The notes under the pieces: model-generated
Databases searched by the model: none
What the model saw: the letters and a program-made list of their open reading frames with translations, nothing else
Told to the model about the DNA's origin: nothing
From: Nitratidesulfovibrio vulgaris str. Hildenborough
Lineage (GTDB): Bacteria; Desulfobacterota; Desulfovibrionia; Desulfovibrionales; Desulfovibrionaceae
DNA length: 32,000 nucleotides
NCBI RefSeq assembly: GCF_000195755.1
Contig: NC_002937.3
Location: 2,100,001-2,132,000 of the forward strand
Direction: 5' to 3'
Position numbers and translations under genes: made by a program
Part shown: piece by piece, positions 1 through 32,000 of the stretch
How positions within the stretch are numbered: position 1 is the stretch's first letter
Layout: each line of letters begins with the position of its first letter

Positions 1-758
1 CCCGAGAGGGTCTCGAAGCCGCCCTCGAACTGACGGCTATCCTTCCAGCGCTTGAGAAACACCAGGGCGTCGCCGGTCAGTTTCACCTGGCCGTCGGTGC
101 CCATGGCGTAGCAGGACTTGAACAGCTCGATGGCGAAGTCGCGGATGCCCGGTTCCTCAGACTTGTAGCCATAGCAGCGGGTCATCTGTTCCCAGAGGAA
201 ACCGTCCAGGCTGCACCGGCCAACCAGCTTGATCTTCTCGTCGCGACCGTCGGCCAGCTCCTGCAGCAGGTTTTCCACCACCGCATCCATGCGCGGCTCG
301 CTGCCGGTGCATACCGCCAGCATCTTCAGGCGAATCTGCCCGGCGGTGTCGTCGGCTTTCAGCAGCTTCTTGAGGGCGTCCTTGCGTTTGATCGCTTGAA
401 AGAACTCCGCATGGGCCTGCACCACATCCGTGAACTCCAGGCCGAGCTCCAGTTCGGACAGCCAGATGGCCACCTGATCGGTGCGGAACTCGCCGTGGGC
501 CAGTTGCACATCCAGCAGCCAGTTATCCAGATCGGCGGGCTGAGGGCCTTCTCGGTAGAGCAGGAATTTCTGTTCCGGTTGCTCGCGCAGCAGCTTGTAC
601 TTGATGCCGTACTCGTTGTTGGTCAGTTCCAGCTTTTCGACACCGGGTAGATGAAGTGCCTCGAAATCGTCGCGCAACTCCAGCTTGGCGTCGTACCAGA
701 AGACGATCCGGTGCCGGTCGAAGAGTTTGGTCAGGGCCTGGGCAATGCGGTCGTTCAT
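1..758 (-). CDS. pglZ: PglZ (BREX alkaline-phosphatase-superfamily protein), N-terminal 252 codons; gene continues beyond the left window edge
   Basis: Absent from the ORF track because it is truncated. Hand translation of the minus strand from ATG 758..756 gives MNDRIAQALTKLFDRHRIVFWYDAKLELRDDFEALHLPGVEKLELTNNEYGIKYKLLREQPEQKFLLYREGPQPADLDNWLLDVQLAHGEFRTDQ... I checked every in-frame triplet back to nt 3 and found no stop. The N-terminal pattern and the position after pglX match PglZ as I recall it. The ATG overlaps the stop of the upstream gene (ATGA, 755..758). Confidence 0.8.
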   Translation of the reverse strand, partial: MNDRIAQALTKLFDRHRIVFWYDAKLELRDDFEALHLPGVEKLELTNNEYGIKYKLLREQPEQKFLLYREGPQPADLDNWLLDVQLAHGEFRTDQVAIWLSELELGLEFTDVVQAHAEFFQAIKRKDALKKLLKADDTAGQIRLKMLAVCTGSEPRMDAVVENLLQELADGRDEKIKLVGRCSLDGFLWEQMTRCYGYKSEEPGIRDFAIELFKSCYAMGTDGQVKLTGDALVFLKRWKDSRQFEGGFETLS

Positions 759-1222
759 GAAAGATTCCTTGAACCGCGAAAGGCGCTAAAATCGCGAAAA
801 TTAGAGTTAGCAATGCGAACGATTTCAACTTTTGGATATGCGCCGAAGTTGACCAGCAGGCCGAGTTCAAGACCCGTCGCCTTGAGGTAGTTCAAAAGCT
901 GGGCTTTATGCTCTGAAGCAATCTCTTTAACCGATTTCAACTCAACAATAATATTGCCGTAGCAGATAAAGTCGGGCTTGTAGGTTTGAGATAGGGGCTG
1001 GCTTTTGTATGACAGAAGAAGCTCCTTCTGGGCCTCAAACGGCAACTCCCGTGATCTGAACTCCTTTTCCAGACACTCCTGATAGACAGCTTCAAGGAAC
1101 CCGCAGCCCATTTCTCGATATACCTCAAAGATCGCTCCCTGAATGGCATAGCATTCATCTTTGAAGAGAAGTTCTTCTTTAGCGCCTTTCGCGCTTTTTG
1201 CGGTTAAATCTTCGTGGTTCAT
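755..1222 (-). CDS. GxxExxY family protein (PD-(D/E)xK fold), inserted between pglX and pglZ
   Basis: 155-aa ORF. The core AIQGAIFEVYREMGCGFLEAVYQECLEKEF...KPDFICYGNIIVELKSVKEI..HKAQLLNYLKATGLELGLLVNFG carries the G-x-x-E-x-x-Y signature (GFLEAVY) plus a D...ELK nuclease-fold motif. Its ATG shares one nt with the pglX stop (TGATG at 1220..1224). Its stop overlaps the pglZ ATG. It is visibly AT-richer than both neighbours. Confidence 0.85.
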   Translation of the reverse strand: MNHEDLTAKSAKGAKEELLFKDECYAIQGAIFEVYREMGCGFLEAVYQECLEKEFRSRELPFEAQKELLLSYKSQPLSQTYKPDFICYGNIIVELKSVKEIASEHKAQLLNYLKATGLELGLLVNFGAYPKVEIVRIANSNFRDFSAFRGSRNLS

Positions 1223-4200
1223 CAGTCTTCCTTGGCATCGAGTCCGGGTATTTTCTTTAATGCAGATCCGAGTTTGGGGTAGTTGACCTTCACGCCGTCG
1301 TCGAGGTCGATCTCCACCTGCTCGGTGGCCAGCGGGTAAAGCACCTCGCGCTCGTACTCCTCCATCTCGGCGATCATCTTGGTGATCTTCTCGATCTCCT
1401 TCAGGGCCTTGGTCTTCTCGCCCTGGCTGCTGCTGGCACTGATGCTGACCGCCTCCAGATGGTTCTTGTGCGAGGTGAGCTTGGTGCGGAACTCGCGCAG
1501 GTAGTCGTTGAGCACCACGCTGGCTGTATCCGGGCGGTAGCGGTGCATGTAGATCAGCGCGTTGAAGCTGCCCTTGGGGCTGGAGAACAGCCAGTAGATG
1601 GGGCGCTTTTTGTAGCGTTTCACATGATCGGTGTAAAACTCGCCAAGGAAGTAGTCGCGGATGCTGTAATTGCGCTTGCCCTTGATGTTCAGTGCCTGCT
1701 CGACGAACCGGAGGTTGGCCTCGTAGTGCTCCTCGCCAAAGGCCACACGCAGGAACTTGCGGAAGCGCTCGGCGATGTCGTCGGTGAACCAGTCGCCGTC
1801 CAGCATGGGGATGACGTTGTCGTCATCGGCTGGGAAGCTGGGCTCCGGAACCCGCTTTAGGTAGTCCTCGATGGTCTCGCCCTGGTTGGCCAGGATCAGA
1901 CCCGGCTTATCCAGCGCATAACGTCCAAACATGCAGCCCACGGCATAGGAAACCAGCTCCCGCATGGTGTCGGCCAGCAACAGAGCCTCCAGTTCATCCT
2001 CGCTCTTGTCATTGCCGTAGCGGTAGTGCGGGTTGCAGGTCAGGGTTATCTCGTTGAGCGGTACTTCGGGCTTTAGTTCATCCTGCAGGCCGTAGGCGTC
2101 GATGAAGGTGCGGTTGTTCTCTTCCTCCAACCGCTGCATCTCAAGTGTCATCTCTCGCCAGTGGGCGCGGAGCTTTTGGTAGGTAGTCTTTAGAGTTGGC
2201 TGGCGGTAGTCGGGATTTAGCACTGGAAGGCTGGTGAAGTCCCAAGAAGTTTCATAGGAATCCCAGTCATTTTTTGATAACGAAACTAACGTTGATGCGT
2301 TATTTGAAGCGCTTGGGTCTACTTCGAGAACAGGAATCTTCGCAACATCGCCCACCTGAAAATGGAATGATGCATTGATAAGCGATAGAAGATAGTCAAA
2401 AAGCCGTGTATTGCTGTAGGCAAGCAATACCATTTGCTTGTTTCTCGGTGGATAGAAACAGTGACCAGAAATATCGTGAAATGTGTCGTCAGGCGCATAT
2501 CTGGCGTTAAATGGTCCAGACGTAAGATCCGTCCATGTGCATTTTGCCTCTTTAAGCTTTGTCTCTGGCAGAACTGTAGCGTTTGGCTGCTGCTTTATAA
2601 ACTGAGGGTTCTTGTTATACCTCAAGAGGTAGTCAAGATTGCCATACCACCTCCTAAAGGCTCCCCCTTTAAGATATTTGATCCATTTTGGAGGCATCTC
2701 TTCATCTTTGAATTCATGAAATGAGACCTCGGGCCAGAGTCGCAAATACTTGTCGTTGTTTGACGTTTGCATACCGACTTTTGGAAAACCAACGTCGCCA
2801 AATGGAGTTCCTTGCGCAAAAGCGTTCCTAACTTTTTCACTGATCCAATATGCAATTGGGCGGCCAGGTATTGTGTCAAAATCGTCCGACGAAGCTAAGT
2901 AAGGTCGGCCCTTTAATTCTTTTAGCTGATTTGACTTTTCTTGCTCATCCTCTCCATCAACGAGCCGAAGATATGTTCCTTTATATTCTCTATCAGCAAT
3001 ATTCTTACAGATGAAAGCCGTTGTAGAAACCACTTCGCCACCGATTGAATCAAAGGCACGAGCGCCAAGATGCGCCATGCTCACTATGGAGCTGTTGGAT
3101 AAAATATTCGACCTTAAATTCTCGAATGTAGAAAGAAACATCCACGACTGCATTGTGATCATAGCGACGTATGCGGAATCTTTAGCTAAGTCCACATTGC
3201 GTTCGATAAACATTGCAAACAGGTCAGTCTTGCTTCTTTGGTAGCTGTCTTTTGCTAATACCTGCAAACGACCATTCATGCTGCGCTTGCCCATATACGG
3301 CGGATTGGCAATCACCACATGGTATTTCGGGCTCAGGTAATCGGCCTGTCGCAGGGCTTGCAGCACCTTCTGATGGGTCATGCTGATAAACAGCTGCCCG
3401 GAGACGTTCTTTGACTCCAGAATTCTGAGCATGCCGTCCACGTCGGTGACATCCGGGCGGATCAGGGAGCCGAAGTTGTCGGCCTCTTCGAACTGGCGCA
3501 GGGTGGTCTGGAGCGGCGCGGTGAACAGGTCGCGACCGACAAAATCCATGTAGTCCTTCAACTCATTGCCGTCGAAGTGGACGTTCTCCAGCACGCAGAT
3601 GTTCGGCTTGACACCCTTGTTGAAGAATCGGCGCTGCTTTGAGCGGGCCTTCATGGTCAGGGCAAAGGCAGCCAGTTCCCCGGCGCGTTCGTCGATCTCG
3701 ATGCCGTAGAGGTTATTCGTGAGGATCTTCTCCGGAATCTCGGCGGGCTCGTAGCCTTCCTCCTCGTAGATGGCGTAGAGGAGGTCGAAGGCATAGGTGA
3801 GCATGTGGCCGGAGCCGCAGGCCGGGTCGCAGATCTTGATCTCCTCCGGCTTGGCGATGCGCAGGAAGTCGGTTTCCGCCTGTTCGGGCTTGATGTAGTA
3901 GTCCATCTGCTCAACCAGCTTCGAGCCGGGACGATTGAGCAGCCACAGACGGCCGAGGGAGTTTTCCACCAGGTAGCGGACGATCCAGTGTGGGGTGAAG
4001 AGCTGGGTGGCGGCCGGGATGTTCTCGGGCGTGATCTTCTTGTTCTTCTTCAGGCCGTCGAACACCTCGTCCTTCTTCTCGGAGATGTAGAACTGGTAGA
4101 GCCAGCCGATCACCTCGACATCCTCGCAGGCATCCGGCGTCATCGCCTCGCGGGTGTAGGCGAGTATGGAGTTGCCCGAGAGTAGGTCGTCGGGCATCAG

Positions 4201-4698
4201 CAGTTCGGTGTAGTCATCGATGCGCTGGAACAGGAACGGCATGGCCTTGTTCCAGAAGTTGCAGGCGGCCACGACCAGCAGCCGGTAGGCCTCGCCCTGC
4301 GGGTCGCGGCTGGGGGCTTTGCCATCGAGCAGGGCAAATATCTGCTGCCGGACCTTGCCTGACACCATTTCTTCGTCGATGTGGCCCATCTTGGCCTCGG
4401 CCAAAATCTCGGGCTGGAACTGTCCCTCGGCGGGCGACACCACGCCGATGCGGGTGTAGCGGTTCACATCCATGAAACGCAGGGCGCAAAAGCGGTTGAA
4501 CCAAATGTAAGCTACCCGGTCAATAACCTGTTCCTTGCCGCGCCCCTTGATCGCCTCCTCAAGCTTCTTAACGGCATCGGCACATTCACGCCGAGCCGCG
4601 CTGTTTTCAGCCAGCACCAGTTTTAGCTTGGCGGAGACCTGTTCCAGCAGGCTGCGGCGGGCGAACTGGGCGAATTTTTTTAGTTTTGCGGTTTCCAT
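1222..4698 (-). CDS. pglX: PglX, BREX N6-adenine DNA methyltransferase / specificity subunit
   Basis: 1158-aa ORF. The N-terminus METAKLKKFAQFARRSLLEQV...DRVAYIWFNRFCALRFMDVN is PglX-like. It has the AdoMet motif DPACGSGHML and the catalytic NPPY (VVIANPPYMG, nt 3295..3306). It sits in a brxABC...pglZ context. Confidence 0.9.
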   Translation of the reverse strand: METAKLKKFAQFARRSLLEQVSAKLKLVLAENSAARRECADAVKKLEEAIKGRGKEQVIDRVAYIWFNRFCALRFMDVNRYTRIGVVSPAEGQFQPEILAEAKMGHIDEEMVSGKVRQQIFALLDGKAPSRDPQGEAYRLLVVAACNFWNKAMPFLFQRIDDYTELLMPDDLLSGNSILAYTREAMTPDACEDVEVIGWLYQFYISEKKDEVFDGLKKNKKITPENIPAATQLFTPHWIVRYLVENSLGRLWLLNRPGSKLVEQMDYYIKPEQAETDFLRIAKPEEIKICDPACGSGHMLTYAFDLLYAIYEEEGYEPAEIPEKILTNNLYGIEIDERAGELAAFALTMKARSKQRRFFNKGVKPNICVLENVHFDGNELKDYMDFVGRDLFTAPLQTTLRQFEEADNFGSLIRPDVTDVDGMLRILESKNVSGQLFISMTHQKVLQALRQADYLSPKYHVVIANPPYMGKRSMNGRLQVLAKDSYQRSKTDLFAMFIERNVDLAKDSAYVAMITMQSWMFLSTFENLRSNILSNSSIVSMAHLGARAFDSIGGEVVSTTAFICKNIADREYKGTYLRLVDGEDEQEKSNQLKELKGRPYLASSDDFDTIPGRPIAYWISEKVRNAFAQGTPFGDVGFPKVGMQTSNNDKYLRLWPEVSFHEFKDEEMPPKWIKYLKGGAFRRWYGNLDYLLRYNKNPQFIKQQPNATVLPETKLKEAKCTWTDLTSGPFNARYAPDDTFHDISGHCFYPPRNKQMVLLAYSNTRLFDYLLSLINASFHFQVGDVAKIPVLEVDPSASNNASTLVSLSKNDWDSYETSWDFTSLPVLNPDYRQPTLKTTYQKLRAHWREMTLEMQRLEEENNRTFIDAYGLQDELKPEVPLNEITLTCNPHYRYGNDKSEDELEALLLADTMRELVSYAVGCMFGRYALDKPGLILANQGETIEDYLKRVPEPSFPADDDNVIPMLDGDWFTDDIAERFRKFLRVAFGEEHYEANLRFVEQALNIKGKRNYSIRDYFLGEFYTDHVKRYKKRPIYWLFSSPKGSFNALIYMHRYRPDTASVVLNDYLREFRTKLTSHKNHLEAVSISASSSQGEKTKALKEIEKITKMIAEMEEYEREVLYPLATEQVEIDLDDGVKVNYPKLGSALKKIPGLDAKED

Positions 4699-4702
4699 CT
4701 AT

Positions 4703-5242
4703 TTAGGCTCCTCCGGCTGCAGCAGCGGCCAGGCGGGTGACCGGCCACTTGGGGAAGTTTTCATTCCATTTGTCCAGGTTGACGACATGACAGCTTGTAG
4801 CCAGGGCCTGGACCCAGCGGCGTGATGCTCTGCCCACCGGCAGCTCCTGTTTCAGGGATTTCTGCATCCGGCTGTTCAAGGCGTTGTCAAAGGTGATCAG
4901 GCAGACGTAGTGAACCGGCTTATCCACCTTCTGCTCGGCATGCCGGTAGAGGTAGGAATCCCGGAACTTGTATTTCAGGTAGTTCTTCAACCACTTGAAG
5001 CTGGCTTGCCGCGAGTTTGTCTCGTCTTCGGTGGACGCGCCAAGGACGTCATAAATCGACGGGTCGTCGTAGTCCTTCAGCTCCACGTAAACATAGGCCT
5101 CAGCGAACTCGGCGACGATGTCGACGCCTTTCATGGGCGCACCGTGGAATGTGGGTTTGGTGCTGTCCGTCTCGTCGAAGACGAATGCGTCCAGAGCATC
5201 CTCAAAACGGAATTCGAAACCGTCAGCCTCAACGATCTTCAT
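4703..5242 (-). CDS. Small PD-(D/E)xK (restriction-endonuclease-fold)-like protein, partner of the upstream ABC ATPase; function unknown
   Basis: 179-aa ORF. ATG 5242..5240 overlaps the stop of the ATPase gene (ATGA). Stop TAA 4705..4703 lies 4 nt before the pglX ATG. Residues 39-57, GVDIVAEFAEAYVYVELKD, give D41-x12-E54-x-K56 on two predicted beta strands, the classical PD-(D/E)xK signature. I saw no HNH, TOPRIM or GIY-YIG motif. The assignment is motif-level only. Confidence 0.7.
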   Translation of the reverse strand: MKIVEADGFEFRFEDALDAFVFDETDSTKPTFHGAPMKGVDIVAEFAEAYVYVELKDYDDPSIYDVLGASTEDETNSRQASFKWLKNYLKYKFRDSYLYRHAEQKVDKPVHYVCLITFDNALNSRMQKSLKQELPVGRASRRWVQALATSCHVVNLDKWNENFPKWPVTRLAAAAAGGA

Positions 5243-6303
5243 TTACCGAGGCCCCCCATGTCGTTTTCGATCTCCTGGTTGATGAGAAAGCCAAAGGCCT
5301 CGTCAATCGGGTTCGGCGTGATTTTCAGGTAGTCCTCGGTGGAGGCGACTTTGATCTCGGAGGTGTCCGCATCACGGTACAGGCTGTGGAAACGCACGTG
5401 GTCATCCTTGCCCTTGTCCATGAGCAGATCGAACCACTTGAGCAGCACATAATCGTGGGTCGCCAGAATGATCTGCTGGCCGTTGCGTGACAGCTCCAGC
5501 AGGATCTGCACGAGCAGCTTCATCAGCTTAGGGTTCAGATTGGATTCAGGCTCGTCCCAGAACAGCGGGCCACTGACACCGGGCTGGATCGCGCCGGTCT
5601 CCAGCAGGCGGGAGAGTATCCCCGCCTTGCGGAAGCCTTCGGCCATGGAGTTGGCGGAGTATTCGGCATTCTCGGTTTTGAAGGTGACCTTGCCGCCACC
5701 ATAGAAAACGAAACGGCCGCCGCAGATGCCTTCGATCTCGGCCATGGCCCATTTGGATTTTTCGTGCAGGGTCTCCGGACGGACTTCCGGGAGATCCAGC
5801 AGCAGACAGATATCCTGATAGGTCTGGTCAAAGGAGAGCCCGTATTTCTCGTACAGGCTGTTGAACCCCTTCATGAACGAGAGGACTTCCTTGGTCGGGA
5901 TGAATACCGCCTCGGCCTGGTACTTCTCGTAGTTGGCGCGATCCTGAACGGCCAGCGCCTTGGAGTTGTTGAAGAAGGTCGCGGCGATCTTCTGCCCCCC
6001 AGCGAACTTCGCCGACAGATAGGCCTGGTCGGTCGCGCCCTGGCGATGCATCTTGCCGAGCTTGTCGTCCAGCGGCATGAAGAGGCGCAGCAGCTTGGCG
6101 GTCAAAGCGGCTTCGAGCTCATCGTCGCCGGTATCGGGCTTGTTCTTAAACAGGGGCGCACCGGCGCACAGCCCATAGGCCGCCTTGAGCAGATGGGTTT
6201 TGCCGGTACCATTCTCGCCAATGATCACGTTGATTTTTGGCGAGAGCTCCAGTGTCAGGCCGGTGAATACCGTGAGGTTTCTCAGTTCAAGACGCTCGAT
6301 CAT
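5239..6303 (-). CDS. SMC/RecF-head-like ABC ATPase (AAA15/AAA21-type), embedded in the BREX operon
   Basis: 354-aa ORF with Walker A GENGTGKT (res 29-36, nt 6196..6219), signature-like SMAEGFRKAG, Walker B/D-loop PLFWDEPESNLNP and H-loop ILATHD. The N-terminus MIERLELRNLTVF...INVIIGENGTGKTHLLKA is RecF/SMC-like. The ATG overlaps the brxC stop (ATGA 6300..6303). Confidence 0.85.
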   Translation of the reverse strand: MIERLELRNLTVFTGLTLELSPKINVIIGENGTGKTHLLKAAYGLCAGAPLFKNKPDTGDDELEAALTAKLLRLFMPLDDKLGKMHRQGATDQAYLSAKFAGGQKIAATFFNNSKALAVQDRANYEKYQAEAVFIPTKEVLSFMKGFNSLYEKYGLSFDQTYQDICLLLDLPEVRPETLHEKSKWAMAEIEGICGGRFVFYGGGKVTFKTENAEYSANSMAEGFRKAGILSRLLETGAIQPGVSGPLFWDEPESNLNPKLMKLLVQILLELSRNGQQIILATHDYVLLKWFDLLMDKGKDDHVRFHSLYRDADTSEIKVASTEDYLKITPNPIDEAFGFLINQEIENDMGGLGK

Positions 6304-9300
6304 ATTTGAATCCTTTTTCCTTTGCGGATTTCATCCAGCAGCGCCTCGCGCATGGATTCCAGGTAGCGTTCCACGTCGGTCTCGTCGGCCAGCCAGGCCT
6401 TGTCGAAAGAGACCTTCACCGAGCGGCTGGGCACGTACTCGATTCGCGGTTCCGGCTTGACGGGTGGCGTGGGGCTCAATCCTGCATCCGGCGTGGCGGT
6501 TTTACCGGGTTCCGGCGCAGGCTCTGGTGCCGGTGCCGGTTGCGCCCAGGAGGTCATCTGCGAAAGCAGCCGCTGGTAGTCGCTTTCCTCAAACCGGCGC
6601 AGGGTATCGCGGATGACGGCAATCAGTTTTTGGCGCTCTATACCTGAGTCGAATTCGTTGAACGGACGGGTGATCTGCTCCTGCTGCTCGCCGTTCAGTG
6701 CGCCGAACTCAGCCATGCCGCAGAGGCGGGCTTTGAGGGCGGCGACCGCTTCCTTGGCCTTGGCAATCTCGGCTTCGATCTGGGCAGCGACCTTCCCCTG
6801 CAAGGTTTCGACTTGCGTCTTCACCTGCTGCATGCAGTTGCCCTTGAAGCATTCCGGATCGGTCAAACAAGCGACCACCTGTGCGGCTTCGTCGCCTTCG
6901 AGGTAGGCGAAGTTGGGCTCCTGGGTTTGAACGAACTTGCGGGCGTTATCGAAAATGTCTTTCTGCGGGCCGTTCATGAACTTGCGGACAGGATCGATGA
7001 CGCTTTCCTTCATAGTCAGCAGCGCGTCTTCCTGGCGGGTGAGTTCGGTCAGGTACCAGGTGTAGGGCTTACCGCTCAGCGCCTTGAGCTTCTCAATCAC
7101 CGGAGTCAGCGTATTCAGGAATGGATACTGGGATGCTTGGGCAGCAAGCGGGCTGAGCTGATGCATGAGATCCTGGAGCGCGGTGCCGGTCTCCTTGCCG
7201 AGCGCCTTCGCTTCACTGGCGCGGGGCGGGGCATCGAAGAAGTCCTCAAAGAATTCCTTGAGGGCGCGGACCTGCGATGCGGTAAATTCGACCTGGGGCT
7301 CCAGCACCACATTGCCGTGGCCATGGGTGTTGCGCAGCACCCGTTCCAACTCGTCCTCTTCCAGCAGATTGCCGTCGGCGCGAACCTCGACCTTGCCGCG
7401 AGCGCACAGGTTGGCCAGAGTGCAAAGCACGGCGGCGTAGTACCAGCCGTAGGGTTTGCGCTCGAATTTCTCCAGCAGGTTTTTCAGCGTGCTACGCACG
7501 CCCCCCCGGTTATTACTCTGAATGAACGCCAACAGCTCTTGCTCGGACTCGGCCAGGTGGGTGACGTCGTTACCGAATAGCCCATGCTGCGAGTGCTTGA
7601 GGCATTTGGCGATGTCGTTCTCGGTATAGGTGATGCCACGCAACATGCGAAGGTTCGGATAGGCGCGGGAGATGAGCTCATGAAATCCGCGCAACACCCG
7701 AGTCTGCGCATCCTCGGAACCGATTTCGATGTCGGCACCTGCCACGAACAACTTGGCCTTGCCCATCAGGCTGTGAACGCGCTGCAGCAACTCGGCATAG
7801 CGTTGCCGGTTCTGGAAGCCCTTGTCGGTCAGGATGCGTTTCACCGCCTCCTGCTGGGTGATCGAGATATTCTGACGGATGTATTTCTCCGTCCGCTTGT
7901 ACATGAGGATGTCGCGGACGAGGCGTTCGTCCGCAGGCAGCAGGACCAGCAGTTCGTCTCGGCCCGTGTTCTGCAACTGCAGGATGGACTCGCTTTCGGC
8001 ATTTTCATGGAACGGGCTGATGACATGGATGGCCAGCTCGTACTCGCGCCCGTGCAGTCGATCATCAAGTTTTCTGGAGAACGGGTAGTCCTGACCATTT
8101 TCGTCGTAGCGGATCTTCCGATGCTTGATGACGTGGTCGAAAACGATCTTCTCAAGCTCGGCGGCAACGTCTGACGACTCCACCTCGGTGTTCTTGATTT
8201 CCTGTTCGACGTCTTTTTCCTCGTCGGTCAGGTACTCGTAGAGATCGCCATTGCGCTGCACGTAGGTCTGCTGTTCCAAGAGGCTGAGAGCTTCCTCGAC
8301 TCGCTTCCTCAGCGCGGGCAGATCCTGATTGAAACCGTCGAGCATCAGGACGCAAAGGTTGCGAACGGTTGGCTTGAACTCCTTGACGTACTTGACCAGG
8401 AAAAGTGTTTTCAACAGCCGAATCGCAAAGGGACCATCCAGATGGTTTTCTGCCTGGATGATGGCCCGCTGGATATTGGATTTCAGCGCGCTGCGGATGC
8501 CTTCGAACATCAGGTCGAAGGTCGCCAACTGACCGATTTCATGCCCCCCGATCTGAATCGCAACCTGCTGGAACACCCCAAGCATGGAACGTTCGCCCAC
8601 CGAGCTGTGCTTGCCCTCAAAGGCGTTGTGCTGTGACAGATTCTGAATAGCCGACTGGAACAGCGCGAACTGGTACGGAATGAACGGATAGCTGTGAATG
8701 AAGTGGTCCCGATCCTGATAGTTCCGGTAGGTTTGCGAGCCGTCGGCAAAGTCGAACAGAGTCTTAAAATTGTTGGACTGCGCGTAATAAATATCCGAAA
8801 GCAGACGAACGCCTTCTTCGGTTTTCATCAGCAGACGCTTCTGGATGACCTCCGCCACGTCGGCGCTGGTCAGCTTCATGCGGTTGGCGAACCGCGCTTG
8901 GATCTTCGAGAAGTCGTTGCCTTGCTGTTTGCCCATCTCGCCGACAACCGTTCCCATGTCCTCCTGGGCGGTCACGATGACCCATGCGCGGCCTCGGCAT
9001 TTGGTGGCCATGCTCTCGGCGATGGTCTGGAGGTTGGTCATCAGCTTGATGTTTTCAGCGATGTACTGACCGACCTCATCAACAAAGAAGTTCAGACGGA
9101 AATCAGGTGATTGCCGCTCGATATACGCATGTACCTGCTCGGCAAAATCTTCGATGGAGACACGGTACTGGCTGCGATATTTATCGAGTATCCCCATGGC
9201 CGATGCTTCGTCACCACCGGTTGCATGGGCATAGGCTTTAGCAATGCTTTTCCCTTCCAGCAGAGCTTGCTCGCGGCCCTTTTGCCATGTTCTCCCCGCA

Positions 9301-9851
9301 GTGGATTCATAGGCCGACTTGAACTTGTCATAGAGGCCACGGCTGTCGAGATCGCGCTCGAATTGGGCGATGTGCCCCTGCTTGCCGTAGTAACCGCACA
9401 TCTCGTCAAAGACCTTGACGAAGACAGCGAGGAGCGCATCGATCTGGGTCTTGCTGATGACATCCGCTTTCTGGTCGATGTTGAACAGAATACTTTTCGA
9501 CGGGATGGCAACGGCTCGCTTGAGATCACCGCGAAGGATTTCGTTGTCGCCACACTTGGGCAGGAACAGGTCAAGAGCCGAGGCCCCGTCGATCTGCCGG
9601 TTTTCGAGCAAGAGCGCCAGCATCTTTAACAGGTGGGATTTACCTGATCCGAAGAAGCCGGAAACCCAAACGCCGTTGGCACCTTCATAGTTGTTGTAGG
9701 CATCAAGAAAGGATTCAAGCCGTTTCTCGACTTCGTTGGTCAGTACGTATTCTTCAATTTCGAGGCGAAGGCTGGCTTCATCGTCAGCTTTGATGACCCC
9801 TTCAATCGGGCGGTCAACTGGCTTGTTAAAAATGGTCTTAAGAGTCATCAC
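6300..9851 (-). CDS. brxC: BrxC/PglY, large BREX P-loop ATPase
   Basis: 1183-aa ORF with Walker A GFFGSGKSH at residues 65-73. The N-terminus MMTLKTIFNKPVDRPIEGVIKADD is typical of BrxC as I recall it. It starts 11 nt after the brxB stop. Confidence 0.9.
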   Translation of the reverse strand: MMTLKTIFNKPVDRPIEGVIKADDEASLRLEIEEYVLTNEVEKRLESFLDAYNNYEGANGVWVSGFFGSGKSHLLKMLALLLENRQIDGASALDLFLPKCGDNEILRGDLKRAVAIPSKSILFNIDQKADVISKTQIDALLAVFVKVFDEMCGYYGKQGHIAQFERDLDSRGLYDKFKSAYESTAGRTWQKGREQALLEGKSIAKAYAHATGGDEASAMGILDKYRSQYRVSIEDFAEQVHAYIERQSPDFRLNFFVDEVGQYIAENIKLMTNLQTIAESMATKCRGRAWVIVTAQEDMGTVVGEMGKQQGNDFSKIQARFANRMKLTSADVAEVIQKRLLMKTEEGVRLLSDIYYAQSNNFKTLFDFADGSQTYRNYQDRDHFIHSYPFIPYQFALFQSAIQNLSQHNAFEGKHSSVGERSMLGVFQQVAIQIGGHEIGQLATFDLMFEGIRSALKSNIQRAIIQAENHLDGPFAIRLLKTLFLVKYVKEFKPTVRNLCVLMLDGFNQDLPALRKRVEEALSLLEQQTYVQRNGDLYEYLTDEEKDVEQEIKNTEVESSDVAAELEKIVFDHVIKHRKIRYDENGQDYPFSRKLDDRLHGREYELAIHVISPFHENAESESILQLQNTGRDELLVLLPADERLVRDILMYKRTEKYIRQNISITQQEAVKRILTDKGFQNRQRYAELLQRVHSLMGKAKLFVAGADIEIGSEDAQTRVLRGFHELISRAYPNLRMLRGITYTENDIAKCLKHSQHGLFGNDVTHLAESEQELLAFIQSNNRGGVRSTLKNLLEKFERKPYGWYYAAVLCTLANLCARGKVEVRADGNLLEEDELERVLRNTHGHGNVVLEPQVEFTASQVRALKEFFEDFFDAPPRASEAKALGKETGTALQDLMHQLSPLAAQASQYPFLNTLTPVIEKLKALSGKPYTWYLTELTRQEDALLTMKESVIDPVRKFMNGPQKDIFDNARKFVQTQEPNFAYLEGDEAAQVVACLTDPECFKGNCMQQVKTQVETLQGKVAAQIEAEIAKAKEAVAALKARLCGMAEFGALNGEQQEQITRPFNEFDSGIERQKLIAVIRDTLRRFEESDYQRLLSQMTSWAQPAPAPEPAPEPGKTATPDAGLSPTPPVKPEPRIEYVPSRSVKVSFDKAWLADETDVERYLESMREALLDEIRKGKRIQI

Positions 9852-9862
9852 GCTTCCCTCGT

Positions 9863-10474
9863 TTATACTTCGCAGTGAAAGATGTTGAACGCCCGGTAGT
9901 ACTTGTCGTCATGCAGCCTTCCGAAGAGATCGAGCGATGCTCCAGACTCCAGGGAGTGGGTGTAGGCTCCTGGGAAAAACATGACGGTCGGCTTTTCTTT
10001 CGCCGTGCTCTGCAAATTGTTCAAGACGTTGTGCGAACGGATATAGGGGAACACTTCGCCAACGCCGGACAGAAAAAGAACCTCGAAATCGATGCTTGCC
10101 AGTTTGGCCGCAATCGCCGGAACAAGATGCGCTTCGGGGTCCAGCACGCCTTGCAACAGTTCTTTGAGCTGCTCTTTGGAGACTGAATCCTCCATCTCGA
10201 CAATCTGGTCCCAGATGTCACGCTCTTTGAGTATTTCTATCGAAATGTCATACAGATTGATTTCCAGAATCCGAATACCGGCCTGCTCAAGGCGATTAAC
10301 CAGCTGACGCTGTAGCCGCTCCATTTCGACGGACTCTTCCGGCTTGTAAGGGCAGATAAAGAACGGGACCTCGTTGCCGAGACCTTGCTTGTTGAGAAAA
10401 CGCTGGCCTGAGATCACAGCAAAGAGATGCTGAAATCTGTCCTGCATCGGCATTCTGGCTATATCTGCTGTCAC
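9863..10474 (-). CDS. brxB: BrxB (DUF1788 family)
   Basis: 203-aa ORF. NEVPFFICPYKPEE...LFLSGVGEVFPYIRSHNVLNNLQ...PTVMFFPG matches my memory of DUF1788/BrxB. Its start shares one nt with the brxA stop. Confidence 0.85.
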   Translation of the reverse strand: MTADIARMPMQDRFQHLFAVISGQRFLNKQGLGNEVPFFICPYKPEESVEMERLQRQLVNRLEQAGIRILEINLYDISIEILKERDIWDQIVEMEDSVSKEQLKELLQGVLDPEAHLVPAIAAKLASIDFEVLFLSGVGEVFPYIRSHNVLNNLQSTAKEKPTVMFFPGAYTHSLESGASLDLFGRLHDDKYYRAFNIFHCEV

Positions 10475-11085
10475 TACGCCATCCCCTCCACGTAGGGTTC
10501 AAAGATAGGGAAGTATAAGAGCTCACTGCGGCTACCTTGATGAATTGCTTCTAATAGTCGCGGGCTGAGCATAGCTGCTTGTATCAAGTTGTTGGGCGAA
10601 AGGAGGTCGGCCTCACGAAGTATCTTGAATAGGACTTGTCGCAGTTTGCATCGCGTTGCGGGTGTGATCTCGTCCAATTCCAAGTGCCATTCGGATTTCC
10701 GGTTGAAGAAGGAATCAAAATCTTCGTTGGTCAGATCAGTTTTCAGTGTGATGTAACGCTCTCTAAGCACTTCGACGGCAAAATCAGCAATAAATCTGTA
10801 CCGACGACAAACTGCGAGCCAAAGGAGATACGCCTGCTCTTGGTGGCTTCCACCAACAAGGAATGCAAGTTCGTCTGGGCTAAACGTCCTCAATCGAGAG
10901 AGTACCTCGCTGAAGACTCGTTTGAGCGTATTCAATGTTCTGGTTTGTAGTAAATTTTCTGCGATGACCTTGCCTCGAACAGAATTCCAATCTCCAAGGT
11001 CAAGATATAGCGTGGCCAGTTTCACCGATTCATGAAGAAAGAGGCCGCCTGTTGTAAAAGACATAATGTATCTAAATCTAACCAT
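10474..11085 (-). CDS. brxA: BrxA (DUF1819 family)
   Basis: 203-aa ORF and first gene of the operon. Its size and position (before brxB) and its helical, Leu-rich sequence (FTTGGLFLHESVKLATLYLDLGDW...) fit DUF1819. The start is uncertain: ATG 11085 or ATG 11064 (MSFTTGG), and neither has a clear SD. Confidence 0.75.
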   Translation of the reverse strand: MVRFRYIMSFTTGGLFLHESVKLATLYLDLGDWNSVRGKVIAENLLQTRTLNTLKRVFSEVLSRLRTFSPDELAFLVGGSHQEQAYLLWLAVCRRYRFIADFAVEVLRERYITLKTDLTNEDFDSFFNRKSEWHLELDEITPATRCKLRQVLFKILREADLLSPNNLIQAAMLSPRLLEAIHQGSRSELLYFPIFEPYVEGMA

Positions 11086-11167
11086 GCCAATAAAGTCCGT
11101 TTGATGGTGGTCGGGCCTGATATCGTCGACAATCTTTTTTTCGCATCTAAACGCCTTTTACTCCACA

Positions 11168-11380
11168 CTATCGATATAATTCTTTGGCTTTCCCAAGCTC
11201 CTGAACAATCTGCTGTCTCAGGTGTTGAGGGGAGATCAGCTCAGCATGGGTGCCAAAGCTGAGCACCCATGACGTCAACTCGGCTTCACTTCGGGCTGCA
11301 AGCTCAAGGATGACACCGCCGTCTTCTTGCGCAGTCAGTGACTGCTCCGTGCTCCATCTTCTCTCCCGTATATATGGTGC
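11168..11380 (-). pseudogene. brxR: 3' fragment (last 68 codons + stop) of the IS-split WYL regulator (brxR-like)
   Basis: The frame reads ...APYIRERRWSTEQSLTAQEDGGVILELAARSEAELTSWVLSFGTHAELISPQHLRQQIVQELGKAKELYR*. It joins in frame to the 5' part at 12692 once the IS and one copy of the 5-bp duplication are removed. Confidence 0.85.
11376..11380. repeat. Target-site duplication GGTGC (left copy)
   Basis: Identical pentamers lie immediately outside both IS ends (11376..11380 and 12692..12696). Confidence 0.85.
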
Positions 11381-11439
11381 TGGAGTAGCCCCCAATTAGG
11401 CCGGACCTCTCTGCCAACCGAAGAGGTAGTGCTAGAGGT

Positions 11440-11838
11440 ATGTCCAGACAGAGTGCTAAAGAGATTTCCACGGTCGAGGTCGTGACCATGGTTCAACGTC
11501 GTCGTTGGACCATTGCCGAGAAGCTACGGGTAGTTGAAGAGTCGTCTTTACCCGGAATGAGCGTCTCCTTCGTGGCTCGCAAATACGGCATCGCTCCGAA
11601 TCTTGTCTTTCGATGGAGAAAGCTCATGAGCGATGGCGGAAAAGTGGCTATTCAGGCCGACGACCGAGTGGTGAGCGTGGCAGAGGCGAAGGCTTTGAAG
11701 AAGCGCATTCGGGATTTGGAACGGCTTCTCGGCCGAAAGACGATGGAAGTCGAAATCCTGAAGGAAGCTATCGACATTGCACGCGAAAAAAAACTGATCT
11801 CGCGTTCGCCGTTGCCATTCGAGGACGGTTCCCTATGA
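11440..11838 (+). CDS. IS3-family transposase OrfA (HTH protein, InsC-like)
   Basis: 132-aa ORF. ...RRRWTIAEKLRVVEESSLPGMSVSFVARKYGIAPNLVFRWRK...LERLLGRKTMEVEILKEAIDIAREKK parallels IS2 OrfA. An SD-like AGAGG lies before the ATG. Confidence 0.9.
   Translation: MSRQSAKEISTVEVVTMVQRRRWTIAEKLRVVEESSLPGMSVSFVARKYGIAPNLVFRWRKLMSDGGKVAIQADDRVVSVAEAKALKKRIRDLERLLGRKTMEVEILKEAIDIAREKKLISRSPLPFEDGSL
11786..11793 (+). promoter_or_regulatory. A8 slippery run, probable -1 programmed frameshift site producing OrfAB
   Basis: GAAAAAAAAC lies near the 3' end of orfA, and the orfB frame is already open upstream of it (frame open from 11613). Confidence 0.55.
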
Positions 11839-12677
11839 AGCGTGTAGCGGACTCCCTGCAAGTCTCCCGTTCGCGTTTGGCAGAGCGGCTTGACGGTCCA
11901 CATCGTACCAGAAAGCCTCGTTACGTGAAGGCGCAGGATGAGGAATTGCTTCGTCTCATCCGTGCCATTCTTGATGAGCGGCAAACCTACGGCTATCGGC
12001 GGATACAGGCGTGCCTCAATGCCCATTTGAGAGCTACAGGGCAATCTGAAGTCAATCACAAGCGCGTTTACCGCATCATGCGGATGAATGGCCTGTTGCT
12101 CACCCGTCATAACGGCAAACGTCCAGACAAGGCGCACGAAGGCAAGATTGTTACTCTGCACCGCAATACACGATGGTGTTCTGATGGGTTTGAGATCCCA
12201 TGCGATAACCGGGAGGTCGTGCGTGTCGCGTTCGTCCTCGATTCGTGCGACCGGGAAGTCATCAGCTACGTTGCGACGACCAGGGGCATCTCAGGCTCTA
12301 TGGTCCGCGATCTGATGCTGGAAAGCGTGGAGCGCCGATTCGGCAATGCGCACACGTCCCATACAGTGGAATGGCTTTCAGACAATGGATCTTGTTATAC
12401 TGCGAAGGAAACAGTGGAGTTTGCCTCGTGGCTAGGCCTGCGAAGCTGCTTTACCCCGGTGCGCAGTCCAGAGAGCAATGGCATGGCAGAGGCATTCGTG
12501 AAGACATTCAAGCGTGATTACGTTGACTGCAACATCTGTCCCGACGCACCGAGCGTTCTGAAGCGCCTTTCCGAGTGGTTCGAAGACTACAACGAAAATG
12601 CTCCACACAAGGGATTACGGATGCGCTCGCCAAGACAATTCATCCGACTGTCAGCAACCGCAGGGTGTCCGGTTTAG
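11835..12677 (+). CDS. IS3-family transposase OrfB (DDE integrase-fold catalytic domain, InsD-like)
   Basis: The ATG overlaps the orfA stop (ATGA 11835..11838). MKRVADSLQVSRSRL...YGYRRIQACL...NTRWCSDGFEI...VLDSCDREVISY...WLSDNGSCYTA...RSPESNGMAEAFVKTFKRDY is IS2 InsD-like, with D, D and E in the expected contexts. Confidence 0.9.
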   Translation: MKRVADSLQVSRSRLAERLDGPHRTRKPRYVKAQDEELLRLIRAILDERQTYGYRRIQACLNAHLRATGQSEVNHKRVYRIMRMNGLLLTRHNGKRPDKAHEGKIVTLHRNTRWCSDGFEIPCDNREVVRVAFVLDSCDREVISYVATTRGISGSMVRDLMLESVERRFGNAHTSHTVEWLSDNGSCYTAKETVEFASWLGLRSCFTPVRSPESNGMAEAFVKTFKRDYVDCNICPDAPSVLKRLSEWFEDYNENAPHKGLRMRSPRQFIRLSATAGCPV

Positions 12678-13482
12678 CGGGGGCAACTCCAGGTGCAACA
12701 GACCGATCGAAGCGAATGCGGGCCTTAAATGGCTCCTGCGGCATTAGTCCAAACAGCCCCTCTGCCTCGCTCGGAGGCAAAGGGAGATTGAATGTTCTGC
12801 GCGTAGGAATGACAGATTTGAATCTATGGAGTGCCAGCAGCATTGGATGTACTGGTTCAGGTGTTCCTTTAGGAGTAACTTTCCATGCAGATACATACAG
12901 CGCCTCGCGATACGCGATGATGCGCATGGGGGCGATTTCATGGAGCTTGGGCTGGTCCAGGTTTGCTGCAAGATATTCTATTTCACATACATGTTTTTCA
13001 CGAATCGACTGCAGTAGCGCGTCAAGAAAACCATGGAACGGTGTATAATCGATCTGGCCACGGACTGAAACCTGGATGTACGAGTCCATAGCTTGGCATC
13101 GCTGCTCTGGTTCCGGGAGGAGAACAGTTGTCTGGCGGATAGTTCGCGCCACAGATGCTCGGAGATCATCAGGAAGCAAATGCATAACGAGGTCACGGCA
13201 AAGAACAAGCTGGCTAATTTCGGCTGGGGTCAGAGAAACGTGTGGCTGCTTTTTTGGGGCGCAGATGCGATAAAAGCAGGTACGTGAGCGCGTTTCACGT
13301 TCAATCTTGGCTTCGTGGCTTAGTTCGATCTCTTCAAGGAGCCTAGAGATCGTTTGTTTGGAGCATTTGAATATCTGGGCAAGGTCCGGAAGGGAATACC
13401 ATTCCCCAGAGAAAAGTAGGAGGCTGAACAAGCCGAGAAGCTTGCGCGAAGGGGAGGCCTCTTGGTTGATCTTGCGGGGCAT
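12640..13482 (-). pseudogene. brxR: 5' part of the WYL-domain transcriptional regulator (BrxR-like), truncated by IS insertion; the current frame runs 16 codons into the IS
   Basis: The N-terminal wHTH is SLPDLAQIFKCSKQTISRLLEEIE. The central WYL-type beta domain is VCEIEYLAANLDQPKLHEIAPMRIIAYREALYVSAWKV...LALHRFKSV. Native sequence ends at ...FDRSVAP (nt 12692), followed by the IS-encoded GVAPAKPDTLRLLTVG*. It lies upstream of brxA and on the same strand. Confidence 0.8.
12692..12696. repeat. Target-site duplication GGTGC (right copy)
   Basis: See the left copy. Confidence 0.85.
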
Positions 13483-13504
13483 ACATGATTCTCCTAGGCG
13501 AAAA

Positions 13505-13516
13505 ATCTCATGAGAT
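13505..13516. promoter_or_regulatory. Perfect 12-bp palindrome ATCTCATGAGAT, 23 nt upstream of the brxR ATG; candidate operator
   Basis: The palindrome is read directly from the sequence. Its location between the presumed brxR promoter and the start codon would suit autoregulation. There is no functional evidence. Confidence 0.3.
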
Positions 13517-13913
13517 AATGCCAGATTATGGAATCAATGAGAAGTAATTTTGCGTTTACTGTCTTGGGCGTATCTACCGGATGTGCAACGGGGTGAGGCG
13601 GTCAGAGGGAAGTAATGAAAAAGGATTTGTAATTCACGATAGGGTCGATCTGCGTTGAGTAGCCCCTATTTGGCCAGTAGCACATTTTTGGGCACAGCTA
13701 ACCGCATACTGTGCAGCGACGGCCGCAGGACTTTCAATCCTCTTTGTCATTCCTGTCGCTGCAGCAAGACGGCACGAAGAGTATTGAGCAATGACCACAA
13801 GGGACACAGCGCTATAATCAACTGCGAGTCTGTATCCAGCAATAACTATTCGTAATTCATTATTTTTTAGATATATATTACACTTTTGAATCCCCAGCCT
13901 TTTACTTAAAAAC

Positions 13914-13950
13914 AGCCCTAATACCCTGTGTATCAGGGCTTTTCTCTTTC
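13914..13950 (+). terminator. Hairpin + T-run (AGCCCTAATA-ccctgtg-TATCAGGGCT TTTCTCTTT) directly before the ERF ribosome-binding site; terminator or leader attenuator
   Basis: The stem is 6 bp + 3 bp with one mismatch, with a T-rich tail at 13940..13949. It is preceded by a very AT-rich stretch (13861..13895). Confidence 0.35.
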
Positions 13951-13962
13951 CAAGGAGACGCC

Positions 13963-14676
13963 ATGGACAGTCTTCAGTACACCTCCCCAGAGGTCATCGA
14001 CCTCGCCAAGGCCCTCATTGCCGTTCAGCACACCCTGCAACCGGCCATCAAGGACCGTGAGAATCCGTTCGCCAAATCCCGTTACGCCACACTCAACTCC
14101 GTCATGGATTCCTGCCGCGACGCGCTGCTGACCAATGGCATCTGGGTGACCCAGTATCCGGTCCCGGCAGAGGTTGGGCACCTCGGCCTCGTCACCAAAC
14201 TCACGCACGCGGAATCCGGCCAGTGGCAGTCGTCGCTGCTGGTCATGCCCCTGCCCAGATCCGACCCGCAGGGGTATGGCAGCGCCATGACCTATGCCCG
14301 TCGCTACGCGCTTTCGGCCATGCTTGGCATGGTGACGGAGGATGATGACGACGGCGAAGCTGCTTCCAGCGATACGTCTGCCAGACCACGCGCAGCACGT
14401 CAGCCCCGGCAAAAGGCGGAAGGGAGCGCCGCAACTGCCCATGTACAGCCAGTTCCCCACACTGAGTCACGCCCCATGCCGCCAGACAAGGCCCTACACC
14501 CGGCCTTGGCATCGCTGCCAAAGCTGGATGGGGTAACCTACACGACGGCCACCACGCAGGATGGCCGTCTTTGCGTTATGGCGTCCGGCAACACGTCTGC
14601 CAGAAAGCAACTTCTTGGGGCAGCTGGCTTTCGCTGGAACCCGGAGCGAAAGGTCTGGTGGCGTTATGCCGACTGA
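13963..14676 (+). CDS. ERF-family single-strand annealing protein (recombinase)
   Basis: 237-aa ORF with SD AAGGAG. ...KDRENPFAKSRYATLNSVMDSCRDALLTNGIWVTQ...THAESGQWQSS...PQGYGSAMTYARRYALSAMLGMVTEDDDDGE follows the ERF superfamily consensus as I recall it. Confidence 0.85.
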   Translation: MDSLQYTSPEVIDLAKALIAVQHTLQPAIKDRENPFAKSRYATLNSVMDSCRDALLTNGIWVTQYPVPAEVGHLGLVTKLTHAESGQWQSSLLVMPLPRSDPQGYGSAMTYARRYALSAMLGMVTEDDDDGEAASSDTSARPRAARQPRQKAEGSAATAHVQPVPHTESRPMPPDKALHPALASLPKLDGVTYTTATTQDGRLCVMASGNTSARKQLLGAAGFRWNPERKVWWRYAD

Positions 14677-14695
14677 ACACGGTACCAACAGACAT

Positions 14696-14729
14696 GAAGC
14701 GGGGAGGGCCATACGGCTCTCCCCGCTTC
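14696..14729 (+). promoter_or_regulatory. Perfect 11-bp stem hairpin GAAGCGGGGAG-(12 nt)-CTCCCCGCTTC between the ERF and exonuclease genes
   Basis: Read directly from the sequence. There is no clear T tail (ATTCGTATGG follows), so it is more likely an RNA processing/stability or attenuation element than a strong terminator. Confidence 0.5.
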
Positions 14730-14747
14730 ATTCGTATGGAGCAATGC

Positions 14748-16019
14748 ATGCATACCAAGAGCACGCAACCTCATGATGGGGAACTAACTCCAGCCTCCCC
14801 ACTCACCCACAACAACCCGCCCTCTGAGGCCCCTCTCGACGTGCTGCATACAGCACTTTACGCGCATAGCCTTCAGGCGACACAAAGCCAGCTGGGCAAT
14901 CGGAGTGCCTACATCGGCATGTCGGATGTAGGGCATGCGGTCGAGTGTTTGCGATCAGCTGTCGCACGCAAGCTGAGCACTTCCGGCCCCACGACTACGC
15001 CTGCGCTCAAACGTCTGCTGACCCTGCAACGTGGCCACTGGCAGGAGCAGGGCATCATGGAGGCACTTTCCGCCACTGGGCATACCTTCATTCCGCAACT
15101 GGAGATTGCAGCTGCCTTCCATGGCGTCCCGATCAGAGCGCATCTCGACCTCACGCTTATACGATCGAACCCACACCCCTGCATTCAGGTCTGGGAGCTC
15201 AAGAGCAACCAGCGCCTGCCTGAAACCCTCTATACAGCCAACGAGGTACAGCTATACGGCCAGATAGGCTTGTTGCATGCCTGTTGGAATCGACCGTGCT
15301 TCAGCGTTCGGGACGCATCCGGCCATCTCGTCCTCAATCGCAAGACCTTTCCGGAAGCTGCATACCAGCTGTTTCAGATTGATCTGCCAGACTCGCCCGA
15401 GCAAACTGCCGTCGAAGGCTACGTGCTTTCCGTTGCCATGTCGGATGCCAAGGCCTTCGGGCCTTATCCACCTGATCGGAACATGCTTGGAGTCTGCCTG
15501 CGCACAGCCGCTACCCTTTGGCAAACCATGCAGACCGTGGCCACGGGCAGTTTGTCACTTGATGACGTGCCGACATGCCAAGGCTTTCACCCTCTATGCG
15601 ACTGGTGCGATGCCAACGGCGATTGCCCCAAGTTCAAGCCCGTCTGCCAAGACGGCGAACCTATCACCCTAGACGATGAATACGCCGAGTATCTTGCCCA
15701 ACTGACACAGCTGAAGGAACGGAAGCGATCTCTGGAAGGGGACATCGCAGAGATGGAGGACACCCTGCGCAGCGCATGGCACTGCCTGACAAGCGCTGCG
15801 TCCTCTCAATCACCGGGCTGGATAGTAGCGGGCAACTACCGGTTCAAGACAGCAGCCGTACCGGGCAGAAGTACGCTGGACCAGACGATGCTCAAAGAGG
15901 AGGTCACAAAGCTCACACATGACGAGCAGGCGACTGAGGCACTCCTCTCGCATTGCCGCAAGACAGGCGCCCAGCATGAACGGCTGACCATCAGCCCCAT
16001 CAACACCAAAGGAGCATGA
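14748..16019 (+). CDS. Cas4/RecB-like PD-(D/E)xK exonuclease with C-terminal Cys cluster (probable 4Fe-4S)
   Basis: The nuclease motif is HLDLTLIRSNPHPCIQVWELKSNQ (D...ELK). The Cys cluster is C-x8-CDWCDANGDC (CxxCx5C). Coiled-coil-like and C-terminal regions follow. I chose start ATG 14748 because of SD GGAG 6 nt upstream and because it lies after the hairpin. The track start 14571 and the ATGs at 14694/14736 are alternatives. Confidence 0.75.
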   Translation: MHTKSTQPHDGELTPASPLTHNNPPSEAPLDVLHTALYAHSLQATQSQLGNRSAYIGMSDVGHAVECLRSAVARKLSTSGPTTTPALKRLLTLQRGHWQEQGIMEALSATGHTFIPQLEIAAAFHGVPIRAHLDLTLIRSNPHPCIQVWELKSNQRLPETLYTANEVQLYGQIGLLHACWNRPCFSVRDASGHLVLNRKTFPEAAYQLFQIDLPDSPEQTAVEGYVLSVAMSDAKAFGPYPPDRNMLGVCLRTAATLWQTMQTVATGSLSLDDVPTCQGFHPLCDWCDANGDCPKFKPVCQDGEPITLDDEYAEYLAQLTQLKERKRSLEGDIAEMEDTLRSAWHCLTSAASSQSPGWIVAGNYRFKTAAVPGRSTLDQTMLKEEVTKLTHDEQATEALLSHCRKTGAQHERLTISPINTKGA

Positions 16020-16387
16020 CCATGGGATACGTAAGCGATGTGGCGCTGTGCCTCTCAGGAGCAGCGGCCACCAGACTGAATGAAGCTCTCGTAGCGGCCA
16101 GACAGACCATGCCAACCACAAGCTATGAGGATATTGAACGCTTTCTGAAGTCGGCTCTGCAAGGCACGGACACGGATAGCGGCTGTGTCCTCTACTTCTG
16201 GGAAACCATCAAGTGGTACGATGAGTTCACCGAGGTGGGTTTTCTCAACAGGTTCGTCACCTCTTTAGACGGAGAGGAGTACCTGTTTCTCCGCATCGGA
16301 GAAGATCACGACGACAACGTCAGCACGGGCTGGATGTACGACAACCCGTTCGACGTGCGCATCGTGCGGGAAATCCAGTTTGCTTAG
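16016..16387 (+). CDS. Acidic 123-aa hypothetical protein, translationally coupled to the exonuclease gene
   Basis: The ATG overlaps the upstream stop (ATGA 16016..16019). By my count it has about 21 D/E versus about 9 K/R. I recognise no motif. Confidence 0.6.
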   Translation: MTMGYVSDVALCLSGAAATRLNEALVAARQTMPTTSYEDIERFLKSALQGTDTDSGCVLYFWETIKWYDEFTEVGFLNRFVTSLDGEEYLFLRIGEDHDDNVSTGWMYDNPFDVRIVREIQFA

Positions 16388-16671
16388 GAGGATCGTTGCA
16401 TACGGTGGTGCAAGACGCGAAGGATGTGAACCTCATCACGCACCACCCGGTAGGCGACGATATACGGAAGAGCAACCATCACAAGTTCCCGCGTACCGGG
16501 CACTCGCCCAGCTCGACCTCGTTCAGATGAATGGGAAAGAGTGTTGCACGCCTGCAAGATACGGCTAGCAACCTCATGAGCAGTCGCCGCATCGTCCTTG
16601 GCAATGTGCTCCATAATGGCATCCATATCCCTAAGTGCCAGACGGAGCCAGCGCACTCTCCTATTCGACAT
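16384..16671 (-). CDS. ParE/RelE-family type II toxin
   Basis: 95 aa. ...ALRDMDAIMEHIAKDDAATAHEVASRI...RGRAGRVPGTRELVMVALPYIVAYRVVRDEVHILRVLHHRMQ follows the ParE consensus. Its start overlaps the antitoxin gene end by 11 nt. Confidence 0.85.
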   Translation of the reverse strand: MSNRRVRWLRLALRDMDAIMEHIAKDDAATAHEVASRILQACNTLSHSSERGRAGRVPGTRELVMVALPYIVAYRVVRDEVHILRVLHHRMQRSS

Positions 16672-16900
16672 TTACGCCCCACTTCGCAAAAGAACTGGCG
16701 ACTTCCTCATCGGAAGCAAAGTCTCCGGCATCAGCCTGGCGCAATCCTTCAGCAATTGCCGCGACCTGCCAGCTCTCCTCTTCAACATACCGCCTGACAG
16801 CATCGGCAATAAGCCAAGACCGAGTACGGTCGGTGGCCTTAGCCAACGCCTCCAGTTGAAGCTGAGTTTCAGGATCCAGCCGTGTTGTTACAGCGCTCAT
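16661..16900 (-). CDS. Ribbon-helix-helix (CopG/ParD-like) antitoxin
   Basis: MSAVTTRLDPETQLQLEALAKATDRTRSWLIADAVRRYVEEE... is a typical RHH N-terminus. I chose start ATG 16900 because of SD GGAGG 5 nt upstream; the track start 16936 is less likely. Confidence 0.8.
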   Translation of the reverse strand: MSAVTTRLDPETQLQLEALAKATDRTRSWLIADAVRRYVEEESWQVAAIAEGLRQADAGDFASDEEVASSFAKWGVNVE

Positions 16901-16902
16901 AA

Positions 16903-16921
16903 GCACCTCCGCATGTGTACT
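16903..16921. promoter_or_regulatory. Near-perfect inverted repeat ATGTGTAC-tct-GTATACAT (contains palindrome TGTATACA) in the TA / AAA+ divergent promoter region; candidate antitoxin operator
   Basis: Read directly from the sequence. RHH antitoxins usually autoregulate through such repeats. Confidence 0.35.
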
Positions 16922-16978
16922 CTGTATACATTGCAAACATAGAGGTCAAGTTTCCAACCTATCGCACAAGGAGCCACC

Positions 16979-17953
16979 ATGTCCGAAGTACACACGACCA
17001 TCATTGACCTCGACGCCGGAGCCGTTTTCAGCGGCACCCCATCAGGGCGTATCATCAAGGGCTTCGACAAGCCCTGTGCCCACACCCCTAACATCGACCC
17101 GGACTATGTATTCCATGAGTGCAGCCGGGACATCGTCGTATGGCTCATGGACAGCTCAGACCCGCTGTATGTGTTTGGTCCCACGGGAAGTGGCAAGACC
17201 AGCGCCATCAAGCAACTGGCAGCCCGCCTCAACTACCCGGTGTTCGATGTGACCGGGCATGGCAGGCTGGAGTTCCCCGACCTCGTGGGGCACCTGTCGG
17301 TCCGGGACGGAAGCATGGAGTTCCAGTACGGCCCTCTGGCTCTGGCTATGCGGCATGGCGGGATTCTGCTCCTCAACGAGATAGACCTGCTGGAACCGGC
17401 TACCGCCACGGGTTTCAACGGTATCCTCGACGGAGAACCCCTCTGCATTCCCGAGAATGGTGGAGAGATCATCACCCCCCACCCCATGTTCAGGTTCGCA
17501 GCCACTGCCAACACCAATGGCGGCTCCGACGACACGGGACTCTATCAGGGCACCTTACGCCAGAATCTTGCGTTCCTTGATCGATTCTGGCTGTGCGAAA
17601 TGCCGTACCCAGCCCCGGAAGCCGAGAAGGCGTTGCTGGAACGAAGGGCACCGATGCTGCCGGATGACATCAGGACGAGGATGGTGGACTACGCCAATGA
17701 GGTCAGGCGTCTTTTCATGGGGGAAAGCGGAACAACCTATGGTCACAGCATCGAGGTCACCTTCTCGACCAGAACGCTGTTACGCTGGGCTGATCTTACC
17801 GTTCGCTTTCAACCTCTCGCTCGCCAAGGCATCCAGCCGCTTACCTATGCCCTTGATCGAGCTTTGGGCTTCAAGGCCAGCAAGGACACCCGGACCACCC
17901 TGCACGAGTTGGCGCAGCGTCTCTTTCCGCAGCATGCCGCAACGGGGGAGTAG
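16979..17953 (+). CDS. AAA+ ATPase of the MoxR/CobS (AAA_5) type
   Basis: 324 aa with SD AAGGAG. It has Walker A GPTGSGKTS, Walker B ILLLNEID, sensor-like FAATANT and an FLDRF motif. Confidence 0.85.
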   Translation: MSEVHTTIIDLDAGAVFSGTPSGRIIKGFDKPCAHTPNIDPDYVFHECSRDIVVWLMDSSDPLYVFGPTGSGKTSAIKQLAARLNYPVFDVTGHGRLEFPDLVGHLSVRDGSMEFQYGPLALAMRHGGILLLNEIDLLEPATATGFNGILDGEPLCIPENGGEIITPHPMFRFAATANTNGGSDDTGLYQGTLRQNLAFLDRFWLCEMPYPAPEAEKALLERRAPMLPDDIRTRMVDYANEVRRLFMGESGTTYGHSIEVTFSTRTLLRWADLTVRFQPLARQGIQPLTYALDRALGFKASKDTRTTLHELAQRLFPQHAATGE

Positions 17954-18006
17954 ACGGGAGCGGCCCTACCGCACCACTGGATGCGACCGCTCCCCTTGCG
18001 GATTTC

Positions 18007-18303
18007 TTGGATAACCTGCTGGCAACAGCACGCAAAGACCCAAGCCTTCTTCTTCGACACCCCATCTACGTCCATCTCGACAAGCCGACATCCCATGGGT
18101 GGAAGTTCTGGAGCGCTGCCACGACTCAGGACGGCATCACCCTTCGCTGGGCTCGCTATGGTCAAAAGGCACAGGAGCACGTCCTCACAACCGGACGCTG
18201 CCGCTGCGCAAGCCCTTTTGAGGAGCTTCGCTATCGGGTTCTGGACAAGCTCCGCAAAGGCTACCAGCCCGACATGAGCAAGTCCAAGCTCCCCTCTGTC
18301 TAA
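18007..18303 (+). CDS. WGR-domain protein
   Basis: GWKFWSAATTQDGITLRWARYGQKAQ...LRYRVLDKLRKGYQP fits the WGR pattern (KFW / W-G/A-R-x-G / KGY). The start is uncertain: TTG at 18007 with no SD, and the frame is open further upstream. Confidence 0.6.
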   Translation: MDNLLATARKDPSLLLRHPIYVHLDKPTSHGWKFWSAATTQDGITLRWARYGQKAQEHVLTTGRCRCASPFEELRYRVLDKLRKGYQPDMSKSKLPSV

Positions 18304-18371
18304 TTCTATCCGCACAACTCTGAAATCTGGAACGATCGTGTGCCAAAAAGGATCCACGCGAGGAGTTACTC

Positions 18372-18647
18372 ATGACACCACAGACCTTCCCCTTCTCCCA
18401 CTCCATCGAACTCGTCAGGCCAACACCCCGTGGCAACGACTACCTCTACTGGCGGGCTGAAGCCTGCAAGGACGCTCTCAGAATCTGCACATGGTGCGCT
18501 GATGCCTCTGGAGTCCCCGTCGAAGGGCGGGTCATCCAGACCATCGCCTGCGCTCAGTGCCGCTCCGAAGACCCCGTGCTGGAGATGTGGTTCCGGGCGT
18601 CCCACAAGATCGACCGCATGGCATTCCACATCACACAAGGCTGTTAG
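18372..18647 (+). CDS. Small Cys4 (zinc-ribbon-like) protein, paralog 1
   Basis: 91 aa with SD GAGGAG. It has CTWC ... CAQC pairs and the C-terminal motif CAQCRSEDPVLEMWFRASHKIDR. Confidence 0.65.
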   Translation: MTPQTFPFSHSIELVRPTPRGNDYLYWRAEACKDALRICTWCADASGVPVEGRVIQTIACAQCRSEDPVLEMWFRASHKIDRMAFHITQGC

Positions 18648-18656
18648 GAGGCAGAC

Positions 18657-18944
18657 ATGGACCCTCTGAAGGAGTTACGCATCTACAGCTGTGAGCACGA
18701 AATCCACCTAGTCCACCGGGACAGGTTCGACGTGCTCGCCGCCCACTGGAGAGCGCGAGCTGAAACACACCAGTTGGTCATCATGGAATGGAAAGGCTTT
18801 CCCGATGACCCCACACCGAGGGGTGAAATACGCACGCAGCACATTGAAGCTCGAGAATGCACCGACTGCGACCCCGTGCAGGAACTCTGGCGACAGGCTG
18901 GAGACAGGATACAGCGACACTACCGTTTCAAGGACGGAGAGTAA
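18657..18944 (+). CDS. Small Cys-containing protein, paralog 2
   Basis: 95 aa with SD AGGAGG. CTDCDPVQELWRQAGDRIQR aligns with the C-terminal motif of the preceding gene. HEIHLVHR / HWRARAE aligns with HSIELVR / YWRAEA. Confidence 0.65.
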   Translation: MDPLKELRIYSCEHEIHLVHRDRFDVLAAHWRARAETHQLVIMEWKGFPDDPTPRGEIRTQHIEARECTDCDPVQELWRQAGDRIQRHYRFKDGE

Positions 18945-18945
18945 C

Positions 18946-18975
18946 GAGCCCCTCAAATGAGGGGCTTCTTCATTT
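18946..18975 (+). terminator. Hairpin AGCCCCTC-aaat-GAGGGGCT followed by TCTTCATTT
   Basis: 8-bp GC-rich stem, 4-nt loop and a moderately T-rich tail. It lies between the paralog-2 stop and the next start. Confidence 0.45.
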
Positions 18976-18989
18976 GCATGGAGGACATC

Positions 18990-19985
18990 ATGACCACAGA
19001 CATCACTGTTCTGGAAAGTCTCATGGCCATTCACCTCGACGTGAACATCTGGACGGCCAGAAAGAAACTGAGCCCTGCCGACTTCGGCGGGGCCGAGCTT
19101 CCCCCCGAGGATCTGGCATCTCTGGGAAGCAAGAGGGTTTGTGATCCTGAAGACCTGAAGGTCTTTGGCACATTGAAGGCCCGTGCTGTGAGCCTTCTCG
19201 ACCGTCATGGCATACGTTTTCTGGGCGGATGGGCCATCCCCCACGACCGGGCGGAAGAGATCGGTGCAGAGCTCGCAACGATACGTGACGCGTTCATGGA
19301 GGCCAAAGAGACCTTTCTTGCCCGGTATGACGAAGCCGTGCAGGAGTGGATCACCCGCCATACGGGATGGGAGCAGATCATTGCCAGTTCCACCGTTGGC
19401 GCGGATTACGTTCGAAGCCGTATGGGCTTCCGCTGGCAGGTGTACCGCATCATGCCGCCTGCACTACCACAGAGCGTAGAAGAGGGGCTGTGCGAAGAGG
19501 TTGTCGGTCTGGGGTCACGCCTTTTCGGGGAGGTGGCCAAGGCCGCCACAGAAGCGTGGCACAAATGCTATGCAGGCAAGACAGAGATCACCCGCAAAGC
19601 GCTCTCGCCTCTGCGCACCATACACCAGAAGCTATCGGGGTTGACCTTCGTCGAGCCGCGTGTGGCTCCCATCGCCGACCTGTTGCAGGTAGCGTTTGAA
19701 AGCCTGCCCAAGCGGGGCAAGATCGAAGGAGCTTCCCTGCTCATGCTACAGGGAATCGTGGCTCTCTTGCGGGATACCGGTGCGCTTGTGGAGCACGGCC
19801 AGAAGATCCTTGAAGGAGCATCTCCCCAAGGGCTTCTGGCCATCCTTGGTGGCCCTGCCGCTGCATCTGACAGTGTGGCTGATGACCTCGCTGTCGAGAT
19901 TGATGATGTGGTTGATGACCTCGCCCCGGCACCTGTATTCCCTGGCACCCCGCAGCCTACGCTACCAAGCTACGGGCTCTGGTGA
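18990..19985 (+). CDS. DUF3150-like protein (function unknown)
   Basis: I chose start ATG 18990 because of SD GGAGGA 4 nt upstream. LESLMAIHLDVNIWTARKKLSPADF...LPPEDLASLGSKRVCDPEDLKVFGTLKARAVSLLDRHGIRFLGGWAIP resembles the family I recall as DUF3150, which is usually found beside CobS/CobT-like genes. Confidence 0.7.
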   Translation: MTTDITVLESLMAIHLDVNIWTARKKLSPADFGGAELPPEDLASLGSKRVCDPEDLKVFGTLKARAVSLLDRHGIRFLGGWAIPHDRAEEIGAELATIRDAFMEAKETFLARYDEAVQEWITRHTGWEQIIASSTVGADYVRSRMGFRWQVYRIMPPALPQSVEEGLCEEVVGLGSRLFGEVAKAATEAWHKCYAGKTEITRKALSPLRTIHQKLSGLTFVEPRVAPIADLLQVAFESLPKRGKIEGASLLMLQGIVALLRDTGALVEHGQKILEGASPQGLLAILGGPAAASDSVADDLAVEIDDVVDDLAPAPVFPGTPQPTLPSYGLW

Positions 19986-20046
19986 TTCGCTGGACAGCAT
20001 GCTGGAAGGCGTTTACCTAGCAACAAGATACGCGAGGATAGCTTAC

Positions 20047-20793
20047 ATGACTCACGATGCATTCCAGACAGTCGATGCGCTGAAGGCCAAGCTAGATTCG
20101 CATCGTCCTTTGCCTGCAGAGGCCGTCCGCCAACTCCGGGCGGACATGGTCTTGCGGTACACCTTTCATTCCAACGCCATTGAGGGGAACACGCTTTCGC
20201 TCATGGAGACCAAGGTTGTACTGGAAGATGGCATGACCATAGGTGGCAAGTCTGTTCGTGAGCATCTTGAAGCCATCAACCATGCCGAGGCCATCAGCTT
20301 CCTTGAAACCCTCGTTGATGCGGGAGCACCGCTTGACGAGCGCAGCCTCAAGGAGCTGCACCAGTTGGTGTTTCGCGGCATATCCGACAGTGCAGGGCGT
20401 TATCGTACAGGGAACGTTATCATTTCCGGTGCCGGGCATACACCGCCAGATCATCTGCATGTGCAGCACCGGATGGACGCCTTCTTTGATTGGTATGGTC
20501 AGGAAGAGATGCAACTCCATCCCGTGGAGCGAGCAGCCCGAATGCATGCCGATCTGGTGGTCATCCATCCGTTTACGGACGGTAACGGGCGTACATCGCG
20601 CCTTGCCATGAATCTGGAACTGATGCGAGCAGGCTTCCCCACTGTCGTCATTCCCGTCGAGCAGCGAGCTGCCTACTACGAGAACCTTGATGCCGTAGGG
20701 ACCCGGCAGGATTACGAGCCATTCATCCGGCAGGTTGTCGCCCTTGTCGAGCACAGCTTTGCCCCCTACTGGCCGCTACTTGGCCTAGCCTGA
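20047..20793 (+). CDS. Fic-domain protein (probable AMPylase), with N-terminal SxxxEG inhibitory-type motif
   Basis: The active site HPFTDGNGRTSR (HxFx[D/E]GNGRxxR) is intact. The upstream FHSNAIEGNTL contains S-x-x-x-E-G. I chose start ATG 20047; the 19696 track start would overlap the preceding gene by about 290 nt. Confidence 0.85.
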   Translation: MTHDAFQTVDALKAKLDSHRPLPAEAVRQLRADMVLRYTFHSNAIEGNTLSLMETKVVLEDGMTIGGKSVREHLEAINHAEAISFLETLVDAGAPLDERSLKELHQLVFRGISDSAGRYRTGNVIISGAGHTPPDHLHVQHRMDAFFDWYGQEEMQLHPVERAARMHADLVVIHPFTDGNGRTSRLAMNLELMRAGFPTVVIPVEQRAAYYENLDAVGTRQDYEPFIRQVVALVEHSFAPYWPLLGLA

Positions 20794-20814
20794 GAACCAC
20801 AGCCATACGCCAGC

Positions 20815-20846
20815 AAAGCCCCGGAGCATCCGCTTCGGGGCTTTTG
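20815..20846 (+). terminator. Hairpin AAAGCCCCG-(12 nt)-CGGGGCTTT + TTG after the Fic gene
   Basis: 9-bp stem read directly from the sequence, with T residues at the 3' side. It abuts the SD of the next gene. Confidence 0.5.
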
Positions 20847-20861
20847 CATGTTGGAGGAACT

Positions 20862-22463
20862 ATGCACGATTCACGAGCTGTCATGCGCTCGCTGCCCCTG
20901 GTCGCAAGTATCCTGGGGCGCAGATATGGCATTCAGGTGCAAATCGGCGGAACCGAAGCCTACACCGACGGCAAGACCATTCATCTTCCGTCGCTTCCCG
21001 TTGAAGACAACAATCTGCTTCCCCTCGTTCGTGGCTATCTCGACCACGAAGCGGGGCATGTCCGGGAAACGGACTTCGACGTGTTGCGGGAAGCCACGCT
21101 TACCCCGCTTGAAATGCACATATGGAACATCATTGAAGACTGGCGCATCGAAAACAAGCTGGCGTCGATCTTTCCCGGGTGTCGTCAGAACTTCGACTGG
21201 CTCATCACCCATCTCTTCGGCTCAGCTACCCCCGACGTATCCGCGACTGGGGATGCGTCCTGCATTCTCAACTGGATGCTCCTGACGGTGCGATGCTGGG
21301 ATGTCCCCGCGCTCAGCACCGAGCGCGATACCATCGCATCCATGGTGGATGCGGGATTCCCCGGCGTCCGACAGCGGATTGCCCCACTGCTGAACAAGGT
21401 ACGGACGGATTGCGACGCAACAGCTGATGCCATTCGCCATGCACGGATAATCGTTCAAGCGCTTCGAAAGCAGGTGGCTCACTCAAGCCCTTCGGCGAAT
21501 ACCCAGCGCAAAACGACGAAAAAGACCATTGTGCGAGAGCCATCTGATGGCCCAGCAGCGGTGGAAGAGGGCTCTGGGCACTACACCCCGGAGCGCATCC
21601 GGGCCATGGAAAGCCTGCTGGAGGCCAACGAAGACACACTCCCCAAAACAATGGGCGCAGTCTTGGCTGAGGCCCTGCAACAAGCACACGGCACATCATG
21701 GTCCACAGCTGTTGCCGTAGAGCAGCCACGGCTGGCCTACCCGCTGGATGCGGATGCCATAGCGCAGGCTCGCGCCGCCTCCATGGCCCTTAAAACACGG
21801 CTGCATGGGCTGGTACAAAGTGCCGTCGTAACGCGGTGCGCCACGGGTAGGCGTGGAAGGCTGGACCCCAGCCGTCTTCACCGGCTTTCCGTGTCAGATG
21901 GGCGTTTGTTCCGCCAACGTGGAGAACGCCACGGCATCAACACGGCGGCACACATCCTGTTGGACAGCTCCGGCTCCATGTCCGGTTGCATGACGCTGGC
22001 ATCGACTGCGTGTCATGCCACGGCCAGTGCTCTGGCAGCCTGCGGCGTCAACGTGGGGCTGACGGCCTTTCCGGGGCACTATCTCACGGCTCAGGCCAAC
22101 TGGGCGAGTGTGTCTCCACTCATACGCCATGGGCAACGAGTGCATCCCAAGGTCAACGTGACCTCTGGCGGAGGAACTCCCCTTGCGGAGTCACTCTGGT
22201 GGACCATGCAGACCATGTTGCCCCTTCCAGAGTCCCGTAAGCTCATCCTGATCATCACCGATGGCGACCCCGACTCGGGAGTGCAAGCGGAAGAAGCACT
22301 CGTCGGTGCAGCACGTGCCGGATTCGAAGTCTACGGAATCGGCATCATCAGCACCGCCATTCTCTCCCTCCTGCCAGGCAATAGCTTGGTCATTTCCAGC
22401 ATGGGGGAACTGGCTCCTGCCATGTTTACGCTTCTGCAAAAGGCAATGCTGCGCTGCGCCTGA
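20862..22463 (+). CDS. HExxH-motif N-terminal domain + C-terminal von Willebrand factor A domain protein (CobT-like)
   Basis: I chose start ATG 20862 (SD GGAGG 20853..20857). It has LDHEAGHV (HExxH, nt 21045..21059) and a downstream EDWRIE. The VWA MIDAS is LLDSSGSMSG (nt 21964..) plus LILIITDGDPDSG. Confidence 0.8.
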   Translation: MHDSRAVMRSLPLVASILGRRYGIQVQIGGTEAYTDGKTIHLPSLPVEDNNLLPLVRGYLDHEAGHVRETDFDVLREATLTPLEMHIWNIIEDWRIENKLASIFPGCRQNFDWLITHLFGSATPDVSATGDASCILNWMLLTVRCWDVPALSTERDTIASMVDAGFPGVRQRIAPLLNKVRTDCDATADAIRHARIIVQALRKQVAHSSPSANTQRKTTKKTIVREPSDGPAAVEEGSGHYTPERIRAMESLLEANEDTLPKTMGAVLAEALQQAHGTSWSTAVAVEQPRLAYPLDADAIAQARAASMALKTRLHGLVQSAVVTRCATGRRGRLDPSRLHRLSVSDGRLFRQRGERHGINTAAHILLDSSGSMSGCMTLASTACHATASALAACGVNVGLTAFPGHYLTAQANWASVSPLIRHGQRVHPKVNVTSGGGTPLAESLWWTMQTMLPLPESRKLILIITDGDPDSGVQAEEALVGAARAGFEVYGIGIISTAILSLLPGNSLVISSMGELAPAMFTLLQKAMLRCA

Positions 22464-22509
22464 CGCCCCTTGAATGGCTCAAGCCTTACACCCTGAACCC
22501 GGAGGAGCC

Positions 22510-22629
22510 ATGTTTTGGAGCAAGCCTTGCTCTTACTGGCGTTGCCACTTCTGTTTCCTGATGCCCCCTGAGTGCTTTCTGCTCAGGGCTTGCCCCCGTC
22601 AAACCCGCTTGATGAAGGAGGATCTATGA
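22510..22629 (+). CDS. Possible 39-aa Cys-rich micro-ORF
   Basis: MFWSKPCSYWRCHFCFLMPPECFLLRACPRQTRLMKEDL, with a GGAGGAG just upstream. Its stop overlaps the next ATG (ATGA). The region also contains the hairpin CCTGAG-n9-CTCAGG, so it may be a structured leader rather than coding. Confidence 0.25.
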   Translation: MFWSKPCSYWRCHFCFLMPPECFLLRACPRQTRLMKEDL

Positions 22630-22697
22630 GTTGGGGACCTTTTATCGCGATCGCCATCGCCGTACTGAATGTCGTCAAGGAGAGCATCGATGACTGA
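22626..22697 (+). CDS. Possible 23-aa hydrophobic peptide
   Basis: MSWGPFIAIAIAVLNVVKESIDD. A strong SD AAGGAGG lies 5 nt upstream. It overlaps the next ORF by 8 nt. Confidence 0.4.
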   Translation: MSWGPFIAIAIAVLNVVKESIDD

Positions 22698-22872
22698 CCT
22701 CGAATCCAAGGACAAGGGGCTGAGCAAGGTGTGGGTGTTTCTTGGTGGCTGCCTGACAGGTGTCGCAGGTGTATTCGTGGCAGCTATGCTTTCGGAGGAA
22801 AGCGATACGGAGATGCCTCGCTCTGAAGATGAACTGTTGGCATTGCCAGAAGGACACCCCTTCGAGGAGTAG
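22690..22872 (+). CDS. 60-aa single-pass membrane protein with acidic tail
   Basis: MTDLESKDKGLSKVWVFLGGCLTGVAGVFVAAMLSEESDTEMPRSEDELLALPEGHPFEE, with SD AAGGAG 7 nt upstream. The track lists the same frame from 22669. Confidence 0.55.
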   Translation: MTDLESKDKGLSKVWVFLGGCLTGVAGVFVAAMLSEESDTEMPRSEDELLALPEGHPFEE

Positions 22873-22959
22873 TCTATGGTGAGGGGGGGAGCATGCCCCT
22901 CCTCACGCTTACAATCTCTGTGTCAAAGCGACACGATGCGCCAAAAAGAAGCTAGCACA

Positions 22960-23106
22960 AGATACTGATATACATATTTTTTTACTTTTTGGACTCATTT
23001 TTTTCACCGTAATGCGACGCATACCCACCGAATCACCGGTGCATTTCGCGGCACAACCCCGGCGCATCGCGGTAAAAGCACCGCGCATGGCCGGGCATTT
23101 CAGAAA
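22960..23106. other. AT-rich block followed by four imperfect ~22-bp direct repeats (GCAT-n-CGCGG/CACCG type); candidate replication origin of the element
   Basis: The AT-rich block is GATACTGATATACATATTTTTTTACTTTTTGGACTCATTTTTTTCACC. GCAT then recurs at 23019, 23041, 23064 and 23085 (spacing 22, 23, 21 nt) in similar contexts (GCATTTCGCGGCAC, GCATCGCGGTAA, GCATGGCCGG). It lies between convergent genes, next to the helicase gene. Confidence 0.35.
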
Positions 23107-23137
23107 AAGGAAGGGTGCCCCGTATGCTGAGGCACCC
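23102..23137 (-). terminator. Rho-independent terminator of the helicase gene
   Basis: The minus strand reads GGGTGCC-tcagcatacgg-GGCACCC followed by TTCCTTTTTCTG. It lies 30 nt downstream of the stop at 23167. Confidence 0.6.
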
Positions 23138-23166
23138 GTTCAAGACGGAATCGCTTGCAAGCAGAT

Positions 23167-25602
23167 CTACGCACAACGGTAGTAGGTGGACTTGCCGCGG
23201 CCTTCCCTTATGATGATCTCTCGGTCCGAAAGATTTCGGAGTATGCCACCAAGCTTGTCCGCCTTGAGGCCGGTCCGTGTTTCCAATTCAGACCTGGATC
23301 TCTTCTTCTCTTTCAGCGCACTGAACACCTTTTCCTCGTCTGGCGACAGGGAGTCCATGTCGACATCCCGGGTGGGAACAACGGGGGGCTCCACGGCCCT
23401 CGGCTCGCTGCTCAACCCTTCAGACATAGGCGATTGCCCGACATCTGCGAGAGAGCCCTCGATATGGCGCCACCCACTACCTACCGGAAGGTGGTAGGTA
23501 CAGGATTTCCTTTCAAGTTGGGGCGCGGCCTTGCACTTGGCAACGGTCATTCGCACGACCGGACCGTCGGCTTGACAAATCTTCTCCAACTGAGGGCTCT
23601 TGTCCTCTAGGCTTGCCAACTGCTCGCGCCCATCCAGGCGGATGACGTTCTGGGACAAACTAGCAAGATCACTAGACCCTTTGAAGCTTGTTCCATCCTT
23701 GCCGGAGTGATGCACAATGATGACCGCGATCCCGGCTTGTTCTACTTGTCGAACGAAGTTGAACAGCCCATCGGCGTTACTCTTGGCCGCGCTAGGAGCT
23801 AGCGACAACAAGTTGTCGATGACAAGCACATCCGCCTTCGCTTGGCGGAGTAGCTCGATGACCTCTCGCGAGCATCCCCCATCCAGAATGTTCAAGCCGG
23901 ATTGGGGCACGATACTCAAATTCTGATTCACGAGTACTTGGGCATCCGGGTTGTCTTGAAGGAGTTGGTCACAGCGCGCCTTGAAGTCTTCCTTGCCAAC
24001 CTCGCCATCAAGGTAGCAGACGCGGCGAGGGGCCATCGCAGGCAGTCCGAATGCGTTAAAACCACCAGCCATAGCCAGGGCCAGTTGGATAGCGACCCAG
24101 CTTTTGCCTGCATTGGAGCACCCCCAAATCAGTGTCGTGTACCGAGACGTGATCACACCATCCCAGCTCAGCTCAAGCTGAGAGCCATGTTCTCGTCCCC
24201 GGATGTCATCCAGACGAATAAGCTCTAACGTGCTCTCGTTTGTGCGTATTTCCTCCGCAGGCTCAGGCACAAGCTCCATGGATCTCATCCATGCCCGATA
24301 CTCCCCCACCGGGATAGCTTTGCGCAACACATCGCGAGCAAGCTTTGAGGGCAATTCAACACGATCAAGGTACACCGCCCTCCCCCACAGCTCCTTTTGC
24401 CACGGTCCATGGGGGCAAGAGGCATCAAGGACCGGCATACTAGGGGCAATAACAGGCCATGGGTAGATACTCACTCTTGCCGCGCCTTCCTTTGCGCAAC
24501 GCTTCGCCCATTCTTCGGCTCCCTTCAACTTCTCGCGAGTGGAGCCGGGGACGATCACGACAGGATGCCCCGCAAGATCTTTATAGTGCAGGGCGTCAAA
24601 AGCCTCCGCCCCTCCAAAGCATCCGGAGACAATGACCCCCACGCGTTCAAAGACTTTGGCTTCCCGTGCCATTTTGCGAAAATGCATGGCTACACGCATA
24701 TCAAGGCAGAGCAGCACGGGAGCCTCCCGATCGTCTGCCATCCTCGTACGAGAATACAGCCAAGCAGAGGCTGGAGTCGCACCGATACGGAGCACAGGAC
24801 GCCCTTCGAAATCCGTTCGGCCAGCGACCAGAAAGAACTCCTTGCTCCCGTGCCGATAGCAACACACAGCCTGCTCAATGGCTCCCGCGAAGTCATGGAT
24901 GTAGTCCTCGTCGGCAAGCGTGTAGGGAGAGTCTTTTACGAAGAGCTGCTTCGGAATCTTCTTCGCAACGCTACTGATGCGCGGCGACAGGGGAGGCCGT
25001 GCATTGGCCCCAACCGGAAACGTTCGAAAGCAGTACTCCGGTTTCAAGCCGAGCAGCTCTCCCACGACTAGAGTCGCCTGAAGAGGACTTCGATTCAGGC
25101 TTGAAGACGCCAGGGAGATTAAGGACTCTTCCCTCTTGTCAGTCTTGGAGACCCGGCTGCTAGCGACGTCAATGCCCAAATCCATCAATACCTGCTGGCG
25201 CCCTCCGGCATCGAGCATTGAGCATTCCCACTCGACCAGCGAGCGAAATACGTCTGTATAGAAAGTCGCCATGAATGCGGACGGAAGATTTGACTTGTCA
25301 ATCTTGTCCACTATCTGCTCCACCTGCGTGGATCTTCTCGGGGCTCCTTGAGATAGCTCCGCAGGATACAGGCTACATGCACGAAGAGACGCTCCTGCGG
25401 GTCGACCTCTCTCCCATGAGGCGCTCCGTTTCATCCTAACCTGCGCATCTGGCTGGGGGAACGAAGTGGTTCTTGTAGGAGTGATGTCAATGACAGCAGG
25501 CTCACCAAGCAAAGATTCCTTCCTGAGCGTGCAGGAACTGGTTACCGGTTGCCCGGTTGTGCTAGCACGTTCTATCATGTCTTCAATGCGCGGCTCTTCC
25601 AT
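23167..25602 (-). CDS. RepA/DnaB-like RecA-fold helicase (AAA_25-type) with long N-terminal region and C-terminal winged-helix; replication initiator/primase-helicase of the mobile element
   Basis: 811 aa with SD AGGAG. It has Walker A WGCSNAGKSW, CYLDGE, Walker B DVLVIDNL and IIVHHSGKDG. The C-terminus LSPDEEKVFSALKEKKRSRSELETRTGLKADKLGGILRNLSDREIIIREGRGKSTYYR is wHTH-like. The central region (res ~290-390) is Toprim-like in layout, but I could not find the acidic motifs. Confidence 0.8.
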   Translation of the reverse strand: MEEPRIEDMIERASTTGQPVTSSCTLRKESLLGEPAVIDITPTRTTSFPQPDAQVRMKRSASWERGRPAGASLRACSLYPAELSQGAPRRSTQVEQIVDKIDKSNLPSAFMATFYTDVFRSLVEWECSMLDAGGRQQVLMDLGIDVASSRVSKTDKREESLISLASSSLNRSPLQATLVVGELLGLKPEYCFRTFPVGANARPPLSPRISSVAKKIPKQLFVKDSPYTLADEDYIHDFAGAIEQAVCCYRHGSKEFFLVAGRTDFEGRPVLRIGATPASAWLYSRTRMADDREAPVLLCLDMRVAMHFRKMAREAKVFERVGVIVSGCFGGAEAFDALHYKDLAGHPVVIVPGSTREKLKGAEEWAKRCAKEGAARVSIYPWPVIAPSMPVLDASCPHGPWQKELWGRAVYLDRVELPSKLARDVLRKAIPVGEYRAWMRSMELVPEPAEEIRTNESTLELIRLDDIRGREHGSQLELSWDGVITSRYTTLIWGCSNAGKSWVAIQLALAMAGGFNAFGLPAMAPRRVCYLDGEVGKEDFKARCDQLLQDNPDAQVLVNQNLSIVPQSGLNILDGGCSREVIELLRQAKADVLVIDNLLSLAPSAAKSNADGLFNFVRQVEQAGIAVIIVHHSGKDGTSFKGSSDLASLSQNVIRLDGREQLASLEDKSPQLEKICQADGPVVRMTVAKCKAAPQLERKSCTYHLPVGSGWRHIEGSLADVGQSPMSEGLSSEPRAVEPPVVPTRDVDMDSLSPDEEKVFSALKEKKRSRSELETRTGLKADKLGGILRNLSDREIIIREGRGKSTYYRCA

Positions 25603-25650
25603 ACAAACTCCTTTGCATAGGCTGGAGTGGTGTCCCCAAGCCTATGACAT

Positions 25651-25821
25651 CTATCGCTTTGGGATAATTGTGACGTCCAAACGTGTCAGCGAAATATGGA
25701 CCTCTTCGACCTTCGCAAGAGACTCTGGCGATGTCTCGACGACTTCCTTGATGCGCGCTGCAAGGGCATTGAGATCGTCCGGCGGGAATATGGGATCGCA
25801 AACATCTTTCTTCTGATGCAC
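25651..25821 (-). CDS. Possible 56-aa protein between the alpA-like and helicase genes (GTG start)
   Basis: Hand translation gives VHQKKDVCDPIFPPDDLNALAARIKEVVETSPESLAKVEEVHISLTRLDVTIIPKR*. AGAGGT lies 4-5 nt upstream. Its composition is more protein-like than the overlapping 83-aa track ORF. Confidence 0.3.
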   Translation of the reverse strand: MHQKKDVCDPIFPPDDLNALAARIKEVVETSPESLAKVEEVHISLTRLDVTIIPKR

Positions 25822-25868
25822 AACTACCTCTCATGCGTTAGAGATTGCTCAATAATAGCCCTGAGTAG

Positions 25869-26171
25869 CTAATGAGCCTCAAAACTATCAGCGAGATAAG
25901 CCAGTACTTCAGCACTTCGAGTCTTTGGTACTTGGCCATTGCTTTTGGGATCCTTGCGTTCAGGCAACTGCACCCGACTAGCAAACCATTCAATGAACGA
26001 GTCCCGCTCGTAGAAAACTCTCTGTCCGACGCGCCAACGTTTGCTCGGCCCTTTTCCGGCACTGTCAAGATTCGCCAAGGTCTTGGGATGAAGAATACCA
26101 CCTGTAAGACGCCCGACAGCCGATCTGGGGAAGAGTGCGGGGAAATTCATACTGTTCAGCAAATCAATCAT
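25869..26171 (-). CDS. AlpA/excisionase-type (MerR-like HTH) DNA-binding protein
   Basis: 100 aa with SD GGGAG 6 nt upstream. FPRSAVGRLTGGILHPKTLANLDSAGKGPSKRWRVGQRVFYERDSFIEWF fits the HTH_17/AlpA pattern (HTH ... G-x-P ... R-x-x-Y ... W). Confidence 0.6.
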   Translation of the reverse strand: MIDLLNSMNFPALFPRSAVGRLTGGILHPKTLANLDSAGKGPSKRWRVGQRVFYERDSFIEWFASRVQLPERKDPKSNGQVPKTRSAEVLAYLADSFEAH

Positions 26172-26384
26172 AATTTACTCCCGGTGGGTAATTATCGATA
26201 TAGATGCAAACTACCCCAAGCAAACCAACCTATCCCGATGTTTCTTCTTGAACAGCAGGCAATAACAATGCGAAATAAATAAGATTGCATACGCACAGCA
26301 ATTCTTTCTTGGCATTCCCTTGACCTTTCCCCCTCTAGGTATCCCAGCTATTAATTCGGGACGCAGGGCATGGAGCCCATCGTC

Positions 26385-27503
26385 ATGAGAAAGAGCAGGT
26401 TCACCTAGGAGCAGATCATTGGGATTCTCAAGCAGGCCGAAGTCGGGATGACGGTAGCGTCTCTGTGCCGACAGCATGGGATGTCCACGCAACGTTTTAC
26501 AAGTGGCGTAGCAAGTACGGCGGAATGGACGTGTCCGAGGCGCGTCGCTTGAGGGGGCTTGAAGAGGAGAACCAGCGGCTGAAACGGCTAGTGGCCGAAC
26601 AGGCTCTGGACATTCAGGTGCTTAAGGAAGTCCCAGAAAAAACGGGTAAAGCCCGCCGAACGCCGCTTGGCCGTGCGTTATGCCATCGATGTGCATGGTT
26701 GTTCCGAGCGGCGGGCCTGTCAGCTAATGACGGACCTTCAGACGGCCACCAGCCTAGATCGCGACGGCGAATTGCGCATCCGTCTGCGTGGTCTGGCCGA
26801 GGAACGTCGGCGCTTCGGCAGCCCACGGTTGCAGATCCTATTGTGCCGTGAAGGCATCGTCGTGAACCACAAGCGCGTCGAGCGAGTGTATCGGGAGGAA
26901 GGGCTGTCGCTCAGACTCAAGCACCGCCGCAAGCGGGCAAGCCATCTGCGAGAGGTGCCGCATGGCTCCACGGAGCCGAATCAGCATTGGGTCATGGACT
27001 TCGTGAGCGACTGCCTGATAAACGGCCGCAGGCTTCGCATGCTGACCGTGGTGGACCTCTATGATCGTTGCTGTCCGGTGATCGAGGTGGATCATTCGCT
27101 GACTGCGAGCGTGTCGCGCGGTCGTGGAGCGGCTGAACGCTCTGGGACAGTGTCCGGTAGTCATCCGAACCGACAACGGTCCGGAGTTCACAGGTAAGGC
27201 CTTGGACCTGTGGGCGCATGGACAGGGAGTAAGGCTGGAGTTCATCCGTCCGGGCAAGCCGACAGAAAACGGCCACATCGAAAGCTTCAATGGCCGGTTT
27301 CGGGAAGAGAGCCTGACTGCCCAGGCTTTCTTCTCACTCGCCGAGGCAAGACGGGTTGTCGAGGCGTGGAGGCAGGATTACAACACGTGCGCCTGCACAC
27401 TCCCCTCGCCGGTATGAGCCCAGAGGAATACCAAAGAGCCGTGAAGGGTGGAAACACTGAAGTCGCGACTACGAACTTATCCCTGGCATACTTGGCGGGG
27501 TAA
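26385..27503 (+). pseudogene. IS407-like transposase orfA/orfB remnants
   Basis: orfA reads MRKSRFT*EQIIGILKQAEVG..., with an in-frame TAG at 26406..26408, then a frameshift before ...ATFYKWRSKYGGMDVSEARRLRGLEEENQRLKRLVAEQALD. An A6 slippery run lies at 26637..26642. The orfB pieces lie in three frames (AVRYAIDVHGCSERRACQL...HWVMDFV...VVDLYDRCCPVIEVDHSLT / VVERLNALGQCPVVIRTDNGPEFTGKA...GKPTENGHIESFNGRFREE...WRQDYN / SLAGMSPEEYQ). Confidence 0.85.
27323..27338 (+). repeat. 16-nt exact direct repeat AGGCTTTCTTCTCACT, copy 1 (inside the IS orfB remnant)
   Basis: Identical 16-mer at 27629..27644. Confidence 0.9.
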
Positions 27504-27628
27504 GGTCACTACTCCAAAAGCCTTCCCGAAGGGCAGCCGAAAGAAGACACCGAAGGGCACTACGCAGCCTGATCAGCGTCCCAGCCGGGTACGGCAAGTG
27601 TCAGGTGAATACTATCTCTGTACAACCT

Positions 27629-27644
27629 AGGCTTTCTTCTCACT
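27629..27644 (+). repeat. 16-nt exact direct repeat AGGCTTTCTTCTCACT, copy 2 (at the GC-drop boundary, overlapping the orphan-gene stop)
   Basis: Identical 16-mer at 27323..27338. Confidence 0.9.
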
Positions 27645-28941
27645 ATAGTTTATTTTTCCTATTCTTTTTATCTAATACTGGACGTGGAAACAAATTCTTA
27701 TCAGCAAAATCGCGAACAAGATTACTTTTTAGAAAATTAGTTATTTTTTGGCTTTCATTTTCTGTTGCTGCAAAATGCAATATTTTGTGTTTAAGTCTTA
27801 TTTCTCTATCCAATTCGAATGCCATTTCGCGAATTTTTGCATATATTGACTTATTACTTACACCTTCATATTTCAACGATACTGCCTCTATAATGAGTCT
27901 TTCAAGGGCATCACCTCTGCCTCTAGATCCGCGCCAAATGATATTACTAAATCGTTCATTAGTACGACCATCATGGATTGAAGTAGAATCAAACCACTGT
28001 AACAAACCTCTCTGCCAATTGCGCTTACCCCATCGAAACAATCTTGTAGCACTCTTAAAATATTTGGTTCTGAAGTAAATATTTTTTAAATTTTCAACAG
28101 CATCATTAACACAATACTTTAAAAATTGGCTCATCTTCGTATCTGGGAAAAAAGCCATCCCTATCGTAGCATTTACGAATGCATGCGCACATATCGAAAC
28201 CTTTTTAATTTCACTTCCAGTGAATTTATCCGACACCCTAAATACCTCTCTAAAGAAATCAAAAGCGACTTCATTAACACTAAAAAAATAGTCATTACAA
28301 CAACTACTAAACCCGTAGTAAAAAGAATTTTCTCCATCATCACAACTAAAAATGTCAATGACATCTTGCCTAAGTCCATCACGCGTCGCGATATCAACGC
28401 TAAAGGCAAAATGCTTTCTTCTCGCTTTCGATTCATAAAAATGAATATCTATAACACGCCTTGAGTTATCTATAGCCACAGTAAAATCATCTGGATAAGG
28501 TTGAGCCCTAACACTACATTCACCACCGAAATGCGTAGTATTGATTAGCAGCCTAAGACGTCCTCCTTGAACACGGCTAGGATCTAGGTATAAAAACCAA
28601 AGGTATTTTTTAAAAACAAATCCTTCATTAGAGAAAAGCCACATTACATCTGTAAAAACAGCACCGTATCGATCCACCAATACATTAAGAGAAATAGCCT
28701 CCTCAAATAATGCTTTGTCGAGCGGAAGAGGAAGAGGACGCTGCGGCTTAACGTCACGACGCAAGCATCCCCGAAAATATTTTCGGATTTTTTTACGCAA
28801 CGATGCTTTTACACGGTACTTACTTATCCCAGTTTCGCACGCAATCTGAGGGACATCAACAATATATCCAGACCATTCTCGATTGCTACCCTTAATACAA
28901 TATTGATAATTATTGTAAAAAAACCCTACATACTCTTTCAT
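27643..28941 (-). CDS. Orphan 432-aa protein in a ~30% G+C block; no recognisable motif
   Basis: It is a long ORF in very AT-rich DNA, where random stops would be frequent. I chose start ATG 28941 (MKEYVGFFYNNYQ...) because of SD GGAGGTG 5 nt upstream; the track start 28962 is less likely. The protein is rich in aromatic residues and Cys. I found no Walker A, HExxH, HNH or DxD. Confidence 0.75.
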   Translation of the reverse strand: MKEYVGFFYNNYQYCIKGSNREWSGYIVDVPQIACETGISKYRVKASLRKKIRKYFRGCLRRDVKPQRPLPLPLDKALFEEAISLNVLVDRYGAVFTDVMWLFSNEGFVFKKYLWFLYLDPSRVQGGRLRLLINTTHFGGECSVRAQPYPDDFTVAIDNSRRVIDIHFYESKARRKHFAFSVDIATRDGLRQDVIDIFSCDDGENSFYYGFSSCCNDYFFSVNEVAFDFFREVFRVSDKFTGSEIKKVSICAHAFVNATIGMAFFPDTKMSQFLKYCVNDAVENLKNIYFRTKYFKSATRLFRWGKRNWQRGLLQWFDSTSIHDGRTNERFSNIIWRGSRGRGDALERLIIEAVSLKYEGVSNKSIYAKIREMAFELDREIRLKHKILHFAATENESQKITNFLKSNLVRDFADKNLFPRPVLDKKNRKNKL

Positions 28942-29084
28942 ACACACCTCCATAGCCCTCACGACACGAGAGCACCTCTTATACTTACACCCAAGAGGTC
29001 TCTAAAGGCACGCACGAAGAAAAACTACGTAGCCTCCCCCCTGCACTCAATCTTTTATCATCTCTGACAGCCGACTGGCAAAAG

Positions 29085-29104
29085 GTGGGGCTATAGTGGG
29101 GCTA
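29085..29104. repeat. Tandem 9-mers GTGGGGCTA-ta-GTGGGGCTA
   Basis: Read directly from the sequence. They lie between the orphan gene and the tRNA terminator. Confidence 0.6.
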
Positions 29105-29107
29105 AAC

Positions 29108-29153
29108 ATCAAAAACAAAAAGAGGCTTGCAAGGGAACACCTTGCAAGCCTCT
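29108..29153 (-). terminator. Rho-independent terminator downstream of the tRNA gene
   Basis: Perfect 14-bp stem AGAGGCTTGCAAGG-gaaca-CCTTGCAAGCCTCT. On the minus strand it is followed by TTTTGTTTTTG. Confidence 0.75.
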
Positions 29154-29161
29154 GATTTTAC

Positions 29162-29238
<77 letters not shown>

Positions 29239-29340
29239 ACATCTGCACACCTGATGTGCAAGAGGGATATGTACCCCCGTTCGACAACGGAGTCAACACG
29301 TCATTTACAACAGACTGCGTTTGCCGTATGTAACCGACCC

Positions 29341-30063
29341 ATGAACACGGTCGCTTCTTTCTCCATCATCGTGCCGGTCTTCAACGAGGAAGACAACCTC
29401 CCCGTCCTTTTCGCCGAGATTCACAAGGCCGTATCCGGGCTTGGCAAAACGTGGGAAGTGCTCTTCGTCGACGACGGCAGCACCGACCGCAGCCTCGACG
29501 TCATCAAGCGTCTCGCTGCCGAACACCCCGAAGCGCGTTACGTCTCGTTCTGCTGCAACTGCGGGCAGTCCGCGGCCTTCGGCGCCGGTTTCCGCTACGC
29601 CAAGGGTGATGTGGTCATCACCATAGACGCCGACCTTCAGAACGACCCCGCGGACATTCCCGCCATGCTGCGCGAATACGAACGCGGCTTCGATATGGTC
29701 ATCGGCTGGCGTGCGCGGCGGCAGGACACCTTCACCAAGCGTATCGCCTCGAAGATAGCCAATGCCATCCGCAACCGTCTCAGCCATGAGACCGTCAAGG
29801 ATACCGGCTGTTCGCTGAAGGTCATGCGCACGGAACTCGCGCGCAGGCTGCCCATGTTCACCGGGATGCACCGCTTTCTTCCCACTCTGATGAAGATGGA
29901 AGGCGCCAGCGTGTCGGAGATGAAGGTCAACCACCGTCCGCGTCTGCACGGCACCTCGAAATATGGCACCTTCAGCCGGGCAAAGACCGCCTTCTTCGAC
30001 CTGCTGGCCATTCGCTGGATGCAACGTCGGCATGTATGCGTCGACGTACGGGAGCACAACTGA
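29341..30063 (+). CDS. Family 2 glycosyltransferase (polyprenol-phosphate sugar transferase type, ArnC/DPM1-like)
   Basis: I chose start ATG 29341 (MNTVASFSIIVPVFNEEDNL...), because the track start 29221 would overlap the tRNA. Motifs VDDGSTD and DADLQNDP are present. Confidence 0.85.
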   Translation: MNTVASFSIIVPVFNEEDNLPVLFAEIHKAVSGLGKTWEVLFVDDGSTDRSLDVIKRLAAEHPEARYVSFCCNCGQSAAFGAGFRYAKGDVVITIDADLQNDPADIPAMLREYERGFDMVIGWRARRQDTFTKRIASKIANAIRNRLSHETVKDTGCSLKVMRTELARRLPMFTGMHRFLPTLMKMEGASVSEMKVNHRPRLHGTSKYGTFSRAKTAFFDLLAIRWMQRRHVCVDVREHN

Positions 30064-30296
30064 CCCCTCCGGAGCATCACATCTGGAGTGACGCCCTGCT
30101 GCTCTCTGCCGGGGTTGCACTACAGGTTGCGGCATTCCGTGTTCCCCGGGGGCAGTGCCTCGCCCCGACCCTTCACATCGTCGGAGCCTGCTGCATCGCA
30201 CTTTTCGCCCTGAATGACAGGGATGCCCTCTCCCTCGTGGGACAGGGAATCCTCACCGTCTGCCTTCTTCCCCTTCTGTACGGGAAATCAGCATGA
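30036..30296 (+). CDS. Small hydrophobic membrane protein
   Basis: 86-aa ORF with 2-3 hydrophobic segments. Its stop overlaps the next ATG (ATGA 30293..30296), which argues that it is translated. The start is uncertain: ATG 30036 overlaps the GT2 end by 28 nt. Confidence 0.5.
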   Translation: MRRRTGAQLTPPEHHIWSDALLLSAGVALQVAAFRVPRGQCLAPTLHIVGACCIALFALNDRDALSLVGQGILTVCLLPLLYGKSA

Positions 30297-30973
30297 TAAC
30301 ACGCACCATCCGCGGAATCCTGAAGGGCGCCGCCGTGTTTCTCGGCCTCGCAGGCGCCATCGCGCTATTGCACGCCTTCGGTCTGGACAGCACACTGGAC
30401 ACGGCGTGGATAGACTCGCACATCCGTGACCACGGTCTTCAGGGGCACCTTCTCTACATCGGCATCGCCGGTGTGCTCACGGCTTTGGCAGTCCCGCGCC
30501 AATTCGTCAGTTTCCTTGGCGGCTATGCCTTCGGTGCGGCATTCGGCACACTCTGGGCAACCGTTGGGGCAACCCTCGGCTGCATGCTCACCTTCTTCTA
30601 CGCACGGTTCGCCGGGCAGTCACTCGTGAACAGACGTTTCAGCCACAGGGTGGCGCGCGTCAACGCGTTTCTCTCGCGCAACCCGTTCACCATGACCTTC
30701 ATCATCCGCTGCCTTCCGGTCGGTAACAACGTGCTGACCAACCTCATAGCCGGAGTGAGCAGCATCCCCGCCGTACAATTCTTCGCGGGGTCGTTCATCG
30801 GCTACATCCCGCAGCATTTCATCTTCGCACTCCTCGGCAGCGGGGTGCATGTCTCCCCTGTCCTGCGCACGGTGACGAGCGCCCTGCTTTTCGTGCTCTC
30901 CAGCGTGTTCGGCTACATGCTCTACCGCCGCTACCGCATCGACCGCGACCTCGAAGAACCAGACGATCAATAG
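30293..30973 (+). CDS. TVP38/TMEM64 (DedA-related) family membrane protein
   Basis: 226 aa with multiple TM segments. ...VPRQFVSFLGGYAFGAAFGTLWATVGATLGCMLTFFYAR... is typical of the family. Confidence 0.8.
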   Translation: MITRTIRGILKGAAVFLGLAGAIALLHAFGLDSTLDTAWIDSHIRDHGLQGHLLYIGIAGVLTALAVPRQFVSFLGGYAFGAAFGTLWATVGATLGCMLTFFYARFAGQSLVNRRFSHRVARVNAFLSRNPFTMTFIIRCLPVGNNVLTNLIAGVSSIPAVQFFAGSFIGYIPQHFIFALLGSGVHVSPVLRTVTSALLFVLSSVFGYMLYRRYRIDRDLEEPDDQ

Positions 30974-31081
30974 AAAAACAGACGCGATAGCCAGACGGCG
31001 TCGCCGACGCTCGCCCCTGTGGCGTAAGGCATCTTCTCGGGGAAGCTGCAGAAGCGACAATCCACCACGCGAAAGATAGAC

Positions 31082-31113
31082 GAAGCCCCCTATCTTCATC
31101 GGCAGGGGGCTTC
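31082..31113. terminator. Hairpin GAAGCCCCCT-(12 nt)-AGGGGGCTTC between convergent genes
   Basis: 10-bp stem read directly from the sequence. The T tails are weak on both strands. Confidence 0.45.
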
Positions 31114-31142
31114 ATTGCGTATTCTATGCGCCGATGGACGGG

Positions 31143-32000
31143 CTACGACACTTTGCTGCCGGGGGAGACCGGGCCGGAAACAGACACGAGTTCCATCCCC
31201 TCACCCTGACGGACGGCAAGGATCATCCCCTGCGATTCCAGCCCGCGCAGCTTGCGCGGAGCGAGGTTGGCAACCACAGCGACCTGACGCCCCTGCAACT
31301 GTTCAGGAGAGAAGTAGGCGGCAAGCCCCGCCACAATCTGCCGTGGCTTCTCCTCGCCGAGGTCGACTTCGACCCGCAGCAACTTGTCGGCGTTGGGATG
31401 ACGCTCGACTGCCACCACGGTTCCCATGCGGATGTCGACCTTCTGGAAGTCTTCGAAGTCGATCACTCCGGCATCCTCCGCGGGAGAAGCAGCAGGCGCA
31501 GGCGCAACAGCGGCAGGCTTGGCGTTCTTCGCCGTGCCGGCACCGTCGGCGGACTTGCCCTTTGAGGAAGCCACCTCGGCAGGCTCATCCTTCTCCCGCA
31601 CGAGTTCAACCCTCGGGAACAGGTTCGATGCCCCGGCGACCGTGGTGCCGGGCTGCAAGCCGCCCCATGTTTCGGCCTCGTTGCCAAGGTCGACTGCGTC
31701 GACGTTCACCTCGAGACCAAGCTGCGCCAGCATCGATGTCGCAGCCTCGGGCATGACGGGAAGCAGGTGCACCGCCACCTTGCGCATGGATTCGAGCAAG
31801 GTGTACATGACCGTGCCAAGTCGCTTGGTGTCGCCCTGCTTGAAGAGCGTCCAGGGTGCGGCGCTGTCTACGTACTTGTTGAGGGCACGCACGAGTTCCC
31901 ACAGCGATTCAAGGGCATTGGAGAAGCGCACACGACCGAAGAGGTTGCAGAAATTACGCTGGGCCTCGGCAGCGAGTGCCCGCAGGGTCTCGTCCTCTTC
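31143..32000 (-). CDS. metG: Methionyl-tRNA synthetase, C-terminal part (gene continues beyond the right edge)
   Basis: The frame is open to nt 32000 (hand-checked; the track start at 31931 is an internal GTG). The C-terminal tRNA-binding domain DFEDFQKVDIRMGTVVAVERHPNADKLLRVEVDLGEEKPRQIVAGLAAYFSPEQLQGRQVAVVANLAPRKLRGLESQGMILA parallels the E. coli MetRS C-terminus. Confidence 0.9.
   Translation of the reverse strand, partial: EEDETLRALAAEAQRNFCNLFGRVRFSNALESLWELVRALNKYVDSAAPWTLFKQGDTKRLGTVMYTLLESMRKVAVHLLPVMPEAATSMLAQLGLEVNVDAVDLGNEAETWGGLQPGTTVAGASNLFPRVELVREKDEPAEVASSKGKSADGAGTAKNAKPAAVAPAPAASPAEDAGVIDFEDFQKVDIRMGTVVAVERHPNADKLLRVEVDLGEEKPRQIVAGLAAYFSPEQLQGRQVAVVANLAPRKLRGLESQGMILAVRQGEGMELVSVSGPVSPGSKVS

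Follow-up and report, generated by a model that had tools for sequence, protein, structure and literature searches.

The type 1 BREX operon of Nitratidesulfovibrio vulgaris str. Hildenborough carries two extra genes between brxC and pglX, and a preliminary description of this DNA, made from the sequence alone, saw in them a candidate undescribed defence module. The locus thus raises the question of whether the pair is new, what its two proteins might do, and whether it is wired to its BREX host or resides there as an independent system. The stretch analysed, hereafter the window, comprises 32,000 nucleotides (NC_002937.3, positions 2,100,001 to 2,132,000), and its features are collected in Table 1.

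Table 1. Coordinates in the window of the embedded gene pair, its motifs and the host genes (aa, residues of the encoded protein).
Feature	Coordinates	Strand	Basis
HEC-02A, 354-aa ABC ATPase (OLD-like, AAA_21/AAA_15), proposed sensor/regulator	5239..6303	-	PADLOC, Pfam
Walker A GENGTGKT, aa 29-36 (K35)	6196..6219	-	direct reading
ATPase central variable region, aa 45-215, proposed trigger-recognition module	5659..6171	-	allele comparison
ABC signature-like SMAEGF, aa 219-224	5632..5649	-	direct reading
Walker B / D-loop LFWDEPESNLNP, aa 247-258	5530..5565	-	direct reading
H-loop ILATHD, aa 279-284	5452..5469	-	direct reading
HEC-02B, 179-aa divergent PD-(D/E)xK (restriction-endonuclease-fold) protein, proposed effector nuclease	4703..5242	-	PADLOC, AlphaFold2, Foldseek
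Catalytic-type motif D41 ... E54-x-K56 on beta-hairpin (strands 42-45, 50-56)	5075..5122	-	conservation; strands from model
ATGA common to brxC stop and ATPase start	6300..6303	-	direct reading, ..AATATGATCGAG..
ATGA common to ATPase stop and small-gene start (translational coupling)	5239..5242	-	direct reading, ..GGTAAATGAAGATC..
brxA	10474..11085	-	Pfam BrxA E=8e-53
brxB	9863..10474	-	Pfam BrxB E=7e-43
brxC, BREX P-loop ATPase, upstream host gene	6300..9851	-	NCBIfam BREX_BrxC 1316 bits; PADLOC BrxC; Pfam BrxC domains
pglX, BREX-1 adenine methyltransferase, downstream host gene	1222..4698	-	NCBIfam BREX_1_MTaseX 1448 bits; Pfam PglX
GxxExxY / PDDEXK_3 gene between pglX and pglZ, second embedded gene, outside HEC-02	755..1222	-	Pfam PDDEXK_3 E=1.5e-42; TIGR04256

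The pair within its host operon

The pair sits in a type 1 BREX operon and is co-transcribed with the BREX genes, in the order brxA-brxB-brxC-[HEC-02A-HEC-02B]-pglX-[GxxExxY]-pglZ-brxL. The BREX set is complete: brxA, brxB, brxC and pglX lie in the window, and contig L071, a 100% match to window positions 1-12691, has pglZ and brxL after the GxxExxY gene. The same bases (1-12,691) show 100% identity to CP002297.1, which we take to be Desulfovibrio vulgaris RCH1.

The layout given in the preliminary description was borne out by the ORF listing and by direct reading of the sequence. Two additional minus-strand genes do separate brxC from pglX, both ATGA overlaps are present, and the TAA stop of the small gene is separated from the pglX ATG by 4 nt (ATAG), the motif GGAGGAG lying within the last codons of the small gene. 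The 4-nt overlap between brxC and the ATPase gene is seen again in ~30 BREX-1 loci and that between the ATPase and small genes is kept in 64 of 66 related loci; because these overlaps recur, the arrangement is not a matter of chance. The base composition of the pair (GC 0.565-0.579, GC3 0.74-0.80) is, as had been claimed, like that of brxC (GC 0.566, GC3 0.73) and pglX (0.542 and 0.71), in contrast to the GxxExxY insert (0.459 and 0.51). No promoter-like site was found in positions 4400-6800, nor any minus-strand terminator-like site in the same interval. The setting of the BREX locus is mobile, with IS elements, ERF, Fic and DUF3150 nearby.

Assignment to HEC-02

The identity of the pair was addressed with the profiles of PADLOC-DB 2.0.0 (2023 database). 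The ATPase matches PDLC04213 (HEC-02A) with E=1.5e-117, its residues 1-350 aligning to profile positions 1-335 of 337, while the small protein matches PDLC04229 (HEC-02B) with E=3.8e-67, residues 1-172 falling on positions 1-169 of 171; eight more HEC-02B profiles match the latter. The next non-HEC families are far weaker (AriA, 1.2e-20; mad3, 1.5e-14). On the strength of these end-to-end profile matches, both genes are a member of the known two-gene anti-phage system HEC-02 and not of a new one. The reading of the pair as a defence module therefore stood, through its match to HEC-02, but the word "undescribed" did not, since profile searches put the pair in a system that PADLOC already names and that has been published.

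HEC-02, or Hma-embedded candidate 02, was described by Payne, Hughes, Fineran & Jackson as the combination of an ABC ATPase with a NERD-like PD-(D/E)xK protein (bioRxiv 10.1101/2024.01.29.577857). It was reported in that work that a Dickeya homologue alone protected E. coli from phages, that both genes were needed, and that single-gene mutants were obtainable and merely lost defence; its authors also merged a cassette nested within BREX, DISARM and RM loci into the HEC-02 model (bioRxiv 10.1101/2024.01.29.577857). In addition, pairs of an OLD-type ABC ATPase and a PD-(D/E)xK protein within BREX loci appear in a computational survey (NAR 2026; PMC12839542), in which the BREX dyads are proposed to be backup, possibly suicidal, effectors tied to phage-sensing ABC ATPases. 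ABC-ATPase-anchored conflict systems are attributed there to Krishnan et al. 2020 (as cited in PMC12839542). As a discovery the pair has little value: a standard tool for defence annotation detects it, and its class is already covered by two publications.

The likeness to HEC-02 extends to the layout, with co-oriented overlapping genes for an ABC ATPase of ~340-355 aa and then a predicted PD-(D/E)xK protein of ~170-180 aa, to the D...ExK motif and to the embedding in a methylation-based defence operon. On the other hand, the tested example, from Dickeya dianthicola NCPPB 3534, lies in Hma, whereas the subfamily of the window is mostly found in BREX, and the two pairs are distant, above all in the nuclease: the ATPases share 33% identity over 296 aa (E=2e-51), and HEC-02B aligns to its Dickeya counterpart only over the first 60 aa (27% identity, E=0.002), with D, E and K aligned. 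The BREX-embedded dyads of the survey are of the same architecture class and occupy the same host system, but the survey pools PD-(D/E)XK, HNH and PIN partners (PMC12839542).

Both Pfam (AAA_21, E=1.6e-18; AAA_15, E=1.4e-12) and PADLOC agree with the earlier assignment of the first gene to the AAA_15/AAA_21-type ABC ATPases, and its four motifs are all present, at the residues listed in Table 1. Judged by alignment, every ABC catalytic residue is retained: among 65 homologues G29, N31, G34 and K35 of the Walker A motif are invariant, as are A221, E222 and G223 of the SMAEGF motif, W249, D250, E251, P252 and P258 of the Walker B/D-loop and H283 of the H-loop in the ATPase homologues. When the ATPase was searched against the PDB with phmmer, generic ABC heads were the only matches (EcfA, OLD, Rad50).

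The small protein had been credited with a minimal restriction-endonuclease-type signature, and conservation favours that reading: across 94 sequences (27-94% identity) D41 never varies, and at both E54 and K56 conservation is 90% or more. An AlphaFold2 model built on this 94-sequence alignment reached a pLDDT of 95.5, superseding an earlier run on a shallow alignment of 25 close relatives (pLDDT 70.5, Foldseek matches at noise level). The top PDB matches of the model in Foldseek are all restriction-endonuclease-fold nucleases, weak ones (E=0.018-0.1; TM at most 0.39), and comprise R.BspD6I small subunit, Can2, Nt.BspD6I, Cdn1, AF1548, Hjc, McrC, the RecB nuclease domain and HamA. No structural match reached E<1e-3 in the PDB or BFVD, the latter set of viral structures giving nothing significant, and a search of the PDB with the family-alignment profile gave nothing meaningful (top match RsiV, E=0.04). 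Neither Pfam nor NCBIfam has a family for the protein. It does not match Pfam NERD (PF08378) at E<=0.1, and a Pfam scan of the 94 relatives gave restriction-endonuclease-fold families below threshold only, NERD among them in three (best E=0.016, level with UPF0102, Hjc and SduA_C). As the Dickeya homologue is distant, the structural matches weak and Pfam silent, the nuclease assignment rests on fold class and motif conservation; alignment and model together support a predicted divergent PD-(D/E)xK fold with D41, E54 and K56 as its conserved core.

Other systems with related ATPases were considered as the identity of the pair. PARIS, known inside BREX loci, likewise combines an AAA_15/AAA_21-type ABC ATPase (AriA) with a small nuclease, but its AriB effector is a TOPRIM nuclease, the effector of the window being of predicted PD-(D/E)xK type, and the window ATPase matches AriA ~100 orders of magnitude more weakly than HEC-02A. 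Septu (PtuA/PtuB), Gabija (GajA/GajB) and AbiL possess related ABC ATPase heads (PADLOC E=1e-9 to 1e-13), the PtuA and GajA profiles matching only the N-terminal P-loop region (~residues 1-43); their partners are, respectively, an HNH protein, a TOPRIM fusion plus a UvrD-like helicase, and a DUF4435 protein, none of which accompanies the window ATPase. In agreement with the earlier remark that the small protein lacks the effector motifs of such systems, Pfam and PADLOC find no TOPRIM, DUF4435 or AriB match in it, and Pfam finds no HNH, TOPRIM or helicase domain in either protein. The absence of these defining partner domains led to the rejection of PARIS, Septu, Gabija and AbiL. A parallel of another kind is PrrC of the EcoprrI type I R-M locus, an ABC-ATPase-containing effector nested as a second line of defence, much as one relative of the window pair (L065) lies within an R-M locus; PrrC, however, is one polypeptide that includes an anticodon nuclease domain, and it is physically silenced by the host R-M enzyme, a dependence not known for HEC-02.

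An exchangeable insert and a proposed mechanism

Comparison of ATPase alleles reveals an uneven pattern of conservation. Residues 45-215 drop to 17-27% identity between loci in which the ATPase C-terminus keeps 47-82% and the partner protein 56-88%, and at least eight types of insert are distinguished at a 45% cut-off. This segment is exchanged between alleles, with residues 216-354 and the nuclease conserved, and we propose that such swapping backs a division into sensor and effector. No earlier statement of it was found, nor of HEC-02B being the best-conserved protein of the cassette, ahead of any BREX core protein. An allele series differing almost only in the central cassette offers a ready-made specificity-swap experiment, and an effector conserved beyond any BREX core protein is a useful handle on the mechanism of HEC-02.

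If the pair works like PARIS and other ABC-ATPase defence pairs, an oligomer of the ATPase would hold the nuclease inactive until a cue derived from the phage is recognised by the variable central insert of the ATPase. Binding or hydrolysis of ATP would then release or activate the nuclease, which would cut nucleic acid and stop the infection. The sequestration-and-release step is pure analogy, borrowed from the sensor-releases-effector model of PARIS; the PARIS-like idea already put forward for this pair coincides with that proposed in the literature (bioRxiv 10.1101/2024.01.29.577857; PMC12839542). Within BREX, the pair would act as an independent second layer that shares the transcription and mobility of its host. 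A HEC-02 pair of sensor ATPase and nuclease, embedded in BREX as such a layer, is in our judgement the probable explanation of the locus.

Ties to BREX and other readings

The independence of the pair can be weighed against its distribution. The ATPase gene lies directly upstream of the nuclease gene, on the same strand, in 69 of 70 loci, making it the conserved neighbour that had been looked for. The pair is found in BREX in 56 of the 70 (~80%), usually at the brxC-pglX junction and in three loci between the halves of a split pglX, and one locus (L065) places it inside a type I R-M locus, between hsdS and hsdR. Because the loci were sampled by means of peptide patterns taken from near relatives of HEC-02B, the BREX enrichment may partly reflect the spread of one successful cassette. 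The same junction is occupied in two BREX lineages (BrxC ~25% identical, HEC-02B 61-66% identical), which implies that the pair was acquired anew or retained at this one spot. A second clade of loci, with weak BrxC/PglX tblastn matches, was considered as Hma and rejected, PADLOC assigning it to divergent BREX.

The near-constant position and the co-inheritance with BREX genes could indicate a closer tie to BREX than an independent second layer, and the idea has been raised in the literature for ABC-ATPase modules in BREX (PMC12839542). The pair would in that case be wired to BREX, either as a guard that senses when BrxC/PglX are lost or inhibited, as Ocr-type DNA mimics or SAM depletion might bring about, or as an accessory recruited by the BREX complex for DNA cleavage. 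In favour of such wiring are, besides the recurrent junction and the ~30 overlaps with the brxC stop, the standing of HEC-02B as best-conserved cassette protein and its divergence, which in 30 BREX-1 loci follows that of PglX (rho 0.83) and of BrxC (rho 0.75) no less tightly than these two BREX proteins follow one another (rho 0.79), all three values ignoring shared ancestry. Against it, some pairs of the window subfamily have no BREX gene within 10 kb (L043, L050, L052, L060, L061, L067), another lies in the R-M locus mentioned above, and the HEC-02 that was tested protects E. coli by itself (bioRxiv 10.1101/2024.01.29.577857). We therefore consider wiring to BREX unlikely overall. The nuclease arm for BREX suggested in the preliminary description is made less likely because same-subfamily pairs stand alone or in a type I R-M locus. 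A BREX-resident subfamily acting as a guard with an exchangeable recognition cassette (residues 45-215), kept at the junction because BrxC/PglX are coupled to its expression or activation, is likewise a doubtful proposition. If true, it may fire when anti-BREX proteins disable the complex, which would provide a cleavage arm for nuclease-poor BREX. Because the placement in BREX is fixed and translationally coupled, one can ask directly here whether an embedded system forms a layer of its own or is wired to its host.

It might also be argued that the pair is an addiction module of toxin-antitoxin type, in which the nuclease would be a toxin checked by the ATPase, and which would serve mainly to keep the BREX island stable, not to sense phages. 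The Pfam annotation of AAA_21 as 'putative AbiEii toxin, Type IV TA system', the stoichiometry fixed by tight translational coupling and the mobile surroundings (IS elements, ERF, Fic, DUF3150) would fit. Nevertheless, the nuclease gene persists intact beside an ATPase gene disrupted by IS insertions (L042) or fragmented (L051), which argues against a constitutively lethal toxin, and the single-gene mutants of Payne et al. only lost defence (bioRxiv 10.1101/2024.01.29.577857), so we regard this reading as very improbable. A truly undescribed defence system is scarcely credible, even though Pfam and NCBIfam lack a family for the small protein and every named homologue among the 120 listed is a 'hypothetical protein', as it is already refuted by the full-length matches to both HEC-02 profiles and by published work on the description, testing and BREX-embedded cassette of this system (bioRxiv 10.1101/2024.01.29.577857; PMC12839542).

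Locus layout and identity of the embedded pair

The four BREX genes of the window are identified unambiguously by Pfam, PADLOC and NCBIfam, and two additional genes, encoding an ATPase and a small protein, lie between brxC and pglX, as the preliminary description had it. Its reading of the junctions also holds: brxC and the ATPase gene have an ATGA in common (6300-6303), the ATPase and small genes have another (5239-5242), and the TAA of the small gene is followed by 4 bases and the pglX ATG, with the GGAGGAG ahead of pglX lying within its last codons. Scanning of the window revealed no promoter-like or minus-strand terminator-like sites breaking up the brxC-pair-pglX region. The pair is co-transcribed and translationally coupled with brxC, as are its two genes with each other. 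Its composition (GC 0.57, GC3 0.74-0.80) resembles that of brxC and the 5' part of pglX, in agreement with the earlier reading.

Features of the BREX locus and its flank (window positions)
Feature	Position	Strand	Basis or remark
GxxExxY/PDDEXK_3 gene	755-1222		Pfam, E=1.5e-42
pglX	1222-4698	minus	Pfam/PADLOC/NCBIfam
Small ORF, 179 aa (HEC-02B)	4703-5242	minus	ORF listing, PADLOC
ATPase ORF, 354 aa (HEC-02A)	5239-6303	minus	ORF listing, PADLOC
brxC	6300-9851	minus	Pfam/PADLOC/NCBIfam
brxB	9863-10474	minus	Pfam/PADLOC/NCBIfam
brxA	10474-11085	minus	Pfam/PADLOC/NCBIfam
brxR, seemingly split	11168-13482		WYL, BREX regulator
brxR C-terminal fragment, 75 aa	11168-11395		directly upstream of brxA; called WCX in an identical contig
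HTH_Tnp_1 ORF of IS3-family element	11440-11838	plus
rve ORF of IS3-family element	11613-12677	plus
brxR N-terminal part, 280 aa	12640-13482

The proposal that these genes form an undescribed module proved wrong, since the pair falls in a catalogued system, HEC-02. Against the PADLOC-DB 2.0.0 profile library, the ATPase matches HEC-02A end to end (PDLC04213, E=1.5e-117, residues 1-350) and the small protein matches HEC-02B end to end (PDLC04229, E=3.8e-67, residues 1-172), with eight more HEC-02B profiles also matching the latter. The next non-HEC families for the ATPase (AriA at 1e-20, mad3, AbiLi, PtuA, GajA and Old) lie about 100 orders of magnitude behind in E value, and most of them align over the P-loop or the Walker B region alone. 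One profile labelled HEC-02B, PDLC04146, matches the ATPase (E=6.8e-62, residues 1-321) and not the small protein, which is probably a labelling quirk of the database.

HEC-02, or 'Hma-embedded candidate 02', was described by Payne, Hughes, Fineran and Jackson as an ABC ATPase with a NERD-like PD-(D/E)xK protein; the system of Dickeya dianthicola NCPPB 3534 acts autonomously in E. coli, where it reduces plaque formation by BASEL phages only if both genes are present (bioRxiv 10.1101/2024.01.29.577857). That homologue is distant: the window ATPase is 33% identical to it over 296 residues (E=2e-51), and only the first 60 residues of the HEC-02B proteins align (27%, E=0.002), with D41, E54 and K56 opposite D, E and K of the Dickeya protein. 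The 'guilt-by-embedding' screen of that preprint was also taken to BREX, DISARM and type I R-M, and in its Table S8 the cassette CAS_00063 (FAM_00005>>FAM_00030) is marked 'Incorporate into HEC-02 model' (bioRxiv 10.1101/2024.01.29.577857). Separately from that work, a 2026 NAR survey of BREX diversity reported OLD-family ABC ATPases with PD-(D/E)XK, HNH or PIN nucleases within the BREX loci of 594 taxa, and read the embedded pairs as backup, possibly suicidal, effectors (PMC12839542). Together, the HEC-02 profiles, CAS_00063 and these BREX-embedded pairs rule out an undescribed defence system: the pair is a member of the partly validated HEC-02, in a context that has also been published before. 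Three matters keep some interest: how HEC-02 works, the insert that ATPase alleles exchange, and whether the pair is coupled to BREX.

Catalytic residues, the ATPase insert and a proposed mechanism

HEC-02A belongs to the Pfam families AAA_21 and AAA_15, and its motifs (Walker A with K35, SMAEGF at 219-224, Walker B/D-loop at 247-258, H-loop at 279-284), like D41, E54 and K56 of HEC-02B, stand at the residues originally quoted. K35, D250, E251, H283 and the signature core A221-E222-G223 are invariant in 65 full-length homologues, so that the protein can be classed, from its sequence, as an ABC ATPase of the active type that lacks a coiled coil. Its build is markedly modular: two conserved stretches (residues 1-44 and 216-354) flank the region between Walker A and the signature motif (45-215), the site of 'Insert 1/2' in Payne et al. 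(bioRxiv 10.1101/2024.01.29.577857), and this region is replaced wholesale between alleles. Relative to the window, five loci from other genomes (L009, L011, L014, L015 and L023), for instance, show 26% identity in this region, against 76-82% for the C-terminal part and 80-88% for the partner nuclease, and at least eight insert types occur among the 65 sequences. Residues 45-215 may therefore act as an exchangeable recognition unit carried by a conserved engine and effector.

Comparison of pairwise protein divergence in 30 complete BREX-1 loci, with shared ancestry ignored, gave Spearman coefficients of 0.83 for HEC-02B versus PglX, 0.75 versus BrxC, and 0.79 for BrxC versus PglX; HEC-02A tracks PglX and BrxC poorly (0.40-0.55), owing to its swapped insert. 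No protein of the cassette is better conserved than HEC-02B, whose mean pairwise identity is 74%, versus 62-69% for BrxB, BrxC and PglX.

The small protein matched no Pfam or NCBIfam family and all the named homologues among those listed are called 'hypothetical', in a moderately large family (466 matches at 90% clustering, 489 clusters at 50% identity). Across 94 aligned sequences, 27-94% identical to the window protein, D41 is the sole invariant residue, and E54 and K56, together with E45, F22, D23, K92, D95, W143 and W159, are at least 90% conserved. The AlphaFold2 model built with this alignment is confident (pLDDT 95.5, pTM 0.90); in it D41 opens strand 42-45 and E54-x-K56 lies on the next strand (50-56), a predicted hairpin arrangement typical of PD-(D/E)xK enzymes. 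Foldseek returned nothing from the PDB below E=1e-3, and the top of the list above that value consists almost entirely of restriction-endonuclease-fold nucleases: the R.BspD6I small subunit (E=0.018, probability 0.96), Can2 (probability 0.98), Nt.BspD6I, Cdn1, AF1548, Hjc resolvases, McrC, the RecB nuclease domain and HamA. Sub-threshold Pfam matches in relatives (UPF0102, NERD, Hjc, SduA_C, PDDEXK_9 and DpnII) point in the same direction. We conclude from model and alignment that the small protein probably has a diverged REase fold in which the catalytic-type triad is intact, and for which NERD is a possible narrower label. The functional part of the preliminary description, an ABC ATPase with an REase-fold partner, has thus largely stood, the partner with Foldseek matches only at E≥0.018.

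The ABC catalytic residues are intact and the REase-type triad is conserved. PARIS and other ABC-ATPase defence pairs offer an analogy, by which the ATPase assembly would hold the nuclease inactive, the variable insert would sense a phage cue, and an ATP-dependent rearrangement would free or activate the nuclease to degrade nucleic acid, be it DNA or RNA, of phage or of host.

Pairing, genomic context and the relation to BREX

When species-representative genomes were searched with peptide patterns taken from close relatives of the small protein, 70 loci encoding its relatives emerged, from Proteobacteria, Desulfobacterota, Acidobacteriota, Planctomycetota, Cyanobacteria, Actinomycetota, Riflebacteria and others. 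Synteny is evident: a HEC-02A homologue lies directly upstream in 69 of the 70, the exception being truncated by a contig end, and the 4-nt stop/start overlap recurs in 64 of 66 measurable loci. Pairing of the two genes is obligate.

BREX-1 like that of the window accounts for 45 loci, in most of which the pair sits between brxC and pglX, as it does in 11 loci where BREX is divergent, with a BrxC that shares only ~25% identity with that of the window. Given the seeding, this BREX share of 80% pertains to the window's subfamily and not to all HEC-02. In three of the 45 BREX-1 loci (L017, L031 and L036, at ~7000-12500), the pair lies between the halves of a split pglX (an N-terminal methylase half of 599 aa, Eco57I/MmeI_Mtase, and a C-terminal half of 580 aa), the ATPase start overlapping the stop of the N-terminal one; a GmrSD_N (DUF262) gene comes next in L017.

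Such a constant junction position, the 4-nt overlap of brxC stop and ATPase start in ~30 BREX-1 loci and the co-inheritance with BREX would suit the main rival view, in which this BREX-resident subfamily serves BREX as its guard or as an accessory nuclease. We consider such coupling rather improbable, since the tested Dickeya homologue is autonomous and the pair also occurs outside BREX: between hsdS and hsdR of a type I R-M system (L065), at six loci with no BREX genes within 10 kb (L043, L050, L052, L060, L061 and L067), and at two likewise without BREX matches, whose neighbours have no PADLOC match (L041 and L058). A pure addiction module is unlikely, because the nuclease gene is retained intact where the ATPase is broken by an IS3-type element (L042, 7625-10004) or fragmented (L051, 8968-10001). 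In L037 (8940-12670) the whole pair is tandemly duplicated, with the second nuclease copy truncated.

Neighbouring insertions and strain differences

In some other loci further genes are wedged between brxC and HEC-02A, and the brxC-pglX junction is therefore a stacking site for several modules. A Schlafen-AlbA_2 plus HATPase_c_4 gene (557-589 aa) is found there in both BREX lineages (L004, L020, L021, L023, L024 and L045, ~7000-8850), and a DEAD-box helicase with a DprA/SLOG-like protein in L006 (3805-7263). Desulfobulbus sp. Tol-SR has a divergent BREX (L040, 13918-16749) with genes for a TIR-domain protein and Septu PtuA (E=1.7e-188) in the pglX-pglZ interval and HEC-02 between brxC and pglX, so that three defence layers are nested in one operon.

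In the window, the GxxExxY gene lies between pglX and pglZ, overlaps the pglX stop by 1 nt (TGATG) and has a GC content of 0.46, clearly below that of the pair; this second small REase-fold protein seems to have been inserted independently and at a later time. The middle of pglX (2000-3300) is also low in GC (0.43-0.46; GC3 0.50 versus 0.83 in the 5' part), and PglX is only 54-85% identical to the window's where BrxC and the HEC-02 proteins are >90% identical, which suggests a horizontally exchanged target-recognition region.

The apparent splitting of brxR by an IS3-family element could lift repression of BREX and the embedded pair, or change their expression in another way. Positions 1-12691 match the complete genome CP002297.1 (assembly GCA_000166115.1) at 100% identity, which we take to be Desulfovibrio vulgaris RCH1 and in which the GxxExxY gene, pglZ and brxL come next in the operon. 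The match stops exactly at the IS element (12691), suggesting an IS-mediated rearrangement between strains. Past brxR, the flank (13963-22463) is of mobile-element type, with an ERF recombinase, an AAA_5/CbbQ ATPase, DUF3150, a Fic protein and a VWA/CobT-like protein. A Logan contig (SRR12056526) is 99.985% identical to 1493-15242. In one other Logan run (SRR12056385; L072, 10789-13288), pglZ appears as two ORFs of 437 and 391 aa versus a single one of 832 aa in an otherwise near-identical locus (99.99%), which suggests that a BREX-inactivating pglZ mutation segregates in that population.

Follow-up and report, generated by a model that had tools for sequence, protein, structure and literature searches.

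A conserved ATPase, DUF3150 and CobT-like gene trio in a Nitratidesulfovibrio genomic island as a candidate defence-evasion and establishment machine of mobile elements

Do seven neighbouring genes in a genomic island of Nitratidesulfovibrio vulgaris str. Hildenborough form a single system, and what could such a system do? The window analysed, a stretch of 32,000 nucleotides (NC_002937.3:2100001-2132000), is a part of this island, which adjoins tRNA-Met; the host is a sulfate reducer. A preliminary description of the region 16979–22463 had proposed an uncharacterised mobile-element system and possible conflict module with a role in defence, anti-defence or establishment. The seven-gene layout was confirmed: all ORFs are real, lie on one strand and are separated by junctions of 9–68 nt, with Shine–Dalgarno-like sequences 5′ of three genes (AAA, Fic, VWA) and of one DUF3150 start. 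A search against Pfam profiles also returned the AAA, DUF3150, Fic and CobT/VWA domains that had been named. The seven genes are, however, a three-gene conserved core with accessory genes and cargo rather than one co-conserved system. The core trio consists of a CobS-like AAA+ ATPase (16979–17953), a DUF3150 protein (18957–19985) and a CobT-like protein (20862–22463).

The neighbourhoods of seven diverse MOBH-type or untyped plasmids and of 70 genome loci were compared; the loci span IncC, IncT, Vibrio, Pseudomonas, Xanthomonas and Methylomonas plasmids or islands, as well as islands of Desulfovibrionaceae. Of the 61 DUF3150 loci with both flanks, 60 have the AAA, DUF3150 and VWA genes in this order and in the same orientation. 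Taken separately, the AAA gene precedes DUF3150 in 64/65 loci and the VWA gene follows it in 69/69, and this order recurs beyond chance. A total of 1158 plasmid records contain DUF3150, and 971 of these are predicted to be conjugative; it is almost absent from phage collections. The described association of CobS-like/CobT-like pairs with DUF3150 on mobile elements was thus upheld by the trio, but the idea of seven genes acting as one system was not, since the WGR-like genes are limited to one clade and the Fic gene is a cassette indel; co-conservation holds for the trio and not for the full set. Between sister copies, identity is 79–87% for AAA, 63–73% for DUF3150, 48–56% for VWA and 35–42% for the WGR-like proteins.

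The first core gene (16979–17953, + strand) encodes a CobS/NorQ-class MoxR AAA+ ATPase, as the Pfam, PDB and PHROG comparisons indicate. The protein matched AAA_5 (1e-18) and CbbQ_C (4e-13) in Pfam, the phage "CobS" family phrog_249 (3e-59) and, by sequence, the PDB entries of midasin (1e-46), CobS (5e-23), CbbQ and NorQ. The ATPase motifs (Walker A, the glutamate of Walker B, N178 of sensor 1, and R202) showed no variation across 73 homologues. This ATPase is the counterpart of IncC Vcrx089 and SXT s067. It shares 47.6% identity (E 1e-91) with the IncC ATPase of R16a. That protein has the same accession in pKAZ3 (WP_000085162.1), where the genes that come after it, up to DUF3150 and VWA, are also arranged alike. 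The trio as a whole has its counterparts in SXT s067/s068/s070 and, by synteny, in IncC vcrx089/094/095.

The second core gene (18957–19985, + strand) was correctly described as DUF3150-like (Pfam E 9.5e-102). A ribosome-binding site is visible before one of its possible starts, and the true start is probably 18978 or 18990. The protein contains a helical domain of ~270 aa and an acidic disordered tail with a GLW end. Among 70 unique homologues the tail is 23–176 aa long (43–176 aa in full-length copies) with a pI of about 4.1, and the final residue is W, F or Y in 68 of them. Modeling using AlphaFold 2 led to an all-alpha model of low confidence with a disordered tail (pLDDT 62.6), and a structure search with this model gave no match.

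The third core gene (20862–22463, + strand) encodes the 533-aa CobT-like putative adaptor, which corresponds to SXT s070 and by synteny to IncC vcrx095, according to Pfam, motif and AlphaFold 2 analysis. Matches to the CobT N-terminal, CobT_C and VWA families were obtained. The protein consists of an N-domain with intact HExxH...ED.R.E, a disordered linker, a helical, shaft-like segment and a VWA domain with MIDAS residues. Pfam CobT was matched by 12/17 N-domains (best 7.6e-15), and HExxH, ED.R.E and the MIDAS motifs (D.S.S, TDG) are invariant or nearly so (66–67 of 67 unique homologues), in full agreement with the proposed combination of HExxH, EDWRIE and a VWA domain. The model of this protein (pLDDT 78.7) gave NorD VWA domains in NorQD complexes as its top fold matches (5.7e-9), and the order of its parts resembles that published for CobT: a helix, strands and helices come first, then a disordered linker, then helices with a loop of low confidence, and last the VWA domain. 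The CobT structure shows an M48C-like peptidase fold in the N-domain and a shaft that enters the CobS ring, with CobN between the two domains of CobT, close to the MIDAS site (10.64898/2026.07.21.739949). The homologous N-domain of true CobT serves there as a docking domain, and neither zinc nor cleavage is reported for it (10.64898/2026.07.21.739949). The trio could possibly be an ATP-driven protease.

The similarity in sequence and fold to CobS, CobT, NorQ and NorD, and public annotations of homologues as CobT ("cobalamin biosynthesis protein CobT") or ChlD, raise the question of whether the trio is a metal-insertion chaperone that matures a metalloprotein, like cobaltochelatase or NorQD. 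We consider this very improbable: the equivalog cut-offs were far from reached (86 vs 558.55 bits for CobS; 28.7 vs 759.05 bits for CobT), the window and the inspected annotated neighbourhoods are free of CobN, nor and cob genes, and the trio is distributed over plasmids, ICEs and islands.

Between the ATPase and DUF3150 genes there are three small ORFs on the + strand. The first (18007–18303) starts with TTG, which aligns with the start position of ATG-initiated homologues; it is annotated as a gene in loci L080 and L081 and has no gene call in L008. Its designation as a WGR-domain protein reflects a weak similarity that stays under the threshold (Pfam WGR E 0.003, 18 bits against a cut-off of 22 bits). 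Among 13 relatives examined, seven matched Pfam WGR (best E 7e-4) and none was seen to attain the cut-off. This ORF is a clade-specific accessory gene, and WGR-like genes occurred only in Desulfovibrionaceae among the loci compared. The other two ORFs (18372–18647 and 18657–18944) had been described as twin Cys-motif proteins. They are indeed paralogues (31% identity, E 2e-7), but their cysteines vary, and a conserved Cys motif was rejected with just one invariant Cys column. The profile search with the protein of 18372–18647 alone found no family match, and profile–profile alignment (hhalign) related these ~90-aa proteins to the WGR-like ORF (94.9%, E 4e-8). Judged by sequence comparison, both are fast-evolving paralogues of that weak WGR-like ORF. 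Sister loci contain one copy only of this type, so that the protein of 18657–18944 is a duplication confined to this island type.

Downstream of DUF3150 lies the gene of a class II (SoFic-like) Fic enzyme (20047–20793, + strand; Pfam Fic 2.7e-24). As had been reported, its active-site motif HPFTDGNGRTSR is intact, and SNAIEG is also present in the translation. At its 3′ end, the Fic cassette has a strong hairpin followed by UUUUGC (20815–20846, + strand; −30.2 kcal/mol, z −4.05), and a corresponding hairpin sequence closes the cassette in locus L017. The cassette is a clean indel: about 907 bp of L017 correspond to a spacer of 65 bp in locus L016, and the flanks are 92–94% identical. Between islands, the Fic copies are 74–78% identical. 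On the opposite strand, upstream of the ATPase gene, a ParE toxin (16384–16671) and an RHH antitoxin (16661–16936) occupy 16384–16936 (Pfam ParE_toxin 6.7e-16, RHH_1 3.4e-6). This pair is a variable insertion that separates the recombination genes from the ATPase gene, and neither member was detected in the sister loci L012 and L017. Neither the Fic enzyme nor the ParE/RHH pair belongs to the core; both are facultative cargo.

Could the trio protect the host, with the AAA+/VWA pair sensing infection and releasing an effector, either the Fic toxin or the zincin domain? The Fic protein matches the PADLOC models SoFic (1.9e-32) and PDC-S04 (8e-36), and a type 1 BREX system that contains a nested HEC-02 pair is encoded upstream in the other orientation, within 6 kb of ERF, with which the same-strand block begins. 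However, the Fic gene is missing from most loci and also from near-identical sister copies, and the AAA, DUF3150 and VWA proteins gave no meaningful PADLOC match. Sister islands keep a backbone of ERF, exonuclease, trio and small protein, and carry other defence-like flanking cargo, such as PglZ/BrxL, or SNIPE, NOV_C and a NERD helicase. Because the cargo is swapped around the same invariant backbone, the proximity of BREX, which is real and is that of neighbouring cargo in the same island, is no evidence for a defence role. Likewise, s067, s068 and s070, which are common to IncA/C, belong to the 52-gene conserved core of SXT/R391 and lie outside its variable hotspots (PMC2791158). The suggested likeness to MoxR–VWA conflict modules did not hold: the systems described by Kaur et al. 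2020 belong to another family, which requires a VMAP component, and that work mentions neither CobS/CobT nor DUF3150. A host-protective role is in our view unlikely, the more so as the tested IncC relative acts in the opposite direction, aiding incoming DNA against host defence (PMC7498323; PMC11602122).

The block begins with an ERF-family single-strand annealing protein (13963–14676, + strand; Pfam ERF 5.6e-34), homologues of which were found upstream of the trio in 21 loci. A promoter-like site precedes it (13791–13818), and such sites are no commoner here than in shuffled sequence. The next gene (14694–16019, + strand; start taken from the gene call in L008) encodes a Cas4-like PD-(D/E)XK exonuclease. 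It had no Pfam match and was recognised by a weak match to a PHROG Cas4-domain exonuclease (5e-4), nuclease motifs and a C-terminal C-x6-C-x2-C-x5-C cluster in its translation; homologues occur in 16–18 loci, immediately 3′ of ERF wherever both were detected. Two proteins without a family match in profile searches are also positionally conserved: one of 121–123 aa after the exonuclease (16016–16387, + strand; 14 loci) and a small hydrophobic one of 60–67 aa 3′ of the VWA gene (22669–22872, + strand; 9–11 loci). The block is followed by a convergent backbone gene for an AAA_25 (RepA/DnaB-like) protein (23167–25602, − strand; Pfam AAA_25 3.9e-22) with weak matches to PHROG primase/helicase families, found at an equal position in L080, L014, L016 and L021.

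Across the sample, 48/52 loci have a gene for a recombinase, an exonuclease or SSB no more than 10 kb upstream. Its type shifts between clades: ERF with the Cas4-like nuclease; Bet or RecT with lambda Exo and SSB; a 3′–5′ exonuclease; or a PD-(D/E)XK nuclease. This constant linkage suggests that the trio might be a chaperone for the annealase, exonuclease, SSB and primase–helicase of the element, which it would assemble, load or recycle on incoming or replicating DNA, the effect on restriction being indirect, via better break repair. The helicase-like AAA_25 gene, radC and a primase-like gene after s070 in SXT, and a CobT-like/CobS-like pair beside DnaE and a 5′–3′ exonuclease in SSU5-like phage-plasmids are consistent with such a role, as is the resemblance of the DUF3150 tail to the acidic, aromatic-ended tips of element-encoded SSBs. 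Indeed, the gene neighbourhood is equally well compatible with a purely recombination or replication role. We regard the chaperone explanation as possible but doubtful in view of the genetics of the IncC relatives.

In IncC plasmids, the counterpart genes sit with ssb, bet and exo in the operon hde (host defence evasion), and a single transcript runs from Pvcrx087 through vcrx094 (PMC7498323). Double deletion of vcrx089 and vcrx090 is reported to abolish evasion of type I restriction. In pVCR94, this deletion lowered transfer into hsdR+ Vibrio cholerae 25-fold, and the defect was rescued by a delta-hsdR recipient or by expression of the genes in the recipient (PMC7498323). With a CRISPR target, the phenotype of the deletion was partly polar on ssb/bet/exo (Roy et al., PMC7498323), in line with a repair role; without such a target, in contrast, deletion of ssb–exo left transfer of pVCR94 into a restricting host unchanged (PMC7498323). 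In E. coli, the same deletion in pKAZ3 increased EcoBI/EcoKI restriction 424- and 906-fold; of the other systems that the passage names for it, EcoRV and EcoVIII alone responded, with a smaller effect of about 10-fold (PMC11602122). This bias toward EcoKI and EcoBI suggests a specific target over general repair. Transposon-insertion sequencing by Roy et al. named only vcrx089–093 as depleted (PMC7498323), and this screen, a comparison of Cas+ and Cas− recipients, was not meant to detect restriction evasion. Deletions of s067, s068 and s070 lowered SXT transfer at most 10-fold in laboratory matings (PMC2791158).

The published anti-restriction unit is Vcrx089 with Vcrx090, listed as a system by AntiDefenseFinder, and not the trio; a Vcrx090 homologue was not found at this locus, nor was a test of the DUF3150 or VWA gene found in the literature. 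The term "uncharacterised" therefore needs qualification: the relative of the ATPase gene acts with vcrx090 in restriction evasion. The role partly established by IncC genetics is one of those originally proposed; anti-defence or establishment is the best supported of them, and host defence is not favoured.

We estimate a probability of about 0.5 that the trio is a mobile-element backbone machine for defence evasion and establishment, built like the CobSTN and NorQD complexes. On the basis of homology and modelling, the ATPase is a motor of the CobS/NorQ class, hexameric in its solved relatives, and the CobT-like protein is laid out like the adaptor of such a motor, with N-domain, linker, pore-entering segment and VWA/MIDAS domain; pore entry is known from the solved CobST and NorQD complexes. 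In all homologues examined, the zincin motif of the adaptor N-domain (HExxH and the downstream Glu) is intact. DUF3150 may be a third subunit or client located between the N-domain and the MIDAS site, by analogy only with CobN in cobaltochelatase, and its acidic tail with the C-terminal aromatic residue may act as a docking or bait element. The IncC genetics suggests ATP-driven remodelling, possibly cleavage, of a host target in the newly entered cell, which would relieve restriction; type I enzymes are the best candidate target, and the adjacent ERF/Cas4-like pair would repair breaks in the meantime. In such a defence-evasion machine, the slot 3′ of the ATPase gene would hold lineage-specific specificity factors, namely Vcrx090 in IncC and the three fast-evolving WGR-like paralogues in this island.

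Seven ORFs, all on the + strand and with junctions of 9–68 nt, were found within 16979–22463: the gene of an AAA+ ATPase (16979–17953), three small ORFs (18007–18303, 18372–18647 and 18657–18944), a DUF3150 gene (18957–19985), a Fic gene and a CobT-like VWA gene (20862–22463). Ribosome-binding sites place the starts of the Fic and VWA genes at 20047 and 20862, and suggest 18978 or 18990 as the start of the DUF3150 gene. A scan for promoters and terminators yielded no more sites than shuffled sequence. The assembly GCA_036778195.1 encodes an identical DUF3150 protein in a block of the same gene order, and copies with 99% identity occur in two Nitratidesulfovibrio genomes, so the host is a sulfate-reducing member of Desulfovibrionaceae. 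A search of the genomes and plasmids of E. coli revealed no near-identical DNA. The preliminary description treated the seven genes as one unit, a possible conflict module beside BREX. Its observations hold for the most part and its interpretation only in part: five of its domain calls (AAA_5, DUF3150, Fic and CobT/VWA among them) were confirmed by family scans, and the seven-gene unit was reduced by neighbourhood analysis to a conserved set of the AAA+, DUF3150 and VWA genes, hereafter the trio.

For the neighbourhood analysis, 79 loci encoding a DUF3150 relative were gathered and their ORFs were searched with profiles of the window proteins. The set includes 70 genome loci (one genome per species), seven plasmids taken at even steps down the tblastn ranking of 1158 plasmid records, and two places with an identical DUF3150 protein. 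For the genome scan, an alignment of eight DUF3150 sequences proved too divergent and one of three sequences was used, so the 70 genome loci, found by two peptide patterns, are biased to three clades; the seven plasmids widen the range, with DUF3150 identity down to 23%. Of the 1158 plasmid records with DUF3150, 971 were predicted to be conjugative. An AAA gene was located upstream of DUF3150 on the same strand in 64 of the 65 loci with enough upstream sequence, and a VWA gene downstream on the same strand in all 69 loci with enough downstream sequence; the full trio was present in 60 of the 61 loci with both flanks. Loci with both partners extend from enterobacterial plasmids to the islands of sulfate reducers. 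WGR-like genes were confined to Desulfovibrionaceae loci, and a Fic gene was located inside the trio in nine loci and also in L081, a further numbered locus. This comparison adds that the ATPase has two invariant partners, DUF3150 and a CobT-like protein that retains its zincin site. DUF3150 comprises 1493 representative clusters (E 0.001 or better) and is nearly absent from phage collections; among the 150 clusters listed, nearly all are stand-alone proteins of roughly 170–500 aa. One protein of the representative library, P0383 (5185 aa), contains 16 separate stretches matching residues 52–165 of the DUF3150 query and appears to be a giant repeat protein made of part of the DUF3150 domain.

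The trio is always set among DNA-recombination or replication genes, the type of which varies: ERF (5.6e-34; start of the same-strand block at 13963) and a Cas4-like nuclease in this island; Bet or RecT, lambda Exo and SSB in IncC, Vibrio and Methylomonas elements; a 3'-5' exonuclease and a helicase in Pseudomonas; and a PD-(D/E)XK nuclease in Xanthomonas. A recombination-type gene was found at most 10 kb upstream of the trio in 48 of 52 loci. The window has the layout of the hde-type block of MOBH elements (IncC vcrx089–095; SXT ssb to s070), with AAA, DUF3150 and VWA genes in order on one strand and linked to an annealase/exonuclease pair. No ssb homologue was found in the stretch searched, and no transfer genes were seen in the island sequence examined.

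The IncC operon vcrx089–093 was named hde, for host defence evasion, by Roy et al. (2020), and its transcript reaches through vcrx094 (PMC7498323). In that work, vcrx089 encodes an AAA_5/CbbQ_C ATPase; deletion of vcrx089–090 lowered transfer into V. cholerae O395 25-fold, and the defect was gone in a ΔhsdR recipient; supplying the genes from the recipient complemented it. CRISPR-Cas breaks were repaired by ssb, bet and exo (PMC7498323). Deletion of vcrx089–090 in pKAZ3 led to 424-fold (EcoBI) and 906-fold (EcoKI) more restriction (Dimitriu et al. 2024, PMC11602122), and AntiDefenseFinder has an entry for the two genes as one system, vcrx089_090 (PMC11724313). The window ATPase showed 47.6% identity over 288 aa (E 1e-91) to its counterpart WP_000085162.1 (R16a, pKAZ3) and contains both AAA_5 and CbbQ_C, the combination of a Vcrx089-type ATPase. 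The gene order in pKAZ3 is ATPase (WP_000085162.1), a 302-aa protein, ssb, bet, exo, DUF3150 and VWA. In both elements the ATPase gene is on the same strand as the annealase and exonuclease genes, DUF3150 and VWA come in the same order, and the surroundings are a mobile-element backbone. However, the window contains no Vcrx090 homologue after the ATPase, a phmmer search with the IncC 302-aa protein matching only the loci L001, L007 and L066–L068, and has three WGR-like proteins in that slot. Moreover, ERF and a Cas4-like nuclease take the place of the IncC Bet and lambda Exo, the recombination genes are located upstream of the whole trio and not inside it, and the host is a delta-class sulfate reducer. 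The DUF3150 and VWA genes, invariant partners in the present comparison, are also outside the published system.

The revised annotation of SXT gives the order ssb, bet, orfZ, exo, s067 (CobS), s088, s068, s069, s070 (CobT) and radC (supplement of PMC10838148). Here s068 is taken as the DUF3150 protein, which we infer from its position and from a statement of IncC orthology. The same three families follow ssb–bet–exo in the same order, and s067, s068 and s070 are conserved core genes common to SXT/R391 and IncA/C (Wozniak et al. 2009, PMC2791158). Unlike in the window, s088 and s069 intervene, and radC and a primase-like gene come after; the loss of transfer in the deletion mutants did not exceed 10-fold (PMC2791158). 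In our literature search no paper testing or discussing the DUF3150 and VWA genes was found; DUF3150 returned one unrelated preprint, and CobS, CobT, WGR and plasmid together returned nothing. In Rts1, the IncT prototype (L083, 8030–11192), an IS2 insertion interrupts the CobT-like VWA gene and the trio is probably inactive; a deletion scan of Rts1 that covers the trio (relative transfer 0.21) is thus uninformative and was ruled out as a functional test. Our main reading is that the window carries a divergent, differently accessorised member of this known mobile-element block, the ATPase of which has a demonstrated role in anti-restriction; we put its probability at about one half.

The three small ORFs had been read as one WGR protein and two Cys-motif proteins. 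The WGR assignment is weak, as the first ORF scored 18.1 bits against a Pfam cut-off of 22 bits (E 0.003); seven of its 13 relatives match WGR over the full domain length (best E 7e-4), and the family profile gave no match in the PDB. The gene itself is real, because it is kept in 19–21 loci, its TTG start is in line with the ATG starts of homologues and gene calls in two sister genomes include it. Proteins 2 and 3 are paralogues (31% identity, E 2e-7) and their cysteines are not conserved among homologues, which rules out zinc-binding "Cys motif" proteins. Since the sole invariant Cys column is common to the first ORF and hhalign links both proteins to the WGR-like family (94.9%, E 4e-8, profile–profile), the region is predicted to encode three WGR-like small paralogues and not one WGR and two zinc-type proteins.

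The slot after the ATPase gene is filled clade by clade with unrelated small proteins, namely Vcrx090, s088, proteins of 100 aa (Methylomonas) and 221 aa (Xanthomonas), and the WGR-like proteins here. Vcrx090 and the other post-ATPase proteins were also considered as hidden WGR domains, and hhalign was negative, including the comparison of the Vcrx090 family with the WGR-like profiles. Between copies with ATPases 79–87% identical, the WGR-like proteins are only 35–42% identical and are the fastest evolving. Such a pattern would be expected of specificity factors at the host–element interface.

The 324-aa ATPase matched AAA_5 (1e-18), the CbbQ/NorQ C-terminal lid family CbbQ_C (4e-13) and the phage "CobS" family phrog_249 (3e-59). 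Its Walker A, Walker B glutamate, sensor-1 and arginine finger are invariant, and comparison with PDB sequences placed it closest to midasin AAA modules, CobS, CbbQ and NorQ. The 533-aa protein matched the Pfam CobT N-terminal, CobT_C and VWA families; the CobT N-terminal family was matched by 12 of 17 N-domains (best 7.6e-15). In contrast to a pure docking domain, the HExxH motif, the downstream ED.R.E and the MIDAS residues are kept by 67 of the 67 unique VWA homologues, or are at least near-invariant (66–67 of 67). In the AlphaFold 2 model of this protein (pLDDT 78.7), the N-domain (residues 10–208) combines one helix with a small sheet and about eight further helices, and is followed by a disordered linker, helices, a low-confidence loop (323–357) and the VWA domain. 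The best structural matches were NorD chains of NorQ–NorD complexes (5.7e-9), from a whole-protein fold search dominated by the VWA domain. The modelled layout is that reported for CobT, with N-domain, linker, shaft-like segment and VWA domain with MIDAS, and the shaft-like segment may enter the pore of the ATPase. The order of secondary structure elements in the N-domain fits the M48C-like N-domain of CobT, with no direct match to a peptidase fold or sequence; a search of the PDB with the N-domain profile and two single sequences found neither a peptidase nor a true CobT N-domain. A tblastn search for true CobT on plasmids revealed only the mobile-element homologues and phage-plasmid "CobT" genes.

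The third partner, of 342 aa, is a full-length DUF3150 protein (Pfam 9.5e-102). The family contains a conserved helical domain and a disordered tail of 23–176 aa (43–176 aa in full-length copies) with a pI of ~4.1, and of the 70 unique homologues 68 terminate in an aromatic residue (W, F or Y). As to a possible mimicry of SSB tips, the tail is similar to them in kind and is not matched to the SSB tips of the element itself. The sequence profile of DUF3150 gave no match in the PDB, and a Foldseek search of the PDB with its low-confidence AlphaFold 2 model gave none below E 0.25.

In the reported CobSTN structure, the N-domain of CobT, which adopts a peptidase M48C-like fold, is docked on the lid of CobS; a shaft reaches into the CobS ring, and CobN sits close to the MIDAS site, between the two domains of CobT (preprint 10.64898/2026.07.21.739949); NorD puts a finger into the NorQ pore (PMC13036017). 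The trio shares with CobSTN (PDB 9UKA and related) and NorQD a MoxR-class motor with a CbbQ_C-type lid, the adaptor layout and the presence of a third partner. However, this partner is DUF3150 and not CobN or NOR, and the context is mobile-element DNA metabolism and not cofactor synthesis. The HExxH plus Glu is intact in all 67 homologues here, and the N-domain searches of the PDB brought up no CobT for comparison. A true chelatase, to which the CobS- and CobT-like proteins might otherwise be attributed, is excluded: the scores for the cobaltochelatase equivalogs TIGR01650 and TIGR01651 (86.1 and 28.7 bits) are far below the cut-offs (558.55 and 759.05 bits), family scans of the window proteins did not match CobN, and the annotated or Pfam-labelled neighbourhoods contain neither CobN nor a cob operon.

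Phages and phage-plasmids (SSU5-like elements and jumbo phages) encode the same two proteins, with a peptidase-like head on the vWA protein, and a virion-assembly chaperone was proposed for this MoxR-vWA pair (Iyer et al. 2021, PMC7824862). These pairs differ from the trio in having no DUF3150 gene and, in SSU5-like elements, in the CobT-like gene coming first. For example, in Escherichia phage PhiR41_1 (L082, 6944–14082), a 702-aa CobT-like protein and then a CobS-like ATPase are encoded directly upstream of the DNA polymerase III alpha gene, with no DUF3150. The phage-plasmid context beside DnaE, together with the neighbourhood of the trio, fits a chaperone of recombination or replication, yet such a role leaves unexplained the hsdR-dependent phenotype in a setting where ssb–exo are dispensable. 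NTP-dependent MoxR-vWA conflict systems, as described by Kaur et al. (2020) in a paper that mentions neither CobS/CobT nor DUF3150, include a VMAP-type component or fusions to caspase, trypsin or other effectors; a Pfam scan found no such domain in the seven proteins.

The Fic protein (Pfam Fic, 2.7e-24) contains the active site HPFTDGNGRTSR in its translation and an N-terminal SNAIEG motif fitting (S/T)xxxE(G/N). Both the HxFx(D/E)GNGRxxR site and the N-terminal inhibitory motif of class II Fic/Doc AMP-transferases are thus present in its sequence, and the N-terminal inhibitory motif places it among class II, SoFic-like enzymes. It matched the PADLOC model of SoFic, a single-gene candidate defence system, at 1.9e-32 and shares with it the inhibitory SxxxEG and the canonical active site, but it is shorter (248 aa versus a 361-position model), scores 41 bits against the NCBIfam equivalog cut-off of 550 bits and lies inside the trio. 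The near-identical sister copies L016 and L017 have both flanks 92–94% identical and differ by a clean replacement of a 65-bp spacer with ~907 bp containing Fic and a strong hairpin; Fic is therefore a cassette. Where present, Fic copies are 74–78% identical between islands, approximately the divergence of their neighbours, so Fic is an old but dispensable passenger. The window hairpin (20815–20846; -30.2 kcal/mol, z -4.05) is followed by UUUUGC and ends the cassette immediately ahead of the VWA ribosome-binding site, and the L017 cassette contains the corresponding sequence; this hairpin could attenuate expression of the VWA gene. In two other loci, L015 (11860–19720) and L020, ~8 kb lie between the Fic and VWA genes and encode an RND efflux pump (AcrB-like and membrane-fusion proteins), two TetR regulators and PagL, which identifies the DUF3150–VWA spacer as a cargo insertion site. 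The ParE/RHH pair, encoded on the opposite strand, varies among loci as well.

Type 1 BREX genes (1222–13482) lie upstream of the block, with PglX (1222–4698), BrxC (6300–9851), BrxB (9863–10474) and BrxA (10474–11085) all encoded on the - strand. Nested between pglX and brxC on the same strand is a candidate HEC-02 pair, composed of a HEC-02B-like protein (4703–5242; 3.8e-67) and a HEC-02A-like ATPase (5239–6303; 1.5e-117). An IS3-family transposase gene (11613–12677, +) parts brxA from the gene of a WYL (BrxR-like) regulator (12640–13482, -), and a PDDEXK_3 nuclease gene (755–1222) is located downstream of pglX. Sister islands retain the string ERF, exonuclease, ATPase, WGR-like, DUF3150, VWA and small protein, followed in several of them by an AAA_25 helicase-like gene, while the surrounding cargo is not the same: one island carries PglZ/BrxL and an AAA_13 protein, another SNIPE, NOV_C and a NERD helicase. 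The trio is therefore island backbone and BREX is cargo, and the adjacency to BREX, offered in the preliminary description among the grounds for a defence, anti-defence or establishment role, is uninformative on the function of the trio. A host-protective defence system is contradicted by this backbone position, by the failure of the core genes to match defence models (PADLOC gave only trivial P-loop matches) and by the published phenotype, which runs in the opposite direction.

Small proteins of 121–123 aa (16016–16387), after the exonuclease, and of 60–67 aa (22669–22872; hydrophobic), after the VWA gene, are kept in 14 and 9–11 loci, respectively. The stretch from the helicase-like gene to tRNA-Met (29162–29238, -) contains a truncated fragment of an IS3-type transposase (26667–27197; HTH_21 and partial rve). 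Beside this tRNA, a 439-aa ORF (27643–28962, -) sits in a 38% GC patch; family scans gave no Pfam or PADLOC match, so its identity as an integrase was not demonstrable, and neither an integrase nor the island ends were found around tRNA-Met within the window.

The trio could form a CobSTN-like machine with DUF3150 as the client, the tail of which would serve as a MIDAS ligand, DNA-mimic bait or docking peptide. Such a machine would remodel, and perhaps cleave, a host target after entry, which would account for the anti-restriction phenotype of the IncC ATPase. A more specific proposal, which we regard as rather unlikely, is that the trio is an ATP-driven CobSTN-like targeting protease, the still-active M48-type head of which cleaves or dismantles host restriction complexes (type I HsdR/M or other DNA-translocating defences). 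In such a protease, the polyacidic, aromatic-tipped tail of DUF3150 would be a DNA-mimic bait or MIDAS ligand, and the hypervariable small proteins of the post-ATPase slot (Vcrx090 in IncC and, in this island, the WGR-like triplet) would set target specificity.

IncC and SXT/R391 elements spread multidrug resistance, and their vcrx089–090 genes lessen restriction by type I enzymes as much as ~900-fold. The trio comparison narrows the question of mechanism to the need for DUF3150 and the VWA protein, catalysis by HExxH and the ligand of the MIDAS site. Detectors that require a Vcrx090 homologue are expected to miss most of the family, and backbone genes beside BREX should not be taken for defence genes. 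If true, the protease proposal would supply a mechanism for a validated anti-restriction system, and a chelatase-type motor would have been repurposed for counter-defence.
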